A DNA stretch of 64,000 nucleotides, taken from the NCBI RefSeq assembly GCF_041886205.1, contig NZ_CP169029.1; one strand, 5' to 3'. A model generated the notes under the pieces. That model did no database searches and was not told where the DNA came from. It saw nothing but the letters and a program-made list of their open reading frames with translations. The stretch is from Escherichia coli. GTDB lineage: Bacteria; Pseudomonadota; Gammaproteobacteria; Enterobacterales; Enterobacteriaceae. The translations under genes were made by a program, and so were the position numbers. Positions 1 through 64,000 of this stretch are shown here, one piece after another. How positions within the stretch are numbered: position 1 is the stretch's first letter; every line of letters begins with the position of its first letter.

Positions 1-1542
1 AATTTCGGTGGCGATCGGCGCGTAGGGGATGTTACCCAGCTCCGGTTTTGATACCACCATCATTGAGATGTAACTGATAGGCAGATAAACCGCCTCGTCA
101 TGCAGACGGGTCAGAATGTCGCGATACAGTGCCTGACGTTGCGTTTCGTCATGGGTCGCCAGCACTTCGCCGATCTCTTTATCAATCAGCGGTTTGTCGG
201 CTAATCCTTGCTGTGCCTGGAAGTCAGCGTGCGACGGTACGCGCATTGAACTCAGGAAGGCGTGTGGATCGTATGGCGCGCCCCAGGTGCGGTGGAAAAT
301 CATGCCAAAACGACCGTCGCGCTGACGAGCATAGATACTGCTCTCTTCTTCGCCGATCAGCGTGACATCTGCGCCAATCTGGCGCATATCAGCCTGAATG
401 ATTTCCGCCATCGATTTGCTTAGCGCATCGGTGCCGATGAACGAAAGTTCAATGCGCAGCGGCTGACCATTTTTCTCGCGGATGTCTTTACCCGCAGGCA
501 GCGTCCAACCGGCTTTTTCCAGCAACGCTTTCGCTTTCTGCGGATCGTACTGGCGCGGTTTCAGGCCGAGGTTGGCGTAGGGCACAGAAGGGGCAAACAG
601 GGTGTCGGCGACCTGCTGGGTGCCATACAACGCGTTATCAATCAGCGATTTTTTGTTCACCGCGTAATTAAGAGCTTCCCGTACTGCCAGCTCGTTGGTG
701 GGGGCTTTGGCGGTATTGAGTGCCAGCATCACGGTTTCGATCGGCTGTGACAGTTGGGTGTGGTAAGCCGGGTTCTGGCTAAAGCGGGCGAAGGTATCGA
801 GCGGTAATAACCCTTCGTTTCCGTACAGCAGGTCGATATCGCCAGTTTCAAACGCCACCGCGCGGGTAGTCGGGTCCGGGATGACGTTAAAAGTGATCTT
901 CTTAATCGCCGGCTTTGCGCCCCAGTAGTTTTCGTTACGGACGAAGACATCGTACTGATTCAGTTTCGATTCCTGCAAAATCCACGGTCCGGTGCCAATC
1001 GGCGCTTTAATTCCGTTCATGGTTTCATGGTTTTTAAACTGCGAGGGGGCGATAAAACGGAAAGGGCGCGGCAGGGCCAGTTCTTGCAGGAAAGGATAGT
1101 AGGCGCTTTTCAGGGTGATTTGCAGCTCTGTTTTACTGAGTGCTTTAACATCAACAATCTGGTTTGCCAGCTCCAGCCAGGCGTGACGTTGACGGTTATC
1201 GAGCACTGCGCGGAAGTTTTCTGCCGCCGCCTCTGCATCAAACGGTTCGCCGTTAGAGAATTTCACGTCATCACGCAGGGTGAAGGTCCAGGTTTTACCA
1301 TCTTCCGAATGGGTCCAGCTTTTTGCCAGCCACGGGATCACCGAACCGCCTGCCTGATATTTCACCAATGGTTCATAAACCATGCTCTGGGCGAACATCT
1401 GGTTAGGCGTGTAAAGGTGCGGGTTTAGTGGCCCGACATTCACCGGCCAGGCGGTGGTGATTTCATCTGGTGCAGCGGCATGGACGATAAAAGACGCACA
1501 AGCCAGCAGCGCAAATAGAGTGCGGCGGAGTGTGGAGAGCAT
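1..1542 (-). CDS. nikA: Nickel ABC transporter periplasmic binding protein NikA, 3' end truncated by window edge (last ~11 codons missing)
   Basis: Reverse complement of 1519..1542 encodes MLSTLRRTLFALLA; reverse complement of the first bases encodes ...APIATEI, matching remembered NikA. Not in ORF track because no stop lies in the window. Confidence 0.85.
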   Translation of the reverse strand, partial: MLSTLRRTLFALLACASFIVHAAAPDEITTAWPVNVGPLNPHLYTPNQMFAQSMVYEPLVKYQAGGSVIPWLAKSWTHSEDGKTWTFTLRDDVKFSNGEPFDAEAAAENFRAVLDNRQRHAWLELANQIVDVKALSKTELQITLKSAYYPFLQELALPRPFRFIAPSQFKNHETMNGIKAPIGTGPWILQESKLNQYDVFVRNENYWGAKPAIKKITFNVIPDPTTRAVAFETGDIDLLYGNEGLLPLDTFARFSQNPAYHTQLSQPIETVMLALNTAKAPTNELAVREALNYAVNKKSLIDNALYGTQQVADTLFAPSVPYANLGLKPRQYDPQKAKALLEKAGWTLPAGKDIREKNGQPLRIELSFIGTDALSKSMAEIIQADMRQIGADVTLIGEEESSIYARQRDGRFGMIFHRTWGAPYDPHAFLSSMRVPSHADFQAQQGLADKPLIDKEIGEVLATHDETQRQALYRDILTRLHDEAVYLPISYISMMVVSKPELGNIPYAPIATEI

Positions 1543-1652
1543 GGTAACCCCAATGGATTAAAATAGATGGCGGAAATAAGTATGACGATTTTAAGTATTC
1601 GTCATACTGATTACCTGTTCTGGATCAATAGATGGGCAGTCGGGTGGGCGGA

Positions 1653-2240
1653 TCAGTTAACTGAATCGATCCATTGCACACTGTCGGCGGAGAGCGTAAA
1701 GGGGGTAGGGGTGCAGATCGCCAGACTTAAATTTTCTAGCTGACAATGGCTGACTGACAGCGAGGAGTGATAGGTGCTATCTACGCTGACGATTTGCCAG
1801 GCGCTGCCGCCACGCTGTTTAACGATGGCTTCTTTGCGCGTCCAGATGCGCCAGAACATTTCCAGTTGCTGATCAGGATGCACGGCGTCCATTTCAGCGT
1901 GTTCCCCGAGGCTGAACACGGCGTTCGCCAGCCAGCGCCAGTTGGCGCGCGGGCGAATCACTTCGATATCGCAGCCGACTTCGCCTTCATCGCTCAACAG
2001 CAGAGCGATATCGTCACCGCTATGGCTTAAGTTGAACCATAGCGGTGTTTCCGGCGCGAATGCCGGTTTGCCTTGTTCGCCATAGATGATCTCCGGTAGC
2101 GGGGAAAGCGTGTGCGAAAGCAATGCACGCCCCGCCAGCCAGCGTTCGCGTCGTGGACCTTGCGGTGCTTGCTCGCGTAAACCCGGTGGCAGTGGAGCTG
2201 CGCTTAAGGTCGAAACTTTCCCCAGAACTATCCGATACAT
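1653..2240 (-). CDS. acpT: 4'-phosphopantetheinyl transferase AcpT
   Basis: 195 aa ORF matches remembered AcpT over full length; position next to nikA as in K-12. Confidence 0.9.
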   Translation of the reverse strand: MYRIVLGKVSTLSAAPLPPGLREQAPQGPRRERWLAGRALLSHTLSPLPEIIYGEQGKPAFAPETPLWFNLSHSGDDIALLLSDEGEVGCDIEVIRPRANWRWLANAVFSLGEHAEMDAVHPDQQLEMFWRIWTRKEAIVKQRGGSAWQIVSVDSTYHSSLSVSHCQLENLSLAICTPTPFTLSADSVQWIDSVN

Positions 2241-2294
2241 ATCAGGGCCAACGTATAATGGAAAATGAAAGTGCGTATCGTATCACTTGTCGCC

Positions 2295-3344
2295 TCATCC
2301 CGGTAACCGACTTTTCGGTCTGCCCGGCCCCAGTAAAATCGCCAGTTTGCTGCCGCCTTTCGTCGTTTCCATCCAGATTTTACACACGCTGGTTAATGGC
2401 ACCGAAAGTAGCATCCCTACCGGGCCGAGCAGCCATCCCCAAATTAACAATGAAAGAAATACCACCATGGTGGACATCCCCAGGCGATGGCCCATCATCC
2501 GTGGTTCTAAAATATTGCCGATGACCATATGGACCACTAAAAACAATGCGCCGACCAGAATACATTCGTAAATACCATTAAACAGCAGCACCTGAATCAT
2601 TGGCGGTACGGCGGAAATTACCGCGCCGATATTAGGCACGTAGTTGAGCAAAAACGCCAGTACTGCCCACATCAGCGCAAACTGCACCCCCATCAGCTCC
2701 AGCCCCAGCCAGACGATGACACCCGTCCATAAACTGAGTAGCGTCTTTAACGCCAGATAATGCGAAACGCCTTTAAGTGCGCGGTGTAATCCCGCGATGT
2801 GAATCTGTGGGTTATTCAGCGCAAAACGCATTTTGTAAGGGACGTGGCGCACTTCAAATAGCATGAAAACAACGGTCATCACCAGCAAAAGTACGCTCGC
2901 CATTGCCCCGGAAAGCCCGGTCATTAGCGCCGTGGTGAAGGTAACTACTTTTTCCGAGTCCATCCGCTGCAGCATTCGCTCCGGCGACATATGCAAATTA
3001 AGAAAAGGCAACATCTCCTGCAATTTAAAAAGTTTGCGCGTCAGCTCCTTATTAAACTTCGGCAGCATAGAGATAAATTCGTTAAACGATGCCGCCAGTA
3101 CGCCGACCAGCGCGGTTAGTGTGATCAGCATCACCACCACCACAATCGTAATGGCAACGGGGCGTTTTACTCCCCGTCGAATAAACCAGGTAACGAGCGG
3201 GTTGAGGACGATGGCAAAAAACAGCGCCAGTAACAGCTGCACAATGATATCTGCAGCTGCGTGAATGCCCGCGAGGATCACTACCAGCGAGGCCAGCTTG
3301 AGCAGAATGTGCATGCCCGTTTTATCGGGTTGAGGGGTTTCCAT
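2295..3344 (-). CDS. yhhT: AI-2E family transporter YhhT
   Basis: ORF track frame 2295..3425; chosen start METPQPDK at 3344 is preceded by a good SD (AGGAAG, complement of 3351..3356) and gives the 349 aa K-12 length. Confidence 0.85.
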   Translation of the reverse strand: METPQPDKTGMHILLKLASLVVILAGIHAAADIIVQLLLALFFAIVLNPLVTWFIRRGVKRPVAITIVVVVMLITLTALVGVLAASFNEFISMLPKFNKELTRKLFKLQEMLPFLNLHMSPERMLQRMDSEKVVTFTTALMTGLSGAMASVLLLVMTVVFMLFEVRHVPYKMRFALNNPQIHIAGLHRALKGVSHYLALKTLLSLWTGVIVWLGLELMGVQFALMWAVLAFLLNYVPNIGAVISAVPPMIQVLLFNGIYECILVGALFLVVHMVIGNILEPRMMGHRLGMSTMVVFLSLLIWGWLLGPVGMLLSVPLTSVCKIWMETTKGGSKLAILLGPGRPKSRLPG

Positions 3345-3475
3345 TGGGGCTTCCTTGTGACTTTTTGTATTAAGTGTAGCGGGAGTCACGCCAGCAATAT
3401 TCTGATTCTTACTGCTGATTTTCACGTCAGCACGTGGTAAAAATGAAACACTGTTGTAAAAATGTGGTGATCCTC

Positions 3476-4693
3476 ATGCCCGAACCCGTAGCCGAACCCG
3501 CGCTAAACGGATTGCGCCTGAATTTGCGTATTGTCTCCATTGTCATGTTTAACTTCGCCAGCTACCTCACCATCGGGTTGCCGCTCGCTGTATTACCGGG
3601 CTATGTCCATGATGTGATGGGCTTTAGCGCTTTCTGGGCAGGATTGGTTATCAGCCTGCAATATTTCGCCACCTTGCTGAGCCGTCCTCATGCCGGACGT
3701 TACGCCGATTTGCTGGGCCCCAAAAAGATTGTCGTCTTCGGTTTATGCGGCTGCTTTTTGAGCGGTCTGGGATATCTGACGGCAGGATTAACCGCCAGTC
3801 TGCCCGTCATCAGCCTGTTATTACTTTGCCTGGGACGCGTGATCCTTGGGATTGGGCAAAGTTTTGCCGGAACGGGATCGACCCTGTGGGGCGTTGGCGT
3901 GGTTGGCTCGCTGCATATCGGGCGGGTGATTTCGTGGAACGGCATTGTCACTTATGGGGCGATGGCGATGGGTGCGCCGTTAGGTGTCGTGTTTTATCAC
4001 TGGGGCGGCTTGCAGGCGTTAGCGTTAATCATTATGGGCGTGGCGCTGGTGGCCATTTTGTTGGCGCTCCCGCGTCCGACGGTAAAAGCCAGTAAAGGCA
4101 AACCGCTGCCGTTTCGCGCGGTGCTTGGGCGCGTCTGGCTGTACGGTATGGCGCTGGCACTGGCTTCCGCCGGATTTGGCGTCATCGCCACCTTTATCAC
4201 GCTGTTTTATGACGCTAAAGGTTGGGACGGTGCGGCTTTCGCGCTGACGCTGTTTAGCTGTGCGTTTGTCGGTACGCGTTTGTTATTCCCTAACGGCATT
4301 AACCGTATCGGCGGCTTAAACGTAGCGATGATTTGCTTTAGCGTTGAGATAATCGGCCTGCTACTGGTTGGCGTGGCGACTATGCCGTGGATGGCGAAAA
4401 TCGGCGTCTTACTGGCGGGGGCCGGGTTTTCGCTGGTGTTCCCGGCATTGGGTGTAGTGGCGGTAAAAGCGGTTCCGCAGCAAAATCAGGGGGCGGCGCT
4501 GGCAACTTACACCGTATTTATGGATTTATCGCTTGGCGTGACTGGACCACTGGCTGGGCTGGTGATGAGCTGGGCGGGCGTACCGGTGATTTATCTGGCG
4601 GCGGCGGGACTGGTCGCAATCGCGTTATTACTGACGTGGCGATTAAAAAAACGGCCTCCGGAACACGTCCCTGAGGCCGCCTCATCATCTTAA
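3476..4693 (+). CDS. yhhS: MFS transporter YhhS
   Basis: ORF 3434..4693; start taken at MPEPVAEP (3476) to match the remembered 405 aa protein; multi-TM MFS-like sequence. Confidence 0.85.
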   Translation: MPEPVAEPALNGLRLNLRIVSIVMFNFASYLTIGLPLAVLPGYVHDVMGFSAFWAGLVISLQYFATLLSRPHAGRYADLLGPKKIVVFGLCGCFLSGLGYLTAGLTASLPVISLLLLCLGRVILGIGQSFAGTGSTLWGVGVVGSLHIGRVISWNGIVTYGAMAMGAPLGVVFYHWGGLQALALIIMGVALVAILLALPRPTVKASKGKPLPFRAVLGRVWLYGMALALASAGFGVIATFITLFYDAKGWDGAAFALTLFSCAFVGTRLLFPNGINRIGGLNVAMICFSVEIIGLLLVGVATMPWMAKIGVLLAGAGFSLVFPALGVVAVKAVPQQNQGAALATYTVFMDLSLGVTGPLAGLVMSWAGVPVIYLAAAGLVAIALLLTWRLKKRPPEHVPEAASSS

Positions 4694-4696
4694 AAC

Positions 4697-5254
4697 TTAC
4701 TGAATAACCAGCGTATTAATGATGTTTTCTGCGGTGGTCTGCGCTTTTTGCTGATCGTCAGCTGGCAGAGTAATTTGCATGGTCAGCAGTTGATTACCCA
4801 CGTTACCCAGAATAACGGAAGAGTACGCCGTCTGGCCTTTCGCGGAGATAATACTGTCTAACTGCTGCATTTTGTGACCTTTCAGCTCAATGGCTTTATT
4901 GGTTACCACTTGCAGCTGCGGATCGCGGCTACGTTGCTGATCTTCCAGACGCTTCGCCAGCACCGCCAGATCTTCTTTCGGATCATCGCCCATGATGACG
5001 ATGACTGCTTTCTGCCCGGTGGCGTCGGACCAGACATGCATGTTATTGGCCTGCGTTCCCAGCTTACCGCTCTGGTCGGTCATATCCGCTGGCAGCGAGA
5101 AACTTAACTTGCCATCAAGCAGGTTGACGGGATTCCCGGTAGCGTTACTTTCCGCGACCGAACCCTGCGCCGTAGCGTTAGTGTCTTTATCATCACAGGC
5201 CGCAAGCCCCATAACCAGCAGGCCAATTCCGACATATTTAACCAGATTGCGCAT
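4697..5254 (-). CDS. dcrB: Periplasmic lipoprotein DcrB
   Basis: ORF 4697..5308; internal start [20 protein letters not shown] (lipoprotein signal plus lipobox) gives 185 aa matching remembered DcrB. Confidence 0.85.
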
Positions 5255-5326
5255 TGACTTCTTCCTTTCGATAAACGGCCATAACGGCTCATTCATCCAT
5301 CTTATCACAACTCTGATAACGAACCT

Positions 5327-5992
5327 TTAACTCGCCTGCAAAGCGTTGATTTCGGATTTATCTGCCAGTCTTTTCAACAGCATATTGAGTAATACACCAT
5401 ACATTGGCAGGAAGAAAACGATACTGATTAACACTTTGAAACAGTAATCGACTAGCGCGATTTCCATCCAGTGTTCAGCCATAAAGGCATCCGGGCTACG
5501 CCAGAAGGCAATGAAGAAGAAGGCCAGTGTGTCGCTGACGTTACCGAACAGTGTGGACGCTGTCGGTGCCAGCCACCAGCGGCGACTCTGACGCAGGCGG
5601 TTAAAAACGTGCACGTCGAGGATCTGTCCCAGCGCGTAGGCCATGAAACTGGCGGTGGCGATACGGGCGACAAACAGGTTGAAGTGGGCGAGTGCGCCGA
5701 ATCCCTGCCATGACCCCATATAAAACAGCGATGAGATGACGTAGGAGATCAGCAATGCGGGGATCATCACCGCAAAGATGATACGACGGGCCAGCGGTGC
5801 GCCAAAAATACGCACAGTCAGGTCGGTAGCGAGAAAGATAAACGGAAAGCTAAACGCGCCCCAGGTGGTGTGAAAACCAAAAATGGAGACGGGAAGCTGA
5901 ACCAGATAGTTACTGGAGGTGATCACCAGAAGATGAAATAACGATAACCAGAACAACGCCTTATAGCGTTGAGTTTGCGAGAAAACGTTCAT
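5327..5992 (-). CDS. yhhQ: Queuosine precursor transporter YhhQ
   Basis: 221 aa polytopic membrane protein matching remembered YhhQ. Confidence 0.9.
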   Translation of the reverse strand: MNVFSQTQRYKALFWLSLFHLLVITSSNYLVQLPVSIFGFHTTWGAFSFPFIFLATDLTVRIFGAPLARRIIFAVMIPALLISYVISSLFYMGSWQGFGALAHFNLFVARIATASFMAYALGQILDVHVFNRLRQSRRWWLAPTASTLFGNVSDTLAFFFIAFWRSPDAFMAEHWMEIALVDYCFKVLISIVFFLPMYGVLLNMLLKRLADKSEINALQAS

Positions 5993-6212
5993 ATTGTACC
6001 TTTTTGATTAACCATTGGGGTGAGGGAACCCAATACGTACGACACGTCTGTTACCTTAACATAATAACGTGCTTACCCTTTTTTCGAGCCGCCGCATGAT
6101 ACTGCTTTACGTTGACAATGCAATGGTTAATTTTCACGCAATCGTTAACCTGGTTTGCTTACGGACTCACAGGGCGTAAACTAGCGCCGTTTTTTTATGT
6201 GATGAGAAGAAA

Positions 6213-6458
6213 ATGACCGATCTCTTTTCCAGCCCTGACCACATACTCGACGCACTTGGCCTGCGCTGCCCGGAACCCGTAATGATGGTGCGCAAAACAG
6301 TGCGCAATATGCAGCCAGGTGAAACGTTGCTGATTATTGCTGACGATCCGGCGACGACCCGCGATATTCCTGGGTTTTGTACCTTTATGGAACACGAACT
6401 GGTTGCGAAAGAGACGGATGGACTGCCTTATCGTTATTTGATTCGCAAAGGCGGTTGA
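6213..6458 (+). CDS. tusA: Sulfur carrier protein TusA
   Basis: 81 aa ORF with the LRCPEP active-site Cys motif; matches remembered TusA. Confidence 0.92.
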
Positions 6459-6502
6459 TGGGGGCTGATTGGCTTCGATGCCGCCTTTTCCCCTCACCCT
6501 AA

Positions 6503-6556
6503 CCCTCTCCCCAGAGGGGCGAGGGGACCGATCGCGCTCAATGTTGCGATCGGTTT
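6503..6556. terminator. Two adjacent hairpins between convergent tusA and zntA (likely bidirectional terminator)
   Basis: Inverted repeats ccctctcccc/ggggcgaggg (6503..6525) and accgatcgc/gcgatcggt (about 6527..6556) sit between the two stop codons. Confidence 0.5.
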
Positions 6557-6559
6557 GCC

Positions 6560-8758
6560 TTATCTCCTGCGCAACAATCTTAACGCATTCGCCGTCACCA
6601 GCACCGTCGCACCCGTATCTGCCAGCACCGCCAGCCACAACCCGGTCATCCCTAACAGCGTGGTGACGAGGAAGATCCCTTTCAGCCCCAGCGCAATGGT
6701 GATGTTCTGGCGGATATTGGCGTGAGTGGCGCGTGCCAGTTCAATCATTTGCACCAGGCCGCGCAGGTGGTTATGGGTTAATGCTGCGTCGGCGGTTTCC
6801 AGCGCCACGTCTGTGCCACTGCCCATTGCAATCCCAATGGCGGCAGCTTTCATCGCTGGCGCGTCGTTAATACCGTCACCGACCATCGCCAGCGGCGCAT
6901 GTTGATTCAGCTCGGTCACCGCTTTGACTTTATCTTCCGGCAACAGGCCCGCTTTAAACTCCAGCCCCAGCTCCCCGGCAATTGCCGCCGCTGCGCGTGG
7001 ATTATCGCCGGTGAGGATCACTCCTTTAACCCCCAGCGCGTTCAGTTCACTGATGGCAGTTGCAGCGTCGGCGCGCAGGGTATCCTGCAATGCAATGATA
7101 CCCAGCACGTCATCATTACGTACTACCAGCACAACCGTTTGCCCGGCGCTTTCCAGTTCATTAATCAAACCAGCAAATGCATCAGCGGGATGTTTCCCGG
7201 CAGCGCAAATCAATACGCGCTCACCGTTAACCTGCGCTTCAATGCCAGACCCGACCAGCGCCCGCTGTGATTCGGCGGCGGGAATGGCGAGTGCAGCAAC
7301 CTGTGCTTCGCGCACGATGGCTTGCGCCAGTGGATGCGTCGCGCCTTGCTCGACCGCCGCCGCCAGTGTCAGCAGTTCAGATTCACTAATACCCGTTGCC
7401 GGATGAATCGCGGTAACGCGCGGTTTACCGACGGTCAGCGTACCGGTTTTATCAAACGCCACCTGAGTAACACGACCTAGTTGTTCCAGCGCCGCTCCGC
7501 CTTTAATCAACGCCCCACGACGCGCTGCTGCCGCCAGCCCGGAGGTAATCGCCGCGGGCGTGGAGATAACTAACGCACACGGGCAGCCAATCAGCAGCAG
7601 CGTCAGGCCTTTATAAATCCACTCCTGCCAGCTGGCGGCAAACAGCAGCGGTGGCACCAGCGTCACCAGCAGGGCGACGGCCATAATCGCTGGCGTATAA
7701 ATACGGCTGAAACGGTCGATAAACCGCTCAATGGGGGCGCGGCGCTCTTCGGCTTCTTCGATCAGTTTCAGAATCCGGTCAATGGCGCTGGCACCCGGTT
7801 CTGACAGCACTTCCAGCGTTACCAGACGGTCTACGCTGGTGGCTCCTGCAGGAACTTTATCGCCCGTTGCGCGCTCCACCGGAATGGATTCTCCGGTCAG
7901 GGCGCTTTCATCAAAACTGGCAAACGGTGAGAGCAGTTTACCGTCGGCAGGCAAACGCCCACCTGCGGCGACTTCAATCACATCGCCAGGCCGCAGGCTG
8001 TTAATCGCCACCTCTTCCCGCTCACCGTTACGCAGGCGCGTGGCGGTTTCTGGTTTCAGCGCCATTAAAGCGCTAACGCCCTGACGCGCGCGGCTGGCGG
8101 CCCAGCCTTCCAGTCGTTCACCAATCAAAAACAGCAGCAACACCATCGCAGCTTCAGCCGTTGCGCCAATAAACAGTGCACCAATAGCGGCTACGCTCAT
8201 TAAGGTTTCAATGGCGAAGTAGCTGCCGGATTTGATCAGCCGTAATGCCTGACGAGCAATCGGGTACAGCCCAACCAGCGTGGTCGCGATAAACGCCAGT
8301 TGCCCGAACGGATGATTAAATTGCTCCAAACCCCAGCTGATTGCCATCATCACGATAAGCGTAATCAGCGGCAGATTCTCTTTCAGGCGCGATGCTTGTG
8401 GCTCGTCGGCGGCCTGCTCATCGCGCAGGGAATAGCCCGCTTTTTGCACCGTAGATTCAACCTGGGCACGGATGTCATTGTCGGCATCAACCACCAGTTT
8501 TTCGGTGGCGAACAACACCTGCACCTGATTCACGCCTGCAAGCTGGCGCACGGCATTTTCTACCTTGCGCGCACAGGCGGCGCAGTCCATGCCGCTGACT
8601 TTCCAGCTATAGCGGGTGCCGGAGACGTTTTCAGAGAGCGTTGGCGAGCTGGAACATGCGCCGTCGCAGCAACAGTCGTTGGCGTTCTGTACCGTGGTTA
8701 GCGGTTTGAACGCAGCAAATTGAGGGGCTTTCTTGCCGTGATTGTCAGGAGTCGACAT
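6560..8758 (-). CDS. zntA: Zn/Cd/Pb-translocating P-type ATPase ZntA
   Basis: 732 aa ORF with N-terminal CCCDGAC and GMDCAAC metal-binding motifs, CPC transmembrane motif and DKTGTLT phosphorylation motif. Confidence 0.95.
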   Translation of the reverse strand: MSTPDNHGKKAPQFAAFKPLTTVQNANDCCCDGACSSSPTLSENVSGTRYSWKVSGMDCAACARKVENAVRQLAGVNQVQVLFATEKLVVDADNDIRAQVESTVQKAGYSLRDEQAADEPQASRLKENLPLITLIVMMAISWGLEQFNHPFGQLAFIATTLVGLYPIARQALRLIKSGSYFAIETLMSVAAIGALFIGATAEAAMVLLLFLIGERLEGWAASRARQGVSALMALKPETATRLRNGEREEVAINSLRPGDVIEVAAGGRLPADGKLLSPFASFDESALTGESIPVERATGDKVPAGATSVDRLVTLEVLSEPGASAIDRILKLIEEAEERRAPIERFIDRFSRIYTPAIMAVALLVTLVPPLLFAASWQEWIYKGLTLLLIGCPCALVISTPAAITSGLAAAARRGALIKGGAALEQLGRVTQVAFDKTGTLTVGKPRVTAIHPATGISESELLTLAAAVEQGATHPLAQAIVREAQVAALAIPAAESQRALVGSGIEAQVNGERVLICAAGKHPADAFAGLINELESAGQTVVLVVRNDDVLGIIALQDTLRADAATAISELNALGVKGVILTGDNPRAAAAIAGELGLEFKAGLLPEDKVKAVTELNQHAPLAMVGDGINDAPAMKAAAIGIAMGSGTDVALETADAALTHNHLRGLVQMIELARATHANIRQNITIALGLKGIFLVTTLLGMTGLWLAVLADTGATVLVTANALRLLRRR

Positions 8759-8793
8759 GGCATCCTCCGGTTAAGTTTTTTCTCATTAACCGA

Positions 8794-8826
8794 AGGATAC
8801 ACTCTGGAGTCGACTCCAGAGTCAAG
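8794..8826 (-). promoter_or_regulatory. zntA promoter with ZntR (MerR-type) operator palindrome
   Basis: Perfect 22 bp palindrome actctggagtcgactccagagt at 8801..8822 between a -35-like CTTGAC (complement of 8821..8826) and a -10-like TATCCT (complement of 8794..8799), i.e. the long-spacer MerR-family promoter layout. Confidence 0.75.
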
Positions 8827-8831
8827 TTTTA

Positions 8832-9458
8832 TCAGAGATACAGCGAGCGGACGATCAGGAAGTGACCGGCAAAGTAGCAGGCCGCAGCAATCGCGTTATC
8901 CGCACGGAAGCGTCGGCGATAGTGGCTCCCCAGCCAGACAAAGTTACTGATAAACAGCAACGAAGCGCCAACAAACGCAGAGAGCGCCGGAGCGGTCGGA
9001 CGGAAGAACCACAGTTCACCTGCCAGCCACACCATCACCAGCGTCATGCCGATAAACGTGCAGATAGGCCAACGGTACTCTTCCAGCCGCGTCCAGATAA
9101 TCGCCAGTAACAGCGCGCCCAGAACCAGCAGCACCAGTGGCAGAGGCCAGAAGAAAGAGAGCGTCATCTGACTGGCGAAATAGATGGTGTACAGCAGGTG
9201 CGAGAGGAAAAACGCGCCGATGGCGTACATCAGACGTTGACGTGGCAACAGGGTTAGCGCATCGCCCAGCAGTGAGGCGCACAGCCCTGCCAGCACCAGA
9301 TAGCTAATGGCGTCGAACATCGGCGCTTGCCAGGCCAGTAACAGCAGGAGAAGAAGGGTTAACGGTTTAAACACCCAGCGTTGCCAGGTTGGCCCACGAT
9401 ACGATGCATCCACAGATAGCCATGCGGAAAGACAGACAGCGATAAACGACCAAAGCAT
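8832..9458 (-). CDS. yhhN: YhhN family membrane protein (TMEM86-like, putative lysoplasmalogenase)
   Basis: 208 aa polytopic ORF matching remembered YhhN. Confidence 0.88.
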
Positions 9459-9598
9459 CTTAGTTCCTTGAATTCGTTATTTTTTCGTAAGCGGAATGCC
9501 TACGGTCTTGCTTCCAGTTTAGTGGCGAGGGTGGACGGATGACAACACCATAACTGGCAGGGTATGCTTAATTCCGCATTTTCCGATGAGGGATAAAG

Positions 9599-9958
9599 AT
9601 GAGTAAACCACCTCTTTTCTTTATTGTTATCATTGGCTTAATCATCGTCGCCGCATCGTTTCGTTTTATGCAACAGCGACGGGAAAAAGCTGATAATGAT
9701 ATGGCTCCGCTCCAGCAAAAGCTGGTGGTGGTGAGCAACAAGCGGGAAAAACCGATTAACGATCGCCGTTCGCGCCAGCAGGAAGTGACTCCGGCAGGCA
9801 CCAGTATGCGCTATGAGGCAAGCTTCAAACCGCAAAGCGGAGGAATGGAGCAGACGTTTCGCCTCGACGCCCAGCAGTACCACGCCCTGACAGTGGGCGA
9901 TAAAGGTACGCTGAGCTATAAAGGAACGCGCTTTGTCAGCTTTGTAGGCGAACAATAA
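9599..9958 (+). CDS. yhhM: DUF2500 protein YhhM
   Basis: 119 aa ORF with N-terminal TM segment; matches remembered YhhM. Confidence 0.85.
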   Translation: MSKPPLFFIVIIGLIIVAASFRFMQQRREKADNDMAPLQQKLVVVSNKREKPINDRRSRQQEVTPAGTSMRYEASFKPQSGGMEQTFRLDAQQYHALTVGDKGTLSYKGTRFVSFVGEQ

Positions 9959-9960
9959 GG

Positions 9961-10230
9961 TTATTTTTTAACTTTAAATTTCTTCTGCCAGACCAGCAGT
10001 TCAAACACGCCGAAAAGGAAAATCCGTACCTTTTCGGCGGTGGTCATCTGCGGGCCATCTTTCGGTAAAGTGGATTTCAATAGCGCCAGCTGCATACCAT
10101 GCATCAGCACGGTAAAAATCAGCGCCACGTTAACGAAAATATTCAGCGGGCGCGGGAAGGGATGCACCAGATTGAGGATTAAAAATCCCCAAACGCAGAG
10201 CATTAACAAACGACCAATATTAATCAGCAT
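9961..10230 (-). CDS. yhhL: DUF1145 small membrane protein YhhL
   Basis: ORF 9961..10353; internal start MLINIGRLLM at 10230 gives the 89 aa remembered protein and overlaps the rsmD stop. Confidence 0.75.
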   Translation of the reverse strand: MLINIGRLLMLCVWGFLILNLVHPFPRPLNIFVNVALIFTVLMHGMQLALLKSTLPKDGPQMTTAEKVRIFLFGVFELLVWQKKFKVKK

Positions 10231-10816
10231 CACTTTCTCCTTGTGCTTCGCGTTGATACAGCCGATAAGCCACCTGACCCGCCACTTTTTCCCGATGTAA
10301 TGACCAGTTTGCCGGAACAGTGGGCAGACCGTTTTCGACTTCGCTTTCGACATAAATCAGGGCTTCGTCAGCCAGCCAGCCGTTATCTTCCAGTAAATTT
10401 ATCGTCTCTTCTAACAAGCCACGGCGGAACGGTGGATCGACAAACACGATATTATGCGGTGTGCCTTTTTGCGCCAGGAATGACATTGCGTTGCTGTTCA
10501 CCACGCGTGCATTGCCTGCTTTTAGTGTCGCCAGATTCTTAATTAACTGCTGAGAAACCACGCGATCCATCTCAATCAACGTTGCCCCCGCAGCGTAGCG
10601 CGATAACGCTTCCAGCCCCAGCGCGCCGCTCCCGGCGAAGCAATCCAGACATTGGGCGTCAACAATGACCGGAGCCAGCCAGTTAAACAACGTTTCGCGT
10701 ACGCGGTCGGTGGTGGGGCGCAGACCTGGGCTATCAGGAACCGGGAGTTTACGGCCTCGCCACTGCCCGCCAATAATGCGGATTTGGCCGCTGCCGGAAT
10801 GATTCGGTTTTTTCAT
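10220..10816 (-). CDS. rsmD: 16S rRNA (guanine966-N2)-methyltransferase RsmD
   Basis: 198 aa ORF with the methyltransferase motif LDCFAGSGALGLEALSR and DPPF motif. Confidence 0.92.
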   Translation of the reverse strand: MKKPNHSGSGQIRIIGGQWRGRKLPVPDSPGLRPTTDRVRETLFNWLAPVIVDAQCLDCFAGSGALGLEALSRYAAGATLIEMDRVVSQQLIKNLATLKAGNARVVNSNAMSFLAQKGTPHNIVFVDPPFRRGLLEETINLLEDNGWLADEALIYVESEVENGLPTVPANWSLHREKVAGQVAYRLYQREAQGESDAD

Positions 10817-10965
10817 GATAAATTGCTCAATCCGCCAGATAACACATACTTGCAGGCGGTGATGTGAATTAAGTTAAGTGATAGACTATTTCATCATTTT
10901 TTTAGCTGCTATGTACATAGCGTTAACGCTGTGCCATGAAGCAACAGCGAGGAGTGTAGTCGCAA

Positions 10966-12462
10966 ATGGCGAAAGAAAAAAAACGTGGCTTTTTTTCCTG
11001 GCTGGGCTTTGGTCAAAAAGAGCAGACCCCGGAAAAAGAGACAGAAGTTCAGAATGAACAACCGGTTGTAGAAGAAATCGTTCAGGCGCAAGAGACTGCG
11101 AAGGCTTCGGAACACGCCGTTGAAGAGCAGCCGCAGGCGCATACTGAGGCCGAAGCGGAAACTTTTGCTGCCGAAGTTGTGGAAGTCACTGAACAGGTTG
11201 CTGAAAGTGAAAAAGCGCAGCCTGAAGCGGAAGTCGTTGCACAGCCGGAACCGGTCGTAGAAGAAACGCCGGAGCCAGTGGTTATCGAGCGTGAAGAGCT
11301 GCCGTTGCCGGAAGACGTCAACGCCGAAGCGGTTTCGCCAGAAGAGTGGCAGGCTGAAGCGGAAACCGTAGAGATTGTCGAAGCGGCGGAAGAAGAAGCG
11401 GCTAAAGAAGAAATCACCGACGAAGAGCTGGAAGCACAGGCGCTGGCTGCCGAAGCGGCAGAAGAGGCGGTGATGGTGGTTCCTCCGGCAGAAGAAGAGC
11501 AGCCGGTGGAAGAAATCGCTCAGGAGCAGGAAAAACCGACCAAAGAAGGTTTCTTCGCGCGCCTGAAACGCAGCCTGTTAAAAACCAAAGAAAATCTCGG
11601 TTCCGGATTTATCAGCCTGTTCCGCGGTAAAAAAATCGACGATGATCTGTTTGAAGAGCTGGAAGAACAGCTTTTGATCGCCGATGTGGGCGTGGAAACC
11701 ACACGTAAAATTATCACCAATCTGACGGAAGGCGCATCCCGCAAGCAGCTTCGTGATGCCGAGGCGCTCTATGGCCTGCTGAAAGAAGAGATGGGCGAGA
11801 TTCTGGCGAAAGTCGATGAGCCGCTGAATGTTGAAGGTAAAACGCCGTTCGTGATCCTGATGGTGGGCGTCAACGGTGTGGGTAAAACCACGACGATTGG
11901 TAAGCTGGCACGTCAGTTTGAGCAGCAGGGTAAATCGGTGATGCTGGCGGCGGGCGATACTTTCCGTGCAGCAGCGGTTGAACAGCTTCAGGTCTGGGGT
12001 CAGCGCAACAATATTCCGGTGATTGCCCAGCATACCGGTGCGGATTCCGCCTCTGTTATCTTCGACGCCATTCAGGCAGCTAAAGCGCGTAATATCGACG
12101 TCCTGATTGCCGATACCGCCGGACGCCTGCAGAACAAATCGCACCTGATGGAAGAGTTGAAGAAAATCGTCCGCGTGATGAAGAAACTCGACGTTGAAGC
12201 GCCGCATGAAGTTATGCTGACTATCGATGCCAGCACCGGGCAGAACGCGGTAAGCCAGGCCAAACTGTTCCATGAAGCCGTTGGTTTAACCGGCATCACG
12301 CTAACGAAACTGGACGGCACGGCGAAAGGCGGGGTAATTTTCTCGGTGGCTGACCAGTTTGGTATCCCTATCCGCTACATTGGTGTCGGCGAACGTATTG
12401 AGGATTTGCGTCCGTTTAAGGCGGACGACTTTATAGAGGCACTTTTTGCCCGAGAGGATTAA
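10966..12462 (+). CDS. ftsY: Signal recognition particle receptor FtsY
   Basis: 498 aa ORF; acidic Glu/Ala-rich N-terminal domain followed by NG GTPase domain (GVNGVGKTTT, DTAGR). Confidence 0.95.
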   Translation: MAKEKKRGFFSWLGFGQKEQTPEKETEVQNEQPVVEEIVQAQETAKASEHAVEEQPQAHTEAEAETFAAEVVEVTEQVAESEKAQPEAEVVAQPEPVVEETPEPVVIEREELPLPEDVNAEAVSPEEWQAEAETVEIVEAAEEEAAKEEITDEELEAQALAAEAAEEAVMVVPPAEEEQPVEEIAQEQEKPTKEGFFARLKRSLLKTKENLGSGFISLFRGKKIDDDLFEELEEQLLIADVGVETTRKIITNLTEGASRKQLRDAEALYGLLKEEMGEILAKVDEPLNVEGKTPFVILMVGVNGVGKTTTIGKLARQFEQQGKSVMLAAGDTFRAAAVEQLQVWGQRNNIPVIAQHTGADSASVIFDAIQAAKARNIDVLIADTAGRLQNKSHLMEELKKIVRVMKKLDVEAPHEVMLTIDASTGQNAVSQAKLFHEAVGLTGITLTKLDGTAKGGVIFSVADQFGIPIRYIGVGERIEDLRPFKADDFIEALFARED

Positions 12463-12464
12463 CA

Positions 12465-13133
12465 ATGATTCGCTTTGAACATGTCAGCAAGGCTTATCTC
12501 GGTGGGAGACAGGCGCTGCAGGGCGTTACGTTCCATATGCAGCCGGGTGAGATGGCGTTTCTGACCGGTCATTCCGGCGCAGGGAAAAGTACCCTCCTGA
12601 AGCTGATCTGTGGGATTGAGCGGCCCAGCGCCGGGAAAATCTGGTTTAGCGGCCATGACATCACGCGTCTGAAAAACCGTGAAGTTCCGTTTCTGCGCCG
12701 CCAGATTGGCATGATTTTCCAGGATCACCATCTACTGATGGACCGTACTGTCTACGATAACGTGGCGATCCCGCTGATTATCGCTGGTGCCAGCGGTGAC
12801 GATATTCGTCGCCGGGTGTCGGCGGCACTGGATAAAGTCGGGCTACTGGACAAAGCGAAGAACTTCCCTATTCAGCTTTCGGGCGGTGAACAACAGCGTG
12901 TTGGCATTGCCCGCGCGGTGGTGAATAAGCCCGCGGTACTGCTGGCGGACGAACCGACTGGTAACCTGGACGACGCGTTGTCGGAAGGGATTCTACGTCT
13001 GTTTGAAGAGTTTAACCGCGTTGGGGTAACCGTATTGATGGCAACGCACGACCTCAACCTGATTTCACGGCGTTCCTATCGCATGCTCACCCTGAGCGAT
13101 GGTCACTTGCATGGAGGCGTGGGCCATGAATAA
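12465..13133 (+). CDS. ftsE: Cell division ABC transporter ATP-binding protein FtsE
   Basis: 222 aa ORF with Walker [10 protein letters not shown] and ABC signature LSGGEQQR. Confidence 0.95.
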
Positions 13134-14184
13134 GCGCGATGCAATCAATCATATTCGGCAGTTTGGCGGGCGTCTGGATCGCTTCCGTAAATCGGTCGGC
13201 GGCTCAGGCGATGGCGGTCGTAACGCACCGAAACGCGCGAAATCCTCGCCAAAACCGGTAAATCGCAAAACCAACGTTTTCAACGAACAGGTGCGCTATG
13301 CCTTCCACGGCGCATTGCAGGATCTGAAAAGCAAACCGTTCGCCACATTTTTAACGGTGATGGTTATCGCCATCTCCCTGACGCTGCCCAGCGTCTGTTA
13401 TATGGTGTACAAAAACGTTAACCAGGCGGCGACGCAGTATTATCCGTCACCGCAAATCACTGTTTATCTGCAAAAAACGCTGGACGATGACGCTGCTGCG
13501 GGCGTGGTGGCACAGTTGCAGGCCGAGCAAGGCGTGGAGAAAGTGAATTATCTTTCTCGTGAAGACGCGCTGGGCGAGTTCCGTAACTGGTCTGGCTTTG
13601 GCGGCGCGCTGGATATGCTGGAAGAAAACCCGCTTCCGGCAGTGGCGGTGGTGATCCCGAAACTCGATTTTCAGGGGACGGAATCACTCAATACGCTGCG
13701 TGATCGTATCACGCAGATTAACGGCATTGACGAAGTGCGGATGGATGACAGCTGGTTTGCCCGTCTGGCGGCGTTGACTGGGCTGGTCGGGCGCGTTTCG
13801 GCGATGATCGGCGTATTGATGGTGGCGGCCGTGTTCCTCGTCATCGGCAACAGCGTACGTCTGAGCATCTTTGCTCGCCGTGACTCCATTAACGTGCAGA
13901 AACTGATTGGTGCGACGGATGGTTTCATCCTGCGCCCGTTCCTGTACGGTGGCGCACTGCTGGGATTTTCTGGCGCATTGTTGTCACTAATTTTGTCAGA
14001 AATTCTGGTACTGCGATTGTCATCGGCGGTTGCGGAAGTGGCACAGGTTTTCGGAACGAAGTTTGATATCAATGGTTTATCGTTTGATGAATGCCTGCTG
14101 TTGCTGCTGGTATGCTCGATGATTGGCTGGGTGGCAGCGTGGCTTGCCACGGTACAACATTTACGCCACTTTACGCCTGAATAA
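13126..14184 (+). CDS. ftsX: Cell division ABC transporter permease FtsX
   Basis: ORF 13099..14184; start taken at MNKRDAINH (13126), overlapping the ftsE end, giving the remembered 352 aa protein. Confidence 0.9.
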
Positions 14185-14308
14185 TAAAAGCGTGTTATAC
14201 TCTTTCCCTGCAATGGGTTCCGTAGCAGGGAAAGAGACCCCGTTGTCTCTTCCCGGTATTTCATCTCTATGTCACATTTTGTGCGTAATTTATTCACAAG
14301 CTTGCATT

Positions 14309-14335
14309 GAACTTGTGGATAAAATCACGGTCTGA
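14309..14335 (+). promoter_or_regulatory. rpoH sigma-E-dependent promoter (P3)
   Basis: GAACTT at 14309..14314 and TCTGA at 14331..14335 with a 16 bp spacer, matching the sigma-E consensus, about 95 bp upstream of rpoH. Confidence 0.7.
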
Positions 14336-14428
14336 TAAAACAGTGAATGATAACCTCGTTGCTCTTAAGCTCTGGCACAGTTGTTGCTACCACTGAAGCG
14401 CCAGAAGATATCGATTGAGAGGATTTGA

Positions 14429-15283
14429 ATGACTGACAAAATGCAAAGTTTAGCTTTAGCCCCAGTTGGCAACCTGGATTCCTACATCCGGGCAGCTAAC
14501 GCGTGGCCGATGTTGTCGGCTGACGAGGAGCGGGCGCTGGCTGAAAAGCTGCATTACCATGGCGATCTGGAAGCAGCTAAAACGCTGATCCTGTCTCACC
14601 TGCGGTTTGTTGTTCATATTGCTCGTAATTATGCGGGCTATGGCCTGCCACAGGCGGATTTGATTCAGGAAGGTAACATCGGCCTGATGAAAGCAGTGCG
14701 CCGTTTTAACCCGGAAGTGGGTGTGCGCCTGGTCTCCTTCGCCGTTCACTGGATCAAAGCAGAGATCCACGAATACGTCCTGCGTAACTGGCGTATCGTC
14801 AAAGTTGCGACCACCAAAGCGCAGCGCAAACTGTTCTTCAACCTGCGTAAAACCAAGCAGCGTCTGGGCTGGTTTAACCAGGATGAAGTCGAAATGGTGG
14901 CCCGTGAACTGGGCGTAACCAGCAAAGACGTACGTGAGATGGAATCACGTATGGCGGCACAGGACATGACCTTTGACCTGTCTTCCGACGACGATTCCGA
15001 CAGCCAACCGATGGCACCGGTGCTCTATCTGCAGGATAAATCATCTAACTTTGCCGACGGCATCGAAGATGATAACTGGGAAGAGCAGGCGGCAAACCGT
15101 CTGACCGACGCGATGCAGGGTCTGGACGAACGCAGCCAGGACATCATCCGCGCGCGCTGGCTGGACGAAGACAACAAGTCCACGTTGCAGGAACTGGCTG
15201 ACCGTTACGGCGTTTCCGCTGAACGTGTACGCCAGCTGGAAAAGAACGCGATGAAAAAACTGCGCGCTGCTATAGAAGCGTAA
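14429..15283 (+). CDS. rpoH: RNA polymerase sigma-32 (heat shock sigma factor)
   Basis: 284 aa ORF matching remembered RpoH, including the RpoH box QRKLFFNLR. Confidence 0.97.
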
Positions 15284-15302
15284 TTTCCGCTATTAAGCAG
15301 AG

Positions 15303-15336
15303 AACCCTGGATGCGAGTCCGGGGTTTTTGTTTTTT
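15303..15336 (+). terminator. rpoH rho-independent terminator
   Basis: Stem aaccctgga/tccggggtt with loop tgcgag followed by tttttgtttttt. Confidence 0.75.
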
Positions 15337-15553
15337 GAGCCTCTACAATAATCAATTTCCCCTCCGGCAAAACGCCAATCCCCACGCAGATTGTTAATAA
15401 ACTGTCAAAATAGCTATTCCAATATCATAAAAATCGGGTATGTTTTAGCAGAGTATGCTGCTAAAGCACGGGTAGTCATGCATAAAACGAAATAAAGTGC
15501 TGAACAACAACATCACAACACACGTAATAACCAGAAGAATGGGGATTCTCAGG

Positions 15554-16657
15554 ATGAACATAAAGGGTAAAGCGTTACTGGCAGGATGTATCGCGCTGGC
15601 ATTCAGCAATATGGCTCTGGCAGAAGATATTAAAGTCGCGGTCGTGGGCGCAATGTCCGGTCCGGTGGCCCAGTACGGTGACCAGGAGTTTACCGGCGCA
15701 GAGCAGGCGGTTGCGGATATCAACGCTAAAGGCGGCATTAAAGGCAACAAACTGCAAATCGTAAAATATGACGATGCCTGTGACCCGAAACAGGCGGTTG
15801 CGGTGGCGAACAAAGTCGTTAACGACGGCATTAAATACGTGATTGGTCACCTCTGTTCTTCATCAACGCAGCCTGCGTCTGATATCTACGAAGACGAAGG
15901 CATTTTAATGATCACCCCAGCGGCAACCGCGCCGGAGCTGACCGCCCGTAGCTATCAGCTGATCCTGCGCACCACCGGCCTGGACTCCGACCAGGGGCCG
16001 ACGGCGGCGAAATATATTCTTGAGAAAGTGAAACCGCAGCGTATTGCTATCGTTCACGACAAACAGCAATACGGCGAAGGTCTGGCGCGAGCGGTGCAGG
16101 ACGGCCTGAAGAAAGGCAATGCTAACGTGGTGTTCTTTGATGGTATCACCGCCGGGGAAAAAGATTTCTCAACGCTGGTGGCGCGTCTGAAAAAAGAGAA
16201 TATCGACTTCGTTTACTACGGCGGTTATCACCCGGAAATGGGGCAAATCCTGCGTCAGGCACGCGCGGCAGGGCTGAAAACTCAGTTTATGGGGCCGGAA
16301 GGTGTGGCTAACGTTTCGCTGTCTAACATTGCGGGCGAATCAGCGGAAGGGCTGCTGGTGACCAAGCCGAAGAACTACGATCAGGTTCCGGCGAACAAAC
16401 CCATTGTTGACGCGATCAAAGCGAAAAAACAGGACCCAAGCGGCGCATTCGTCTGGACCACCTACGCCGCGCTGCAATCTTTGCAGGCGGGCCTGAATCA
16501 GTCTGACGATCCGGCTGAAATCGCCAAATACCTGAAAGCGAACTCCGTGGATACCGTAATGGGACCGCTGACGTGGGATGAGAAAGGCGATCTGAAAGGC
16601 TTTGAGTTCGGCGTATTTGACTGGCACGCCAACGGCACGGCGACCGATGCGAAGTAA
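15554..16657 (+). CDS. livJ: Leu/Ile/Val-binding periplasmic protein LivJ
   Basis: ORF 15497..16657; start at [23 protein letters not shown] signal peptide (15554) gives the remembered 367 aa protein. Confidence 0.92.
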
Positions 16658-16713
16658 TCATTAATCGGCAACTTTGGGTTGCCGCCAAATTGCTAATATC
16701 GAGTACGTTGCTT

Positions 16714-16818
<105 letters not shown>

Positions 16819-16855
16819 TTCTCGTTGGTCATCACTTTTGAAATCAACTTGACGA

Positions 16856-17239
16856 TTAACGCTTCTCCCAGCCGCCCTGTTGCGCCGTAAATCCCAGTGC
16901 CTGCATAAACGCCGTCATCACACCGCGATCTTCCACGCCTGCATCCGCCATCCACCAGCATGAAACGCCAGGATTGTTACGCAAAACCTCTTCCAGCAGA
17001 TATTGCCCCACACCGCGACGTCGGGTGACTTCCCGCACACGCAGGGAATCCAGTGCTCCCTCGGTGCCGCTTAAGGTTACCCGTACGGCAGCGAGCAGGC
17101 GCTCGTTAAAACGCGCGGCGTAGATACGGTGGTTATCGTCAACCTGTAAAGAGGAAGGGGAATACTCCGGCCAGATCTTTTGCAGGTCAATCCGGTCCTG
17201 GTCGCTAAAGTTTTCTAATCGAATGATGGTCAGCTTCAT
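16856..17239 (-). CDS. panM: PanD maturation factor PanM/PanZ (GNAT fold)
   Basis: 127 aa ORF matching remembered YhhK/PanM; lies between livJ and livK on the opposite strand as in K-12. Confidence 0.88.
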   Translation of the reverse strand: MKLTIIRLENFSDQDRIDLQKIWPEYSPSSLQVDDNHRIYAARFNERLLAAVRVTLSGTEGALDSLRVREVTRRRGVGQYLLEEVLRNNPGVSCWWMADAGVEDRGVMTAFMQALGFTAQQGGWEKR

Positions 17240-17662
17240 GGGTAACCCGTGTAAATCACAAAAGTGGAACCAGTGTAGCGAAATAATTTAATCGGAGGCT
17301 TTCTCTTTTTTCTTTCTTTTGGCAGGTGATTAATTTTTTAACAGCAATAATTACAAAGTTAAAACATTAGAGAATGAAAAATACCCAGCATAATCCCCTG
17401 AATGGTAGTGAATTATTCCGCCCTTCGTGCCGTTATTTTATGCTGACAAAGGCACTTTTTTCTGTTTATCTATCAATAAATTCAGAATATTATCTGTTCT
17501 TAATCGACTGAAAAATATGGATTTTAATCGCTATTATCACAAAATACTGCGCTAAACCCTTAATCAGACAGGCAAAAACAGTGCAGTATAAAAAAAGAAC
17601 AGTCTGATTTGTTAACACATAAAAACAAAGCAACACAACATCACGAATGGGGATTTTTGACT

Positions 17663-18772
17663 ATGAAACGGAATGCGAAAACTATCATCGCAGGGATGAT
17701 TGCACTGGCAATTTCACACACCGCTATGGCTGACGATATTAAAGTTGCCGTTGTCGGCGCGATGTCCGGCCCGATTGCCCAGTGGGGCGATATGGAATTT
17801 AACGGCGCGCGTCAGGCGATTAAAGACATTAATGCCAAAGGGGGAATTAAAGGCGACAAGCTGGTGGGCGTGGAATATGACGACGCCTGCGACCCGAAAC
17901 AAGCCGTTGCGGTCGCCAACAAAATCGTTAACGACGGCATTAAATACGTTATTGGTCATTTGTGTTCTTCCTCTACCCAACCTGCATCAGATATTTACGA
18001 AGACGAAGGTATTCTGATGATCTCGCCGGGAGCGACCAACCCGGAGCTGACTCAACGCGGTTATCAATACATCATGCGTACTGCCGGGCTGGACTCTTCC
18101 CAGGGGCCAACGGCGGCAAAATACATTCTTGAGACGGTGAAGCCCCAGCGCATCGCCATCATTCACGACAAACAACAGTATGGCGAAGGGCTGGCACGTT
18201 CGGTGCAGGACGGGCTGAAAGCGGCTAACGCCAACGTCGTCTTCTTCGATGGCATTACCGCTGGCGAGAAAGATTTCTCCGCGCTGATCGCCCGCCTGAA
18301 AAAAGAAAACATCGACTTCGTTTACTACGGCGGTTACTACCCGGAAATGGGGCAGATGCTGCGCCAGGCCCGTTCCGTTGGCCTGAAAACCCAGTTTATG
18401 GGGCCGGAAGGTGTGGGTAATGCGTCGTTGTCGAATATTGCCGGTGATGCCGCCGAAGGCATGTTGGTCACTATGCCAAAACGCTATGACCAGGATCCGG
18501 CAAACCAGGGCATCGTTGATGCGCTGAAAGCAGACAAGAAAGATCCGTCCGGGCCTTATGTCTGGATCACCTACGCGGCGGTGCAATCTCTGGCAACTGC
18601 CCTTGAGCGTACCGGCAGCGATGAGCCGCTGGCGCTGGTGAAAGATTTAAAAGCTAACGGTGCAAACACCGTGATTGGGCCGCTGAACTGGGATGAAAAA
18701 GGCGATCTTAAGGGATTTGATTTTGGTGTCTTCCAGTGGCACGCCGACGGTTCATCCACGGCAGCCAAGTGA
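17663..18772 (+). CDS. livK: Leucine-specific periplasmic binding protein LivK
   Basis: ORF 17609..18772; start at [23 protein letters not shown] signal peptide (17663) gives the remembered 369 aa protein; paralog of livJ. Confidence 0.92.
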
Positions 18773-18819
18773 TCATCCCACCGCCCGTGAAATGCGGGCG
18801 GGTTTAGAAAGGTTATCTT

Positions 18820-19746
18820 ATGTCTGAGCAGTTTTTGTATTTCTTGCAGCAGATGTTTAACGGCGTCACGCTGGGCAGTACCTATGCGCTGATAGCCATC
18901 GGCTACACCATGGTTTACGGCATTATCGGCATGATCAACTTCGCCCACGGCGAGGTTTATATGATTGGCAGCTACGTCTCATTTATGATCATCGCCGCGC
19001 TGATGATGATGGGCATTGATACCGGCTGGCTGCTGGTGGCGGCGGGATTCGTCGGCGCAATCGTCATTGCCAGCGCCTACGGCTGGAGTATCGAACGGGT
19101 GGCCTATCGCCCGGTGCGTAATTCTAAGCGCCTGATTGCGCTCATCTCAGCAATCGGTATGTCCATCTTCCTGCAAAACTACGTCAGCCTGACTGAAGGT
19201 TCGCGCGACGTGGCGCTGCCGAGCCTGTTTAACGGGCAGTGGGTGGTGGGCCATAGCGAAAACTTCTCTGCCTCTATTACCACCATGCAGGCGGTGATCT
19301 GGATTGTCACCTTCCTCGCCATGCTGGCGCTGACGATTTTCATTCGCTATTCCCGCATGGGGCGCGCCTGTCGTGCCTGCGCGGAAGATCTGAAAATGGC
19401 GAGCCTGCTTGGCATCAACACCGACCGGGTGATTGCGCTGACCTTTGTGATTGGCGCAGCGATGGCGGCGGTGGCAGGTGTGCTGCTCGGTCAGTTCTAC
19501 GGCGTCATTAACCCCTACATCGGCTTTATGGCCGGGATGAAAGCCTTTACCGCTGCGGTGCTCGGTGGGATTGGCAGCATTCCGGGAGCGATGATTGGCG
19601 GGCTGATTCTGGGGATTGCGGAGGCGCTCTCTTCTGCCTATCTGAGTACGGAATATAAGGATGTGGTTTCATTTGCCCTGCTGATTCTGGTGCTGCTGGT
19701 GATGCCGACCGGTATTCTGGGTCGCCCGGAGGTAGAGAAAGTATGA
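18820..19746 (+). CDS. livH: Branched-chain amino acid ABC transporter permease LivH
   Basis: 308 aa polytopic ORF, first permease of the livKHMGF operon. Confidence 0.93.
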
Positions 19747-21020
19747 AACCGATGCATATTGCAATGGCGTTGCTCTCTGCCGCGATGTTTTTTGTCCTGG
19801 CGGGCGTCTTTATGGGCGTACAACTGGAGCTGGATGGCACCAAACTGGTGGTCGACACGGCTTCAGACATCCGTTGGCAGTGGGTGTTTATCGGCACGGC
19901 GGTGGTCTTTTTCTTCCAGCTTTTGCGACCGGCTTTCCAGAAAGGGTTGAAAAGCGTTTCCGGACCGAAGTTTATTCTGCCCGCCATTGATGGCTCCACG
20001 GTGAAGCAGAAACTATTCCTCGTGGCGCTGCTGGTGCTTGCGGTGGCGTGGCCGTTTATGGTGTCGCGTGGGACGGTGGATATCGCCACCCTGACCATGA
20101 TCTACATTATCCTCGGCCTCGGGCTGAACGTGGTTGTTGGTCTTTCTGGTCTGCTGGTGCTGGGGTACGGCGGCTTTTACGCCATCGGCGCTTACACCTT
20201 TGCGCTGCTCAATCACTATTACGGCCTGGGCTTCTGGACCTGTCTGCCGATTGCCGGGTTAATGGCAGCGGCGGCGGGCTTCCTGCTCGGCTTCCCGGTG
20301 CTGCGTCTGCGCGGCGACTATCTGGCGATCGTTACCCTCGGTTTCGGCGAAATTGTGCGCATATTGCTGCTCAATAACACCGAAATTACCGGCGGCCCGA
20401 ACGGAATCAGTCAGATCCCGAAACCGACACTCTTCGGACTCGAGTTCAGCCGTACCGCTCGTGAAGGCGGCTGGGACACGTTCAGTAATTTCTTTGGCCT
20501 GAAATACGATCCCTCCGATCGTGTCATCTTCCTCTACCTGGTGGCGTTGCTGCTGGTGGTGCTAAGCCTGTTTGTCATTAACCGCCTGCTGCGGATGCCG
20601 CTGGGGCGTGCGTGGGAAGCGTTGCGTGAAGACGAGATCGCCTGCCGTTCGCTGGGCTTAAGCCCGCGTCGTATCAAGCTGACTGCCTTTACCATCAGCG
20701 CCGCGTTTGCCGGTTTTGCCGGAACGCTGTTTGCGGCGCGTCAGGGCTTTGTCAGCCCGGAATCCTTCACCTTTGCCGAATCGGCGTTTGTACTGGCGAT
20801 AGTGGTGCTCGGCGGTATGGGATCGCAGTTTGCGGTGATTCTGGCGGCAATTTTGCTGGTGGTATCGCGCGAATTGATGCGTGATTTCAACGAATACAGC
20901 ATGTTAATGCTCGGTGGTTTGATGGTGCTGATGATGATCTGGCGTCCGCAGGGCTTGCTGCCCATGACGCGTCCGCAACTGAAGCTGAAAAACGGCGCAG
21001 CGAAAGGAGAGCAGGCATGA
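19743..21020 (+). CDS. livM: Branched-chain amino acid ABC transporter permease LivM
   Basis: 425 aa polytopic ORF overlapping livH stop and livG start. Confidence 0.93.
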
Positions 21021-21784
21021 GTCAGCCATTATTATCCGTTAACGGGCTGATGATGCGCTTCGGCGGCCTGCTGGCGGTGAACAACGTCAATCTCGAACTG
21101 TACCCGCAGGAGATCGTCTCGTTAATCGGTCCTAACGGTGCCGGAAAAACCACGGTCTTTAACTGCCTGACCGGATTCTACAAACCCACTGGAGGCACCA
21201 TTTTACTGCGCGATCAGCATCTGGAAGGTTTACCGGGGCAGCAAATTGCCCGCATGGGCGTGGTGCGTACCTTCCAGCATGTGCGTCTGTTCCGTGAAAT
21301 GACGGTGATTGAAAACCTGCTGGTGGCGCAGCATCAGCAACTGAAAACCGGGCTGTTCTCTGGCCTGTTGAAAACGCCATCCTTCCGTCGCGCCCAGAGC
21401 GAAGCGCTCGACCGCGCCGCGACCTGGCTTGAGCGCATTGGTTTGCTGGAACACGCCAACCGTCAGGCGAGTAACCTGGCCTATGGTGACCAGCGCCGTC
21501 TTGAGATTGCCCGCTGCATGGTGACGCAGCCGGAGATTTTAATGCTCGACGAACCTGCGGCAGGTCTTAACCCGAAAGAGACGAAAGAGCTGGATGAGCT
21601 GATTGCCGAACTGCGCAATCATCACAACACCACTATCTTGTTGATTGAACACGATATGAAGCTGGTGATGGGAATTTCGGACCGAATTTACGTGGTCAAT
21701 CAGGGGACGCCACTGGCAAACGGTACGCCGGAGCAGATCCGTAATAACCCGGACGTGATCCGTGCCTATTTAGGTGAGGCATAA
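21017..21784 (+). CDS. livG: Branched-chain amino acid ABC transporter ATPase LivG
   Basis: 255 aa ORF with Walker [10 protein letters not shown] and Walker [10 protein letters not shown]. Confidence 0.93.
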
Positions 21785-21785
21785 G

Positions 21786-22499
21786 ATGGAAAAAGTCATG
21801 TTGTCCTTTGACAAAGTCAGCGCCCACTACGGCAAAATCCAGGCGCTGCATGAGGTGAGCCTGCATATCAATCAGGGCGAGATTGTTACCCTGATTGGCG
21901 CGAACGGGGCGGGGAAAACCACCTTGCTCGGCACATTATGCGGCGATCCGCGCGCCACCAGCGGGCGAATTGTGTTTGATGATAAAGACATTACCGACTG
22001 GCAGACGGCGAAAATCATGCGCGAAGCGGTAGCGATTGTCCCGGAAGGGCGTCGTGTTTTCTCGCGGATGACGGTGGAAGAGAACCTGGCGATGGGCGGT
22101 TTCTTTGCCGAACGTGACCAGTTTCAGGAGCGCATAAAGTGGGTGTATGAGCTGTTTCCACGTCTTCATGAGCGTCGTGTTCAGCGGGCGGGCACCATGT
22201 CCGGCGGTGAACAGCAGATGCTGGCGATTGGTCGCGCGCTGATGAGCAACCCGCGTTTGTTGTTGCTTGATGAGCCATCGCTCGGTCTTGCGCCGATTAT
22301 CATCCAGCAAATTTTCGACACCATCGAGCAGCTGCGCGAGCAGGGGATGACTATCTTCCTCGTCGAGCAGAACGCCAACCAGGCGCTAAAGCTGGCGGAT
22401 CGCGGCTACGTGCTGGAAAACGGCCATGTGGTGCTCTCCGATACCGGCGACGCGCTGCTGGCGAACGAAACGGTGAGAAGTGCGTATTTAGGCGGGTGA
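21786..22499 (+). CDS. livF: Branched-chain amino acid ABC transporter ATPase LivF
   Basis: ORF 21774..22499; start MEKVMLSFDK at 21786 gives the remembered 237 aa protein; Walker A GANGAGKTT. Confidence 0.92.
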   Translation: MEKVMLSFDKVSAHYGKIQALHEVSLHINQGEIVTLIGANGAGKTTLLGTLCGDPRATSGRIVFDDKDITDWQTAKIMREAVAIVPEGRRVFSRMTVEENLAMGGFFAERDQFQERIKWVYELFPRLHERRVQRAGTMSGGEQQMLAIGRALMSNPRLLLLDEPSLGLAPIIIQQIFDTIEQLREQGMTIFLVEQNANQALKLADRGYVLENGHVVLSDTGDALLANETVRSAYLGG

Positions 22500-22508
22500 T
22501 TTATCAAT

Positions 22509-22541
22509 AACCCGGCAGCTAAGTTCTGCCGGGTTATTTGT
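22509..22541 (+). terminator. liv operon rho-independent terminator
   Basis: Stem aacccggcag/ctgccgggtt with loop ctaagtt followed by atttgt. Confidence 0.75.
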
Positions 22542-22599
22542 CCGTATACAGACTTGTTTCAACTGACCGGGAGGATTAAAAACTGTCCACTTATTTGCC

Positions 22600-32882: not shown

Positions 32883-33578
32883 ATGATCTACTTACGCAAA
32901 GCAAATGAACGTGGTCATGCAAATCATGGCTGGCTGGACTCCTGGCATACTTTCTCTTTTGCCAACTACTACGACCCGAACTTTATGGGCTTCTCCGCGC
33001 TGCGCGTGATTAACGACGACGTGATTGAAGCAGGGCAGGGCTTCGGCACTCACCCGCATAAAGATATGGAAATTTTGACCTACGTCCTGGAAGGTACTGT
33101 TGAACATCAGGACAGCATGGGCAATAAAGAGCAGGTTCCGGCGGGTGAGTTCCAGATTATGAGTGCGGGTACGGGTATCCGTCACTCTGAGTACAACCCA
33201 AGCAGCACCGAGCGTCTGCATCTGTATCAGATCTGGATCATGCCTGAAGAAAACGGCATTACACCGCGTTATGAACAGCGTCGCTTCGATGCCGTACAGG
33301 GCAAACAGCTGGTGCTCTCGCCGGATGCGCGAGATGGTTCATTGAAAGTGCATCAGGATATGGAACTGTATCGTTGGGCGTTGCTGAAAGATGAGCAGTC
33401 GGTACATCAGATTGCCGCTGAACGTCGCGTCTGGATCCAGGTGGTGAAAGGCAATGTCACCATTAACGGCGTGAAAGCCTCGACCAGCGATGGTCTGGCA
33501 ATCTGGGATGAGCAGGCAATCTCCATCCATGCGGATAGCGACAGCGAAGTGTTATTGTTCGATTTGCCGCCGGTTTAA
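32883..33578 (+). CDS. yhhW: Pirin-like quercetin 2,3-dioxygenase YhhW
   Basis: 231 aa cupin ORF with the metal-binding His region HPHKDMEILTYVLEG. Confidence 0.9.
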   Translation: MIYLRKANERGHANHGWLDSWHTFSFANYYDPNFMGFSALRVINDDVIEAGQGFGTHPHKDMEILTYVLEGTVEHQDSMGNKEQVPAGEFQIMSAGTGIRHSEYNPSSTERLHLYQIWIMPEENGITPRYEQRRFDAVQGKQLVLSPDARDGSLKVHQDMELYRWALLKDEQSVHQIAAERRVWIQVVKGNVTINGVKASTSDGLAIWDEQAISIHADSDSEVLLFDLPPV

Positions 33579-33801
33579 AGCTCAACGGCATCTTTGAAGC
33601 CTGACTTTTTGCAGGCTTCCACGCTCGCTCCGGTCGCGTGCTGATGTACGCTTCCGGGGTTTTGCCGTGTCGTTAGCACAATGCGATGCAATTGATTTAG
33701 TGTATATCTAATAATTGTAAACAAGCACTGTTTTCCCCGGGAAGGTTCTGATGCGTCCGTGTTAAACTAAGAGAATCTATCTCTTTTGTACCTTCAGGAC
33801 G

Positions 33802-34797
33802 ATGAAAAAGAAAAGACCCGTACTTCAGGATGTGGCTGACCGTGTAGGCGTGACCAAAATGACGGTCAGCCGCTTTTTGCGTAACCCGGAGCAGGTTTCC
33901 GTCGCTCTACGCGGCAAGATTGCCGCCGCTCTTGATGAACTGGGTTATATTCCCAATCGTGCGCCCGATATCCTCTCTAACGCCACCAGCCGGGCGATTG
34001 GCGTCCTGTTACCTTCTCTCACCAACCAGGTTTTCGCGGAAGTATTACGCGGAATCGAAAGCGTCACCGACGCGCACGGTTATCAAACCATGCTGGCGCA
34101 CTACGGTTATAAACCGGAAATGGAGCAAGAACGCCTCGAATCCATGCTCTCATGGAATATCGATGGACTGATCCTCACCGAACGTACTCACACGCCACGC
34201 ACCTTAAAGATGATTGAAGTGGCGGGGATCCCGGTGGTGGAGTTGATGGACAGCAAGTCGCCGTGCCTCGATATTGCCGTCGGTTTTGATAACTTTGAAG
34301 CGGCACGCCAGATGACCACCGCCATTATTGCTCGCGGGCATCGCCACATTGCTTATCTCGGCGCACGTCTCGACGAACGTACTATCATCAAACAGAAGGG
34401 ATACGAACAGGCGATGCTGGATGCAGACCTGGTGCCATATAGCGTGATGGTTGAGCAATCTTCTTCTTACTCTTCCGGTATTGAACTGATTCGCCAGGCG
34501 AGGCGGGAATATCCGCAGCTGGATGGCGTGTTCTGTACTAATGATGACCTGGCGGTCGGCGCGGCGTTTGAATGCCAGCGTCTGGGGTTAAAAGTTCCTG
34601 ACGATATGGCGATTGCCGGTTTCCACGGTCATGACATTGGTCAGGTGATGGAACCACGGTTGGCGAGCGTACTGACGCCGCGTGAGCGGATGGGCAGTAT
34701 TGGCGCTGAACGCCTGCTGGCGCGTATTCGTGGCGAATCTGTGACACCGAAAATGTTAGATTTAGGTTTCACCTTGTCACCGGGCGGATCTATTTAA
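33802..34797 (+). CDS. gntR: Gluconate operon repressor GntR (LacI family)
   Basis: 331 aa ORF with N-terminal HTH (LQDVADRVGVTKMTVSRFL) and LacI-type sugar-binding domain. Confidence 0.93.
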   Translation: MKKKRPVLQDVADRVGVTKMTVSRFLRNPEQVSVALRGKIAAALDELGYIPNRAPDILSNATSRAIGVLLPSLTNQVFAEVLRGIESVTDAHGYQTMLAHYGYKPEMEQERLESMLSWNIDGLILTERTHTPRTLKMIEVAGIPVVELMDSKSPCLDIAVGFDNFEAARQMTTAIIARGHRHIAYLGARLDERTIIKQKGYEQAMLDADLVPYSVMVEQSSSYSSGIELIRQARREYPQLDGVFCTNDDLAVGAAFECQRLGLKVPDDMAIAGFHGHDIGQVMEPRLASVLTPRERMGSIGAERLLARIRGESVTPKMLDLGFTLSPGGSI

Positions 34798-34875
34798 GCC
34801 CACAAATTTGAAGTAGCTCACACTTATACACTTAAGGCACGGATGGATATTGCTTCTGATATTGTCCGGTCGGAC

Positions 34876-34906
34876 AATGTTACCGATAACAGTTACCCGT
34901 AACATT
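34876..34906 (+). promoter_or_regulatory. GntR operator sites in the gntKU promoter
   Basis: Two overlapping palindromic sites of the ATGTTACCCGTAACAT type (aatgttaccgataacagt and agttacccgtaacatt) just upstream of gntK. Confidence 0.7.
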
Positions 34907-34935
34907 TTTAATTCTTGTATTGTGGGGGCACCACT

Positions 34936-35463
34936 TTGAGCACGACTAACCATGATCACCACATTTACGTCTTGATGGGCGTATCGGGCAGCGGCAAATC
35001 TGCGGTCGCCAGTGAAGTGGCGCATCAACTTCATGCCGCGTTTCTTGATGGCGATTTCCTCCATCCACGGCGCAATATCGAAAAAATGGCGTCTGGTGAA
35101 CCGCTGAATGACGACGACCGCAAACCGTGGTTGCAGGCGCTGAACGACGCCGCGTTTGCTATGCAGCGTACCAATAAAGTGTCGCTGATCGTCTGTTCTG
35201 CACTGAAAAAACACTATCGCGACTTGCTGCGTGAAGGTAATCCGAATCTCTCGTTCATCTACCTGAAAGGCGATTTTGATGTGATTGAAAGCCGCCTGAA
35301 AGCGCGCAAAGGCCATTTCTTTAAAACCCAAATGTTGGTGACGCAGTTTGAAACGCTGCAGGAGCCGGGTGCGGACGAAACCGATGTACTGGTGGTGGAT
35401 ATCGATCAACCGCTGGAAGGTGTTGTGGCAAGCACCATTGAGGTTATTAAAAAAGGCAAATAA
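34936..35463 (+). CDS. gntK: Thermoresistant gluconokinase GntK
   Basis: ORF track frame 34915..35463; K-12-like start is the TTG at 34936 giving (M)STTNHDHHIYVLMGVSGSGKS; P-loop kinase. Confidence 0.88.
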   Translation: MSTTNHDHHIYVLMGVSGSGKSAVASEVAHQLHAAFLDGDFLHPRRNIEKMASGEPLNDDDRKPWLQALNDAAFAMQRTNKVSLIVCSALKKHYRDLLREGNPNLSFIYLKGDFDVIESRLKARKGHFFKTQMLVTQFETLQEPGADETDVLVVDIDQPLEGVVASTIEVIKKGK

Positions 35464-35466
35464 GTA

Positions 35467-36807
35467 GTGACTACATTAACGCTTGTTTTAACAGCAGTAG
35501 GGTCTGTTTTACTGCTGCTGTTTTTAGTCATGAAGGCGCGTATGCACGCTTTCCTGGCTTTAATGGTGGTGTCTATGGGGGCTGGCCTTTTTTCCGGTAT
35601 GCCGCTCGATAAAATCGCAGCGACGATGGAAAAAGGGATGGGAGGCACCCTCGGCTTCCTGGCGGTGGTTGTCGCCCTGGGAGCTATGTTTGGCAAGATC
35701 TTACATGAAACCGGCGCAGTCGATCAGATTGCCGTCAAAATGCTCAAATCCTTCGGCCACAGCCGCGCGCATTATGCCATTGGCCTTGCGGGGCTGGTTT
35801 GTGCGCTACCGCTGTTCTTTGAAGTGGCGATTGTTCTGCTGATTAGCGTTGCTTTCTCAATGGCGCGCCACACCGGTACGAACCTGGTGAAGCTGGTAAT
35901 CCCATTATTCGCAGGCGTGGCGGCAGCGGCGGCGTTCCTGGTGCCAGGGCCAGCGCCAATGCTGCTGGCATCGCAGATGAACGCCGATTTTGGCTGGATG
36001 ATCCTGATTGGCCTGTGTGCGGCAATTCCGGGAATGATTATTGCCGGGCCGCTGTGGGGTAACTTCATCAGCCGTTACGTTGAGCTGCATATTCCTGACG
36101 ACATCAGCGAACCGCATCTCGGCGAAGGCAAAATGCCATCTTTCGGATTCAGCCTGTCGCTGATCCTGCTGCCGCTGGTGCTGGTAGGGCTGAAAACCAT
36201 TGCCGCGCGTTTTGTGCCGGAAGGATCAACTGCTTACGAATGGTTTGAGTTTATCGGTCATCCGTTTACCGCGATTCTGGTTGCTTGTCTGGTGGCGATT
36301 TACGGTCTGGCAATGCGTCAGGGCATGCCAAAAGACAAAGTGATGGAGATTTGCGGTCACGCGCTGCAACCGGCGGGGATCATTCTGCTGGTGATTGGTG
36401 CGGGCGGCGTGTTCAAACAGGTGCTGGTTGACTCTGGCGTAGGTCCGGCACTGGGCGAAGCGTTAACCGGCATGGGCCTGCCGATTGCTATCACCTGCTT
36501 CGTGCTGGCCGCTGCAGTGCGCATCATTCAGGGGTCTGCCACCGTAGCCTGTTTAACGGCGGTGGGACTGGTGATGCCAGTCATTGAACAACTGAACTAC
36601 TCTGGTGCGCAAATGGCGGCACTGTCGATTTGTATCGCTGGTGGTTCGATTGTTGTCAGCCACGTTAACGACGCTGGTTTCTGGTTGTTCGGTAAATTTA
36701 CCGGCGCGACCGAAGCCGAAACGCTGAAAACCTGGACCATGATGGAAACCATCCTCGGCACTGTCGGTGCCATCGTTGGGATGATTGCGTTCCAGCTGTT
36801 GAGTTAA
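35467..36807 (+). CDS. gntU: Low-affinity gluconate transporter GntU (GntP family)
   Basis: 446 aa polytopic ORF matching remembered GntU. Confidence 0.93.
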   Translation: MTTLTLVLTAVGSVLLLLFLVMKARMHAFLALMVVSMGAGLFSGMPLDKIAATMEKGMGGTLGFLAVVVALGAMFGKILHETGAVDQIAVKMLKSFGHSRAHYAIGLAGLVCALPLFFEVAIVLLISVAFSMARHTGTNLVKLVIPLFAGVAAAAAFLVPGPAPMLLASQMNADFGWMILIGLCAAIPGMIIAGPLWGNFISRYVELHIPDDISEPHLGEGKMPSFGFSLSLILLPLVLVGLKTIAARFVPEGSTAYEWFEFIGHPFTAILVACLVAIYGLAMRQGMPKDKVMEICGHALQPAGIILLVIGAGGVFKQVLVDSGVGPALGEALTGMGLPIAITCFVLAAAVRIIQGSATVACLTAVGLVMPVIEQLNYSGAQMAALSICIAGGSIVVSHVNDAGFWLFGKFTGATEAETLKTWTMMETILGTVGAIVGMIAFQLLS

Positions 36808-36820
36808 TTACTGCGACAAA

Positions 36821-36852
36821 TTACTGCGAGCTTGCTCGCAGTAATTCATTTC
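36821..36852 (+). terminator. gntU rho-independent terminator
   Basis: Stem ttactgcgag/ctcgcagtaa with loop cttg followed by a T-rich run. Confidence 0.7.
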
Positions 36853-36946
36853 TCTTATCTCCTCTCTTCATCTTTTTGATCCCTCTCGCAAATTTACCTG
36901 CTAATAATCCGTTCTAATCACTGCCTAAAGATCGCAGGAGATAAAG

Positions 36947-39043
36947 ATGGAAAAGCACGGAGCTGAATTGCTTTTACAGCGGATGTTAGGAAATACCACC
37001 GCTACTTTCAGGAAAGGGCAATGGGAAGCCATAGACGCGGTGGTGAACCAACGGCGAAAACTGCTGGTTGTCCAACGCACTGGCAGGGGGAAAAGTGCCG
37101 TGTACTTCATCGCCAGTAAAATCTTCCGCGATCGCGGTGCTGGCCCGACAATTATCATCTCTCCTTTGCTTGCCCTGATGCGTAACCAGGTTGCCGCCGC
37201 TGAACGGTTAGGTATTACGGCTGAAACGTTGAATTCTACAAACAGGGAAGAATGGCAGCGTATTAGCGATAAGTTGCTGCAAGGTGAGGTCGATTGCTTG
37301 CTGGTTTCCCCGGAACGTTTGGCAAACCAGGACTTTATCGAAACGGTTTTATATCCTATAGCCGATCGTATTGGCTTGCTTGTGGTCGACGAGGCGCACT
37401 GCATCTCTGATTGGGGCCACGATTTTCGCCCGGATTACCGACGTATATTAGATATTTTGCGCCAACTGCCTGCGAATATCCCAGTTCTGGGTACAACCGC
37501 GACAGCGAATAACCGTGTCGTTGAGGATATCCGTCAGCAATTGGGTGACATTGTGATTCAGCGTGGAACGCTGGCTCGCGAAAGTTTGGCGCTTGATGCC
37601 TTAGTCTTAGGTGAACAGTCATCCCGTCTGGCATGGTTAGCAACGGTTATCCCTCAGTTTTCCAAATCGGGAATTGTTTATACCCTGACTACTCGCGATG
37701 CCGAACTTGTCGCCGAGTGGTTAAGGACAAATGGTATCAGTGCATTTGCTTACTACAGCGGCGTGACTTGTGAAGGCGCGGAAGATTCTAATACTGCCAG
37801 GGAATATCTGGAGCAGGCGCTGCTGGCAAATAAAATCAAAGTGCTGGTCGCGACGACGGCATTAGGTATGGGGTTTGATAAACCTGATTTAGGTTTCGTC
37901 ATTCATTATCAAATGCCGGGGTCTATTGTCGGTTACTACCAACAGGTAGGGCGTGCCGGGCGTGCTATAGATTCCGCTGTTGGCATATTGCTTTGTGGTG
38001 GTGAAGACCGCGCTATTCATAAATTCTTCCGTGAAAGCGCCTTTCCTGCGGAGGCGCAAATTCATGAAATACTCAACGTACTTAGCGAGAATGACGGTCT
38101 TACCCTACGAGGCATTGAACAACGGACGAATCTCCGTTATGGGCAAATAGAAAAAGCACTGAAATTATTGGTAGCTGAAAATCCATCGCCTGTGGTGTAT
38201 ACCGAGAAATTATGGCGCAGAACTATCGTCAGTTTCTCTCCTGACCATGAACGAATTAACCATTTGATGAATCAGAGAAAAAATGAGCTGGCAGATGTTG
38301 AAAGCTATATCACGACCAAGGAGTGCAAAATGCAATTTCTGCGCCGCGCACTCGATGAGCCAAGTGCCGAACGTTGTGGTAAATGTAGCAGTTGTCTTCA
38401 GCATCCGTTGCTGTCGCCCGATATTGATAGCGGCTTACTCCATGCGGCAAATTTATTTATTAAACACGCTGACCTGCCATTAAATCTCAATAAACAGGTA
38501 GCATCTGGGGCTTTTACGCAATACGGATTTAAAGGGAACTTGCCTGCGGGTTTACAAGGATCTACGGGGCGAGTCCTTTCTCGTTGGGGAGATTCCGGGT
38601 GGGGAAAGCAGGTAGCACAGGAGAAAAAAACGGGGCGATTCAGTGATGAGCTGGTGGAGGCATGTGCGGAAATGGTTCGCCAACGCTGGAATCCGCATCC
38701 TGAACCAACCTGGGTATGCTGCGTTCCTTCATTAAGGCACCTCGACCTGGTTCCTGATTTTGCCCGGCGACTGGCGGCGAAACTTGGCTTACCTTTTATT
38801 GATGCCATTGAAAAAGTCGTGGACAATCCACCGCAGAATATGCAGCAAAACCGTTTTCACCAGTGTCAAAATCTCGACGGGGCGTTTGTGATTACCCCTC
38901 CTTTGATGCCAGGTCCGGCGTTGCTGGTTGACGATATCGTGGATTCTGCATGGACGCTGACAGTTCTGACAGCACTGTTACGCCAGGCAGGTTGCCCGAC
39001 GGTTTATCCTCTTGCCCTTGCTTCTACCTCGGTAAAAAATTGA
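36947..39043 (+). CDS. RecQ-family DEAH-box helicase with zinc-binding motif and C-terminal phosphoribosyltransferase-like (ComF-like) domain; accessory gene absent from the K-12 gntU-yhgN junction
   Basis: 698 aa ORF with strong SD (aggag, 36936..36940). Motifs: Walker A TGRGKSAVY, RecQ-type motif II VVDEAHCISDWGHDFRPDY, TATA motif, helicase-C QQVGRAGR, Cys cluster C..CGKCSSC, C-terminal PRTase-like LLVDDIVDSAWTL. Confidence 0.88.
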   Translation: MEKHGAELLLQRMLGNTTATFRKGQWEAIDAVVNQRRKLLVVQRTGRGKSAVYFIASKIFRDRGAGPTIIISPLLALMRNQVAAAERLGITAETLNSTNREEWQRISDKLLQGEVDCLLVSPERLANQDFIETVLYPIADRIGLLVVDEAHCISDWGHDFRPDYRRILDILRQLPANIPVLGTTATANNRVVEDIRQQLGDIVIQRGTLARESLALDALVLGEQSSRLAWLATVIPQFSKSGIVYTLTTRDAELVAEWLRTNGISAFAYYSGVTCEGAEDSNTAREYLEQALLANKIKVLVATTALGMGFDKPDLGFVIHYQMPGSIVGYYQQVGRAGRAIDSAVGILLCGGEDRAIHKFFRESAFPAEAQIHEILNVLSENDGLTLRGIEQRTNLRYGQIEKALKLLVAENPSPVVYTEKLWRRTIVSFSPDHERINHLMNQRKNELADVESYITTKECKMQFLRRALDEPSAERCGKCSSCLQHPLLSPDIDSGLLHAANLFIKHADLPLNLNKQVASGAFTQYGFKGNLPAGLQGSTGRVLSRWGDSGWGKQVAQEKKTGRFSDELVEACAEMVRQRWNPHPEPTWVCCVPSLRHLDLVPDFARRLAAKLGLPFIDAIEKVVDNPPQNMQQNRFHQCQNLDGAFVITPPLMPGPALLVDDIVDSAWTLTVLTALLRQAGCPTVYPLALASTSVKN

Positions 39044-40245
39044 TGAATCTTTCAGCCAATGCACAAGCGACTCTCCTGCTAACCAGCGATTTTTCTCGCG
39101 CGGCGGCGAGTGAGCATAAACCTCTTAGTAATAGTGAATGGGGGAAGTTTGCATTATGGCTGAAGCACCAACGTATCAGTCCCGCCGAGCTTCTGGTGCC
39201 GCAACCGCAAGAGAAACTTACAGGCTGGAGCGATCCGCGTATTTCTCAGGAGCGTATTCTTGGCTTGCTGGCGCGCGGTCATAGTCTGGCGTTGGCGGTA
39301 GATAAGTGGCAACGCGCCGGTTTATGGATCATAACCCGAGGAGATGCTGATTATCCCGTTCGCTTGAAAAACCGATTGCGAACGGATGCACCTCCCGTTT
39401 TATTTGGCTGCGGGAATAAAGCATTACTGCAAGCGGAAGGTATGGCGATTGTTGGCTCGCGAGATGCTCCGACTGACGATTTGCGCTATACCCAACAACT
39501 GGCCGCGAAACTGGCCCAACAGGGGATTTGCGTTATCTCTGGTGGTGCGCGAGGTATTGATGAATGTGCAATGGCGTCGGCACTGGAGGCCGGGGGAACT
39601 GCCGTTGGCGTATTAGCTGATAGCTTGTTAAAAACGAGTACGTTAGTGAAATGGCGTGAAGGGCTTATAGCAGGCAACCTGGTGTTGATTTCGCCGTTTT
39701 ACCCAGAGGTGCGTTTCACCGTCGGCAATGCGATGGCGCGAAATAAATATATTTATTGCCTTGCTGAAAGCGCAATGGTTGTACGTGCGGGAATGACCGG
39801 TGGAACGATAACCGGGGCGATAGAGGCATTAAAACATCAGTGGCTGCCTGTGCAGGTTAAACCAAATCAGGATATGCAATCAGCCAATTCACGATTAGTA
39901 GAAAATGGGGCGTCATGGAGTGCTGAACAGGCTGAGAATGTGCCGATCAGACTGTCAGACGTTCCTGGGCTGATGTATGACAGAGCACTCCGTAACGCTC
40001 AACCAGAACTGTTTTCGCTGTATGAAGATGACGCAAATTACGCAGTAATGCCCGCGCATACGCCTGTCGATTTTTATCAACTCTTTGTGGCGGAACTGGC
40101 GATCTTTGCAAAGGAATCGATAAGTATTGAAAGGCTGTCGTCTTGTACTGGTTTAACCATCGAACAAATTAGTGTGTGGCTGAACCGCGCAGAAGAAGAG
40201 GGAAGGGTTATCCGATTGGGCGAAGGTCATTATCAGTTCAGGTAA
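39043..40245 (+). CDS. DprA/Smf-like protein (Rossmann/SLOG-fold core with N-terminal extension and C-terminal winged-helix-like tail); accessory
   Basis: ORF track frame 38950..40245; start taken at MNLSANAQ (39043), whose ATG overlaps the upstream TGA stop (TGATG). Core motifs IVGSRDAP, VISGGARGIDECAMASALEAGG and LISPFYPEVRFTVGNAMARN resemble DprA. Confidence 0.85.
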   Translation: MNLSANAQATLLLTSDFSRAAASEHKPLSNSEWGKFALWLKHQRISPAELLVPQPQEKLTGWSDPRISQERILGLLARGHSLALAVDKWQRAGLWIITRGDADYPVRLKNRLRTDAPPVLFGCGNKALLQAEGMAIVGSRDAPTDDLRYTQQLAAKLAQQGICVISGGARGIDECAMASALEAGGTAVGVLADSLLKTSTLVKWREGLIAGNLVLISPFYPEVRFTVGNAMARNKYIYCLAESAMVVRAGMTGGTITGAIEALKHQWLPVQVKPNQDMQSANSRLVENGASWSAEQAENVPIRLSDVPGLMYDRALRNAQPELFSLYEDDANYAVMPAHTPVDFYQLFVAELAIFAKESISIERLSSCTGLTIEQISVWLNRAEEEGRVIRLGEGHYQFR

Positions 40246-40248
40246 TAA

Positions 40249-40284
40249 AACAGGTGCCGCGTCTGGTTGTGTGCAGCACCTGTT
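40249..40284. terminator. Hairpin between the DprA-like gene and convergent yhgN
   Basis: Perfect 9 bp inverted repeat aacaggtgc/gcacctgtt around an 18 nt loop, immediately after the stop at 40245. Confidence 0.5.
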
Positions 40285-40290
40285 TGAACC

Positions 40291-40884
40291 TTACCCCTTC
40301 ATCCACATTCGAATGCCGTCGAGGAACATCTGGGTTGCCATCATCACCAGAATCAATCCCATCAGGCGTTCAAGTGCGTTCACCCCTTTCTCGCCCAGCA
40401 GACGTAAAAATAGCGAAGACTGTAGCAGGATGACAAAGGTGCCGCCCCAGGCCAGCAGCAGAGCAATCACCAGATGTCCCATCTGATTTGGGTACTGATG
40501 AGACAACAACATCAGCGTGGCGAGAATAGTCGGCCCGGCGACTAACGGAATTGCCAACGGCACGATAAATGGCTCTTCACCTGCCGGAAGCCCGCTGCTA
40601 TTTCCTGAAGCGCTGGGGAAAATCATCTTAATGGCGATCAGAAACAGTATGATGCCGCCAGAAATGGAGACGGTTTCTGCTCGCAGGCTAAGAAATGCCA
40701 GAATTTTCTCACCCGCAAACAGGAACACCAGCATCACCAGGAGAGCAATAAGCAACTCTCGCACCATGATTGCCCGCCGTCTTTTCGGTTCAGTATGTTT
40801 CAGTACGGACATGAAAATAGGTAGGTTTCCGAGCGGATCCATAATCAGGATCAATAAAACTGCTGCAGAAATGATTTCATTCAT
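40291..40884 (-). CDS. yhgN: MarC family inner membrane protein YhgN
   Basis: 197 aa polytopic ORF matching remembered YhgN. Confidence 0.9.
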   Translation of the reverse strand: MNEIISAAVLLILIMDPLGNLPIFMSVLKHTEPKRRRAIMVRELLIALLVMLVFLFAGEKILAFLSLRAETVSISGGIILFLIAIKMIFPSASGNSSGLPAGEEPFIVPLAIPLVAGPTILATLMLLSHQYPNQMGHLVIALLLAWGGTFVILLQSSLFLRLLGEKGVNALERLMGLILVMMATQMFLDGIRMWMKG

Positions 40885-41075
40885 AACTCAAATTCCCTGA
40901 TAATTGCCGCGGACTTTCTGCGTGCTAACAAAGCAGGATAAGTCGCATTACTGATGGCTTCGCTATCATTGATTAATTTCACTTGCGACTTTGGCTGCTT
41001 TTTGTATGGTGAAAGATGTGCCAAGAGGAGACCGGCACATTTATACAGCACACATCTTTGCAGGAAAAAACGCTT

Positions 41076-42179
41076 ATGAAAAATGTTGGTTTTATCGGCT
41101 GGCGCGGTATGGTCGGCTCCGTTCTCATGCAACGCATGGTTGAAGAGCGCGACTTCGACGCCATTCGCCCTGTCTTCTTTTCTACTTCTCAGCTTGGTCA
41201 GGCTGCGCCGTCTTTTGGCGGAACCACTGGCACACTTCAGGATGCCTTTGATCTGGAGGCGCTAAAGGCCCTCGATATCATTGTGACCTGTCAGGGCGGC
41301 GATTATACCAACGAAATCTATCCAAAGCTTCGTGAAAGCGGATGGCAAGGTTACTGGATTGACGCAGCATCGTCACTGCGCATGAAAGATGACGCCATCA
41401 TCATTCTTGACCCCGTCAATCAGGACGTCATTACCGACGGATTAAATAATGGCATCAGGACTTTTGTTGGCGGTAACTGTACCGTAAGCCTGATGTTGAT
41501 GTCGTTGGGTGGTTTATTCGCCAATGATCTTGTTGATTGGGTATCCGTTGCAACCTACCAGGCCGCTTCCGGCGGTGGTGCGCGACATATGCGTGAGTTA
41601 TTAACCCAGATGGGCCATCTGTATGGCCATGTGGCAGATGAACTCGCGACCCCGTCCTCTGCTATTCTCGATATCGAACGCAAAGTCACAATCTTAACCC
41701 GTAGCGGTGAGCTGCCGGTGGATAACTTTGGCGTGCCGCTGGCGGGTAGCCTGATTCCGTGGATCGACAAACAGCTCGATAACGGTCAGAGCCGCGAAGA
41801 GTGGAAAGGGCAGGCGGAAACCAACAAGATCCTCAACACATCTTCCGTAATTCCGGTAGATGGTTTATGTGTGCGTGTCGGGGCATTGCGCTGCCACAGC
41901 CAGGCATTCACTATTAAATTGAAAAAAGATGTGTCTATTCCGACCGTCGAAGAACTGCTGGCTGCGCACAATCCGTGGGCGAAAGTCGTTCCGAACGATC
42001 GGGAAATCACTATGCGTGAGCTAACCCCAGCTGCCGTTACCGGCACGCTGACCACGCCGGTAGGCCGCCTGCGTAAGCTGAATATGGGACCAGAGTTCCT
42101 GTCAGCCTTTACCGTGGGCGACCAGCTGCTGTGGGGGGCCGCGGAGCCGCTGCGTCGGATGCTTCGTCAACTGGCGTAA
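41076..42179 (+). CDS. asd: Aspartate-semialdehyde dehydrogenase
   Basis: ORF 41016..42179; start [15 protein letters not shown] (41076) gives the remembered 367 aa protein. Confidence 0.95.
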
Positions 42180-42451
42180 TCTTTATTCATTAAATCTGGG
42201 GCGCGATGCCGCCCCTGTTAGTGCGTAATACAGGAGTAAGCGCAGATGTTTCATGATTTACCGGGAGTTAAATAGAGCATTGGCTATTCTTTAAGGGTGG
42301 CTGAATACATGAGTATTCACAGCCTTACCTGAAGTGAGGACGACGCAGAGAGGATGCACAGAGTGCTGCGCCGTTCAGGTCAAAAAAATGTCACAACCAG
42401 AAGTCAAAAATCCAATTGGATGGGGTGACACAATAAAACAGGAAGACAAGC

Positions 42452-44638
42452 ATGTCCGATCGTATCGATAGAGACGTGATTAACGCGCTAATTGCAGGCC
42501 ATTTTGCGGATCCTTTTTCCGTACTGGGAATGCATAAAACCACCGCGGGACTGGAAGTCCGTGCCCTTTTACCCGACGCTACCGATGTGTGGGCGATTGA
42601 ACCGAAAACCGGGCGCAAACTCGCAAAACTGGAGTGTCTCGACTCACGGGGATTCTTTAGCGGCGTCATTCCGCGACGTAAGAATTTTTTCCGCTATCAG
42701 TTGGCTGTAGTCTGGCATGGTCAGCAAAACCTGATTGATGATCCTTACCGTTTTGGTCCGCTAATCCAGGAAATGGATGCCTGGCTATTATCTGAAGGTA
42801 CTCACCTGCGCCCGTATGAAACCTTAGGTGCGCATGCAGATACTATGGATGGCGTCACAGGTACGCGTTTTTCTGTCTGGGCTCCAAACGCCCGTCGGGT
42901 CTCGGTGGTTGGGCAATTCAACTACTGGGACGGTCGCCGTCATCCGATGCGCCTGCGTAAAGAGAGCGGCATCTGGGAACTGTTTATCCCTGGGGCGCAT
43001 AACGGTCAGCTCTATAAATACGAGATGATTGATGCCAATGGCAACTTGCGTCTGAAGTCCGACCCTTATGCCTTCGAAGCGCAAATGCGCCCGGAAACCG
43101 CGTCTCTTATTTGCGGGCTGCCGGAAAAGGTTGTACAGACTGAAGAGCGCAAAAAAGCAAATCAGTTTGATGCGCCAATCTCTATTTATGAAGTTCACCT
43201 GGGCTCCTGGCGTCGCCACACCGACAACAATTTCTGGTTGAGCTACCGCGAGCTGGCCGATCAACTGGTGCCTTATGCTAAATGGATGGGCTTTACCCAC
43301 CTCGAACTACTGCCCATTAACGAGCATCCCTTCGATGGCAGTTGGGGTTATCAGCCAACTGGCCTGTATGCACCAACCCGCCGTTTTGGTACTCGCGACG
43401 ACTTCCGTTATTTCATTGATGCTGCACACGCAGCTGGTCTGAATGTGATTCTCGACTGGGTGCCAGGCCACTTCCCGACTGATGACTTTGCGCTTGCCGA
43501 ATTTGATGGTACGAACTTGTATGAACACAGCGATCCGCGCGAAGGCTATCATCAGGACTGGAACACGCTGATTTACAACTATGGTCGCCGTGAAGTCAGT
43601 AACTTCCTCGTCGGTAACGCGCTTTACTGGATTGAACGTTTTGGTATTGATGCGCTGCGCGTCGATGCGGTGGCGTCAATGATTTATCGCGACTACAGCC
43701 GTAAAGAGGGGGAGTGGATCCCGAACGAATTTGGCGGGCGCGAGAATCTTGAAGCGATTGAATTCTTGCGTAATACCAACCGTATTCTTGGTGAGCAGGT
43801 TTCCGGTGCGGTGACAATGGCTGAGGAGTCTACCGATTTCCCTGGCGTTTCTCGTCCGCAGGATATGGGCGGTCTGGGCTTCTGGTACAAGTGGAACCTC
43901 GGCTGGATGCATGACACCCTGGACTACATGAAGCTCGACCCGATTTATCGTCAGTATCATCACGATAAACTGACCTTCGGGATGCTCTACAACTACACTG
44001 AAAACTTCGTCCTGCCGTTGTCGCATGATGAAGTGGTCCACGGTAAAAAATCGATTCTCGACCGGATGCCGGGCGACGCATGGCAGAAATTCGCTAACCT
44101 GCGCGCTTACTATGGCTGGATGTGGGCATTTCCGGGCAAGAAACTGCTGTTCATGGGGAACGAATTTGCCCAGGGCCGCGAGTGGAACCATGACGCCAGC
44201 CTCGACTGGCATCTGTTGGAAGGCGGCGATAACTGGCACCACGGTGTCCAGCGTCTGGTGCGCGATCTGAACCTCACCTACCGTCACCATAAAGCGATGC
44301 ATGAACTGGATTTTGACCCGTACGGCTTTGAATGGCTGGTGGTGGATGACAAAGAACGCTCGGTGCTGATCTTTGTGCGTCGCGATAAAGAGGGTAACGA
44401 AATCATCGTTGCCAGTAACTTTACACCGGTGCCGCGTCATGATTATCGCTTCGGCATTAATCAGCCAGGCAAATGGCGTGAAATTCTCAATACCGATTCC
44501 ATGCACTATCACGGCAGTAATGCAGGCAATGGCGGCACGGTACACAGCGATGAGATTGCCAGCCACGGTCGTCAGCATTCACTAAGCCTGACGCTACCAC
44601 CGCTGGCCACTATCTGGCTGGTTCGGGAGGCAGAATGA
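42452..44638 (+). CDS. glgB: 1,4-alpha-glucan branching enzyme GlgB
   Basis: 728 aa ORF matching remembered GlgB (GH13). Confidence 0.96.
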
Positions 44639-46608
44639 CACAACTCGCCATTGGCAAGCCCGCTCCCCTCGGCGCGCATTACGACGGTCAGGGCGTCAAC
44701 TTCACACTTTTCTCCGCTCATGCCGAGCGGGTAGAGCTGTGTGTCTTTGACGCCAATGGCCAGGAGCATCGCTATGACTTGCCAGGGCACAGTGGCGACA
44801 TTTGGCACGGTTATCTGCCGGATGCGCGCCCGGGTTTGCGTTATGGTTATCGCGTTCATGGCCCCTGGCAACCCGCCGAGGGGCATCGCTTTAACCCGGC
44901 GAAGTTGTTGATTGATCCTTGCGCGCGGCAAATTGACGGGGAGTTTAAAGATAACCCGCTGCTGCACGCCGGTCATAATGAACCTGACTATCGCGACAAC
45001 GCCGCCATTGCGCCGAAATGCGTAGTGGTGGTTGATCACTATGACTGGGAAGATGATGCCCCGCCGCGCACGCCGTGGGGCAGCACCATCATTTATGAAG
45101 CCCATGTCAAAGGATTAACGTACCTGCACCCGGAGATCCCGGTCGAGATCCGTGGCACTTATAAAGCCCTCGGGCATCCGGTGATGATCAACTATTTGAA
45201 ACAGTTGGGCATTACCGCGCTGGAACTGCTGCCGGTGGCGCAGTTTGCCAGTGAACCACGTCTGCAACGCATGGGACTAAGTAACTACTGGGGTTACAAC
45301 CCGGTGGCGATGTTTGCGCTGCATCCGGCGTATGCCTGCTCGCCAGAAACGGCGCTGCATGAGTTTCGCGATGCAATCAAAGCACTGCATAAAGCGGGTA
45401 TCGAAGTCATTCTTGATATCGTGCTCAACCATAGTGCGGAACTGGACCTCGACGGCCCGTTATTCTCGCTGCGTGGGATCGACAACCGTAGCTATTATTG
45501 GATAAGAGAAGACGGCGATTATCACAACTGGACCGGTTGTGGCAACACGCTCAATTTGAGTCATCCGGCGGTGGTGGATTATGCCAGCGCCTGCCTGCGT
45601 TATTGGGTAGAAGCCTGCCACGTCGATGGTTTCCGCTTTGATCTGGCGGCAGTCATGGGCCGTACGCCAGAGTTCCGTCAGGATGCGCCGTTGTTTACCG
45701 CTATCCAGAACTGCCCGGTGCTCTCGCAGGTGAAGTTAATTGCTGAACCGTGGGATATCGCTCCTGGTGGTTATCAGGTGGGAAATTTCCCGCCGCTGTT
45801 TGCCGAGTGGAACGATCATTTCCGCGATGCTGCCCGTCGTTTCTGGCTACATTATGATTTGCCTCTGGGGGCGTTTGCCGGGCGTTTTGCTGCCTCCAGC
45901 GATGTTTTTAAACGTAATGGTCGTCTGCCGAGTGCCGCGATTAATCTCGTCACTGCGCATGACGGTTTTACGCTTCGCGACTGCGTTTGCTTCAACCATA
46001 AACATAATGAAGCAAACGGAGAAGAAAATCGCGACGGGACCAACAACAATTACAGTAACAATCATGGTAAAGAAGGGTTAGGCGGTTCTCTTGACCTGGT
46101 TGAACGGCGGCGCGACAGCATTCACGCCCTGTTAACAACGTTGTTGCTCTCCCAGGGTACGCCGATGTTACTGGCCGGTGACGAACATGGTCACAGCCAG
46201 CATGGCAATAACAATGCCTACTGTCAGGATAACCAATTAACCTGGTTGGACTGGTCGCAGGCAAGCAGTGGTTTAACCGCATTTACCGCCGCGTTAATCC
46301 ATCTGCGCAAGCGCATTCCCGCTTTGGTGGAGAATCGCTGGTGGGAAGAAGGCGACGGCAATGTCCGTTGGCTAAATCGATATGCTCAACCTTTAAGCAC
46401 GGATGAGTGGCAAAACGGGCCGAAACAGCTGCAAATTCTGCTCTCGGATCGCTTTTTGATCGCAATTAACGCCACGCTTGAGGTAACAGAGATTGTTTTA
46501 CCTGCTGGGGAGTGGCACGCCATTCCCCCATTCGCTGGAGAGGATAACCCAGTGATTACGGCTGTCTGGCAGGGACCTGCACACGGATTGTGTGTGTTCC
46601 AGAGATGA
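44635..46608 (+). CDS. glgX: Glycogen debranching enzyme GlgX
   Basis: 657 aa ORF overlapping the glgB stop; GH13 isoamylase-type. Confidence 0.95.
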
Positions 46609-46625
46609 TAAAAAAGGAGTTAGTC
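46579..46625 (+). promoter_or_regulatory. glgC leader CsrA binding region (GGA hairpin plus SD)
   Basis: Hairpin gcacacGGAttgtgtgtg with GGA in the loop (46579..46596) and SD aaGGAg (46613..46618) just upstream of the glgC ATG; matches the remembered CsrA target. Confidence 0.7.
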
Positions 46626-47921
46626 ATGGTTAGTTTAGAGAAGAACGATCACTTAATGTTGGCGCGCCAGCTGCCATTGAAATCTGTTGCCCTGATACTG
46701 GCGGGAGGACGTGGTACCCGCCTGAAGGATTTAACCAATAAGCGAGCAAAACCGGCCGTACACTTCGGCGGTAAGTTCCGCATTATCGACTTTGCGCTGT
46801 CTAACTGCATCAACTCCGGGATCCGTCGTATGGGCGTGATCACCCAATACCAGTCCCACACTCTGGTGCAGCACATTCAGCGCGGCTGGTCATTCTTCAA
46901 TGAAGAAATGAACGAGTTTGTCGATCTGCTGCCAGCGCAGCAGAGAATGAAAGGGGAAAACTGGTATCGCGGCACCGCAGATGCGGTCACCCAAAACCTC
47001 GACATTATCCGCCGTTATAAAGCGGAATACGTGGTGATCCTGGCGGGCGACCATATCTACAAGCAAGACTACTCGCGTATGCTTATCGATCACGTCGAAA
47101 AAGGCGCACGTTGCACTGTTGCTTGTATGCCAGTACCGATTGAAGAAGCCTCCGCATTTGGCGTTATGGCGGTTGATGAGAACGATAAAATTATCGAATT
47201 CGTTGAAAAACCAGCTAACCCGCCGTCAATGCCGAACGATCCGAGCAAATCTCTGGCGAGTATGGGTATCTACGTCTTTGACGCCGACTATCTGTATGAA
47301 CTGCTGGAAGAAGACGATCGCGATGAGAACTCCAGCCACGACTTTGGCAAAGATTTGATTCCCAAGATCACCGAAGCCGGTCTGGCCTATGCGCACCCGT
47401 TCCCGCTCTCTTGCGTACAATCCGACCCGGACGCTGAGCCGTACTGGCGCGATGTGGGTACGCTGGAAGCTTACTGGAAAGCGAACCTCGATCTGGCCTC
47501 TGTGGTGCCGGAACTGGATATGTACGATCGCAATTGGCCAATTCGCACCTACAATGAATCATTACCGCCAGCGAAATTCGTGCAGGATCGCTCCGGTAGC
47601 CACGGGATGACCCTTAACTCACTGGTTTCCGGCGGTTGTGTGATCTCCGGTTCGGTGGTGGTGCAGTCCGTTCTGTTCTCGCGCGTTCGCGTGAATTCAT
47701 TCTGCAACATTGATTCCGCCGTATTGTTACCGGAAGTATGGGTAGGTCGCTCGTGCCGTCTGCGCCGCTGCGTCATCGATCGTGCTTGTGTTATCCCGGA
47801 AGGCATGGTGATTGGTGAAAACGCAGAGGAAGATGCACGTCGTTTCTATCGTTCAGAAGAAGGCATCGTGCTGGTAACGCGCGAAATGCTACGGAAGTTA
47901 GGGCATAAACAGGAGCGATAA
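46626..47921 (+). CDS. glgC: Glucose-1-phosphate adenylyltransferase GlgC
   Basis: ORF 46590..47921; start [17 protein letters not shown] (46626) gives the remembered 431 aa protein. Confidence 0.95.
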
Positions 47922-49354
47922 TGCAGGTTTTACATGTATGTTCAGAGATGTTCCCGCTGCTTAAAACCGGCGGTCTGGCTGATGTTATTGGGGCATTACC
48001 CGCAGCACAAATCGCAGACGGCGTTGACGCTCGCGTACTGTTGCCTGCATTTCCCGATATTCGCCGTGGCGTGACCGATGCGCAGGTAGTATCCCGTCGT
48101 GATACCTTCGCCGGGCATATCACGCTGTTGTTCGGTCATTACAACGGGGTTGGCATATACCTGATTGACGCGCCGCATCTCTATGATCGTCCGGGAAGCC
48201 CGTATCACGATACCAACTTATTTGCCTATACCGACAACGTATTGCGTTTTGCGCTGCTGGGGTGGGTTGGGGCAGAAATGGCCAGCGGGCTTGACCCATT
48301 CTGGCGTCCTGATGTGGTGCATGCGCACGACTGGCATGCAGGCCTTGCGCCTGCGTATCTGGCGGCGCGCGGGCGTCCGGCGAAGTCGGTGTTTACTGTG
48401 CACAACCTGGCCTATCAAGGCATGTTTTATGCACATCACATGAATGACATCCAATTGCCATGGTCATTCTTTAATATTCATGGGCTGGAATTCAACGGAC
48501 AAATCTCTTTCCTGAAGGCCGGTCTGTACTATGCCGATCACATTACGGCGGTCAGTCCAACCTACGCTCGCGAGATCACCGAACCGCAGTTTGCCTACGG
48601 TATGGAAGGTCTGTTGCAACAGCGTCACCGTGAAGGGCGTCTTTCCGGCGTACTGAACGGCGTGGACGAGAAAATCTGGAGTCCAGAGACGGACTTACTG
48701 TTGGCCTCGCGCTACACCCGCGATACGTTGGAAGATAAAGCGGAAAATAAGCGCCAGTTACAAATCGCAATGGGGCTTAAGGTTGACGATAAAGTGCCGC
48801 TTTTTGCAGTGGTGAGCCGTCTGACCAGCCAGAAAGGTCTCGACCTGGTGCTGGAAGCCTTACCGGGCCTTCTGGAGCAGGGCGGGCAGCTGGCGCTACT
48901 CGGCGCGGGCGATCCGGTGCTGCAGGAAGGTTTCCTTGCGGCGGCAGCGGAATACCCCGGCCAGGTGGGCGTTCAGATTGGCTATCACGAAGCATTTTCG
49001 CATCGCATTATGGGCGGCGCGGACGTCATTCTGGTGCCCAGCCGTTTTGAACCGTGCGGCTTAACGCAACTTTATGGATTGAAGTACGGTACGCTGCCGT
49101 TAGTGCGGCGCACCGGTGGGCTTGCTGATACGGTTTCTGACTGTTCTCTTGAGAACCTTGCAGATGGCGTCGCCAGTGGGTTTGTCTTTGAAGATAGTAA
49201 TGCCTGGTCGCTGTTACGGGCTATTCGACGTGCTTTTGTACTGTGGTCCCGTCCTTCACTGTGGCGGTTTGTGCAACGTCAGGCTATGGCAATGGATTTT
49301 AGCTGGCAGGTCGCGGCGAAGTCGTACCGTGAGCTTTACTATCGCTTGAAATAG
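47921..49354 (+). CDS. glgA: Glycogen synthase GlgA
   Basis: 477 aa ORF beginning [22 protein letters not shown]. Confidence 0.96.
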
Positions 49355-51820
<2,466 letters not shown>

Positions 51821-51836
51821 GTTCACTAAAAAACAG

Positions 51837-51866
51837 AACGGGGCCAAAGGGTCCCGTTTTTTTTCG
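51837..51866 (+). terminator. glgP rho-independent terminator
   Basis: Stem aacggggcc/ggtcccgtt with loop aaag followed by a run of eight T. Confidence 0.8.
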
Positions 51867-51936
51867 CCATCATTTCGGAAAAGTGTCCAGAAGGGGCAAG
51901 GGGACTCGGGGAGTATAATTTCGCCATTCAGAAAGA

Positions 51937-53454
51937 ATGGAAAGAATAATGCAAAACAGAAAATGGATTTTGACCTCGCTGGTAATGACTTTTTTCGGCA
52001 TCCCCATACTGACGCAATTTTTGGCAGCGGTTGTTGCTATGCTGGGGGGCGGGCTTGCCGCTATTCTTGAGGTTTGCAATTTACTCTTTACGCCAGCAAT
52101 TTATCTTCTACTCAACGTCTTTATGCTGACTCTGGGGGCGATAATAATATTTTTCTCTGGTCGCGTGTGGGCGGGCGATAGTGCACCAGAAAAAAAAGAA
52201 ATAGCCGTCTGGCGACAATGTCTTTTTTTAGTACCTGCTTTATTCACCCTGGTTGGCTGGATAATCACGCTACATCTGGCAGATTATCAATTTCGCCAGA
52301 TGGGAGACGGTTGGTTGGCAAACCTTATGCTTCCCTGGTTGGGCATTTTTTTAGTCTCATTAGTGGGTGGTGAGTACTGGTGGATAGTCATTATACCCGT
52401 TGGCGCGCATATCAGTTTTTCGCTGGGGTACGGTTGGCCGACCAGACATCTTTTAACGGGCACGTCCGGGTTACGTTGCCGTAATTCCCTCTTGTTTATC
52501 CTTCTCATGCTTGGTTTTGTCGCCGGTTACCAGGCTTATTTATATAAACAGCTTAATCCCGGCGTCGGTGTCCGCGAAAATATTGATACCTGGGCCTGGC
52601 GACCCGATAAACTCAATAATCAACTGACACCATTACGTGGTAAACCGCAAATTCAGTTTACGCAAAACTGGCCGCGACTCGATGGTGCTACGGCGGCGTA
52701 CCCAATTTATGCCTCTGCCTTTTATGCGTTGAGCGTTATACCGGAAGATTTTCACACCAGGGAATATCTGGAGAACTCTCATACCCCCGATGCATATAAC
52801 AGGATTGTTAAAGGTGATGCCGATATTATTTTTGTGGCGCAACCCTCCGGTAGGCAGAAAAAACGCGCTGAGGAATCGGGCGTCACTTTGCTATACACGC
52901 CATTTGCCCGTGAAGCATTCGTTTTCATCGTCAATGCGGATAATCCGGTTAATTCCCTGACTGAACAACAGGTGCGTGACATCTTCAGTGGTGCAATTAC
53001 CAACTGGCGTACTGTTGGCGGTAACGATCAGGAGATCCAGACCTGGCAACGCCCGGAAGACTCTGGCAGCCAGACGGTGATGCAATCACAGGTCATGAAA
53101 AATGTCCGCATGATCTCGCCGCAGGAAACAGAAGTGGCAAGTATGATGGAGGGAATGATTAAAGTCGTTGCCGAATACCATAATACAAAGAACTCAATTG
53201 GCTACACCTTCCGCTATTACGCCACGCAAATGAACGCTGACAAGAATATCAAATTGTTAGCGATTAACGGTATTGCACCCACTGCGGAAAATATCCGTAA
53301 CGGCAAATATCCGTATATCGTCGAGGCATTTATGGTAACGCGGGAAAATATGACCTCAGAAACACAAAAATTGGTGGAGTGGTTTTTAACGCCGCAGGGG
53401 CAGAGCCTGGTGGAAGATGTAGGTTATGTGCCGATGTATAAGACGCTACCTTAA
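51937..53454 (+). CDS. Polytopic membrane domain fused to a C-terminal PstS-like (phosphate-binding-protein fold) periplasmic domain; K-12 has only the yzgL pseudogene here
   Basis: 505 aa ORF; N-terminal ~200 aa hydrophobic, C-terminal region with PBP-like motifs (DGATAAYPIY..., SGSQTV). A TATAAT-like element lies ~25 bp upstream. Start may be M1 (51937) or M5 (51949). Confidence 0.75.
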   Translation: MERIMQNRKWILTSLVMTFFGIPILTQFLAAVVAMLGGGLAAILEVCNLLFTPAIYLLLNVFMLTLGAIIIFFSGRVWAGDSAPEKKEIAVWRQCLFLVPALFTLVGWIITLHLADYQFRQMGDGWLANLMLPWLGIFLVSLVGGEYWWIVIIPVGAHISFSLGYGWPTRHLLTGTSGLRCRNSLLFILLMLGFVAGYQAYLYKQLNPGVGVRENIDTWAWRPDKLNNQLTPLRGKPQIQFTQNWPRLDGATAAYPIYASAFYALSVIPEDFHTREYLENSHTPDAYNRIVKGDADIIFVAQPSGRQKKRAEESGVTLLYTPFAREAFVFIVNADNPVNSLTEQQVRDIFSGAITNWRTVGGNDQEIQTWQRPEDSGSQTVMQSQVMKNVRMISPQETEVASMMEGMIKVVAEYHNTKNSIGYTFRYYATQMNADKNIKLLAINGIAPTAENIRNGKYPYIVEAFMVTRENMTSETQKLVEWFLTPQGQSLVEDVGYVPMYKTLP

Positions 53455-53556
53455 GCAGGATAATCATATGGATACCGGTATTATTCACCTGAACGCGGCG
53501 AATGTTCGTTTTGTTTATCAACCATTTACACGCGACCAGCGGAAGAGGGGGTAATT

Positions 53557-54333
53557 ATGCAACCCAGCCCCGCCATGCAGGCATTAATTGAGCAGATTTA
53601 TTATATTTTTCGTCGTTATCCTGTGCCATCGAGATTTCATGTTTGTTGTCCTTACTGTTTTAGCGAAGAACAACAACAAGCCTTAAGAGGGGTTTCACTG
53701 CGTGCCATACCTTTTCCTTTATTACATGCCTGGGGAACAAGTATTGGCCCTAACCCACAAAATGATGATGAGATTCGCTATTTATTACCCAGATTGTTTG
53801 AATTAATTGCCCAAAGGCAATTTCCAGGCATTTATGAAGGCTGCTGTTTACAGAGAATAGCAGAGGCAGATAACCAGAACTGGCGAAGGGATGAACTACA
53901 AATAATTAGCGATTTCGCCTATTTATATATGCAGGATTGGGTGTCGGCTAAGGAAGTCGTGGAACTGGAAATAATATTAGAAATGTTTTATCGCGGTGGT
54001 ATAAAGATTGAACCCTTACTTGACTCTATTATGTCCATTTCCGGTTACTGGCCGACGGCGTCTATGGCATGTTTGCTCTGGCGTAACAGTAAAGAATACG
54101 TCGAAAATAGCGATTTTGAGCAGAGTGATGATAATAAAACTATTACCACCCAAATCAATACTTGGGCTAGAAACAATCATCCTTTGCTGAAAGAAAGAGC
54201 GCGGCAAGCGATTGAGAACCCACTAAAACAGCCCGAACCAATGACAGAATATCAAGTCTGGGAAGACGACTGGATGATTGATGAGTGTTTATGCGCGATG
54301 TATGACGCATCACCTGAACAATCAGGACAATAA
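53557..54333 (+). CDS. Hypothetical cytoplasmic Cys-containing protein, AT-rich gene
   Basis: 258 aa ORF with strong SD (agaggggg) and no TM segments; codon usage visibly AT-rich compared with flanking glg/glp genes; no family recognised by eye. Confidence 0.65.
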   Translation: MQPSPAMQALIEQIYYIFRRYPVPSRFHVCCPYCFSEEQQQALRGVSLRAIPFPLLHAWGTSIGPNPQNDDEIRYLLPRLFELIAQRQFPGIYEGCCLQRIAEADNQNWRRDELQIISDFAYLYMQDWVSAKEVVELEIILEMFYRGGIKIEPLLDSIMSISGYWPTASMACLLWRNSKEYVENSDFEQSDDNKTITTQINTWARNNHPLLKERARQAIENPLKQPEPMTEYQVWEDDWMIDECLCAMYDASPEQSGQ

Positions 54334-54335
54334 AG

Positions 54336-54935
54336 ATGAAGAAAATCAGACTTTATATTTATCCGCTATATCTCGGCTTTGTTATTGTGCCGTTGTTGGT
54401 ATGGCCGACGGTGGTTGCGCTGGTTGTTGTTGGTATCACACTGAGTTTTCTGATGGAGATGCTGTTCTCAAATTCGTTCATGCACAGGCGTATTTCCCTT
54501 CTGGAATTACAACTTGGGTTATTGGCTGAATATACGCTTTTGTTCTGCGCCATATGTTACGTTGGTTGGCAATTTGCTTCCAGAACTCAATCTGAATTGA
54601 AAAGCAGACTGCATTGTTGGTTGGTATTTGCACCAGTTTATTTCTGGTTGTTCCTGTGGGATATCATTTTCTATGTCGCGCCAGCGAAAATTACATTGCT
54701 GGAAAATATGCGCAGTTTCTTTCTGACCGTTGTCTGGCTCCCACTGAATTTTTCGCCATTTTGGCCTCAGCCGTGGACTGACTTTATCGGTCCGATAAGT
54801 GCACAGCTTGGGTTTGCGTTAGGATATTACTGCCATTGGCGCAGCAAAAATAGAAGCCAGAGGCTGAAGTGGGGGGAGTGGGGAACGTGCCTGAGTTTTG
54901 TTACGTTGGGTATGATGGCGTGGGCTTTACGGTAA
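54336..54935 (+). CDS. Hypothetical small polytopic membrane protein
   Basis: 199 aa ORF starting 3 bp after the previous stop; 4-5 predicted hydrophobic helices; AT-rich. Confidence 0.6.
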   Translation: MKKIRLYIYPLYLGFVIVPLLVWPTVVALVVVGITLSFLMEMLFSNSFMHRRISLLELQLGLLAEYTLLFCAICYVGWQFASRTQSELKSRLHCWLVFAPVYFWLFLWDIIFYVAPAKITLLENMRSFFLTVVWLPLNFSPFWPQPWTDFIGPISAQLGFALGYYCHWRSKNRSQRLKWGEWGTCLSFVTLGMMAWALR

Positions 54936-54984
54936 TTCTCTGACTCAAAAAGTAGGTCAGATTGTTGACAAAGTGCACTTTGTT

Positions 54985-55066
54985 CATGCCTGATGCGGCG
55001 TGAACGCCTTCTCAGGCCTACAAAATCATGCAAATTCAATACATTGCATAAACCACGCATCAGGCA
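54985..55066. repeat. REP elements between the accessory module and the glpD 3' end
   Basis: tgcctgatgcggcgtgaacgccttctcaggcctaca (54988..55022) matches the REP consensus; a partial inverted unit (cgcatcaggca) lies near 55056. Confidence 0.7.
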
Positions 55067-55128
55067 ATTTTGTGTTTATCATCAGTCTCAGGTCAGATTG
55101 AAATCTGACCCGGCCACCTTACGTTAAA

Positions 55129-56634
55129 TTACGACGCCAGCGACAACTTCTGCTGCGTATACTCCACCAGCCATTGGCTAATGCGTGACTGCTGTTGCGC
55201 ATTCAGCCACATGCCTTGTTTTGTGCGACGCCACAGGGCATCGTCGGCGCGGCGGACCCATTCGTGATCCACCAGGTATTTCAGTTCCGCTTCGTAGAAC
55301 TCATGACCGAAATCCTCCCCGAGGTCGCTTACCGTCCCCGCATTGCCGAGCAGCAGCTCGCTGTTGCTGCCGTAAGTGCGTGCGTAATGACGCGCCAGCG
55401 ATTCGGTCAGGAACGGGTAACGGCGGCGCAGGCGGGCGGCGTAGTCATCGCGGTCGCCCTCGATGGCACCACCCGGCAGCACGCTCTCTTTCGTCCACGC
55501 CGGGCCAATGCCCTGATAATACGGCGTCAGTTTTTCCAGCGCATGTTCCGCCAGTTTGCGGTAGGTGGTCAGCTTACCGCCGAATACCGACAGCAGCGGT
55601 GCTTTGCCGTTTTCATCATGGATATCAAGGGTGTAATCACGGGTAATGGCTTGCGGCGAGTCGGACTCATCATCACACAGCGGACGCACACCGGAGTAGG
55701 TCCAGACGATATCGTCACGGCTTAGCTGCTTTTTAAAGTGCGCGTTATACACTTTCAGCAGGTAGTTGATTTCACTCTCTTCAATCTTCACCGCTTTTGG
55801 ATCGCCTTTGTATTCCACATCGGTGGTGCCGATGATGGAAAACTCGTCCATCCACGGGATCACGAACACAATACGTTTATCTTCGTTTTGCAGAATGTAG
55901 GCTTGCTTCTGGGTATGCACGCGTGGCACCACAATATGGCTGCCTTTGATCAGGCGAATGCCATAAGGCGAAGGCAGGTGCATCCCGTCGTCGAAGAACT
56001 GCTTCACCCACGGGCCGGTAGCATTAACCAGGCCGCGCGCCTGCCATGTATATTTTTTGCCGGTATCGATATCTTCCGCTTCCACAATCCACAGGCCGTT
56101 TTCGCGGCGAGCAGAGGTGGCGCGAGTCCGAGTAAGCACTTCGCCGCCTTTACGCACCACCATCTGGGCGTTGGCGAGTACCAGACGGGCGTCGTCTACC
56201 CAACAGTCAGAATATTCGAATCCGCGCTTAATTTCCGGTTTTAACACTGAGTTTGCGCCAAAACGCAAACCGGTTGATCCCGGCAGGCTGGTGCGTTTAC
56301 CCAGATGATCGTACATAAACAGACCAATGCGAATCATCCACGCCGGGCGCAGATGCGGACGATGCGGCAGGCGAAAACGCATCGGGAAGGCGATATGAGG
56401 GGCCATTTTCAGTAGCACTTCACGTTCAGCCAGCGCCTCGCTGACCAGGCGGAATTCATAGTGCTCAAGGTAGCGCAGGCCACCGTGAATGAGTTTTGAA
56501 CTGGCGGAGGAGGTCGCGCAAGCGAGATCCTGCGCCTCCAGCATCAGCACGGATAAACCGCGTCCAGCGGCGTCTGCCGCGATACCAGCACCATTGATGC
56601 CGCCCCCTATCACAATCAGATCTTTGGTTTCCAT
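55129..56634 (-). CDS. glpD: Aerobic glycerol-3-phosphate dehydrogenase GlpD
   Basis: ORF 55129..56649; start METKDLIVIGGGINGAGIA (56634) gives the remembered 501 aa protein. Confidence 0.95.
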   Translation of the reverse strand: METKDLIVIGGGINGAGIAADAAGRGLSVLMLEAQDLACATSSASSKLIHGGLRYLEHYEFRLVSEALAEREVLLKMAPHIAFPMRFRLPHRPHLRPAWMIRIGLFMYDHLGKRTSLPGSTGLRFGANSVLKPEIKRGFEYSDCWVDDARLVLANAQMVVRKGGEVLTRTRATSARRENGLWIVEAEDIDTGKKYTWQARGLVNATGPWVKQFFDDGMHLPSPYGIRLIKGSHIVVPRVHTQKQAYILQNEDKRIVFVIPWMDEFSIIGTTDVEYKGDPKAVKIEESEINYLLKVYNAHFKKQLSRDDIVWTYSGVRPLCDDESDSPQAITRDYTLDIHDENGKAPLLSVFGGKLTTYRKLAEHALEKLTPYYQGIGPAWTKESVLPGGAIEGDRDDYAARLRRRYPFLTESLARHYARTYGSNSELLLGNAGTVSDLGEDFGHEFYEAELKYLVDHEWVRRADDALWRRTKQGMWLNAQQQSRISQWLVEYTQQKLSLAS

Positions 56635-56664
56635 GCTGCCCTCATTCACTTTCGTTAAAGCTCA

Positions 56665-56690
56665 TAAATGTTCGTTATCGAACATATTAG
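56665..56690. promoter_or_regulatory. GlpR operator in the divergent glpD/glpEGR control region
   Basis: Palindrome aaatgttcgttatcgaacatatt matches the GlpR operator consensus. Confidence 0.7.
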
Positions 56691-56745
56691 CAAAGAATCG
56701 CGCTTTAGGTAACATTGAAAAAACATTTTAGAGTGATATGTATAA

Positions 56746-57150
<405 letters not shown>

Positions 57151-57182
57151 CGCTTTATACTGTCCCCTTTTGTGTGGAATAA

Positions 57183-58025
<843 letters not shown>

Positions 58026-58041
58026 TTCCAGGGATTTATAA

Positions 58042-58800
58042 ATGAAACAAACACAACGTCACAACGGTATTATCGAACTGGTTAAACAGCAGGGTTATGT
58101 CAGTACCGAGGAACTGGTGGAGCACTTCTCCGTCAGCCCGCAGACTATTCGCCGCGACCTCAACGAACTGGCAGAGCAAAACCTGATCCTGCGCCATCAT
58201 GGCGGTGCGGCGCTGCCTTCCAGTTCGGTTAACACGCCGTGGCACGATCGTAAAGCCACCCAGACCGAAGAAAAAGAGCGCATCGCCCGCAAAGTGGCGG
58301 AGCAAATCCCCAATGGCTCGACGCTGTTTATCGATATCGGCACCACGCCGGAAGCGGTGGCGCACGCGCTGCTCAATCACAGCAATTTGCGCATTGTGAC
58401 TAACAATCTCAACGTTGCTAACACGTTGATGGTAAAAGAAGATTTTCGCATCATTCTCGCCGGTGGCGAATTACGCAGCCGTGATGGTGGGATCATTGGC
58501 GAAGCAACGCTCGATTTTATCTCCCAGTTCCGCCTCGATTTCGGCATTCTGGGGATCAGCGGCATCGACAGCGACGGCTCGCTGCTGGAGTTCGATTACC
58601 ACGAAGTTCGTACCAAGCGCGCCATTATTGAGAACTCGCGCCACGTTATGCTGGTGGTTGACCATTCAAAATTTGGCCGTAATGCGATGGTCAATATGGG
58701 GAGCATCAGCATGGTTGATGCCGTCTACACCGACGCCCCGCCGCCAGTAAGCGTGATGCAGGTGCTGACGGACCACCATATTCAACTGGAGCTGTGCTGA
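58042..58800 (+). CDS. glpR: Glycerol-3-phosphate regulon repressor GlpR (DeoR family)
   Basis: 252 aa ORF with N-terminal HTH; matches remembered GlpR. Confidence 0.95.
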   Translation: MKQTQRHNGIIELVKQQGYVSTEELVEHFSVSPQTIRRDLNELAEQNLILRHHGGAALPSSSVNTPWHDRKATQTEEKERIARKVAEQIPNGSTLFIDIGTTPEAVAHALLNHSNLRIVTNNLNVANTLMVKEDFRIILAGGELRSRDGGIIGEATLDFISQFRLDFGILGISGIDSDGSLLEFDYHEVRTKRAIIENSRHVMLVVDHSKFGRNAMVNMGSISMVDAVYTDAPPPVSVMQVLTDHHIQLELC

Positions 58801-60380
58801 TCCTGCACGGCTTCCCACGTCAGACCAAAACGCGCCAGGTATTTGCGTAGCCGATCCGCGTCATTGACGCTGGCTTTGCCCTGGCGCGAAACATCAAAAA
58901 GCTGTCGTCCGGCAGCAGAAAGCGACTTTGCCTGGCGGCAGATAGCGATAACGTGTTCCAGTTGCAGCCGATCAAAGAGGTCGATATTTTCCGCTTCAGC
59001 GCCCAACAGCTGTGCAAGCACGGAAGGGCGACTTTCCTGCCAGTTATAGCGCAGACGGTTTATCTCATCTTCCACCACGTCCAGAGTGATGCGTCCGCTA
59101 GTGGCAAAGGTGGCCATCCGCGTGACGCTGGCAGAAAGTTCGCGAAAGTTACCGCGCCATGTTGCCTGGGGAGAGGTCGCGAAGGCCAGCCAGGCACGCC
59201 GCGCTTCGGTGTTAAAACGTACGCTGTCGCCAGTGAGTGAGGCGTGGCGCTCCACTTCATAATCCAGGTTGGGTTCAATATCTTCCTGGCGCTGGCTTAG
59301 ACCCGGCAGGGTGAAGGTCCAGAGATTGATCCGCGCGTACAAGTCTTCGCGAAATTTGCCTTCGGCAACCAGCTGGCGCAAATCGCGCACCGTTCCGGCG
59401 ATAAGCTGAAAATCACTGCTCACCTGGCGATCGCTGCCAAACGGATAAAAGGTTTTTTCTTCAATGGCTTTAAGCAGCATTGCCTGTTCGTCTGTGCCCA
59501 GTTCGCCAATCTCATCAAGAAACAACATTCCGCCGTTGGCGCTGCGTAATAATCCTTCACGAGATTCCCGCGCCCCGGTAAACGCGCCTTTCACATGACC
59601 AAACAGCGTCGACATGGCGGTATCGCCGCGCAGGGTTGCGCAGTTCACTTCCACAAACGCGCCGCTAAACTGATGCCGCGCCTGTTTTAATTCAAATATA
59701 CGTCGCGCCAGAAATGACTTACCTGCACCGGTCGGGCCATTAAGCAGAATTGGCGCGCGGGATTTGATCGCTACTTTTTCAATCTGCTCAATCATGCGGT
59801 TGAAGTGGGGGTTACGCGTGGCAATGCCGGACTTAAGAAAATCAAGCGTTTGCTGGCGTTCCTCGGCAAAGCGGCTGGCGATGGCGTTATAACGGCTTAA
59901 ATCGAGATCGATAATCGTCACTTCACCTGCGCCGCGCGGCTGTTCTTTTTTGCGCGGAGGGGAAGATTGTATCAGCCGGGCGGGCAGGTAACGCGCTTCC
60001 GCCAGCAGAAACCAGCAAATCTGTGCGACGTGGGTGCCAGTGGTGATGTGAATTAAATAATCTTCTTTATCAGGTTGAAACGCGTAGCCACGGGCGAAAT
60101 CATGCAGGCAGGCGTAAACCTCTTCGAAATCCCACGGGTTATGCAGTTCAGTCTCAACGCCTACCACTTCTGTTTCTGGCGAAACGCTGACGATATCGCG
60201 TTTAAGCGTTTCAAACAGCGAGCGCGAGCGGGCGTCATGCAATAATTCCAGTCGATCGATGACCAACGATTCTTGCTGGCATAAACAGAGTGTTGGACGC
60301 CATTTCGACCAGCGCTGACTGCCGCGCCCGGCATAATCCAGTACGGTGCCGACAAAGCCAAAAGCCACTGTTTTACGCAT
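58782..60380 (-). CDS. rtcR: Sigma-54-dependent transcriptional activator RtcR
   Basis: 532 aa ORF with AAA+ sigma-54 activator motifs ([14 protein letters not shown]); 3' end overlaps glpR convergently. Confidence 0.93.
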
Positions 60381-60514
60381 CTTAGATATCCTTATAAAAG
60401 ACGATTTTTCATTATCGGTAAATTGGCTTTGCGGGAAATCTCCGTTTACGGACTGGAAGATTTTATCTATTTAAAAACAATGAATTAAAAAATTAAGCAG
60501 CTTATTTAATTTTC

Positions 60515-60530
60515 TGGCACGACGGTTGCA
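60515..60530 (+). promoter_or_regulatory. Sigma-54 (-24/-12) promoter of rtcBA
   Basis: TGGCAC-N5-TTGCA at 60515..60530, about 37 bp upstream of the rtcB ATG. Confidence 0.8.
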
Positions 60531-60566
60531 ATTATCAGGACATACCAACGAAAAGAGAAAAACAAA

Positions 60567-61793
60567 ATGAATTACGAATTACTGACTACAGAAAATGCCC
60601 CGGTAAAAATGTGGACCAAAGGCGTGCCGGTAGAAGCCGATGCGCGTCAGCAACTTATTAATACGGCGAAGATGCCGTTTATTTTCAAACATATTGCGGT
60701 AATGCCTGATGTACACCTGGGTAAAGGTTCCACCATTGGTAGCGTGATCCCGACCAAAGGGGCGATTATTCCGGCGGCGGTGGGCGTGGATATTGGCTGT
60801 GGAATGAACGCGCTGCGTACCGCGTTAACGGCGGCAGACCTGCCTGAAAATCTGGCGGAGCTGCGTCAGGCGATTGAAACTGCCGTGCCGCACGGGCGTT
60901 CAAATAATCGTAGCCATCGTGATAAAGGCGCATGGGAAAATCCGCCTGTTAATGTCGATGCGAAATGGGCTGAGCTGGAAGCTGGTTATCAGTGGTTAAC
61001 GCAAAAATATCCCCGTTTCCTTAACACTAACAACTATAAACACCTGGGAACGCTGGGAACGGGTAACCACTTTATTGAAATCTGCCTTGATGAGTCGGAC
61101 CAGGTGTGGATTATGCTGCACTCCGGTTCACGCGGAATTGGTAATGCCATCGGGACTTACTTTATCGATCTGGCGCAAAAAGAGATGCAGGAAACGCTTG
61201 AAACATTGCCGTCGCGTGATCTGGCGTACTTTATGGAAGGTACGGAATACTTTGATGATTACCTGAAAGCCGTGGCCTGGGCGCAGCTTTTTGCCAGCCT
61301 TAACCGCGATGCGATGATGGAAAACGTGGTAACGGCGTTGCAGAGCATTACGCAGAAAACGGTAAGACAGCCACAAACGCTGGCGATGGAAGAGATCAAT
61401 TGTCACCACAACTATGTGCAAAAAGAACAGCACTTTGGCGAAGAGATCTATGTGACGCGTAAAGGCGCGGTGTCTGCGCGTGCTGGTCAATATGGAATTA
61501 TTCCAGGGTCGATGGGAGCGAAAAGCTTTATCGTCCGTGGGCTGGGAAATGAAGAGTCGTTCTGTTCGTGCAGCCACGGTGCCGGGCGGGTAATGAGCCG
61601 TACTAAAGCGAAAAAAATGTTCAGCGTGGAAGATCAAATTCGTGCCACCGCGCATGTGGAATGCCGTAAAGATGCCGAAGTGATCGACGAAATCCCGATG
61701 GCGTATAAAGATATTGATGCGGTGATGGCGGCACAAAGCGATCTGGTGGAAGTTATCTACACCCTGCGTCAGGTGGTGTGTGTAAAAGGATAA
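60567..61793 (+). CDS. rtcB: RNA-splicing ligase RtcB
   Basis: 408 aa ORF matching remembered RtcB. Confidence 0.95.
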   Translation: MNYELLTTENAPVKMWTKGVPVEADARQQLINTAKMPFIFKHIAVMPDVHLGKGSTIGSVIPTKGAIIPAAVGVDIGCGMNALRTALTAADLPENLAELRQAIETAVPHGRSNNRSHRDKGAWENPPVNVDAKWAELEAGYQWLTQKYPRFLNTNNYKHLGTLGTGNHFIEICLDESDQVWIMLHSGSRGIGNAIGTYFIDLAQKEMQETLETLPSRDLAYFMEGTEYFDDYLKAVAWAQLFASLNRDAMMENVVTALQSITQKTVRQPQTLAMEEINCHHNYVQKEQHFGEEIYVTRKGAVSARAGQYGIIPGSMGAKSFIVRGLGNEESFCSCSHGAGRVMSRTKAKKMFSVEDQIRATAHVECRKDAEVIDEIPMAYKDIDAVMAAQSDLVEVIYTLRQVVCVKG

Positions 61794-62813
<1,020 letters not shown>

Positions 62814-62855
62814 TGCAGAGATGTAAGCCGGATCTGGCGCGTTATCCGGCTAAAC

Positions 62856-64000
<1,145 letters not shown>

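Follow-up and report, generated by a model that had tools for sequence, protein, structure and literature searches.

What are the inverted repeats that lie between the convergent stop codons of tusA and zntA in Escherichia coli, and do they end transcripts, stabilise them, or neither? The window, meaning the whole 64,000-nt stretch of E. coli DNA that was analysed, carries tusA (encoding the sulfur carrier TusA, 81 aa) at 6213..6458 on the plus strand, with its TGA stop at 6456-6458, and zntA (encoding a Zn/Cd/Pb P-type ATPase, 732 aa) at 6560..8758 on the minus strand, with its stop at 6560-6562. These open reading frames bound a spacer of 101 nt (6459-6559) on its left and right, respectively. 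The spacer is 99% identical to that of K-12 MG1655, where the neighbouring genes are b3470 (the tusA stretch is likewise 99% identical) and, by the K-12 annotation, b3469 for zntA.

A BoxC repeat between tusA and zntA

A first-pass annotation had described two strong inverted repeats between the convergent stops, and both are present. In the first, CCCTCTCCCC (6503-6512) and GGGGCGAGGG (6516-6525) flank an AGA loop and form 9 of 10 pairs, the exception being a T.C mismatch; the same G-block can instead pair with another arm, CCCCTCACCC (6490-6499). The second, hereafter hairpin 2 (6527..6554), joins ACCGATCGC (6527-6535) to GCGATCGGT (6546-6554) by 9 of 9 pairs across a 10-nt loop. RNA folding of the spacer together with both stop codons (6456-6562, 107 nt) gave -49.9 kcal/mol on the plus strand (z = -3.9) and -47.6 kcal/mol on the minus strand (z = -3.2). 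This is far better than shuffled sequence, 0 of 200 shuffles folding equally well on either strand.

The first hairpin is a known dispersed repeat, described under the names BoxC, PIT, TMECO and HPG1. Its core, 6490..6525 on the minus strand, reads CCCTCGCCCC-TCT-GGGGAGAGGG-TTA-GGGTGAGGGG, contains the hairpin at 6503-6525, and folds as RNA with -26.2 kcal/mol on the minus and -21.1 kcal/mol on the plus strand. The TMECO consensus published by Holder et al. 2015 (PMC4666352), CCCTCNCCC-N3-6-GGGNGAGGG-N3-GGGNGAGGG[G/T/C], is matched exactly at 6491-6525 on the minus strand, with a further G at 6490, and chance alone would give 0.00 matches in the window. Read from 6525 to 6490, the window corresponds base for base to K-12 3,608,684-3,608,719, an identical 36-nt sequence listed as TMECO no. 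16, 'type A mm', in Table 1 of Holder 2015 (PMC4666352); the designation fits a type A core with one mismatched triplet, and the second core loop, TTA, is the hallmark of the type A subtype. In Kaplan 2016 (PMC5100583) this copy appears in group HPG1 as HPGQ no. 40, with a midpoint at 3608708, 48 nt from zntA and 32 nt from tusA. The TMECO motif is the same as the BoxC of the 1990s and the PIT element of Hoyne and Maher (Holder 2015, PMC4666352), and a table quoted in PMC2267715 gives BoxC (Bergler 1992; Bachellier et al.) as 56 bp with 32 copies. Because of the exact consensus match and the mapping to TMECO no. 16 and HPGQ no. 40, both the element and this particular copy are to be regarded as already catalogued; the element is real but ordinary, its family having been described four times.

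The motif quoted in the first-pass annotation, ccctcaccctaaccctctcccc (6491-6512; ~0.00 chance matches expected in the window), had been likened to a short repeat family of E. coli intergenic regions, and this likeness proved correct. With the 101-nt spacer as query, matches were found at a median of 19 places per genome (range 2-35) in 5,425 of 5,426 complete E. coli genomes, so that the motif is multi-copy rather than unique. All 14 of the other K-12 type-A loci that were fetched are intergenic, and no second BoxC copy was found in the 64-kb window, the family being dispersed and not clustered. The spacer copy is thus a member of a family whose copies are likewise GC-rich imperfect palindromes, strictly intergenic and present in tens per genome. 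The further statement that the region does not look like a canonical REP was also upheld: the REP consensus (a GCCGGATGCGGCG...CTTATCCGGCCTAC palindrome) had no match in the window at up to 3 mismatches, and the spacer is unrelated to it by inspection. Rfam holds no model for the BoxC repeat, and a scan of 6000-7000 at a permissive E-value returned chance-level matches alone, with E-values of at least 2.6 and scores far below the gathering thresholds.

A 65-aa, TTG-initiated ORF at 6469-6666 on the plus strand crosses the BoxC core (...PFPLTLTLSPEGRGD...) before running antisense to zntA, and is therefore treated as spurious, which it very likely is. Any BoxC copy can give rise to mis-called ORFs of this kind.

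Extent of the repeat unit and the hairpins at the two gene ends

The 15 K-12 type-A copies (the spacer copy and the 14 other loci) were aligned in register. Conservation extends past the 36-nt core, with a 15-copy consensus of CAAAAAnGnGCnCGnACGGTC before the core and GAACAGnCCnGCACnG after it, and defines a unit of ~70 nt. In the window the full type-A unit occupies ~6476..6545 on the minus strand (the boundaries are approximate) and comprises the core, a conserved 5' flank of ~20 nt (6526-6545, minus strand, AACATTGAGCGCGATCGGTC) and a conserved 3' flank of ~14 nt (6476-6489, minus strand, AAAAGGCGGCATCG). The flanks of the spacer copy fit the type-A consensus (...GnGCnCGnACGGTC before the core and GAAnAGnC.. 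after it). Older descriptions of BoxC as 50-56 bp agree in scale with this unit, whereas the PIT (Hoyne, Maher et al. 2000, 2002) and TMECO papers define the 34-37-nt core alone; here the conserved flanks join two further hairpins.

Hairpin 2 folds with -18.6 kcal/mol on the plus and -15.2 kcal/mol on the minus strand (z ~ -3.3). Given a unit of ~70 nt, its arm at 6527-6535 belongs to the BoxC 5' flank, while the arm at 6546-6554 lies outside the conserved flank and adjoins the zntA stop. Since one of its arms lies inside the conserved flank of the repeat, the two adjacent hairpins of the first-pass annotation, both of which exist, are not independent units. BLAST searches in E. coli found a single copy each of the 37-nt stretch over hairpin 2 and of the 34 nt that adjoin it on the side of the core facing tusA. 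We rejected the notion that hairpin 2 is wholly locus-specific: it is single copy by BLAST, but its proximal arm is repeat flank, and the BoxC copy between yjdP and phnP has the distal part as well. Hairpin 2 is therefore half repeat flank and half locus sequence. The yjdP/phnP copy matches the distal part at 14 of 17 positions, a score equalled by 2 of 2000 shuffles, and the hairpin is not formed there. As this copy has the extended distal flank of BoxC (CGATCGCAACATT) too, some copies have still longer common flanks.

A third hairpin, missed in the first-pass annotation and here termed hairpin 0, spans the tusA stop at 6447..6488 and pairs AAAGGCGG (6447-6454) with CCGCCTTT (6481-6488). Its arms are the last tusA codons (Lys-Gly-Gly) and the BoxC 3' flank, to which the arm at 6481-6488 can be assigned because the unit measures ~70 nt, and its 26-nt loop has inner pairs. 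The hairpin is followed by TTTT on the plus strand and TTTG on the minus strand and is preceded by an A-tract on the plus strand. The fold of the region (6440-6500, -22 kcal/mol) is not significant on its own, with z = -1.2, and hairpin 0 is a weak candidate for a two-way terminator.

The spacer copy is a solo type-A unit, unlike the inverted arrangements of paired type-A and type-B copies at five K-12 loci (L093-L097: hrpB/mrcB, fepB/entC, ygfF/gcvP, alx/sstT and lldD/trmL). These pairs have conserved inter-copy spacers in common (gaacaggccagcac.ggtgcgaa...), with outer flanks of gatgacaaag..caaaaa on the A side and ttttct on the B side. Each pair resembles a single composite palindrome of ~130-140 bp, and solo type-A copies, the spacer copy among them, would be its halves.

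Variation of the spacer among genomes

A comparison of 80 tusA loci in other Enterobacterales showed that the tusA-zntA junction can be anything from an overlap of the stop codons (e.g. in Kosakonia and Pantoea) to a spacer of more than 1 kb. The palindromes in the spacer differ by genus, being REP-like in Citrobacter and Klebsiella and type-B BoxC or its remnants in Enterobacter; in one Citrobacter spacer (L026) a REP-like hairpin stands between T- and A-runs in a classic two-way terminator layout. A Pseudocitrobacter MAG has an identical type-A BoxC and a long-loop hairpin 2 at the same site, and E. albertii (L004) has a decayed BoxC, a hairpin 2 with a longer loop, a REP and extra ORFs. At the site of hairpin 0 both have a different hairpin, GGCGGT...ACCGC[C].

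Within E. coli, a REP/BIME insertion of ~167 bp is present in 528 of 5,426 genomes (~10%, including Nissle 1917). It replaces the zntA-proximal (distal) arm of hairpin 2, thereby disrupting the hairpin, and lengthens the spacer from 101 to 268 nt. The two other alleles that were inspected, from E. coli MSHS 133 and AR_0069, have a G-to-A change in the core, which makes a G.U wobble in the zntA-sense RNA and a C.A mismatch in the tusA-sense RNA. The site behaves as a dumping ground for small repeats and not as a conserved regulatory module.

The REP/BIME allele of E. coli MSHS 133 (L002, 420-598) comprises two REPs of the tgtaggccggataagg... type and one of the gcctgatgcgacgc type. Long spacers were seen in E. 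albertii L004 (1447-2557, 1111 nt) and in L005, an Escherichia labelled E. coli SCPM-O-B-8794 (1447-2240, 794 nt), the latter having no BoxC match. Both appear to hold small ORFs with hydrophobic products, which in E. albertii follow the decayed BoxC, hairpin 2 and the REP.

Termination, 3'-end protection and DNA structure

The first-pass annotation had proposed that the region may act as a bidirectional terminator or as an mRNA stabiliser. For the repeat itself the first of these roles was not borne out. The BoxC hairpin has no U-tract on either strand (its tails are GACCGATC on the plus and TTAGGGTG on the minus strand), and a consensus terminator scan found no site in 6459-6559. As summarised in Holder 2015 (PMC4666352), the work of Hoyne and Maher found no promoter or terminator activity for PIT elements, which by the same summary block DNA polymerase in vitro and have no effect on RNA polymerase, reverse transcriptase or conjugation. 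In published Term-seq data (Adams 2021, PMC7815308), the adk 3' end at 497939/40, a canonical hairpin followed by TTTT, lies 60 nt beyond the adk BoxC copy (497843-497878, in the same sense as in zntA mRNA), and transcription therefore reads through that element. The BoxC core is probably not an autonomous terminator.

Mapped 3' ends were also consulted for the spacer itself. The curated Term-seq set lists none at K-12 3,608,500-3,608,899 (Adams 2021, PMC7815308), although this is weak evidence, even uninformative, because tusA and zntA are poorly expressed in the sampled conditions; the supplements of Yan 2018 and TERMITe 2025 do not mention either gene. On the tusA strand, ~800 nt after the stop codon of tusA, a bicyclomycin-sensitive Rho region (Rho score 2.93) was mapped at 3607955, with 90 reads upstream versus 24 downstream without bicyclomycin and 128 versus 100 with it (Adams 2021, PMC7815308). 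Transcription therefore continues past the spacer, or else an antisense promoter lies inside zntA; the Rho region, being within antisense zntA, could be fed by such a promoter rather than by tusA read-through.

Evidence for what a BoxC hairpin might do at a transcript end comes from lldD, whose primary 3' end (3781065) is located 4 nt past its BoxC hairpin, which has the C-rich sense seen in tusA mRNA (Adams 2021). This end falls inside a Rho termination region ('Yes'), and its intrinsic terminator score, 1.32, is below the threshold of 3.0. Rho-dependent termination followed by exonuclease trimming back to a stable hairpin would produce this pattern, in what is a single case. At further BoxC loci (tauD/hemB, fabI, pstA/B, aaeR/tldD, fimH/gntP, gcvP and alx) the Term-seq data list nothing. 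A separate, very abundant 'orphan' 3' end at K-12 624680 on the minus strand (~103,000 reads; Adams 2021) lies in the fepB 5' UTR, 170 nt before the start codon, at the A+B locus L094, and precedes TMECO no. 8, a type-B BoxC copy (624,676-624,641), by 4 nt.

We consider that the spacer is essentially one solo type-A BoxC of neutral or selfish character, whose hairpins are probably passive 3'-end barriers and whose core is no autonomous terminator, and we give this reading a probability of about 0.8. BoxC would here be a neutral or selfish dispersed repeat without a dedicated function at tusA-zntA. In the zntA sense, its core reads as a C-block followed by two G-blocks, each of 9-10 nt, giving one strong hairpin and, in vitro, a triplex or G-quadruplex, and its conserved flanks pair with neighbouring locus sequence in hairpin 2 by the zntA stop and hairpin 0 over the tusA stop. 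Since BoxC would be transcribed into both 3' UTRs, these very stable hairpins are probably passive barriers to 3'-to-5' exonucleases, which would fix where the mature 3' ends lie once transcription had stopped further downstream, inefficiently or through Rho; the U-rich tail of hairpin 2 may add weak intrinsic termination, for tusA only. The neutral or selfish character is most likely in view of the variable spacer, the genus-specific palindromes and the BIME insertions in 528 of 5,426 E. coli genomes. REP hairpins protect mRNA from 3' exonucleases, and this is the role we infer for BoxC here; the alternative role offered in the first-pass annotation, that of an mRNA stabiliser, is plausible. 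REP/BIME elements (PU) are likewise small palindromic intergenic repeats, often at gene 3' ends and between convergent genes, but their sequence is unrelated to the spacer BoxC, beside which true REPs have inserted in ~10% of E. coli genomes.

We know of no function established for BoxC in 30 years, and the present locus matters little in itself, as the literature already covers both the element and this exact copy. The analysis is of minor use in giving a repeat unit of ~70 nt, larger than the published 36-nt core, in finding that the repeat flanks build neighbouring hairpins at tusA-zntA, and in drawing from Term-seq one case of read-through (adk) and one 3' end at the base of the hairpin in a Rho region (lldD). 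Together these point to passive, REP-like protection of mRNA ends.

The foremost alternative is that the spacer is a bidirectional intrinsic terminator, at least one of its three hairpins stopping polymerase in both directions, perhaps together with head-on collisions. No more than 101 nt separate the two convergent genes, the hairpins fold very stably on either strand, and intrinsic terminators are likewise GC-rich stem-loops at convergent gene ends. On the plus strand, the tusA sense, hairpin 2 is followed by TTTGCCTTAT (6555-6564), in which the tail TTTGCCTT has 5 T in 8, and it fails the scan on loop length alone, its 10-nt loop exceeding the limit. Hairpin 0 has its upstream A-tract with TTTT on the plus and TTTG on the minus strand, and the Citrobacter spacer has its two-way terminator layout. 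However, a U-tract is lacking in the zntA direction both after hairpin 2, where CCCCTCGCC follows, and after the BoxC hairpin; the scan picked out no site in the spacer, and no 3' end is listed there. Moreover, PIT/BoxC elements had no terminator activity in the assays as cited by Holder 2015, adk mRNA passes through its BoxC copy, Rho-dependent termination occurs ~800 nt downstream on the tusA strand, and hairpin 2 is broken by a BIME in ~10% of E. coli genomes. Two-way termination is thus unlikely, and hairpin 2 is at best a weak one-way terminator, for tusA only.

A slightly less likely possibility is action at the DNA level, in which a triplex of the G-rich strand or a G-quadruplex/hairpin switch stalls polymerases, promotes rearrangement or regulates the neighbouring genes (Holder 2015, Kaplan 2016). 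Oligonucleotides of the same class (type A, one mismatch) form triplexes by CD and NMR, with a Tm of ~74 C, and cause polymerase stops in primer extension; TMECO loci vary more than control sites in 56 strains; and ion-dependent switching between G-quadruplex and hairpin was seen by CD for the HPG1 motif (Kaplan 2016, PMC5100583), in which the spacer copy is catalogued. The locus is also structurally variable, with the BIME insertion, the G-to-A change in the core and the 0.8-1.1 kb insertions in E. albertii and another Escherichia. On the other hand, DMS footprinting in vivo did not point to a stable triplex (Holder 2015, PMC4666352), addition of the complementary strand restores the duplex, and Hoyne and Maher saw no effect in vivo, as reported in Holder 2015. 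With G-quadruplex terms included, ViennaRNA (an RNA energy model) prefers the hairpin (-26.2 kcal/mol) over the G-quadruplex (-12.6 kcal/mol) when the C-block is present, and we rejected the G-quadruplex as the dominant RNA fold. Convergent spacers gather REP-type repeats in many genera without any BoxC, so that variability need not come from the element. Formation of triplexes and G-quadruplexes in vitro leaves a DNA-level role with a small probability.

It is more doubtful again that the conserved flanks were co-opted to base-pair with the final codons of tusA and with the 9 nt by the zntA stop, forming a selected three-hairpin module that insulates the two genes and defines their 3' ends. 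If true, such a module would serve two convergent genes that have overlapping stop codons elsewhere in the Enterobacterales. At two positions the flanks depart from their consensus in ways that may favour pairing with the gene ends, and these substitutions, which improve pairing with the end of tusA, could hint at selection for structure, as could the recurrence of BoxC with hairpin 2 at the same site in E. albertii and the Pseudocitrobacter MAG. A corollary would be that BoxC spreads as longer units than those catalogued, and the yjdP/phnP copy has the distal flank too.

Nothing favours the view that the inverted repeats arose by chance in a GC-rich spacer, even though hairpin 0, taken alone, does not differ significantly from shuffled sequence (z = -1.2), and the multi-copy result refutes it, a motif expected 0.00 times by chance recurring ~19 times per genome and 0 of 200 shuffles folding as well on either strand.

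Two further repeats and one further hairpin were noted around the spacer. A 13-nt inverted repeat (6402-6414 / 6563-6575, 85% complementary) bridges the whole spacer from the 3' coding end of tusA to that of zntA and serves as the closing helix in minimum free energy folds of the extended region, and a 9-nt direct repeat, TGCCTTATC, has one copy inside tusA (6424-6432) and one across the zntA stop (6556-6564); both may be due to chance. In the 5' leader of tusA, a terminator-like hairpin, GGCGTAAACTAGCGCC followed by GTTTTTTTAT (6173-6198, plus strand), ends ~15 nt before the ATG at 6213. No Term-seq 3' end is listed at its K-12 equivalent, 3,608,9xx-3,609,1xx (Adams 2021), and the hairpin could be a leader attenuator or mark the end of a short upstream transcript.

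Follow-up and report, generated by a model that had tools for sequence, protein, structure and literature searches.

In the ExPEC strain F11, rqlHI has been characterized as an operon resembling a toxin-antitoxin pair, in which the toxicity of a helicase-phosphoribosyltransferase was shown experimentally to be neutralized by its partner protein (Russell and Mulvey, 2015; PMC4670107). In that work rqlH and rqlI were found to be co-transcribed, with the promoter, terminator, junction and transcript ends left unmapped (PMC4670107), and our literature search yielded no publication that analyzes the transcription start site, the terminator or the junction of the E. coli rqlHI/PsyrTA system. Intrinsic terminators situated close behind stop codons have been measured by Li et al. 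(2016; NAR 44:2554; PMC4824070), who reported that terminators a few bp past the stop are almost fully repressed and that efficiency climbs up to a distance of ~27-30 nt; two construct series with distances of 17-18 nt gave efficiencies of 0.12 and 0.8, which indicates a strong dependence upon sequence. Additionally, defense “islets” devoid of mobility genes have been described from the gaps between core genes in a survey of E. coli hotspots, the main text of which does not name the gntU-yhgN locus considered here (PMC10121019).

We analyzed positions 36808-36946 of a 64-kb stretch of E. coli DNA (the window), a region that begins directly behind the stop codon (TAA, 36805-36807) of the gluconate transporter gene gntU (35467-36807, + strand) and extends to the start codon of a helicase gene. 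An earlier note on this DNA had described the region as the left junction of an insertion and had offered two origins for a 9-mer repeated there, namely a footprint of the insertion event or a local event at the adjacent hairpin. Our analysis indicates that the region is probably the left end of an rqlHI (PsyrTA) allele in which the repeat is a 13-bp tandem duplication of a hairpin arm.

The two genes that follow the junction are the known rqlHI/PsyrTA toxin-antitoxin/phage-defense cassette. The first of these, rqlH or psyrT (36947-39043, + strand), encodes the toxin, a RecQ-like helicase that carries a phosphoribosyltransferase domain at its C terminus; it matched the PsyrT profile with 1057 bits over residues 3-697 and the Pfam families DEAD and Helicase_C above their cut-offs, with weak, sub-threshold Pfam matches to RecQ_Zn_bind and, at residues 605-683, to Pribosyltran. 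The second, rqlI or psyrA (39040-40245, + strand), encodes the DprA-like antitoxin, was matched end to end by the PsyrA profile (661 bits; the PADLOC profiles for the two proteins were PDLC03928 and PDLC03927) and by Pfam DNA_processg_A (8e-51), and overlaps the rqlH stop by the ATGA at 39040-39043. The rqlI start at 39040 is backed by the end-to-end alignment with the PsyrA profile; the RefSeq ORF is longer and runs from 38950. These two genes are the only ones in the cassette, which bears out the earlier observation that it carries no mobility gene, and a tRNA is absent as well. Among representative genomes of other species, the closest RqlH proteins were 64-65% identical and had no gntU context, and examination of the regions upstream of psyrT homologues in 27 other species yielded no comparable hairpin with repeat. 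As the homologues elsewhere lack the hairpin and the repeat, both belong to the Escherichia locus and not to PsyrTA cassettes generally.

Comparison with genomes lacking the cassette, which the earlier note had proposed as the means of defining the endpoints, gave exact limits. Cassette-less genomes align with the window up to 36807 and again from 40291, that is, from stop codon to stop codon, with K-12-type homology ending at the stop of gntU and resuming exactly at the stop codon of yhgN (40291-40884, - strand). The cassette thus delimited spans 36808-40290 (3.48 kb), with rqlH and rqlI preceded by a hairpin and a leader and followed by a second hairpin; the region under study is accordingly the left boundary of strain-variable DNA, as had been claimed, with the cassette present in some E. 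coli and another spacer in its place in K-12-type strains. The K-12 arrangement was found in 3774 of the 5426 complete E. coli genomes; in it the convergent genes gntU and yhgN are separated by a 56-bp spacer with a strong terminator of its own (GTTTGTTCGCCCGGTAGTTGTGACGCTACCGGGTTCTTTTCGAAAAACTCTCCTCG), a terminator that the cassette allele does not contain. Neither cassette end resembled the 56-bp spacer significantly (43-80% of shuffles scored equally). Since homology breaks exactly at both stop codons and the spacer is unrelated, the cassette replaces the 56-bp spacer and does not split it. At the right end, the hairpin AAACAGGTGC...GCACCTGTTT (40248-40285, no strand assigned), which is unrelated to the left hairpin and invariant across strains except for one SNP, is followed on the minus strand by UUUUAUUA, a good U-tract, and would therefore serve as the terminator of yhgN. 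The G+C content of the cassette shows a modest drop (49.4% versus 52-53%). In three other enterobacterial genera, the spacers at the YhgN loci were each different and unalignable.

The 9-mer TTACTGCGA occurs twice past gntU, at 36808-36816 and 36821-36829, precisely where it had been reported. Read out in full, the identity covers 11 nt, AATTACTGCGA, at 36806-36816 and 36819-36829 (both + strand) with a period of 13 nt, such that the two units lie head to tail with a spacer of 2 bp and the opening AA of copy 1 is shared with the TAA that ends gntU. An inverted third copy is located at 36836-36846, and all three copies of the 11-mer in the 64-kb window fall within 36806-36846, i.e., three in 41 bp. 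Copies 2 and 3 pair perfectly, confirming that the second copy supplies the 5′ arm in the hairpin next to gntU (36819-36846, + strand), a candidate intrinsic gntU terminator whose 3′ arm is the inverted copy. The perfect stem comprises 12-13 pairs, of which 5 are G-C (arms 36819-36831 and 36834-36846), and the inverted pair of 11-mers forms a 28-bp core with an 11-6-11 geometry (AATTACTGCGA-GCTTGC-TCGCAGTAATT). The hairpin RNA folds with -15.9 kcal/mol alone and with z = -4.5 in context (0 of 200 shuffles were as good), and a terminator scan identified it as the sole terminator-like site on the + strand in 36600-40500. Copy 1 can also pair with the 3′ arm, more weakly (-11.3 versus -16.2 kcal/mol), and as this pairing leaves the same tail, no anti-terminator logic follows from it.

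Tandem Repeats Finder made no call at the junction, the score of two 13-nt units being below its threshold, and an Rfam search of 36600-37200 at a permissive threshold returned noise matches only. A close 9-mer repeat is in itself unremarkable, with ~5.6 k-mer matches expected per 64 kb; for a close 11-mer repeat the expectation is 0.36 per window, and for an 11-mer that copies an adjacent hairpin arm it is ~25 x 4^-11, with no instance in 300 random 200-mers. The repeat at the junction is almost certainly real. One other close 11-mer repeat is present in the window, at 53289/53305.

The 139-bp junction was found in 1650 of the 5426 complete E. coli genomes, once in each, on the chromosome and between gntU and rqlH, and the cassette in 1647-1650 of them. 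Two copies of the repeat were present in 1649 of the 1650 junctions, and a 53-bp core was at least 99% identical in 1637 of the 1650 genomes; strain F11 (H121) has the identical 53-bp junction, and Nissle 1917 and 6EVA are carriers as well. In an alignment of 31 sequences, which included a lineage only ~92% identical, both hairpin arms were invariant, the loop varied once (T/A) and polymorphism began directly 3′ of the hairpin. The identity of the cassette between phylogroups was 97-99%, compared with 95-100% for the flanks, the exceptions to this flank-like divergence being mosaic patches of SNPs at 36893-37085 and 37261-37390. A metagenome scan for the hairpin resulted in 22 contigs, all with the hairpin in the gntU context and two from divergent lineages. 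Contig L104 is 96% identical to the window, with the cassette intact. Contig L100, whose identity to complete E. coli genomes does not exceed 92-93%, holds a decayed cassette, in which the left junction, the leader and ~41 rqlH codons are kept and joined to the right-end hairpin; the deletion lies between two CTGGTTGT 8-mers (window positions 37064-37071 and 40263-40270). Copy 1 reads AATTACCGCGA in both L100 and L104, a single mismatch with C at 36812, and this variant was absent from all complete E. coli genomes. As the junction is common to lineages that have diverged by ~8%, it is old and not the boundary of a recent island. The description of the locus as an insertion relative to K-12 is consequently too simple: the boundary itself stands, while between phylogroups the allele has diverged to the same degree as the core DNA on either side and is present in the ~92%-identical lineage. 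The boundary is one without mobility genes, maintained by recombination in the core flanks. The near-fixation of two copies may be due to shared ancestry rather than selection.

Slipped-strand mispairing can duplicate short segments in tandem and can delete DNA between short direct repeats, the classical events of the lacI hotspot type. An event of this kind beside the palindrome most probably duplicated the 5′ arm of the hairpin, yielding 11 identical bases plus the 2-bp spacer. The unduplicated layout can be seen in HB6 (NZ_CP040305.1, around 5115764-5115800), a genome of the O157 lineage, in which one unit has been lost by a precise 13-bp deletion (junction ...GAGTTAATTACTGCGAGCTTGCTCGCAGTAATT...), the expected product of slippage between 11-bp direct repeats; as a result the hairpin arm starts inside the gntU stop codon. 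Because other O157 genomes have two copies, the one-copy state of HB6 is derived. In the HB6 lineage rqlH is a frameshifted pseudogene, and the single collapse in HB6 could be an assembly error. The two units of the common form differ in their last two bases (CA versus GC), such that a simple 13-bp duplication requires two later substitutions or else a more complex event. On this evidence we regard a local duplication of the arm, and not a target-site duplication or insertion scar, as very probable; of the two origins offered earlier for the repeat, recombination or slippage at the hairpin arm is favored and the insertion footprint is not.

The hairpin lies 11 nt past the stop of gntU, the last gene of the gntRKU cluster, and judging from its sequence it is likely to terminate gntU transcripts. 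Its U-tract is imperfect (CAUUUCUCUU): the tail CATTTCTCTT reaches the scan criterion of 5 T in 8, yet has C and A breaking its run of T, and the stem ends in A-U pairs. The sole demonstrable consequence of the duplication is that the hairpin starts at +11 instead of -2 nt, counted from where the stop codon ends. As a ribosome at the stop codon would block hairpins close to it, the extra 13 nt would be expected to raise the efficiency of termination, and better termination would in turn limit gluconate-induced read-through of gntKU into the genotoxic rqlHI operon. At 11 nt from the stop the terminator should still leak, and the distance series of Li et al. predict only partial relief there. 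That the duplication was selected as a spacer is possible but doubtful, and a neutral duplication is at least as likely.

The leader between the hairpin and rqlH opens with a strain-polymorphic, pyrimidine-rich tract (84%; 36847-36890, + strand), in which the imperfect U-tail CATTTCTCTT is succeeded by a CT-rich stretch, and ends with the Shine-Dalgarno sequence AGGAG (36936-36940) ahead of the rqlH ATG at 36947 (together 36936-36949, + strand), which agrees with the strong ribosome-binding site noted previously. The accompanying claim that the leader has no obvious sigma-70 consensus also held, there being no site at 9/12 on the + strand; a relaxed search returned a single match (7/12) for the window allele and zero for the Nissle allele, neither outcome being convincing. 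Within the most polymorphic part of the leader there is a conserved block of 17 nt, ATCCGTTCTAATCACTG (36907-36923, + strand), which contains TCTAAT (36913-36918) as a weak -10 candidate lacking a usable -35, and which would be the best candidate for a weak promoter belonging to rqlHI itself. The segment TTATCTCCT (36855-36863) is complementary to the Shine-Dalgarno region of rqlH. Analysis of RNA structure and anti-Shine-Dalgarno pairing in the leader gave z = -0.08 for the window allele (not significant) and z = -1.8 for the B2 allele (weak); as the pairing partners differ between the alleles, we treated this pairing as an effect of low complexity.

With a single hairpin 11 nt past the stop and no consensus promoter, expression of rqlHI could depend upon the leakiness of the terminator. 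Taken to its full extent, this would mean that rqlHI has no effective promoter of its own and is expressed mainly through a leaky, translation-sensitive gntU terminator, with the arm duplication as a selected spacer that sets the leak of gluconate-induced gntKU transcription into the operon. We consider this proposal unlikely as a whole. If it were true, the toxicity of RqlH and the defense it provides would be coupled to the availability of gluconate in the gut.

Toxin-antitoxin operons are commonly autoregulated via palindromic operators, and the three 11-mers could be viewed as an array of protein-binding sites, either an operator for RqlI/PsyrA or a host regulator, or the core plus an accessory arm site of a tyrosine recombinase. 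Three exact copies in 41 bp, together with arms that are invariant in 31 sequences beside a variable leader, speak for such an array; RqlI/PsyrA has a C-terminal winged-helix-like tail, and the 11-6-11 layout resembles that of dif-type sites. Against it, the palindrome is located 101-128 bp upstream of the ATG, just behind the gntU stop and in a place where promoter elements are absent, and upstream of psyrT homologues in other species a comparable palindrome or repeat is missing. Furthermore, copy 1 can be lost (HB6) or altered (L100, L104), and the other end of the cassette holds no partner site. Compared by eye with the dif arms, the arm sequence gave no ungapped match. The 28-bp core fits a dif-like Xer site, as in IMEX elements, in its geometry (a resemblance only), and differs in that the second bounding site is absent. 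Overall, a binding array is improbable.

Slightly less probable still is the idea that copy 1 is a reshaped remnant of the 3′ arm of an ancestral K-12-type terminator, with the left junction formed by stepwise decay of the spacer instead of by duplication of the arm. The series of forms on which it is built runs from K-12 (...GCTACCGGG) through the metagenome contig L105 (OLQL01007874.1; ...GCTACCG joined to ACAAATTACTG) and L100 (TTACCGCGACAAA) to the window (TTACTGCGACAAA). In L105, 31 nt of K-12-type spacer run into ...ACAAATTACTGCGAGC with a CG overlap of 2 nt, the K-12-type part has a SNP that is found in no complete genome, and the C at 36812 in L100 and L104 is that of TACCG. L105 is chimeric, however: its E. 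coli part ends at base 849, in a conserved RecQ motif, and is continued by Bacteroidetes-like DNA. Since the contig is chimeric and its hybrid junction occurs in 0 of the 5426 complete genomes, we gave this junction little weight, though if genuine it would complicate the history of the locus. Several extra steps would be needed to pass from the hybrid junction to the common form, and decay from an unrelated sequence does not account for the match of copy 1 to the hairpin arm at 10-11 of 11 positions.

A transposition- or integration-type event that duplicated a 9-bp target, leaving the repeat as a target-site duplication or other footprint, is highly improbable. The repeat does lie exactly at the left edge of strain-variable DNA, starting at the stop codon where K-12 homology ends, and a tandem 9-mer in K-12, which would have marked it as native terminator sequence, was looked for and is absent from the 3774 K-12-type genomes. 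The insertion-scar explanation fails instead on structural grounds. Like the target-site duplications of IS elements and transposons, the repeat is short and direct (9-11 bp) and borders on variable DNA; such duplications flank the element with a copy on either side, and the empty site has one as well, whereas at gntU both copies are on the left, 2 bp apart, with neither at the right end (40246-40290) nor in the empty site, where a different 56-bp sequence has been replaced and not split. Terminal inverted repeats, a transposase, an integrase and a tRNA are all absent, and a comparison of the cassette ends for terminal direct or inverted repeats revealed only shared 7-mers, as in 60% of shuffles. 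In addition, copy 2 is half of a perfect palindrome, so that what is repeated is hairpin sequence and not a target. The repeat does not mark insertion endpoints. A coincidental repeat, whose copies have no common origin, has a negligible chance of being the explanation, for although 64 kb should by chance contain several close 9-mer repeats and a second close 11-mer occurs in the window (53289/53305), this repeat is 11 nt long, copies the adjacent palindrome arm and is present three times in 41 bp, with 0 of 300 random 200-mers showing the like.

The cassette is already known as rqlHI/PsyrTA, and the junction is built of known kinds of elements, an ordinary feature in that respect. In the literature searched we did not find descriptions of the stop-to-stop replacement, the arm duplication, the one-copy variant or the decayed copy in the sister lineage. 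The gain is thus at the level of annotation, in that E. coli rqlHI/PsyrTA now has exact limits (36808-40290), and, on the evidence of sequence, the cassette appears to bring candidate terminators of its own at both ends, in place of the K-12 spacer. The cassette allele is old, being common to the ~92%-identical Escherichia lineage, and the junction offers no insertion signature to exploit. The idea of experimental value is that the distance of a terminator may tune read-through into a toxin operon, and for this the natural one-copy form in HB6 is a ready-made test construct.

Compared with the stop-proximal intrinsic terminators that have been measured (PMC4824070), the hairpin behind gntU has the same GC-cored, perfect stem-loop and T-rich tail, and its distance from the stop, whether 11 or -2 nt, lies within the measured range; it differs in its interrupted U-tract and in a spacer that copies the hairpin's own arm and permits an alternative pairing. 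The likeness to classical slippage lies in the units of 13-bp period beside a palindrome, the loss of one unit in HB6 and the deletion between 8-bp direct repeats in L100, whereas the last two bases differ between the units. As in the mobility-gene-free defense islets that occupy core-gene gaps and are spread through homologous recombination of their flanks (PMC10121019), a two-gene defense/toxin-antitoxin system is present in 30% of genomes, with mosaic SNP patches typical of recombination, and in other enterobacterial genera the gntU-yhgN spacer holds other content; unlike a multi-cargo hotspot, the locus takes only two alternative states in the 5426 E. coli genomes. Finally, the window cassette and the rqlHI of F11 are alike end to end in both proteins as well as in gene order and overlap, with no difference at the level of the genes, and the anatomy of the boundary described here is a detail additional to the published F11 system.

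Comparison of the window allele of the rqlHI cassette with that of B2 strains (Nissle, ST131) resulted in the identification of two dense patches of SNPs, at 36893-37085 and 37261-37390, within which identity falls to 86-87%, whereas the remainder of the cassette is 97-99% identical; one of the differences lies in the Walker A region (TGRGKS vs. TGWGKS). At the first patch the metagenome contig L104 agrees with the B2 strains and at the second with the window, so the region is a recombination mosaic.

Two further contigs, L105 and L100, likewise come from metagenomes. In L105 (OLQL01007874.1, 196-262) the left junction is a hybrid, in which the gntU TAA is followed by 31 nt of the K-12-type spacer and then by ACAAATTACTGCGAGC, with a CG overlap at the join. 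This junction was found in none of 5426 genomes, and the spacer portion carries a T>C SNP which is present in no complete genome; from base 850 on the contig is itself chimeric and continues as Bacteroidetes-like DNA, the join falling inside a RecQ motif. L100 (OBUV01000015.1, 480-900) holds a decayed cassette from an Escherichia lineage that is 92-93% identical to E. coli, retaining the left junction, the leader and approximately 41 rqlH codons which a deletion between two CTGGTTGT repeats (window 37064-37071 and 40263-40270) has fused onto the right-end hairpin.

A single copy of the 11-mer that is repeated at the left junction was found in only 1 of 1650 carrier genomes, that of E. coli HB6 (locus L089, 4500-4534; NZ_CP040305.1, about 5115764-5115797). 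The deletion is exactly 13 bp, by which the hairpin arm comes to lie within the gntU stop codon, and the rqlH of this strain is a pseudogene. In O157:H7 genomes the annotation gives the toxin gene rqlH a frameshift and an internal stop (4640-6764 in the O157:H7 locus L003 and 4629-6753 in L089, equivalent to about 37800-38000 in the window), whereas rqlI, the antitoxin gene, is intact. Only one more 11-mer in the window is repeated exactly at close range, namely AAATATCCGTA (53289-53299 and 53305-53315, a 16-nt spacing), which falls within the ORF at 51937-53454.

Within the pyrimidine-rich leader, TTATCTCCT (36855-36863) is a perfect complement of the rqlH SD region AGGAGATAA (36936-36944); in B2 alleles the SD is altered and the pairing partner is another CT stretch. 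For the window allele the fold was not significant, at z = -0.08; for B2 it was weak, at z = -1.8. The block ATCCGTTCTAATCACTG (36907-36923) is nearly invariant among the 31 aligned sequences, with about one third of the surrounding leader positions varying between alleles, and may be a weak -10 (TCTAAT) or another functional element. On the minus strand, a 13-codon ORF (MNYCEQARSNLSQ, then a stop; 36849-36808) runs antisense across the hairpin and both repeats with GAGGAG 9 nt upstream. In strain KN93 the change 36848 A>G removes the ATG of this ORF, which the palindrome and the purine-rich complement probably generate as a by-product.

RefSeq assigns the DprA-like gene 431 aa (38950-40245), starting 94 nt within rqlH. 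The PsyrA profile matches end to end the 401-aa product of 39040-40245, whose ATGA overlaps the rqlH stop, and the RefSeq start is thus probably too far upstream.

Beyond E. coli, the gntU-yhgN interval has different content in each enterobacterial genus sampled, comprising a 146-aa ORF with REP-like palindromes (L090, 3598-4770), a 310-bp spacer (L091, 3598-3906) or, in a locus without gntU, a YdgH/BhsA-like gene (L092, 3595-4301); the site is variable well outside the species.

Follow-up and report, generated by a model that had tools for sequence, protein, structure and literature searches.

Organization of the gntU-yhgN site

The window analyzed in this study is a 64,000-nucleotide stretch of an Escherichia coli genome (NCBI RefSeq assembly GCF_041886205.1, contig NZ_CP169029.1). 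In an alignment with K-12 JM83, sequence identity ended at the gntU stop codon (36807) and restarted at the yhgN stop codon (40291), such that the stop codons of both flanking genes form the segment boundaries. The junction contained 3,483 bp (36808-40290) in place of the 56-bp K-12 spacer, in agreement with the original prediction of an insertion of about 3.4 kb relative to K-12. The following features were identified, with the source of each assignment in parentheses:

36808..40290, no strand: accessory segment, the complete rqlHI/PsyrTA cassette (JM83 breakpoints)
36819..36846, + strand: hairpin with a perfect 13-bp stem and a T-rich run (terminator scan, inverted repeat I3, RNA fold)
36847..36946, + strand: rqlH upstream region, presumed native promoter (sequence reading)
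36947..39043, + strand: rqlH/psyrT, 698-aa RecQ-like SF2 helicase with a C-terminal PRTase domain, toxin (PADLOC, TIGR00614)
37013..37966, + strand: helicase core, residues 23-340 (Pfam DEAD and Helicase_C)
37085..37087, + strand: P-loop codon 47, AGG (Arg) (allele and homologue comparison)
38324..38395, + strand: Zn-binding module, C460/C477/C480/C483 (weak Pfam RecQ_Zn_bind at residues 442-484)
38471..39040, + strand: PRTase (ComF-like) tail, residues ~509-698 (AF2 model, Foldseek, weak Pfam/NCBIfam)
39043..40245, + strand: rqlI/psyrA, 400-aa DprA-like (SLOG/Rossmann) antitoxin (PADLOC PsyrA)
39307..39918, + strand: DprA/SLOG Rossmann domain of RqlI, residues 89-292 (Pfam DNA_processg_A, SLOG cluster4)
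40248..40285, no strand: hairpin between the convergent rqlI and yhgN (inverted repeat I6, RNA fold)

As had been predicted, the cassette consists of two coupled, overlapping genes of 698 and 400 codons: the TGA stop of rqlH (39041-39043) overlaps the ATG start of rqlI (39043-39045) within the sequence TGATG at 39041-39045. RefSeq annotates a 431-aa form of RqlI starting from 38950, while the published RqlI (PMC4670107) and the PsyrA of Millman 2022 are both 400 aa, the length obtained from the ATG at 39043. A Shine-Dalgarno sequence AGGAG was found upstream of rqlH at 36936-36940. Since a sigma-70 consensus scan returned no promoter match in the upstream region (36847..36946), the promoter is placed there presumptively. 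The hairpin following gntU (-16.6 kcal/mol, z -4.4) is likely the gntU terminator, brought in with the cassette, and the hairpin between rqlI and yhgN, which folds on both strands (-18.9 kcal/mol on the + strand and -21.0 kcal/mol on the - strand, z -3.2 and -4.7, respectively), is likely a bidirectional terminator.

The site is variable among E. coli, as anticipated. Of the 5,426 complete genomes analyzed, 1,650 (~30%) carried the cassette, always in the chromosome and at this same site, and the remaining ~70% had an empty gntU-yhgN site. The cassette was intact in 1,641 of the 1,650 carriers, with an identity of 96-100%. Annotation of the flanking genes and a repeat scan identified no integrase, transposase, or other mobility gene at the cassette, which bears out the predicted lack of flanking mobility genes, and no repeats of note at its boundaries. 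The repeats that were found, direct ones of 12-17 nt and inverted pairs of up to 24 nt, were consistent with chance and lay away from the boundaries; hence, a mobile-element insertion signature was rejected. The window additionally differed from strain 6EVA by an indel upstream of the neighboring TPR gene.

Domain composition of the two proteins

The domain content proposed for the pair, namely a helicase, a PRTase-like tail, and a DprA domain, was recovered by Pfam searches together with a structure model of the tail and a fold search. In RqlH, Pfam identified the DEAD and Helicase_C domains with weak matches to RecQ_Zn_bind and Pribosyltran, while neither an RQC nor an HRDC domain was found in the same search. 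The protein passed the cut-off of the RecQ family model TIGR00614 (254 bits, cut-off 220), and the closest solved structures of its helicase core were RecQ catalytic cores, such as 1oyw. The helicase motifs, including the Walker A sequence TGRGKS (K49), the DEAH box (D148), and the motif VI sequence QQVGRAGR, were conserved in the seven homologues compared. The same was true of the cysteines C460, C477, C480, and C483 in homologues ranging from E. coli to a haloarchaeon.

The C-terminal tail of RqlH contains the PRPP loop LLVDDIVDSAWT, a motif almost invariant among the homologues, in which D663 is encoded at nt 38933-38935. The AF2 model of the tail had a pLDDT of 88.6. Searched with Foldseek, this predicted structure matched best to type I PRTases (APRT, OPRT, and HGPRT) and to the ComF protein of H. 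pylori (7p0h, TMq 0.52). In addition to the weak Pfam match, a weak NCBIfam match to GntX was observed.

RqlI contains the DNA_processg_A domain (E 1e-50) and the SLOG cluster4 domain of Pfam, and its sequence matches in the PDB were DprA and ShosA (9vzo and 8zva). No solved structure was found for the PsyrT tail, PsyrA, or a complex of the two, where the matches were limited to RecQ cores, DprA, and ShosA.

Compared to the ST131 orthologues at the same gntU-yhgN site, RqlI was 97.5% and RqlH 97.7% identical. The 16 positions that distinguish the RqlH alleles include W47R in the Walker A motif. Codon 47 was TGG (Trp) in every other allele and every distant homologue of the comparison, and a 41-mer containing the AGG codon occurred in six of the 5,426 genomes. 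This rare substitution is a minor new detail of the window allele.

Identification as the RqlHI/PsyrTA system

The gene pair between gntU and yhgN is the published rqlH-rqlI operon, which is also known as the PsyrTA toxin-antitoxin and anti-phage system (Russell and Mulvey, 2015, PMC4670107; Sberro, 2013, a toxin-antitoxin screen; Millman, 2022). RqlH matched the PADLOC model PsyrT (PDLC03928) with 1057 bits, aligning residues 3-697 to profile positions 5-687 of 689, and its helicase and tail each matched separately with 729 and 308 bits. RqlI matched the model PsyrA (PDLC03927) with 661 bits over residues 1-400 (profile positions 1-397 of 398), and its N-terminal and C-terminal extensions likewise matched on their own, with 127 and 89 bits. 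Both scores were far above those of the next families in PADLOC. The other features of PsyrTA were also observed: the genes are adjacent on one strand, the helicase gene lies upstream, and the second start overlaps the first stop. The catalytic residues K49, D148, and D663 (in the DIVD sequence) are present, while the P-loop residue 47 is Arg rather than Trp.

The pair shares its species, two-gene operon, protein lengths, and residue numbering (K49, D148, DIVD663, and the 400 residues of RqlI) with RqlH and RqlI of the extraintestinal pathogenic (ExPEC) strain F11. The cassette is therefore an ordinary example of an already described system and differs from F11 RqlHI only by allele. PsyrTA is modelled in both PADLOC and DefenseFinder, such that standard defence-annotation tools recognize the cassette. 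The original prediction had guessed at a defence or DNA-processing module, which was correct, while its view of the pair as uncharacterized and belonging to no named system was overturned by a homology search, the test it had itself proposed for refuting it.

Several related families were rejected as assignments. For canonical RecQ, TIGR01389 and PRK11057 scored 297 and 227 bits against cut-offs of 640 and 1015, with only residues 9-365 aligned. For canonical DprA, TIGR00732 scored 102 bits (cut-off 191) and PRK10736 79 bits (cut-off 495). Membership in ShosTA was rejected as the tail had no ShosT match at E<=1 and RqlI scored 93 bits with ShosA versus 661 with PsyrA. The GntX/ComFC equivalog NF008616 scored 15.5 bits, far from its cut-off of 304, leaving a likeness only at the level of the fold. 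The DpdF model NF041063 scored 150 bits, where the cut-off is 550, and the DpdF models of PADLOC reached at most 310 bits versus 1057 for PsyrT. The secondary DpdF matches in PADLOC and NCBIfam would be the basis for reading the pair as a component of Dpd 7-deazaguanine DNA modification, or else as an unnamed defence system, but with such low scores, gntU and yhgN rather than dpd genes adjoining the cassette, and names for the system dating from 2013-2015, this can practically be dismissed.

Published biology and proposed mechanism

The operon structure of rqlH and rqlI (EcF11_3933) was demonstrated in F11 by RT-PCR, and RqlH alone was toxic in MG1655 and rescued by RqlI (PMC4670107). The PRTase domain of the F11 protein was genotoxic, and RqlI bound and neutralized it: the toxicity was abolished by D663A and by deletion of residues 509-690, while co-immunoprecipitation of RqlI and RqlH needed the PRTase domain and was lost with RqlH 1-509 (PMC4670107). 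Toxicity of helicase-dead RqlH mutants was not fully rescued by RqlI (PMC4670107). A double deletion of rqlHI caused no repair or fitness defect, whereas the single deletion of rqlI was harmful (PMC4670107), and a deletion of psyrA was not obtainable in Millman 2022, where PsyrTA/RqlHI was named as a defence system. Besides the 2015 study and survey papers, no paper specific to the PsyrTA mechanism was found in the literature collection searched.

Two further systems offer a comparison. In ShosTA, as in the pair described here, a PRPP-binding PRTase toxin causes DNA damage and filamentation and is paired with a DprA-like antitoxin (PMC11961720, PMC12961424). Unlike RqlH, ShosT has no helicase, and ShosA neutralizes through ssDNA and RecA without binding ShosT, whereas the PRTase domain mediates the co-precipitation of RqlI with RqlH. 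The RqlH of M. smegmatis (Ordonez et al., 2012, PMC3378886) has the same helicase and PRTase architecture; it stands alone without RqlI and was studied as a DNA helicase rather than a toxin. The K49 and D148 mutations of the E. coli protein were modelled on that work (PMC4670107).

The cassette is very probably a known two-gene toxin-antitoxin module that belongs to the listed anti-phage defence systems and operates as follows. RqlI would be made from the rqlH transcript by coupled translation and would bind the PRTase region, rendering RqlH harmless, with the helicase ATPase acting as a further restraint. When RqlI is missing or insufficient, a PRTase activity dependent on the PRPP pocket would damage DNA metabolism, leading to SOS induction, filamentation, a mutator effect, and growth arrest. 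All of the steps up to this point were demonstrated by experiment in the ExPEC orthologue, which is 97.7% identical (PMC4670107). In a last step, phage or other foreign DNA may upset the balance of RqlH and RqlI, such that the infected cell would arrest in the manner of abortive infection. This step is suggested by a protective Bacillus homologue, the relatedness to ShosTA, and the defence-island neighbors of distant homologues.

Distant homologues and the question of phage defence

Both genes and their order were conserved at 37-61% identity on three plasmids, one each from E. coli (IncF), Acinetobacter, and Nostoc; the co-occurrence of the two genes has been published, as has the helicase-first order, which is described as universal. 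The homologues on the E. coli IncF plasmid sit inside a type I restriction-modification operon (hsdM-hsdS-pair-hsdR), and those on the Acinetobacter plasmid lie between the BREX gene pglX and a DUF262 gene, which fits a role in defence. In contrast, many Gram-positives and archaea encode the helicase-PRTase protein without a DprA-like gene, the Arthrobacter and haloarchaeal homologues being examples, and toxicity is therefore context dependent. A full-length RqlI homologue was not found in phage genomes, where the only match was DprA-like with a coverage of 45% (Gordonia phage Vasanti).

Protection from phages was verified for the PsyrTA of Bacillus sp. FJAT-29814 (Millman, 2022). Both published tests of E. 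coli alleles were negative. The plaquing of a native-promoter clone, proposed as an experiment for this locus, was already performed in Millman 2022 with this same cassette from E. coli STEC 1299 (construct SG127), for which the entry reads 'observed defense: x' with 12 coliphages. The first ~60 bases shown of this 3,485-bp insert match the window from 36807, and its native expression depended on the intergenic DNA upstream of rqlH. When the PsyrTA of NILS69 was expressed in K-12 MG1655, protection was not detectable, and its deletion in the native host had no reported effect.

These negative results also fit a different explanation, in which the E. coli pair is only a chromosomal addiction-type remnant: the pair persists since loss of the antitoxin is harmful, it confers no defence benefit, and it is slowly decaying. 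The fixed chromosomal site without mobility genes and the contrast between the costless double deletion and the harmful rqlI deletion point in the same direction. So do the signs of decay. The rqlH gene of O157:H7 is a pseudogene with a frameshift while rqlI is intact, a toxin-lost, antitoxin-kept state that is the usual decay order of toxin-antitoxin pairs and that also supports the toxin-antitoxin identity of the cassette, and in some strains rqlH is interrupted by ISEcp1-blaCTX-M-15. Nevertheless, decay is difficult to reconcile with the near-complete intactness and high identity of the cassette among its carriers (1,641 of 1,650, 96-100%), with catalytic motifs retained from E. coli to archaea in the seven homologues, and with distant relatives in restriction-modification and BREX loci. 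Moreover, the Bacillus homologue is protective and the phage panels so far have been small. An addiction remnant is a possible but clearly less probable explanation than the toxin-antitoxin defence module.

The cooperative DNA-maintenance role proposed by Russell and Mulvey (PMC4670107) appears improbable. In this 2015 model, RqlH and RqlI form a DNA repair or maintenance complex, where a nucleotide modification introduced into DNA by the PRTase domain is resolved by RqlI and the helicase, and toxicity is a by-product of imbalance. The physical interaction of the proteins and the incomplete rescue of helicase-dead mutants are consistent with such a complex, as are the active 3'-5' RecQ-family helicase reported for M. 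smegmatis RqlH (PMC3378886) and the action of the related antitoxin ShosA through ssDNA binding and RecA. The model is opposed by the lack of a repair or fitness defect in the double mutant, the absence of the cassette from ~70% of E. coli, scores that fall well short of the genuine RecQ and DprA cut-offs, and the defence-island neighbors of the homologues.

It is very unlikely that the pair serves natural transformation as an accessory module for ssDNA uptake or processing driven by a RecQ-type motor. The resemblance noted in the original prediction to the ComFA, ComFC, and DprA trio holds as a domain analogy, since the pair combines an SF2 helicase, a PRTase with a ComF-like fold (matched by 7p0h and weakly by GntX), and a DprA domain, as the trio does, and it was already drawn in the 2015 Discussion (PMC4670107). 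It does not extend to equivalence: the GntX/ComFC and DprA scores (15.5 vs 304 and 102 vs 191 bits) are far below cut-off, and the motor is RecQ-type while that of natural transformation is ComFA-type. Additionally, no transformation was detected in the ExPEC isolates of Russell and Mulvey, who state that ExPEC strains carry a separate smf/dprA elsewhere (PMC4670107), and toxicity with neutralization fits a toxin-antitoxin system rather than an uptake machine.

Significance of the cassette

The literature already covers the locus, the logic of its domains, its toxin-antitoxin behavior, and even the cloning experiment that was proposed. The remaining value of the finding is modest; the cassette is an accessory module common in E. 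coli (~30% of complete genomes). There is a small chance that the helicase-tethered PRTase performs an undescribed chemistry on DNA or DNA-bound nucleotides and that the E. coli system acts on something other than the lytic phages tried to date, for example plasmids, conjugative DNA, or temperate phages. If so, the W47R allele of the window could be a natural variant that is attenuated or re-tuned.

Identification of the rqlH-rqlI cassette

The accessory segment between gntU and yhgN (36808-40290) is the already known RqlHI/PsyrTA cassette, and an earlier study cloned and assayed precisely this cassette. It encodes a RecQ-like helicase with a PRTase tail (the toxin) and a DprA-like protein (the antitoxin), with the following features.

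36947..39043, same strand as ORF2: rqlH/psyrT (ORF1), 698 aa, open reading frame
39043..40245, same strand as ORF1: rqlI/psyrA (ORF2), 400 aa, from an in-frame ATG at 39043
36819-36846: likely hairpin terminator, cassette-borne
40248-40285: likely hairpin terminator, cassette-borne

The TGA stop codon of ORF1 overlaps the ATG of ORF2 at 39043 in the motif TGATG. The cassette is preceded by gntU and followed by the convergent yhgN, and then by asd and the glg operon. When aligned with the K-12 strain JM83, identity stopped at 36807, where the stop codon of gntU ends, and picked up again at the yhgN stop codon (40291); hence, 3,483 bp in the window correspond to a 56-bp spacer in JM83. The RefSeq annotation of the locus in the identical strain E. 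coli 6EVA agreed, and the two ORFs, their overlap, and the gntU-yhgN location described in the original prediction were confirmed. No integrase or transposase was found in the segment, and a repeat search identified no repeats at its boundaries, while its internal repeats were short and consistent with chance. The GC content of the cassette was similar to that of its flanks.

In RefSeq, rqlI starts at the ATG at 38950, giving a protein of 431 aa and a 94-nt overlap with rqlH. This start is 93 nt too far upstream, and the 400-aa form from 39043 is backed by the published RqlI (400 aa in strain F11; PMC4670107), the PsyrA of Millman et al., and the PsyrA profile.

Against PADLOC-DB, ORF1 and ORF2 matched PsyrT (1057 bits) and PsyrA (661 bits) from end to end, followed by the families DpdF (310 bits) and ShosA (93 bits), and separately queried halves of each protein still matched the PsyrT or PsyrA profile. 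Pfam domains in ORF1 included DEAD and Helicase_C, with weak matches to the RecQ zinc-binding and Pribosyltran domains, and those in ORF2 included DNA_processg_A (E 1e-50) and SLOG cluster4. Among NCBIfam models, ORF1 was above the cut-off for the broad RecQ family (TIGR00614) and well under those for a genuine RecQ, and ORF2 was well under the cut-off for the DprA equivalog. A model of the ORF1 tail (residues 490-698), for which six diverse homologues were aligned, was confident (pLDDT 88.6). The closest solved structures were the type I phosphoribosyltransferases APRT, OPRT, and HGPRT and the ComF of H. pylori, the latter having the top query TM-score (0.52); the PDB included no structure of the RqlH tail or of PsyrA. 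All three domain assignments of the original prediction were thus right: a motor of the RecQ type, a PRTase tail resembling ComFC, and a homologue of DprA.

Two PADLOC models labeled DpdF, PDLC02869 and PDLC02866 (74 and 255 positions), strongly matched the RqlH tail (38321-39040) with 177 and 70 bits, respectively. They appear to be built from PsyrT-like tails, and PsyrT fragments could be labeled DpdF as a result.

Elsewhere in the window, three same-strand genes occupy the glgP-glpD interval (51937-54935) and are presumably absent from this interval in K-12. One encodes 505 aa, with a PstS-like C-terminal half and about 280 N-terminal aa without assignment, and the other two encode hypothetical products 258 and 199 aa in length. 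No PADLOC match was obtained for any of the three, and no NCBIfam match save the PstS domain. A 254-aa tetratricopeptide-repeat protein with weak TPR-family matches and no PADLOC match is encoded between livF and ugpB (22600-23364). Upstream of the cassette, positions were offset by about 128 bp from the otherwise identical 6EVA, and an indel therefore lies between about 23.3 and 36.4 kb.

Comparison with characterized orthologues

The names rqlH and rqlI were given to these genes in the ExPEC strain F11 (Russell and Mulvey, PLoS Pathog 2015; PMC4670107). The residues mutated in that study, K49 and D148 of the helicase and DIVD663 of the PRPP pocket, are identical in the window protein, and an ST131 orthologue, also at the gntU-yhgN site, shared identities of 97.7% (RqlH) and 97.5% (RqlI). 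In F11, the two genes are co-transcribed. Expressed without RqlI in MG1655, RqlH induced the SOS response and filamentation, acted as a mutator, and inhibited growth; this toxicity required the PRTase domain and D663, and was rescued by RqlI. The proteins co-immunoprecipitated only when the PRTase domain was present, and this domain is held back in part by helicase activity (PMC4670107). Additionally, Millman et al. were unable to transform a psyrA deletion.

The pairing had been taken for an unnamed defence or DNA-processing module. While the observation was accurate and the functional guess reasonable, the system is named, included in standard tools, and dissected by experiment since 2013-2015; Millman et al., who count PsyrTA/RqlHI among defence systems, cite both Sberro 2013 and Russell and Mulvey 2015. 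The proposed parallel with the ComF helicase, ComF PRTase, and DprA trio also appeared in the 2015 Discussion (PMC4670107).

The suggested native-promoter cloning and phage challenge had likewise been published. Millman et al. challenged native-promoter clones in MG1655 with 12 coliphages, and their Table S2 lists construct SG127 as 'PsyrTA, observed defense x, Escherichia coli STEC 1299'. Its 3,485-bp insert starts with ATTACTGCGACAAATTACTGCGAGCTTGCTCGCAGTAATTC..., corresponding to the window from 36807 onward; the encoded PsyrT begins MEKHAAELLLQRMLGNTTATFREGQ... and its 400-aa PsyrA ends ...GEGHYQFR. The defence-verified construct, SG128 ('v'), is from Bacillus sp. FJAT-29814. In a later study of the natural isolate NILS69, PsyrTA expressed in K-12 gave no detectable protection, and no effect of its deletion was reported. 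Toxin-antitoxin behaviour is thus demonstrated for this E. coli orthologue, whereas the anti-phage assays of SG127 and of the NILS69 system in K-12 were negative.

Distribution and genomic context

Among 5,426 complete E. coli genomes, 1,650 carried the cassette and 1,641 of these had a full-length copy, always at a single chromosomal site and with 96-100% identity, and all but two of the non-carriers, which had no match, showed an empty gntU-yhgN junction. These counts fit published surveys, where PsyrTA is among the common E. coli systems and enriched in some phylogroups; its expression is reported to be conserved between strains of shared genomic context.

Disrupted copies were also observed. 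In O157:H7 ATCC 43890 (locus L012), rqlH is pseudogenized: loss of 1 bp shifts the frame, a stop codon lies in frame, and 29 bp are duplicated in tandem (window equivalents ~37462 and ~38733). As rqlI is intact, this is a toxin-first decay typical of TA pairs. In the clinical isolate NRZ94505 (L013:1-5586), rqlH is interrupted by an inserted ISEcp1-blaCTX-M-15 unit with a Tn3 fragment behind it. What is left is the PRTase tail, which RefSeq labels a fragment of a 'ComF family protein', together with rqlI, which is intact.

A tblastn search identified 12 full-length RqlH homologues on plasmids, five of which had their neighbourhoods inspected. On the E. coli IncFIA/FIC conjugative plasmid NZ_OX030731.1 (L004:694-10127), a pair with 61% and 53% identity lies inside a type I restriction operon in the order hsdM, hsdS, rqlH-rqlI, hsdR; as it sits between hsdS and hsdR, this TA/defence pair is embedded in another defence operon. 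The pair is flanked by the BREX gene pglX and a DUF262 gene on an Acinetobacter plasmid (L006), and adjoins parAB on a Nostoc plasmid. Haloarchaeal and Arthrobacter replicons carried the helicase-PRTase gene without a DprA-like partner, in agreement with the published observation that Gram-positives usually have no RqlI. Seven of seven sequences retained the lysine of Walker A, the DEAH motif, motif VI, the four cysteines that bind zinc, and the PRPP loop VDD(I/A/T/L)V(D/N)S. By association rather than proof, the neighbours of these homologues favour a function in conflicts with foreign DNA.

Discussion

The window proteins have all catalytic motifs intact, a predicted PRTase fold in the tail, and a DprA/SLOG fold in RqlI. 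As shown in the orthologue, their expression would be coupled, RqlI binding would depend on the PRTase region, and a lack of RqlI would lead to PRPP-pocket-dependent genotoxicity. Infection or foreign DNA may upset this balance and free the toxin, causing cell arrest. To this end, ssDNA might titrate the DprA-like protein, host shut-off might act together with instability of the antitoxin, or the helicase might stall. Precedents are found in the related ShosTA system (PMC11961720, PMC12961424), where ShosT must bind PRPP and interferes with purine metabolism, ShosA acts via ssDNA and RecA, and shut-off by T7 Gp0.7 is a trigger. In contrast to RqlI and RqlH, ShosA and ShosT do not bind each other, and at the sequence level the RqlH tail does not match ShosT.

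Alternatively, what E. coli carries may be for the most part a remnant of the addiction type. Such a remnant would fit the negative results of the defence tests, a double deletion that is neutral, and decay that begins with the toxin gene. Instead, the two proteins may form a cooperative DNA-maintenance complex, as modeled in 2015. A transformation-like role was not supported, as no transformation was detectable in the ExPEC isolates examined (PMC4670107), nor was a Dpd role, given the lower DpdF score (310 vs 1057 bits for PsyrT) and the neighbours gntU and yhgN.

Beyond the literature consulted, the locus adds small points only, namely the RefSeq rqlI start and a W47R allele. In codon 47 of rqlH (37085-37087), TGG is replaced by AGG, such that the P-loop (Walker-A) reads TGRGKS vs TGWGKS in all other E. 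coli alleles compared (including ST131, O103:H2, and O157:H7) and in the plasmid, cyanobacterial, Acinetobacter, actinobacterial, and haloarchaeal homologues compared. A 41-mer with AGG occurred in six of the 5,426 complete genomes. Because RqlH was found in 2015 to be toxic when mutated to a helicase-dead form (PMC4670107), this rare allele might change the gating of the toxin.

Follow-up and report, generated by a model that had tools for sequence, protein, structure and literature searches.

Sequence, profile and structure-model comparisons of an open reading frame in E. coli showed that the C-terminal 209 aa of its product form a type I PRTase module of ComFC-like kind in which each of the three loops of a PRPP site is present. 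The PRPP loop, as judged by alignment, was canonical in length and pattern, highly conserved and not degenerate. The ORF lies in the window, the 64,000-nucleotide stretch of contig NZ_CP169029.1 (assembly GCF_041886205.1) that was analysed, and is almost certainly rqlH (psyrT), which together with rqlI (psyrA) makes up the rqlHI/psyrTA locus. RqlHI/PsyrTA is a published two-gene toxin-antitoxin system and a candidate anti-phage module; the gene is already described, and finding it again brings no novelty.

The rqlHI locus and its island

The features of the locus were as follows:
36808..40285, no strand assigned: accessory island with rqlH-rqlI (psyrTA), about 3.48 kb, from the gntU stop to the yhgN stop
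36819..36846, + strand: hairpin of 12 pairs with a T-rich tail, just after gntU (terminator scan and sequence)
36936..36940, + strand: ribosome-binding site AGGAG, 6 nt before the ATG of rqlH (direct sequence reading)
36947..39043, + strand: rqlH/psyrT coding sequence, 698 aa and a TGA stop; toxin, RecQ-like helicase with ComFC-like PRTase module
39043..40245, + strand: rqlI/psyrA coding sequence, 400 aa; DprA-like antitoxin, with its ATG overlapping the rqlH stop (TGATG)

The 698-aa protein matched the PADLOC profile PDLC03928 (PsyrT) with 1057 bits, residues 3–697 falling on positions 5–687 of 689, and the RefSeq label on identical DNA was 'RecQ family ATP-dependent DNA helicase'. The downstream protein matched the PADLOC PsyrA profile over its full length (660 bits, from residue 32 of a longer 431-aa ORF), PF02481 (172 bits) and the ShosA HMM (93 bits); this overlapping DprA-like antitoxin gene was absent from the earlier note on this DNA. 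The lengths of 698 and 400 aa and the residue numbering were those of published RqlH and RqlI. Russell and Mulvey (2015) describe the same pair, 698 and 400 aa long, in ExPEC strain F11; K49, D148 and D663 have identical positions there, and rqlH is upstream of rqlI, their ends overlapping. Compared by lengths, residue numbers and gene order, the two loci showed no substantive difference. The pairing of the helicase with a DprA-like gene recurred among distant homologs at the sampled loci, and the phage families returned by a PHROGs search were all generic helicase or DprA-like ones. The PsyrTA of Sberro 2013 and Millman 2022 is reportedly the same system as F11 RqlH-RqlI.

Alignment of the window to the locus of the empty-site strain 8A (L002) showed that the island replaces the intergenic terminator of about 47 bp found at empty sites. 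Among 5426 complete E. coli genomes, 1641 (30%) carried the island, always on the chromosome and at the gntU-yhgN site, and the E. coli copies shared 95–100% DNA identity. In island-bearing strains the hairpin is likely the gntU terminator. A scan of the + strand of the 139 bp upstream of rqlH found no sigma-70-like promoter.

Domain organisation of RqlH

Four segments were distinguished in the protein:
36947..37996, + strand: SF2 RecQ-type ATPase/helicase core, residues 1–350 (Pfam DEAD and Helicase_C; includes K49 and D148)
37997..38266, + strand: RqlH-specific linker, residues 351–440, a predicted winged-helix-like unit (AF2)
38267..38413, + strand: putative RecQ-type tetracysteine Zn-binding module, residues 441–489 (C460, C477, C480, C483)
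38414..39040, + strand: ComFC-like type I PRTase module, residues 490–698, about 209 aa

The full RecQ motif set that had been read from the sequence before was confirmed. TIGR00614 (recQ_fam) scored 254 bits (cut-off 219.8), and the motif residues were located at F21/R22/Q25, GRGKS (46–50), DEAH (148–151), TATA (184–187) and QQVGRAGR (332–339). E. coli RecQ (1oyw) matched residues 4–348 (E 4e-54), and the PDB matches to the core included RecQ/BLM/WRN; among 80 full-length homologs, K49 was invariant and D148 at least 90% conserved. Scores for the RecQ equivalog stayed below the cut-offs (TIGR01389, 297 bits vs 640; PRK11057, 227 vs 1015), and a Pfam domain search detected no HRDC or RQC domain in RqlH. 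A search of the PDB by sequence found no solved PsyrT structure, only matching RecQ-family helicase cores. Long family members carry extra N-terminal helix-hairpin-helix DNA-binding repeats.

The Cys cluster reported at the position of the RecQ zinc-binding subdomain was also borne out, C460, C477, C480 and C483 each being at least 90% conserved in the 80 full-length homologs, with RecQ_Zn_bind (PF16124) at 21.3 bits, under its cut-off of 25. Their x16/x2/x2 spacing is that of E. coli RecQ. Like E. coli RecQ, RqlH has the complete set of SF2/RecQ motifs, an aromatic-rich segment (DEAHCISDWGHDFRPDY) and the four-Cys spacing; unlike it, RqlH has a predicted winged-helix-like insert before the Zn module and a ComFC-like module where RQC/HRDC would sit. 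In the full-length AF2 model (pLDDT 95.7, and pTM 0.93, which denotes only a predicted fixed packing of the domains), the linker comprised predicted helices at 369–380, 387–393 and 398–410, followed by a beta-hairpin at 416–425, with a weak MarR_2 match at residues 373–410.

Ordonez et al. (2012) remark on an RqlH spacer of 90 aa and give M. smegmatis RqlH the same order: the RecQ-like ATPase is followed by a spacer of some 90 aa, then by a tetracysteine Zn module and finally by a C-domain of the ComF/PRTase-like kind, and HRDC is missing. That protein is a biochemically proven 3'-5' helicase and differs in its 691 aa and, according to Russell and Mulvey (2015), in having no RqlI partner. The fusion of a helicase to a PRTase-like domain, taken as unusual by the earlier note, has thus been known since 2012 and 2015 (Ordonez et al., 2012; Russell and Mulvey, 2015).

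The PRTase module consisted of an N-terminal extension (490–585) and a PRTase core (about 586–698) with a PPi loop (593–600), a flexible loop (about 624–646, with Q630 and N642) and a PRPP loop (666–670). PF00156 matched 52 of 59 family members, while the RqlH copy itself scored 18–20 bits, below the gathering threshold of 26.3. The family profile matched PRPP synthetase, PurF and HGPRT in the PDB. The AF2 model of the C-terminus (pLDDT 95.8) had the secondary-structure order of the five-stranded type I PRTase core, and its structural matches were all of the PRTase fold. A type I PRTase pattern had previously been assigned to the last 60 or so residues; the fold stood, and its extent became about 209 aa. 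The outcomes named beforehand as contrary to it, an unrelated fold or an HRDC domain, did not occur.

The ComF/GntX-type fold was likewise upheld: the PRTase module aligned with E. coli GntX at 96.3% probability (hhalign), and its predicted three-dimensional structure was ComFC-like (H. pylori ComFC, PDB 7P0H). By the curated ComF/GntX cut-offs (TIGR00201, PRK11595) the protein fell outside the family (GntX, 14.6 bits vs 304), and the best comF score among RqlH family members was E 1.9e-8. RqlH shared the VP[S/L], Q...N..aF and DD-loop motifs with GntX, whose segment 'rrhwrRGFNQ' aligned to a 6-residue gap in PsyrT. No ComF CxxC...CxxC zinc finger was found in residues 490–698 (Cys at 573, 591, 592, 640 and 683), and the RecQ-type Zn module lies upstream in its place. 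The loop reads DS[A/G/R/K]WT in RqlH and TTG[T/S]T in ComF/GntX. In RqlH the module and a RecQ-like helicase are parts of one polypeptide, whereas ComFC partners a separate ComFA.

The PRPP loop and its conservation

The loop was located as follows:
38918..38956, + strand: putative PRPP-binding signature ALLVDDIVDSAWT, residues 658–670 (alignment, conservation)

The register of the loop was D662-D663-I-V-D666-S667-A668-W669-T670. ALLVDDIVDSAWT aligned without gaps to ILIDDIIDTAGT (1dkr), LVDDMADTCGT (human PRPS2) and LVDDMIDTGGT (4s2u), and the loop matched active PRPP synthetases (DDIIDTAGT, DDMADTCGT) column for column, having the length and pattern of active enzymes, DD-h-h-[D/T]-[S/T]-[G/A/C]-x-T. 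One aligned active PRPP synthetase has Ala at the Gly position, and the E. coli GntX counterpart (VDDVVTTGST) shows the same pattern.

In a diverse set of 116 homologs (overall identity 38–54%), D662 was conserved in 115, D663 and S/T667 in all 116, W669 in 109 and T/S670 in 115. D662, D663, S667, W669 and T670 were thus 94–100% conserved, and only position 668 was variable (R/G/K/A). Elsewhere in the pocket, conservation was 108/116 for Q630, 106/116 for N642, 110/116 for P594 and 109/116 for S595. Residue 668 was Arg or Lys in 68 of the 116 homologs; neither belongs to the canonical class G/A/C, so that the ligand of the pocket may not be PRPP. The RqlH loop fits the PROSITE pattern PS00103, and just 26/116 homologs fit it because of R/K at 668. 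The corrected family signature is DD-h-h-D-S-[R/G/K/A]-W-T, in which the Trp is invariant while the 'Gly' position varies. An association of residue 668 (G/A vs R/K) with a DprA-like partner was looked for in a small sample of six loci and not seen: loops with the partner were DSRWT, DSKWT, DSGWT and the present DSAWT, and those of lone genes were DSRWT, DSGWT and RSGWT.

The claim that the loop is degenerate is therefore wrong. The inference drawn from it, that the domain binds a ligand rather than catalyses, fails with it, because the loop agrees with the canonical signature and is strongly constrained. An intact loop is also kept by PRT proteins without catalytic activity, B. subtilis PurR among them, so the loop sequence cannot tell catalysis from binding. 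It is hardly credible that the C-terminal domain is a non-functional evolutionary remnant with a decayed PRPP site. The sub-threshold PF00156 score of the RqlH copy would suit such a remnant; the near-invariant pocket residues at 38–54% overall identity, the confidently modelled fold and the reported D663A phenotype do not, and a decayed domain was rejected because conservation and the mutants described in the literature contradict it.

Function of the PRTase pocket

In Ordonez et al. (2012), the N-terminal 505 aa of RqlH are a monomeric 3'-5' DNA-dependent ATPase/helicase, and the M. smegmatis fragment RqlH-(1-505), which lacks the C-domain, is fully active as an ATPase and as a helicase. Russell and Mulvey (2015) report that E. 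coli RqlH, when expressed in the absence of RqlI, induces the SOS response, makes cells filamentous and is mutagenic. Toxicity was abolished by D663A, by DIVD>EVME and by truncation to 1–509; the helicase-dead K49A and D148A proteins were still genotoxic, and K49A/D663A restored titres. The PRTase domain by itself was non-toxic, and RqlI co-precipitated with RqlH only if that domain was present, a contact paralleled by the ComFC-DprA interaction. Published work on the F11 allele and on further homologs covers neutralisation of the toxicity by the partner and phage defence. Russell and Mulvey (2015) put the share of RqlH orthologs that lack RqlI at about 55%, and at the loci sampled here lone RqlH genes stood in housekeeping contexts in GC-rich genomes; the toxin-antitoxin reading may thus not hold across the family.

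PsyrTA is among the phage-resistance toxin-antitoxin systems in Millman et al. A psyrA deletion was not obtained, toxicity being suggested by the authors as a possible reason, and phage protection by the native PsyrTA of E. coli NILS69 was undetectable. In the literature searched, no recent paper on PsyrTA mechanism or structure was found. The related ShosTA system (Pu et al., 2025; NAR 2026) also pairs a PRTase-domain toxin with a DprA-like antitoxin; as with RqlH, its PRPP-pocket residues are needed for toxicity, and filamentation and DNA damage follow. ShosT differs in joining an N-terminal pyrophosphatase-like hydrolase domain to its PRTase domain, an architecture that RqlH lacks. The crystal structures of ComFC and ShosT have PRPP bound, and ShosT was inactive on four purines.

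Since helicase-dead RqlH is genotoxic and D663A rescues it, the toxic output comes from the pocket and not from unwinding. The reading we prefer, at a probability of roughly 55% for the mechanism as a whole, is that the PRTase pocket is an effector carried by the helicase body and is restrained by RqlI. The pocket would bind PRPP, or else a 5-phosphoribosyl compound akin to it, as ComFC and ShosT do, and would most likely consume or transfer the phosphoribosyl group; the helicase body would bring this effector element to DNA, a direction favoured by the N-terminal helix-hairpin-helix repeats of the long members. DNA damage could be direct or could arise through disturbance of the nucleotide pool. 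RqlI would sit on the PRTase domain and block the pocket until infection or stress lifts the restraint.

A more specific version, in which the PRTase domain puts the phosphoribose of PRPP on a DNA base or end, or on a nucleobase at DNA, seems quite improbable. The helicase body would then place ssDNA beside the ComFC-like domain, the invariant Trp669 and frequent Arg/Lys 668 might be adaptations that hold a nucleic-acid substrate, and the product would be a new kind of lesion, prevented or helped to resolution by the DprA-like partner. DNA phosphoribosylation was raised as speculation by Russell and Mulvey (2015).

Two other explanations were weighed against the effector mechanism. Had the earlier note been right, the domain would be a non-catalytic PRPP or nucleotide sensor through which metabolite levels allosterically gate DNA unwinding. 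This is possible but doubtful. No ComF-type or ShosT-type PRTase domain has demonstrated catalysis; ComFC binds PRPP, AMP and ADP, with a regulatory role left open by its authors; a 'PRPP sensor' is one of two hypotheses of the ShosT authors; PRT proteins with a regulatory role are known, among them PurR and PyrR; and many homologs depart from the enzyme consensus with R/K at 668. The premise of a degenerate loop was, however, false by alignment and conservation, and the reported behaviour of the truncated M. smegmatis protein and of the K49A and D663A proteins speaks against coupling of sensing to unwinding.

It also appears unlikely that RqlH-RqlI serves chiefly in DNA repair or recombination, in a scheme whereby a RecQ paralog with a ComFC-like ssDNA module passes ssDNA to a DprA-like RecA loader, mirroring ComFA-ComFC-DprA of transformation, and toxicity is an artefact of imbalance. 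The contexts of the lone genes, the binding of ssDNA and DprA by ComFC, the binding of RecA by ShosA and the lack of protection in NILS69 are in keeping with it, as are RqlH-bearing mycobacteria without RecQ (Ordonez et al., 2012) and several non-toxin-antitoxin features (Russell and Mulvey, 2015). An accessory island present in 30% of E. coli genomes and absent from the rest, the unobtainable psyrA deletion, perhaps due to toxicity, in a system reported as phage-defensive, and the mapping of toxicity to a specific pocket residue (Russell and Mulvey, 2015) count against it.

A degenerate loop, had the claim held, would have been a sign of a helicase gated by metabolites. RqlH is instead a toxin known from the literature, and earlier mutations of its PRPP pocket have shown this pocket to be required for genotoxicity; the rqlHI locus makes the chemistry of its PRTase domain no more testable than the existing literature does. 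What remains of value is the corrected reading of the loop, the family signature and the ComFC-like structure predicted for the whole 209-aa C-terminus. The chemistry of ComF-type and ShosT-type PRTase domains bears on natural transformation and phage defence.

Gene pair and its genomic setting

The ORF at window 36947-39043 (+) encodes 698 aa and gave a whole-length match to the PADLOC PsyrT model (1057 bits, residues 3-697), while the gene directly downstream matched the PsyrA model at 660 bits. The PsyrA model began at residue 32 of a 431-aa ORF (38950-40245) from the mechanical ORF list, whose start falls within rqlH; therefore, the start of rqlI was placed at the ATG at 39043, consistent with the published RqlI length of 400 aa. 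The published sizes (698 + 400 aa) and residue numbers (K49, D148, and D663) agreed with the copy in the window. RefSeq labels on identical DNA were "RecQ family ATP-dependent DNA helicase" and then "DNA-processing protein DprA", flanked by gntU and yhgN. PsyrTA and RqlH-RqlI of extraintestinal pathogenic E. coli are one system. Millman et al. (2022) count PsyrTA among phage-resistance TA systems; a native E. coli copy gave no protection against the phages tested.

Features of the rqlH-rqlI region (window coordinates)
About 36808-40285: rqlH-rqlI island, 3.48 kb, starting right after the gntU stop and ending roughly 5 bp short of the yhgN stop
36819-36846: hairpin after gntU, supplied by the island
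36947-39043, +: rqlH (psyrT), 698 aa
37997-38266, +: RqlH-specific spacer (residues 351-440), between ATPase core and Zn module; predicted with high confidence to form a winged-helix-like unit (three helices and a beta-hairpin)
39043-40245, +: rqlI (psyrA), 400 aa; ATG overlaps the rqlH TGA stop as TGATG

The island stands in place of the ~47-bp gntU-yhgN intergenic terminator of empty sites. Of 5426 complete E. coli genomes, 1641 carried it at this position and the others matched the flanks only; it was never on plasmids in this set. No integrase or flanking repeats were seen at the island, and a scan of the + strand of window 36808-36946 (139 bp upstream of rqlH) revealed no sigma-70-like promoter. 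In NZ_CP145698.1 and NZ_CP145694.1, the island region matched in two pieces, with an IS5-like ISKpn26 transposase annotated beneath the match. The gene order, helicase then DprA-like gene with overlapping ends, was kept in distant homologs.

Helicase core, spacer and Zn module

Helicase motifs 0, I, II, III, and VI were all found in RqlH, which passed the recQ_fam subfamily model (254 bits, cut-off 219.8) and did not pass the RecQ equivalog models (297 bits, cut-off 640). The cores of E. coli RecQ, BLM, RECQ1, and WRN matched with E values of 1e-54 to 1e-32. The Cys cluster was C460-x16-C477-x2-C480-x2-C483, each Cys conserved in 90% or more of 80 full-length homologs; the Pfam RecQ_Zn_bind match was weak (21.3 bits, under the cut-off of 25). 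Thus the RecQ motif set and the Cys cluster at the RecQ zinc-subdomain position, both claimed in the earlier note, were borne out. Domain search detected neither HRDC nor RQC in RqlH, which argues against a canonical HRDC in place of the PRTase-like domain.

The full-length AlphaFold model had a pLDDT of 95.7 and a pTM of 0.93. A weak MarR_2 match lay at residues 373-410 of the spacer. In RecQ, the winged helix comes after the Zn module, not before.

At a metagenomic locus (L005:2088-3095), the genes for the PsyrT homolog P0182 and its DprA-like partner were directly preceded by a separate 335-aa gene with RQC and HRDC, so that the RecQ C-terminal domains PsyrT lacks are encoded by its neighbour; a large gene for an SF1 helicase came after the pair. 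The long family members P0169, P0160, P0180, and P0168 (1244-2597 aa) had N-terminal helix-hairpin-helix repeats (HHH_5, HHH_2), and in one long member pentapeptide repeats preceded the helicase-PRTase unit; this suggests extra DNA-binding or DNA-mimic modules.

PRTase-like module and PRPP loop

The PRTase-like domain at the C-terminus is real. Pfam PF00156 was sub-threshold on RqlH (18-20 bits) and matched 52 of 59 family members, and the C-domain profile matched PRPP synthetase (E 1.3e-9), PurF (8.5e-5), and HGPRT (3e-4) in the PDB. The pattern had been assigned to the last ~60 aa; the ComFC-like module in fact spans about 209 residues (AlphaFold model of 490-698, mean pLDDT 95.8). Its predicted core order was strand 589-592, an 8-residue PPi loop, helix 601-613, strand 621-623, the flexible loop, strands 647-649 and 658-665, the PRPP loop, helix 669-680, and strand 686-693. 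GntX, the ComF homolog of E. coli itself, aligned with the C-domain in hhalign (96.3% probability, E 2e-9), sharing VP[S/L], Q...N..aF, and the DD loop, whereas the GntX segment with RGFNQ fell on a gap. Because the ComF-type CxxC zinc finger is absent and the scores lie far under the curated ComF/GntX cut-offs, the module is ComFC-like yet outside the ComF family.

The loop register was D662-D663-I-V-D666-S667-A668-W669-T670. HMMER gave gap-free alignments with ILIDDIIDTAGT (B. subtilis PRPP synthetase), LVDDMADTCGT (human PRPS2), and LVDDMIDTGGT (another PRPP synthetase); hhalign placed it on VDDVVTTGST of GntX. By these alignments, Asp in first place, Ser in second place, and Thr in last place of the loop are normal, and the "Gly" position carries Ala in one active enzyme. 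The 13-residue loop stretch also fits the PROSITE purine/pyrimidine PRTase pattern.

Conservation in 116 representatives (38-54% overall identity)
D662: 115/116
D663: 116/116
S or T at 667: 116/116
W669: 109/116
T or S at 670: 115/116
Q630 (flexible loop): 108/116
N642 (flexible loop): 106/116
P594 (PPi loop): 110/116
S595 (PPi loop): 109/116

Loop variation was confined to position 668 (Arg in 52, Gly in 44, Lys in 16, and Ala in 3), so that the canonical Gly position, next to the near-invariant Trp, was Arg or Lys in 68 of the 116; homologs closely related to the E. coli copy had mostly G, then A. These counts give the family signature DD-h-h-D-S-[R/G/K/A]-W-T. The earlier note had read "VDSAWTL" as degenerate against "TTGAT/TSGxT". 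The alignments and counts contradict this: the loop is a constrained, family-specific form of the canonical one and has not decayed. Its odd features are the invariant Trp and, at 668, the frequent occurrence of a basic residue, rather than the residues flagged before. No discussion of either feature was found in the available text of papers on the PsyrT family.

Proposed toxic pocket and rival readings

The anatomy of RqlH is confirmed; the fusion, which the earlier note had considered unusual, and its pocket are already known (Ordonez et al. 2012; Russell and Mulvey 2015). The former set out the architecture, noted RqlH in some E. coli strains, and proved 3'-5' helicase activity of M. smegmatis RqlH, for which the C-domain was dispensable. 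In the work of Russell and Mulvey (2015), E. coli RqlH without RqlI led to SOS, filamentation, and mutagenesis. Toxicity was abolished by PRTase-domain deletion, D663A, or DIVD>EVME, and the PRTase domain by itself was non-toxic; helicase-dead K49A and D148A remained toxic and were rescued by added D663A. RqlI and RqlH co-precipitated only with the PRTase domain present.

Unwinding in vitro is thus unaffected by the C-domain and is not needed for toxicity, so the proposal that ligand sensing by this domain gates unwinding is disfavoured, although a part in regulation is possible. GC-rich lone RqlH copies had housekeeping genes as neighbours, and the paired and lone contexts agreed with the published distribution (Russell and Mulvey 2015). 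Lone copies may have a role in repair that is purely housekeeping; such a role fits poorly with a presence/absence island in E. coli. The reading preferred here is that the helicase body would carry the protein to DNA and the intact PRPP-type pocket would be the toxic element; RqlI would bind the PRTase domain and restrain it, and loss of this restraint would result in DNA damage.

PRPP was bound in crystals of both ComFC and ShosT, and pocket mutants of both lost function; neither an acceptor nor a transfer reaction is known for them. The literature searched contained no paper devoted to the mechanism of PsyrTA. The RqlH pocket likely binds PRPP or a 5-phosphoribosyl ligand, and putative turnover by the domain is plausible. 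DNA-directed phosphoribosyl transfer by RqlH is unlikely; if true, it would be of high interest.

Follow-up and report, generated by a model that had tools for sequence, protein, structure and literature searches.

Why a genome with a canonical dprA also carries a second DprA-like gene, placed directly behind a helicase gene between gntU and yhgN, is the question raised by this locus in the window (the whole 64,000-nucleotide stretch of Escherichia coli DNA that was analysed). The gene at 39043-40245 is rqlI (psyrA). It has a name and a published characterisation; the finding holds but is not new. It lies at 39043..40245 on the + strand, stop codon included, and encodes a 400-aa DprA-like antitoxin and RqlH interactor, as identified by profile matches and by the ortholog in E. 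coli CFT073. The PADLOC PsyrA profile (PDLC03927) aligns residues 1-400 to profile positions 1-397 of 398 (E=2e-199, 660.7 bits). RqlI is identical to its CFT073 ortholog at 390 of 400 amino acids, leaving 10 differences, and the rqlH-rqlI pair is 98% identical to the CFT073 pair; both are found at the gntU/yhgN site. Russell and Mulvey (2015; PMC4670107) studied RqlI of the ExPEC strains F11, CFT073 and 536. The window gene shares with these its identity, the 400-aa length, the gntU/yhgN locus, the upstream rqlH and the stop/start overlap. The helicase residue K49, the PRTase residue D663 and the 1-400 length given in that paper map exactly onto the window proteins. The psyrTA name is credited to Sberro 2013 where Millman 2022 and Rousset 2022 cite it. 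Taken as a whole, the open reading frame is best explained as the rqlI/psyrA gene of RqlHI/PsyrTA, whose product restrains RqlH in a proposed system of defence by abortive infection, with a probability of roughly 0.9.

The open reading frame spans 38950-40245 (+) and contains the ATG at 39043. RefSeq places the rqlI start at 38950, which gives a product of 431 aa. The start is assigned here to 39043 because the N-termini of distant homologs all read MNL(S/T)..AQATLLLT and because the PsyrA profile aligns across residues 1-400; judged by these alignments, the RefSeq start is over-extended. The rqlI ATG overlaps the rqlH TGA stop by one base (junction ...TTGATGAAT). The window finding matters chiefly as annotation. 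The annotated start should shift from 38950 to 39043, and the name rqlI/psyrA (antitoxin of RqlHI/PsyrTA) should replace 'DNA-processing protein DprA'.

The AlphaFold2 model of RqlI has an overall pLDDT of 84.5. An N-terminal helical domain (residues 5-91; 39055..39315, +) has pLDDT values of ~76-92, corresponds to the SAM-like domain of DprA and ShosA, and is strongly conserved among the 31 homologs compared. It is followed by a Rossmann/SLOG (DprA) core (residues 95-295; 39325..39927, +), which is delimited by Pfam, the model and Foldseek and contains the SGGARGID motif. Residues S166, G167, G168, A169, G171 and D173 of this core are invariant in the same 31 homologs. The linker that comes next (residues 305-340; 39955..40062, +) is disordered, with pLDDT below 50, and its length differs by up to ~100 aa between these homologs. 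The C-terminal winged-helix-like domain (residues 344-399; 40072..40239, +) is modelled with pLDDT 80-93 as a helix, a short strand, a helix-helix pair and two strands, and it is conserved among homologs.

The original prediction of a DprA-like Rossmann/SLOG core, made by eye, is borne out by the Pfam DNA_processg_A family (PF02481; residues 89-292, E=1e-50), by the model and by structural matches to DprA. In Foldseek searches the model aligns to 3maj (2e-18), 3uqz (1.6e-15) and 8zva, which is ShosA (6e-15), over 304-418 columns; the alignments to SpDprA and ShosA cover 304-308 columns. Outside the PF02481 core, RqlI keeps ~88 aa on the N-terminal side and ~108 aa on the C-terminal side. The flanks of ~100 aa that had been proposed are therefore of the right size, and the C-terminal one is a winged helix as suggested, whereas the N-terminal one is the helical domain of DprA and ShosA and not an extension.

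RqlI shares with canonical DprA/Smf (E. coli smf; PDB 3maj, 3uqz, 4ljk) the helical N-domain, the Rossmann/SLOG core, the C-terminal winged helix and the GxARGID motif. It differs in sequence, location and partner. Strain LHM10-1, which is 100% identical, has its canonical dprA next to def/fmt and smg (L002:9546-10670), and RqlI is 32% identical to that protein over 156 aa, within the core only. Its scores fall below the NCBIfam cut-offs for the dprA equivalog TIGR00732 (102.2 bits against 191.15) and for NF008007 (PRK10736; 78.9 bits against 495). In profile and alignment terms, RqlI is a divergent second DprA that stands beside the canonical smf, as had been claimed. A simple duplication of smf is rejected on the same scores and on the confinement of the 32% identity to the core. 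The canonical smf/dprA is a core gene, whereas rqlI is accessory and lies away from def/fmt/smg. RqlI is bound to a toxin domain, and RecA loading is not its known role.

Other members of the SLOG-fold group are less similar. LOG and MoCo-carrier folds also appear among the Foldseek matches to the RqlI model. The molybdenum-cofactor-binding label used in the 2015 paper is rejected as a true domain assignment, with MoCo carriers matching at E ~1e-6 and DprA at 2e-18. The original prediction had further suggested that the SLOG domain might sense a nucleotide second messenger, as in Thoeris ThsA, and so regulate the helicase. The SLOG cluster4 match (PF18306, E=5e-11) and the LOG and MoCo-carrier folds point in that direction, but the likeness is generic, the DprA family match is much stronger, and among characterised proteins the nearest relatives bind ssDNA and RecA rather than nucleotides. 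The two-gene insert encodes no TIR, no cyclase and no other signal-producing enzyme, and the linkage of enzyme and effector that would mark such a system is not found. This part of the prediction is unsupported, and nucleotide sensing by RqlI is most improbable.

The gene lies in an accessory insert of 3483 bp that runs from the gntU stop to the yhgN stop (36808..40290) in place of a 56-bp K-12-like intergenic region. Its borders were set by direct comparison of the window with an empty-site sequence (L006); homology to empty-site genomes stops at window position 36807. The gntU-proximal (left) end of the insert holds a terminator-like hairpin (36819..36846, +) just 3' of gntU, in which a 12-bp stem precedes a T-rich tail. 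A promoter scan of the + strand between gntU and rqlH returned no sigma-70 consensus promoter. The insert contains rqlH and rqlI only. Among 5426 complete E. coli genomes, 1650 (~30%) carry the two-gene block, in every case on the chromosome, which agrees with the predicted accessory operon. An origin of the insert as a mobile element is rejected: flanking repeats are not visible by eye, and neither an integrase nor a transposase is annotated in the insert.

The upstream gene, rqlH/psyrT (36947..39043, +), encodes a 698-aa RecQ-like SF2 helicase with a Zn-binding motif and a C-terminal PRTase (toxin) domain. It scores 1057 bits with the PADLOC PsyrT profile and 254 bits with NCBIfam recQ_fam, above the cut-off of 220. 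The Pfam families DEAD and Helicase_C are matched, and RecQ_Zn_bind and Pribosyltran are matched weakly. The motifs TGRGKS, DEAH and CGKCSSC and the PRPP motif LLVDDIVDSAWT are present. RqlH is identical to the CFT073 protein at 682 of 698 residues. Window RqlH also carries W47R, a rare substitution in the Walker-A loop, by which it differs from the CFT073 partner. A helicase-PRTase gene lies directly upstream, overlapping or a few bases away, at all 12 of the homolog loci examined (48-64% identity), so the co-occurrence that the prediction implied is complete in this set.

The function of the pair is known from closely related strains. In the E. coli orthologs, which are 98% identical to the window pair, rqlH and rqlI share a transcript (PMC4670107). 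Without RqlI, RqlH causes DNA damage, SOS induction, filamentation, mutagenesis and growth arrest, and this damage is produced by the PRTase domain together with the remainder of RqlH (PMC4670107). The F11 RqlI co-immunoprecipitates with RqlH and neutralises its genotoxicity, as shown by co-expression and co-immunoprecipitation; RqlH truncated to residues 1-509 loses this association, and the C-terminal PRTase domain is thus required (PMC4670107). Neutralisation depends on two parts of RqlI, its N-terminal domain and its DprA core. Truncated RqlI variants that begin after residue 84 or 129 (and also lack the C-terminal HTH) fail to complement, and the C-terminal HTH or winged helix is dispensable for neutralising RqlH (PMC4670107). 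Window RqlI is predicted from the F11 ortholog to bind and neutralise its own RqlH. The proposal that RqlI is a partner of the helicase is upheld by the operon, the co-immunoprecipitation and the genetic suppression (PMC4670107), with the amendment that the contact is made through the PRTase domain and not through the helicase core. The PDB copy searched holds no structure of RqlH, of RqlI or of their complex.

The nearest comparison for this arrangement is ShosTA (DprA-PRTase; Rousset 2022; PDB 8zva, 9vzo). In ShosA, the DprA-like antitoxin, a helical N-domain and a Rossmann core make up a DprA-like fold. ShosTA is an anti-phage system, and its toxin is a PRTase whose activity damages DNA and makes cells filament. 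RqlI is not assigned to ShosA: the ShosA profile matches residues 85-266 of RqlI and not its full length (3.5e-27), and RqlI is paired with RqlH, in which helicase and PRTase are fused. ShosT has no helicase part and is a PRTase on its own, and ShosA is without the conserved C-terminal winged helix of RqlI. Both ssDNA and RecA are bound by ShosA (PMC11961720, PMC12961424), whose RecA-binding residues are K200 and R206, and it is described as a type IV antitoxin that neutralises through RecA and not through toxin binding. RqlI might by extension recruit RecA to ssDNA and repair the PRTase damage without any inhibitory binding of the toxin. The shared DprA fold is consistent with this, as is the dependence of ShosA antitoxin activity on ssDNA binding, dimerisation and RecA binding (PMC12961424). 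The co-immunoprecipitation of RqlI with RqlH, with its requirement for the PRTase domain, and the restriction of the ShosA profile match to the RqlI core argue against it, and such indirect neutralisation is unlikely as the account of RqlI. Direct binding and an indirect, ShosA-like mode are not mutually exclusive.

Russell and Mulvey proposed a cooperative DNA-maintenance module, in which the PRTase modifies a nucleotide in DNA and RqlI and the helicase resolve or repair the product, as part of housekeeping, repair or DNA uptake. RqlI retains the full three-domain DprA layout with the SGGARGID core, and the competence trio of the ComFA helicase, the ComFC PRTase and DprA offers a parallel (PMC4670107, PMC5512222). 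Helicase-dead RqlH (K49A) is toxic even with RqlI (PMC4670107), which also fits a joint activity. Against these observations, deletion of rqlHI has no fitness cost in mice or in vitro, and no transformation was detected (PMC4670107). The pair is patchy, occurring in ~30% of E. coli, lies within restriction-modification (R-M) operons elsewhere, and has homologous systems that protect against phage. A maintenance role is unlikely.

Restraint of RqlH by RqlI, the favoured reading, agrees with the counting of PsyrTA/RqlHI as a phage-defence system by Millman 2022, in which a homologous PsyrTA confers phage resistance on a surrogate host and a psyrA deletion mutant was not transformable (bioRxiv 10.1101/2022.05.11.491447). 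In an uninfected cell, RqlI would keep the PRTase of RqlH silent. During infection, a phage cue may remove or overwhelm RqlI and free the toxin, which would then stop replication of both host and phage and amount to abortive infection. The cue would most plausibly be ssDNA or replication intermediates acting at a DprA-like ssDNA/RecA-binding surface, by analogy with ShosA. The analogy is imperfect because ShosA is described as acting through RecA and not through toxin binding.

A further alternative is that the pair is essentially a selfish toxin-antitoxin (addiction) module that contributes little or nothing to defence in E. coli and is kept because cells that lose rqlI die or pay a cost. Deletion of rqlI is deleterious, and a phenotype is reported for the CFT073 deletion (PMC4670107); deletion of the whole pair is neutral. 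For the native PsyrTA of E. coli NILS69, neither deletion nor transfer to MG1655 revealed detectable protection against the phages that were tried, and the system caused a growth defect (bioRxiv 10.1101/2024.12.20.629700). O157:H7 (Z1814) retains an intact rqlI although its toxin gene has become a pseudogene, which is the typical order of decay in toxin-antitoxin systems. The chromosomal location at a single fixed site, with borders that have neither mobile-element genes nor repeats, speaks against addiction, as do the embedding of homologs in R-M operons and the defence shown for a homolog. Addiction as the sole basis for retention is improbable. RqlHI bears on the fitness of ExPEC, whose colonisation is crippled when rqlI is lost, since RqlH then turns genotoxic.

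At five of the 12 distant homolog loci, rqlHI is nested among the genes of a type I R-M operon, with hsdS before it and hsdR after it, in the order hsdM-hsdS-rqlH-rqlI-hsdR. Operons of this kind occur in Marinobacter, Vibrio and Shewanella (L003, L004, L018). The papers searched contain no description of this nesting. A precedent is PrrC, which is embedded in the type IC ecoprrI locus (PMC12707154), much as rqlHI sits amid hsd genes at these five loci. PrrC is an anticodon nuclease, and the window rqlHI locus has no adjacent R-M genes. A functional link between RqlHI and R-M is a candidate lead suggested by gene order. More specifically, RqlI could be an infection sensor whose ssDNA/RecA surface is titrated by phage intermediates, with the pair serving in many bacteria as a PrrC-style back-up to R-M; this proposal is tentative and has the odds against it. 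If true, the R-M-nested pair in many bacteria would fire once restriction is disabled, and the frequent nesting of homologs in type I R-M operons is a testable lead on how RqlHI is triggered. At one homolog locus, rqlHI is adjoined by a NACHT gene.

The DprA-like gene at 39043-40245 (+) is rqlI/psyrA, an already known gene that the original prediction correctly rediscovered from raw sequence; papers of 2015 and 2022 describe both the gene and its role. In PADLOC-DB, the PsyrA profile covers RqlI over its full length (2e-199; residues 1-400, profile positions 1-397 of 398), and RqlH, the product of the upstream gene, is matched by the PsyrT profile (E=0, 1057 bits). The similarity of RqlI to the ShosA profile is confined to the core (3.5e-27). 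Russell & Mulvey 2015 (PMC4670107) introduced the names rqlH, for a RecQ-like helicase that has a PRTase domain, and rqlI, for the 400-aa RecQ-like helicase interactor. According to the Millman et al. 2022 preprint, PsyrTA and RqlHI are the same system. CFT073, in which rqlI was deleted among other strains (PMC4670107), has the rqlH-rqlI pair at the same gntU/yhgN site, with 390/400 identical residues in RqlI and 682/698 in RqlH. What remains of interest is the mis-set RefSeq start, the generic 'DprA' name, the PsyrTA mechanism and the restriction-modification (R-M) nesting of distant homologs.

In the ORF listing, a + strand ORF at 38950-40245 overlaps the end of the 698-aa ORF at 36947-39043. 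The ATG at 39043 has one base in common with the upstream TGA stop (…TTGATGAAT…) and gives a RqlI of 400 aa. The N-termini of the Citrobacter, Providencia, Marinobacter, Shewanella, Vibrio and other homologs all read MNL(S/T)..AQATLLLT, in register with this ATG. The PsyrA profile and the published constructs, numbered 1-400 (PMC4670107), are in accord with it, so the predicted coordinates 39043-40245 hold. Judged from these alignments, ATG 39043 is the true rqlI start and the RefSeq start is mis-set. The RefSeq product is 431 aa long and starts at 38950 inside the helicase gene, a 94-nt overlap with rqlH.

The DprA/SLOG core with flanks of about 100 aa, predicted downstream of a helicase, is recovered by Pfam. 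DNA_processg_A (PF02481) matches residues 89-292 (E=1e-50), which leaves ~90 extra residues on one side and ~110 on the other, and the match to SLOG cluster4 (PF18306) is weaker (5e-11). The canonical dprA/smf adjoins def-fmt and smg in LHM10-1 (L002:9546-10670), a strain 100% identical to the window. RqlI shares 32% identity with canonical DprA and is alignable over 156 residues of the Rossmann core only. On the NCBIfam dprA equivalog models it scores 102 against a cut-off of 191 and 79 against a cut-off of 495. The core-only identity and the sub-cut-off scores rule out a simple smf duplication, and by sequence comparison RqlI is a second, divergent DprA, as proposed.

An AlphaFold2 model of RqlI, built with 31 homologs as input (pLDDT 84.5, pTM 0.71), has a helical N-domain (residues 5-91) followed by a Rossmann core at 95-295, and a winged-helix-like domain at the C-terminus (344-399). 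A disordered linker at residues 305-340 is variable in length among homologs. In Foldseek searches of the PDB, the best match listed is 3maj, the DprA of R. palustris (E=2e-18 over 418 aligned columns). S. pneumoniae DprA (3uqz, 1.6e-15), ShosA (8zva, 6e-15) and H. pylori DprA are also matched. From these matches, the modelled N-terminal 'extension' is equivalent to the SAM-like domain that ShosA and full-length DprA also have. Matches to MoCo carriers and LOG proteins rank far lower (about 1e-6), and the 'MoCo-binding domain' label of the 2015 paper reflects nothing beyond the common SLOG fold. A sequence search of the PDB found no solved structure of RqlI or RqlH.

RqlH carries DEAD and Helicase_C domains, with weak Pfam matches to the RecQ zinc-binding and C-terminal phosphoribosyltransferase domains. 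In NCBIfam it scores above the RecQ-family subfamily cut-off and below the RecQ equivalog cut-off. Residues K49 and D663 of the 2015 paper map exactly to its Walker A loop and PRPP loop 'DIVD'. The Walker A motif of the window RqlH is TGRGKS (W47R; codon 47 at 37085-37087), two residues before the catalytic K49, and is TGWGKS instead in nine distant homologs, CFT073, CFSAN061769 and O157:H7. Of 5426 complete E. coli genomes, only six contain the exact 41-mer with the Arg codon. The PRPP-binding loop is DDIVDSAWT in the window, CFT073 and CFSAN061769 (residues 662-670, window about 38930-38945). Homologs from other genera (9/9) have DS-G-WT, so E. coli RqlH has an Ala where the loop glycine is normally conserved. 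F11 RqlH is still toxic (PMC4670107).

The two genes are co-transcribed (PMC4670107). RqlH without RqlI causes SOS, filamentation, mutagenesis and growth arrest, and its PRTase domain is required for toxicity (deletion of 509-690, D663A) and insufficient by itself (PMC4670107). Helicase-dead K49A and D148A RqlH are toxic, with partial relief only from RqlI (PMC4670107). RqlI and RqlH co-immunoprecipitate, and the interaction is lost with RqlH 1-509 (PMC4670107). RqlI truncated by its first 84 or 129 residues, and also by the C-terminal HTH, does not neutralise RqlH; RqlI 1-320, without the last 80 residues (HTH), still does (PMC4670107). In orthologs, RqlI has thus been shown to bind RqlH PRTase-dependently and to neutralise its genotoxic PRTase. 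The predicted partnership with the helicase protein stands in that sense; on RqlH, the contact is with the PRTase toxin domain. One rival reading is that rqlHI acts as a cooperative DNA-repair module. In animals, rqlI deletion is attenuated and rqlHI deletion is not (PMC4670107).

Phage protection has been shown for a homolog: PsyrTA/RqlHI is among the two-gene toxin-antitoxin systems that protect against phage, and a psyrA deletion was unobtainable (Millman et al. 2022 preprint, bioRxiv 10.1101/2022.05.11.491447). A related DprA-PRTase pair, ShosTA, defends, and its DprA was proposed to sense phage DNA (Rousset et al.). ShosA has both ssDNA and RecA as binding partners, and its interaction with RecA is disrupted by excess ssDNA (PMC11961720, PMC12961424). 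In a rival reading, RqlI would in the same manner neutralise RqlH indirectly via RecA. In the mechanism judged most likely, the DprA-like surface of RqlI may engage phage ssDNA or replication intermediates, or RqlI might otherwise be lost upon infection. Either step would free the PRTase and stall replication, as abortive infection. The Thoeris-like nucleotide sensor originally suggested, with RqlI sensing a SLOG ligand, has nothing to support it: a signal-producing enzyme is absent from the two-gene insert, and the binding partners of the closest characterised relatives are ssDNA and RecA.

The native PsyrTA of E. coli NILS69 gives no detectable protection against the phages tested and slows growth when moved to MG1655 (bioRxiv 10.1101/2024.12.20.629700), which speaks against PsyrTA having a strong role in E. 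coli defence. A further rival is a purely selfish addiction module, and the intact rqlI beside a pseudogenised rqlH in E. coli O157:H7 Z1814 fits it. There (L014 4148-7474), rqlH is annotated as a pseudogene with a frameshift and internal stops; compared with the window, it has about 29 additional bases and a 1-base gap, and the rqlI that follows differs by 10 aa. This is the usual order of toxin-antitoxin decay.

Among homologs of RqlI (48-64% identity), a helicase gene of ~700 aa lies directly upstream in 12/12 loci, the predicted co-occurrence, and the helicase stop and rqlI-homolog start overlap or are a few bases apart. A weak PRTase Pfam match is recorded for nine of these helicases. This linkage agrees with the published census, where 87.9% of Gram-negative carriers have both genes (PMC4670107). 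In five of the 12 loci, a type I R-M operon encloses the pair, in the order hsdM-hsdS-rqlH-rqlI-hsdR. The nesting is intact in Marinobacter (L003), Vibrio vulnificus (L004), Pseudomaricurvus (L011) and the P0087 locus (L018; NCBI protein name, Shewanella xiamenensis), at about 500-10600 in each, and decayed in L007 (3525-7812). The prrC gene is likewise embedded in a type I R-M locus, the type IC locus EcoprrI (PMC12707154). A NACHT gene adjoins the pair at one further locus. No R-M genes adjoin the E. coli locus itself, and none of the papers searched joins hsdS, hsdR, RecQ and DprA in the sense of an R-M-nested pair.

The predicted accessory character of the operon is confirmed: the block 36900-40300 is present in 1650/5426 complete E. 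coli genomes, always chromosomal, with a median of 1 copy per carrier genome (maximum 2) and 95-100% identity. The window is E. coli chromosomal DNA, and the pair sits between gntU and yhgN. Homology of genomes without the block stops exactly at the gntU stop (36807), and the gntU-yhgN gap is only 56 bp in a K-12-like genome; the insert is therefore 36808-40290, 3483 bp with rqlH and rqlI as sole genes. No flanking repeats, integrase or transposase were seen at it. As a whole, the original interpretation is partly supported.

Citrobacter werkmanii has the pair at the same gntU/yhgN position (L005 3905-7206; RqlI 64% aa identity), which suggests that the insertion is old and was lost repeatedly, or else that integration recurs at this spot. 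Between the rqlI and yhgN stops, an inverted repeat read by eye (ACAGGTGC ... GCACCTGT, 40250-40283) has an A-run at one flank and a T-run at the other, and could therefore be a bidirectional terminator. Its long loop kept it from being flagged by the terminator scan.

The interval from glgP to glpD contains a low-GC stretch (0.44-0.48) at about 51900-55900, with genes for a substrate-binding protein of the PstS family and for two hypothetical proteins. In CFT073, a fimbrial operon and three hypotheticals occupy this position, so the stretch is a second variable region of the window. Between livF and ugpB, a gene at about 22618-23364 encodes a 248-aa tetratricopeptide-repeat protein. It is probably another small accessory insert, because the corresponding intergenic sequence of CFT073 is only about 400 bp long.

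Follow-up and report, generated by a model that had tools for sequence, protein, structure and literature searches.

Stem-loops located between convergent genes of E. coli have been described as bidirectional terminators (Ju et al. 2019, cited via bioRxiv 10.1101/2022.10.23.513370), and such terminators of convergent genes are reported to be unlike intrinsic ones. Separately, rqlH and rqlI of extraintestinal pathogenic E. coli (ExPEC) were found by RT-PCR to be co-transcribed as a two-gene operon and were described as a toxin-antitoxin-like pair (Russell and Mulvey 2015, PMC4670107); a term search of that paper returned no mention of gntU, yhgN or terminators. The locus analyzed here, part of a 64,000-nt stretch of E. 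coli DNA (hereafter the window), has the same gene order and gene overlap as the rqlHI operon of ExPEC strain F11. The present analysis adds the hairpins on either side of the operon and the finding that the empty site is replaced from stop to stop. The hairpin of main interest lies between rqlI and the convergent yhgN gene. In our reading, to which we assign a probability of about 0.7, it would be a 3′-end stem-loop of the cassette version of the locus, of terminator type for the convergent rqlHI and yhgN transcripts. It resembles the bidirectional terminators mentioned above in having one stem-loop within a short spacer. Each transcript would end just past the common hairpin, and the arrangement is repeated in other lineages in which psyrA and yhgN meet.

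Gene content of the locus

The gene order was gntR-gntK-gntU, two extra genes, and yhgN-asd-glgB-glgX (Table 1), and over a 4.6-kb query the window was 100% identical to E. coli strain 6EVA. The two extra genes matched the PADLOC models for PsyrT (E = 0) and PsyrA (E = 2.7e-199). Pfam domains were DEAD, Helicase_C and a weak match to Pribosyltran for psyrT, and DNA_processg_A (DprA family) for psyrA. These matches identify the cassette as rqlH-rqlI, an operon already known from E. coli and also named PsyrTA.

Table 1. Features of the gntU-yhgN region. Coordinates are positions in the window.
Feature	Coordinates	Strand	Description	Basis
gntU	35467..36807	+	left flanking core gene	
Left hairpin	36819..36846	+	AATTACTGCGAGC-TT-GCTCGCAGTAATT, then CATTTCTCTT	terminator scan, locus comparison
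psyrT / rqlH	36947..39043	+	RecQ-like helicase with C-terminal phosphoribosyltransferase domain; toxin	
psyrA / rqlI	38950..40245	+	DprA-like antitoxin, annotated 431 aa	
U-rich tail	40243..40250	-	UUUUAUUA, in yhgN-sense RNA	read from sequence
Stem-loop	40248..40285	no strand	hairpin between psyrA and yhgN	sequence, fold, repeat search
Weak tail	40285..40290	+	UUUGAACC, in psyrA-sense RNA, poor U tract	sequence
yhgN	40291..40884	-	MarC/NAAT family membrane protein, convergent with psyrA	

As annotated, psyrA overlaps psyrT by 94 nt (38950-39045). Its relatives are about 400 aa long, the PADLOC PsyrA model begins at residue 32, and an ATG at 39043 overlaps the psyrT TGA (TGATG). This ATG is likely the true psyrA start, which would give a protein of 400 aa. 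Variation was also seen in psyrT. In strains O55:H7 DEC5B and cattle strain 110, psyrT/rqlH was annotated as a pseudogene with a frameshift and an internal stop (locus-record positions 648-2743 and 648-2772, equivalent to window 36947-39043), and psyrA/rqlI and the hairpin were intact. Besides, the psyrT promoter/leader (36808-36946) was 85% identical to that of an ST131 genome (locus record 509-648), whereas the remaining cassette was 96-98% identical, which suggested that ST131 carries a divergent regulatory allele.

Anatomy of the stem-loop

The psyrA/rqlI stop codon (TAA, 40243-45) is directly followed by a second TAA, and the spacer between it and the yhgN stop (40291-93, TTA on the + strand) is 45 nt long (40246-40290). 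We confirmed the inverted repeat AACAGGTGC (40249-57) and GCACCTGTT (40276-84), which an earlier note on this DNA had reported as a perfect 9-bp match and which can be read directly from the sequence; without mismatch it extends to 10 bp (40248-57 and 40276-85), and it occupies the rqlI-yhgN gap. The spacing given there was also correct, with the first arm beginning at the fourth base past the cassette stop and the yhgN stop at the seventh base past the second arm. A repeat search extended the match to 13 nt at 92% (40248-60 and 40273-85). The single mismatch in this 13-bp stem, C58·A75 on the + strand, corresponds to a G·U pair on the - strand, and the loop ranges from 12 nt in the - strand fold to 18 nt if only the perfect arms are considered. 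From the G+C-rich stem it is 3 nt to the stop of psyrA and 5-6 nt to that of yhgN.

Folding showed an asymmetry between strands. For a 65-nt piece, the energy was -22.7 kcal/mol on the + strand (z-score -3.1) and -26.7 kcal/mol on the - strand (z-score -4.4, with none of 200 shuffles as good). For the 38-nt hairpin alone, the window allele gave -20.4 kcal/mol on the - strand versus -17.8 on the + strand, and the G40276A allele gave -17.9 versus -13.4 kcal/mol. This asymmetry depends on two positions that are G·U on one strand and C·A on the other, whereas possible wobble pairs at 61·72 and 62·71 favour the + strand instead. In yhgN-sense RNA the stem is directly followed by the U-rich tail UUUUAUUA (6 U in 8). 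Its complement on the + strand is the psyrA double stop TAATAA followed by AA. In rqlI-sense RNA the stem is interrupted and the tail UUUGAACC is weak, with the last Us of the stem counted.

Perfect inverted repeats (arms of 10 bp or more, loops of 3-20 nt) were counted in the 64-kb window and in order-1 Markov sequences. The window contained 21 overlapping matches at about 11 places and the Markov mean was 1.5, so that a repeat of at least 10 bp within one 45-nt spacer is not a chance expectation. A palindrome that arose by chance and has no function would agree with the presence of only three alleles within E. coli and with the lack of compensatory change among them. However, we consider it highly improbable, given that a perfect 10-bp repeat in so short a spacer is far above random expectation, that the fold z-scores are low on both strands, and that the hairpin was kept at the junction in divergent lineages despite changes in the surrounding spacer. 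The hairpin is real and non-random.

Other identities were also considered. A simple consensus terminator scan did not call the hairpin site, because it takes only loops of 3-8 nt and the loop here is longer. Rfam 15 covariance models gave no match at E <= 1 within 36500-41100, and no known RNA family was thus recognized. A REP/BIME element or other dispersed repeat was ruled out since the hairpin was found at one place per genome in 1650 of 1650 genomes.

Distribution in E. coli and the empty site

Among 5426 complete E. coli genomes, the 48-nt hairpin segment occurred in 1650, always as a single copy, never on a plasmid, and always at or adjoining the annotation of a DprA-like gene. The whole cassette was present in 1641 of the 5426, and in the others gntU and yhgN are 56 bp apart. 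Two types of this empty spacer were observed, the K-12 type in 3524 genomes and the UTI89 type in 247 more, and together with the hairpin genomes they account for 5421 of the 5426. In C600, UTI89 and an O121 strain, the sequence of the 56-bp spacer was GTTTGTTCGCCCGGTAGTTGTGACGCTACCGGGTTCTTTTCGAAAAACTCTCCTCG or closely similar to it. It contains a single unrelated hairpin, CCCGGTAG-N8-CTACCGGG, followed by the T run TTCTTTTC on the gntU-sense strand, and this hairpin is the predicted gntU terminator of the empty site. No trace of the hairpin under study was found in the cassette-free E. coli loci read (C600, UTI89 and O121). As side observations, gntU of the O121 strain GTVSS-020 was annotated as frameshifted (locus record 1-774), and within the matched region its locus falls 34 nt short of the K-12-type one.

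Homology between cassette-bearing and empty loci ends exactly at the gntU and yhgN stop codons. Between these two codons, 3483 bp stand in place of 56 bp, and nothing of the empty spacer is left. The differences from K-12 closest to the junctions were 133 nt inside gntU and 186 nt inside yhgN, and no excess of SNPs was seen in these parts of the flanking genes. The search for terminal repeats, target duplication at the cassette ends and a recombinase ORF found none. These are exact boundaries for the rqlHI/PsyrTA insertion in E. coli, free of mobile-element hallmarks. Between E. coli lineages the cassette was 96-99% identical and its flanks 97-99%; as the divergence is similar, the cassette is old in E. 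coli. The three hairpin alleles were the window type (649 genomes), G40276A (798 genomes) and the loop change G40261C (178 genomes). All three keep at least 9 perfect pairs, and in G40276A the affected pair becomes C·A, a mismatch, on the + strand but G·U on the - strand.

These observations bear on the origin of the hairpin. The earlier note had considered that it might be native to yhgN, in which case the cassette would have landed precisely between two terminators, i.e., between this pre-existing yhgN terminator and that of gntU. The location of the U tract on the yhgN-sense strand and the better fold of the - strand are what one would expect of a yhgN terminator. However, the hairpin was found only in the 1650 E. 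coli genomes that have it next to the DprA-like gene, the empty spacer has a single, unrelated hairpin and is wholly missing from cassette-bearing genomes, and in other Enterobacteriaceae, with representatives of three other Escherichia species among them, it was not seen 3′ of yhgN in any of 79 cassette-free loci. The comparison with cassette-free genomes proposed in that note therefore removes the native origin, which we regard as scarcely credible. Landing between two native terminators also fails, since the empty site has one hairpin, of which nothing survives, and the two hairpins beside the cassette occur in the cassette version alone. The hairpin is thus cassette-linked and an ordinary feature of that version.

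The empty-site hairpin is similar to the one under study in occupying the same gntU-yhgN gap and in being a terminator-like stem-loop. It differs in its unrelated sequence, in having its T run on the gntU-sense strand and in being confined to cassette-free genomes. The empty-type spacer was common to other Escherichia (representatives of three other species), and Citrobacter and Superficieibacter had a hairpin of the GCCCGGT...ACCGGGC type at this position.

The gntU-yhgN site and the psyrA-yhgN junction in other genera

In 80 enterobacterial loci, yhgN and gntU were separated by between about 35 bp and 2.5 kb. Larger gaps contained a Fic-domain gene with a small partner, HicB-like, RelE/HTH pair and AIM24 genes, a metallophosphoesterase, an outer-membrane beta-barrel protein and a recurrent 148-aa protein without a Pfam match. 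In Enterobacter-like genera, yhgN retains its own terminator, a hairpin with a T run, and the cargo lies beyond it or there is none. Because other genera hold different cargo at this place, the view of the earlier note that the site is permissive is supported in its general sense. An ASCH-DUF4440 protein was also observed as cargo, and cargo began from about position 5595 of the locus records.

The nearest PsyrA relatives outside E. coli (57-72% identity) were all found at the same locus, adjoining gntU. Identity was 72% for an Escherichia-like contig, 65% for a further enterobacterium, 64% for Citrobacter werkmanii, 63% for C. freundii, 61% for Silvania hatchlandensis and 57% for Superficieibacter. 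In every lineage in which psyrA abuts yhgN, a hairpin was present in the 36-45-nt spacer, and in a MAFFT alignment the E. coli hairpin was in register with those of the other genera. Eight core pairs (columns 13-20 and 30-37) were paired in almost all aligned sequences, and one of them was C-G in four sequences and U-A in three. Covariation in this hairpin was not significant when compared with shuffles, and its homology rests on position and core conservation rather than on formal covariation. The outer seven pairs (AAACAGG/CCTGTTT) were found in E. coli only. The U tract was likewise restricted to E. coli; hairpins of Citrobacter, Silvania and other relatives had no U tract on either strand. 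This observation suggested that the conserved feature is the stem-loop and not a canonical terminator. In one cassette-bearing enterobacterial contig yhgN was not called (locus record 5213-5630); there, only a remnant similar to the yhgN 3′ end followed the hairpin, and was itself followed by asd.

Taken by its sequence relationships, the right hairpin is thus a feature of the convergent psyrA-yhgN junction in this cassette lineage. It arrived with the cassette version and evolved within it, the AAACAGG/CCTGTTT extension and the U tract being specific to E. coli.

Termination of the convergent transcripts

The suggestion that the two convergent genes share the hairpin is plausible, and the hairpin fills their stop-to-stop spacer, with the same core recurring at psyrA-yhgN junctions elsewhere. 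We infer from the features above that it very probably functions as a terminator-type stem-loop between these genes, and the best reading is that termination is stronger for yhgN than for rqlI. In yhgN-sense RNA, a 13-bp stem of about -20 kcal/mol with an immediate UUUUAUUA would make up an intrinsic terminator in all but the loop, and yhgN may be terminated in the classical way at the shared stem-loop. For the rqlI-sense transcript the hairpin may be a weak terminator or a site of pausing or polymerase collision, or it may protect the 3′ end of the RNA; a weaker role on this strand is suggested by the weaker stem and the poor tail. Compared with known intrinsic terminators, the similarities are the G+C-rich stem right after the stop codon, the U-rich tail in yhgN-sense RNA and a stem energy of about -18 to -20 kcal/mol. 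The differences are the loop of 12-18 nt versus the usual 3-8 nt, the poor rqlI-sense tail and the lack of a U tract in homologous hairpins of other genera. A literature search for mapped yhgN 3′ ends led to a single paper, on an unrelated topic.

Another possibility is that the stem-loop serves only to stabilise the 3′ end of the RNA or to direct its processing, as a block to exonucleases or as an RNase III target in the overlap of the two transcripts, and that termination occurs elsewhere, by Rho or by collision of polymerases. The tail-less homologous hairpins of other genera and the large loop fit this explanation, as does the reported unlikeness of bidirectional terminators of convergent genes to intrinsic ones (bioRxiv 10.1101/2022.10.23.513370). 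However, the E. coli hairpin has a canonical stem followed by UUUUAUUA on the yhgN strand, and sequence cannot separate such a role from termination. We consider this explanation unlikely and prefer a terminator-type function.

The locus is one more example of a defence or toxin-antitoxin module that lies insulated between core genes in convergent orientation. That the hairpins on both sides are part of the cassette version is of use for annotation and for designing clean deletions of the operon that spare yhgN and gntU termination. The practical value is small, and no new question is opened.

The left junction and the ends of the cassette

The hairpin at the left junction (Table 1) is, as predicted from its sequence, the gntU terminator of the cassette version. 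Its core, CTGCGAG-N4-CTCGCAG, was present after the gntU stop in 10 of 10 other cassette-bearing loci in which the left junction was covered and in none of 83 other loci. Covariation in the left hairpin is clear: both partners were changed in five of its outer pairs, and the observed score was not reached in any of 500 shuffles.

The presence of a cassette-linked hairpin at each end raises the question of whether the two could be remnants of the ends, or recombination sites, of a mobile cassette bounded by hairpins. In Citrobacter loci the hairpin cores are alike, the left GCTGCGAG/CTCGCAGC (locus record 1782-1799) and the right GCTGCGCT/AGCGCAGC (5217-5235) sharing 6 of 8 positions per arm, a likeness which could reflect chance or shared ancestry. 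This, together with the linkage of both hairpins to the cassette, would be in line with mobile ends. On the other hand, the cassette lacks terminal inverted or direct repeats, a target duplication and a recombinase gene, and the hairpin is present in a single copy per genome. Moreover, in Superficieibacter the cassette adjoins gntU with the left hairpin present, while psyrA abuts an AIM24-family gene across a 15-nt spacer and the right hairpin is absent, which is more in line with a function at the junction than with an end of the cassette. Also, neither hairpin motif was found where psyrTA occupies unrelated sites (Providencia, Jejubacter and Phytobacter), and a left-right hairpin pair of this kind was not found at psyrTA loci in other contexts. 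Mobile ends are thus extremely improbable, and a junction stem-loop of terminator type remains our preferred reading of the right hairpin. In Jejubacter calystegiae, the distant psyrTA copy lies between gltA and nei and has its own textbook terminator of unrelated sequence, with an A run and a U run flanking it (AAAAGCGCCCCCGGCGUUUUUUU; locus record 5237-5270).

A more speculative view is that rqlHI/PsyrTA and its two hairpins constitute a stop-to-stop "allele" of the gntU-yhgN spacer, either kept as a presence/absence polymorphism or recombined via the core flanks, across several enterobacterial genera, and that the similar GCTGCG...CGCAGC hairpins are more than terminators, for example insulators needed for a toxic operon to be carried between two core genes, or relics of a cassette once bounded by hairpins. 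We regard this as very unlikely. Finally, an 11-nt direct repeat, AATTACTGCGA, was observed twice at the left junction, at 36806 and 36819, with the first copy overlapping the gntU stop. Either copy can pair with 36836-46, which gives two alternative forms of the left hairpin.

Follow-up and report, generated by a model that had tools for sequence, protein, structure and literature searches.

A GGA-loop hairpin at the glgX-glgC junction of an Escherichia coli genome, identical in sequence to the characterised CsrA site of the glgC leader

The glgC leader is the founding example of translational repression mediated by CsrA, and the CsrA sites of the E. coli K-12 glgC (glgCAP) leader were reportedly mapped by Baker et al. 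2002 and Mercante et al. 2009, whose work is relayed by a later review. One CsrA site lies over the Shine-Dalgarno (SD) sequence and another in the unpaired loop of a hairpin located shortly before it (PMC7652899; PMC2896534); a review counts four sites in all on this leader, and gives 10-63 nt as the range that a CsrA dimer can bridge (PMC7652899). A glgC 5′ UTR reporter is among the classical CsrA-repressed targets tabulated in the supplement of PMC6028588, and the footprinted non-SD site, ACGGA, was mutated in the same study (PMC6028588). For Salmonella, CsrA CLIP-seq reads obtained in vivo are described as having "almost perfectly overlapped" the GGA-bearing hairpin in its glgC leader (PMC5207318).

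We compared these published accounts with the glgX-glgC junction in the window, that is, the whole 64,000-nucleotide stretch of E. coli DNA analysed here. The features of the junction are as follows.

44635-46608, + strand: glgX coding sequence (657 aa, glycogen debranching enzyme), from the open reading frame list and the RefSeq annotation of identical loci; its C-terminal 120 aa are identical to PDB 2WSK.
46492-46625, + strand: glgC leader, 134 nt, as used in published in vitro work; its +1 is inferred from the primers and range of PMC2896534, and the region is identical to MG1655.
46571-46575, + strand: AGGGA, an ANGGA-type motif from the motif listing and a candidate additional weak CsrA site; its GG has an unpaired probability of 0.02-0.24, being mostly paired in a predicted outer stem.
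46579-46595, + strand: putative CsrA hairpin (stem 46579-46584 with 46590-46595, loop GGAUU 46585-46589, GGA 46585-46587), from the sequence, folds, identity to the reporter, conservation and wobble covariation.
46583-46587, + strand: ACGGA, the footprinted non-SD core (PMC6028588), inside the hairpin.
46606-46608, + strand: glgX stop codon TGA, from the sequence, the open reading frame list and the RefSeq annotation of the identical locus.
46614-46619, + strand: glgC SD sequence AAGGAG, from the sequence, with the second CsrA GGA at 46616-46618; the literature puts a CsrA site over the SD.
46626-47921, + strand: glgC coding sequence (431 aa, glucose-1-phosphate adenylyltransferase), the regulated gene, from the annotation of identical loci.

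The string gcacacGGAttgtgtgtg occupies exactly 46579-46596 of the window, and the glgX frame across it reads GCA CAC GGA TTG TGT GTG TTC CAG AGA TGA, i.e., A H G L C V F Q R stop. The hairpin, encoded by codons Ala649-Val654, falls among the nine sense codons that precede the glgX stop; the SD sits in the 17-nt spacer between this stop and the glgC ATG (46626-46628), from which it is separated by 6 nt. The two GGAs start at 46585 and 46616, and their separation of 31 nt falls within the 10-63 nt bridging range (PMC7652899). The preliminary description, made from the sequence alone, had noticed a hairpin with GGA in the loop and a second GGA in the SD, both of which we find in the sequence (46579-46595 and 46616-46618), and had ended the element at 46625, which is indeed the last leader base, directly before the glgC ATG; its further statement that the arrangement is embedded in the last glgX codons holds for the hairpin and fails for the SD. 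The RefSeq annotation of an identical E. coli locus has the gene order glgB-glgX-glgC-glgA-glgP and the same glgX/glgC boundaries, and a mechanically called open reading frame at 46590-47921 is glgC merely prolonged 5′ to a GTG. The primers in PMC2896534 and the range given there, "+46 to +179", correspond to 46537 and 46670, placing the start of the in vitro transcript at 46492.

The comparison with characterised sequences was straightforward: window positions 46565-46725 are identical (161/161) to the glgC 5′ UTR reporter (supplement of PMC6028588), which includes the ACGGA site, and positions 46304-46804 are identical (501/501) to E. coli K-12 MG1655 3569150-3569650, reverse strand. There is thus none of the divergence from the characterised site that had been singled out beforehand as evidence against the assignment, and the arrangement earlier called a textbook CsrA target does match the layout in the literature (PMC7652899; PMC2896534; ACGGA in PMC6028588). 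A full-text literature search with the literal hairpin sequence returned no match; the sequence is present in the supplementary table of PMC6028588. Based on the sequence identity and on the published experiments on the identical sequence, we put at about 95% the probability that this element is the CsrA operator already characterised on the E. coli glgC (glgCAP) mRNA.

The identity at this site does not make the window a stretch of K-12 itself, a possibility that we rejected since its syntenic blocks are 96.5-98.7% identical to K-12 and there are several insertions and deletions. The mismatch-free run to K-12 at 46005-46847, which extends from the 3′ end of glgX through the leader into the 5′ end of glgC, is the longest (842 nt) in the 11.9-kb glg block, and is not clearly exceptional; the case for a leader unusually conserved relative to its flanks is weak, there being mismatch-free runs of 768, 646 and 555 nt elsewhere in the same block. 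Within the species the site is close to invariant. Of 5426 complete E. coli genomes, 5425 match the 361-nt stretch around it at 99% identity or more, and the 70-nt core is identical in 5381 of those 5425, the other 44 differing at one to three positions; the 32-mer of the hairpin was found in 5396/5426 complete genomes (~99.5%) and that spanning the stop, SD and ATG in 5411/5426. In E. coli O177:H21 (L122, NZ_CP016546.1), the A tract of the spacer corresponding to window positions 46610-46615 is A5 and not A6, with the hairpin, both GGAs and the SD-ATG spacing the same as in the window.

Folding recovered the hairpin readily. The 18-mer folds as ((((((.....)))))). at -7.1 kcal/mol (z = -2.6; 2/200 shuffles equally stable), and the same hairpin of a 6-bp stem with loop GGAUU was recovered in 63-nt and 141-nt contexts. 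Partition-function folding of the whole leader gave pairing probabilities of 0.72-0.90 for the stem; G46586 and A46587 are unpaired with P = 1.0 and G46585 with P = 0.54-0.62, while the SD GGA is unpaired with P = 0.84-0.92. The predicted structure therefore has one GGA in the loop of a small hairpin 5′ to the ribosome binding site and a second overlapping the SD, as in a glgC-type leader repressed by CsrA. The pattern is not significant by itself, as GGA-in-loop hairpins are no commoner in the window than in shuffled sequence: with stems of at least 5 bp, the + strand of the 64 kb has 59 and the - strand 49, against 68 ± 9 expected for the + strand from mononucleotide shuffles. At this density there is a ~5% chance of such a hairpin lying 10-63 nt upstream of any given SD, i.e., at about one gene in 20 with a GGA-containing SD. 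We therefore regard the element as non-chance because its sequence is identical to that of a characterised site, and not because of its motif. A search of the whole window with Rfam 15 gave no model above the gathering threshold at the glgC leader, the sole match being the RyhB sRNA gene at 31541-31605 (+ strand, 83.1 bits); as short protein-binding mRNA sites are usually not modelled as families, this does not count against a CsrA site.

According to the literature on the identical sequence, a CsrA dimer binds the GGA of the hairpin loop with high affinity, and this tethering lets the second RNA-binding surface of CsrA reach the weaker SD GGA 31 nt downstream. CsrA at the SD then shuts out the 30S ribosomal subunit, such that glgC translation is blocked and the mRNA destabilised, and sequestration of CsrA by the sRNAs CsrB and CsrC relieves the repression. 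In addition, we infer that the hairpin is an overlapping code, in which the conserved GlgX C-terminal AHG[VL]CVF would supply most of the stem, and a rare glycine codon, GGA, together with covarying third bases of Ala649 and Cys653 would make that stem a CsrA site.

How this plays out may depend on the transcript. A single glgBXCAP transcription unit is said to have been reported by Montero et al. (Biochem J 2011), and a glgC promoter, or a glgCAP transcript starting inside glgX, is also described in published accounts; a simple promoter scan found no sigma-70 consensus in 46200-46700, leaving an internal glgC promoter unsupported from sequence. The published accounts thus differ on glgC transcription. 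In the long glgBXCAP mRNA the hairpin would lie within translated glgX sequence, and CsrA binding and glgX translation might then hinder each other.

We also looked at the junction across the Enterobacterales. A degenerate DNA pattern for a GlgC peptide matched at least 120 loci in reference genomes; among the loci listed, 61 had an enterobacterial-type GlgC N-terminus, and 45 of the listed loci had glgX immediately upstream with an end of the form W[HQN]G[PAS]AH..C... Among the matches listed, the GlgX tail W[HQ]GPAHG[VL]CVF is conserved in 45 species, and folding gave a local hairpin of 5-8 bp in 45/45 Enterobacterales homologues. When these listed homologues are set against the E. coli structure, 83.7% of cells pair, five pairs change on both sides, and the covariation score is one that 0/500 shuffles reached; the wobble pair formed by the third bases of Ala649 and Cys653 is G-C in 18, A-U in 6, G-U in 6 and unpaired in 9. 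Pairing persists in 76.7% of cells after the 3′ strand is shifted by 2 columns, alternative registers being possible because the stem is a CA/GU dinucleotide repeat. We found the loop glycine codon to be GGA in 27 of the 38 species with glycine there among the matches listed, as compared to a background of 7.3% of glycine codons in the glgC ORFs of the same species, although these species counts are not phylogenetically independent. The GGA codon occurs in Escherichia, Citrobacter, Enterobacter, Lelliottia, Kluyvera, Pseudocitrobacter, Cedecea, Shimwellia and others; most Pantoea, Erwinia and Mixta have GGC or GGT at this codon, and Yersinia and Serratia have Ala, Thr or Ser. Hairpins that lack the loop GGA were seen in Pantoea, Erwinia and Mixta (L024, L040, L060, L093, L098, L102, L105), Yersinia (L002, L019, L085) and Serratia (L069, L099). 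In these sequences the stem is widespread, and the CsrA motif on it is largely an Enterobacteriaceae feature.

The spacer between glgX and glgC is 9-18 nt in most relatives among the matches listed. Longer spacers, of 22-79 nt and not ~14-17, were found in Kluyvera (L036), in Pseudocitrobacter (L054 and L068) and at two further loci (L029 and L113). In Kluyvera and Pseudocitrobacter, with spacers of 54-79 nt, the hairpin is probably beyond the 63-nt CsrA bridging range from the SD, and the inserted spacers bear extra GGA motifs (four in L036, two in L054).

The conservation of the GlgX tail raises the question of whether the hairpin could be a mere by-product of the peptide, in which Ala-His codons happen to pair with Cys-Val codons and no regulatory role need be assumed. 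The tail is conserved in all 45 species, Erwiniaceae, Yersinia and Serratia retain the hairpin without its GGA, and the 12,288 synonymous recodings of PAHGLCVF still fold, with a mean minimum free energy of -4.2 kcal/mol (-5.1 when weighted by codon usage); an energy of -5 kcal/mol or below is reached by 36-56% of these, and 6-12% equal or surpass the native sequence in stability. The peptide itself thus predisposes to a hairpin, and stem conservation is only partly evidence for selection at the RNA level. However, only ~1.3% of the recodings combine native-level stability with GGA in the loop, the synonymous sites covary, and the frequency of GGA at the loop codon far exceeds the background given above. 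More directly, the published footprinting, the mutagenesis of ACGGA and the repression of the reporter all concern the identical sequence, and the in vivo CLIP reads from Salmonella lie on the hairpin (PMC5207318). We therefore give a by-product without function a very small probability.

Two further readings would give the structure a function other than CsrA binding. It might serve mainly in translational coupling of glgX and glgC, or in mRNA processing or stability, independently of CsrA; for instance, ribosomes ending at the glgX stop could melt the hairpin and reinitiate at the glgC ATG 17 nt on. The short spacers here and in most relatives, the reported co-transcription as glgBXCAP and the persistence of the hairpin in lineages without GGA would all suit such a role, but coupling is compatible with CsrA control, which is directly documented, and several genera tolerate spacers of 54-79 nt, such that we see only a slim chance that the structure is mainly a coupling or processing element. 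A stem-loop near the end of a gene, followed here by GUGUUCC, might also suggest an intrinsic terminator or attenuator; however, a scan of 46200-46700 detected no terminator-like site, a GC-rich stem followed by a U run is absent, the stem being AU/GU-rich and worth only -7.1 kcal/mol, and the downstream genes belong to the same operon, so a terminator can for practical purposes be dismissed. CsrA control, with the hairpin as its upstream site, is the reading that we retain.

Given the distribution of the loop codon, we tentatively raise the idea, which we consider rather unlikely, that the high-affinity tether of glgC is an overlapping code born in one lineage: the Enterobacteriaceae would have fixed GGA and co-adapted wobble bases on a ready-made stem in the GlgX tail, while most Erwiniaceae, Yersinia and Serratia would have kept the stem only. 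If so, CsrA control of glycogen synthesis should be weaker or wired differently in most Erwiniaceae, Yersinia and Serratia; the comparison hints that glgC control by hairpin-tethered CsrA may be specific to the Enterobacteriaceae. Ribosomes translating glgX would also have to unwind the hairpin, and CsrA repression of glgC would then depend on glgX translation or on the promoter used. The CsrA motif falls on a synonymous glgX codon, so that a change of Gly651 from GGA to GGC would part the RNA function from the protein function. A PDB sequence search with the GlgX C-terminus matched only 2WSK, E. coli GlgX itself, and is thus uninformative on distant homologues.

For the strain itself nothing new follows from the element, which is present in nearly every E. 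coli: like almost all members of the species, the strain has the usual cis element through which glycogen synthesis is controlled post-transcriptionally. The preliminary description had called the hairpin preserved, which is true yet uninformative, given that the same sequence occurs in ~99.5% of complete E. coli genomes. Its conclusion that the control is intact in this strain can be upheld for the cis element; the wider statement exceeds the evidence, as the genes acting in trans are outside the window (csrA, csrB, csrC, csrD and barA/uvrY are absent from the syntenic K-12 stretch, 3.552-3.616 Mb, in the K-12 gene listing).

Other parts of the window differ from K-12. Between gntU and yhgN, ~3.5 kb absent from K-12 (36807-40291) contains two ORFs on the + strand, 36947-39043 and 38950-40245, encoding a 698-aa RecQ-like DEAD/DEAH helicase and a 431-aa DprA/SLOG protein; these gave full-length PADLOC matches to PsyrT (1057 bits) and PsyrA (660 bits), and so make up a PsyrTA-type anti-phage toxin-antitoxin system. 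Between glgP and glpD, at the yzgL locus, the window has ~2.7 kb more than K-12 (51937-54935); encoded there are a 505-aa protein with a PBP_like_2 domain, of which K-12 yzgL seems to be a remnant, and, in two further ORFs, products of 258 and 199 aa that had no Pfam or PADLOC match. At ~30841-30902 there is no counterpart of a ~3.4-kb K-12 segment with yhhZ, yrhA and IS1E, and between ugpB and livF (~22497-23413) the window has ~0.9 kb as against ~0.2 kb in K-12.

Among described systems, the E. coli K-12 glgC leader has the same sequence, with the hairpin-loop GGA (ACGGA), the SD GGA and the 31-nt spacing; the element is no different, and only the host strain is not K-12. The Salmonella glgC leader likewise has a GGA hairpin that is bound by CsrA in vivo, and a Salmonella glgC-gfp fusion is derepressed on CsrB overexpression (PMC5207318), although this is an orthologue from another genus. 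In Citrobacter and Enterobacter orthologues the bases of the stem differ from those in the window (GCGCAC...GUGUGC) and the loop is GGAGU or GGACU. The leader of the ColE7 lysis gene cel has the same two-site layout, a GGA in the loop of hairpin T1 and another in the SD, and the same proposed mechanism of tethering at the hairpin and blocking of the SD (PMC2896534), whereas its sequence is unrelated, it is plasmid-borne and it is not inside an upstream coding region. CsrA ligands obtained by SELEX have invariant ACA and GGA with a downstream GU, and most have at most 4 contiguous base pairs and a 6-nt loop, as opposed to the 6-bp stem and 5-nt loop of the glgC hairpin; GCACACGGAUUG agrees with the SELEX consensus RUACARGGAUGU at 8/12 positions, with ACA and GGA present and the bases between them and the downstream GU shifted. 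The CsrB/CsrC repeats and the SELEX consensus share with the glgC element a GGA in a short hairpin loop and an A two bases upstream (A-N-GGA), but the repeats are decoys, whereas the glgC element would be an mRNA operator.
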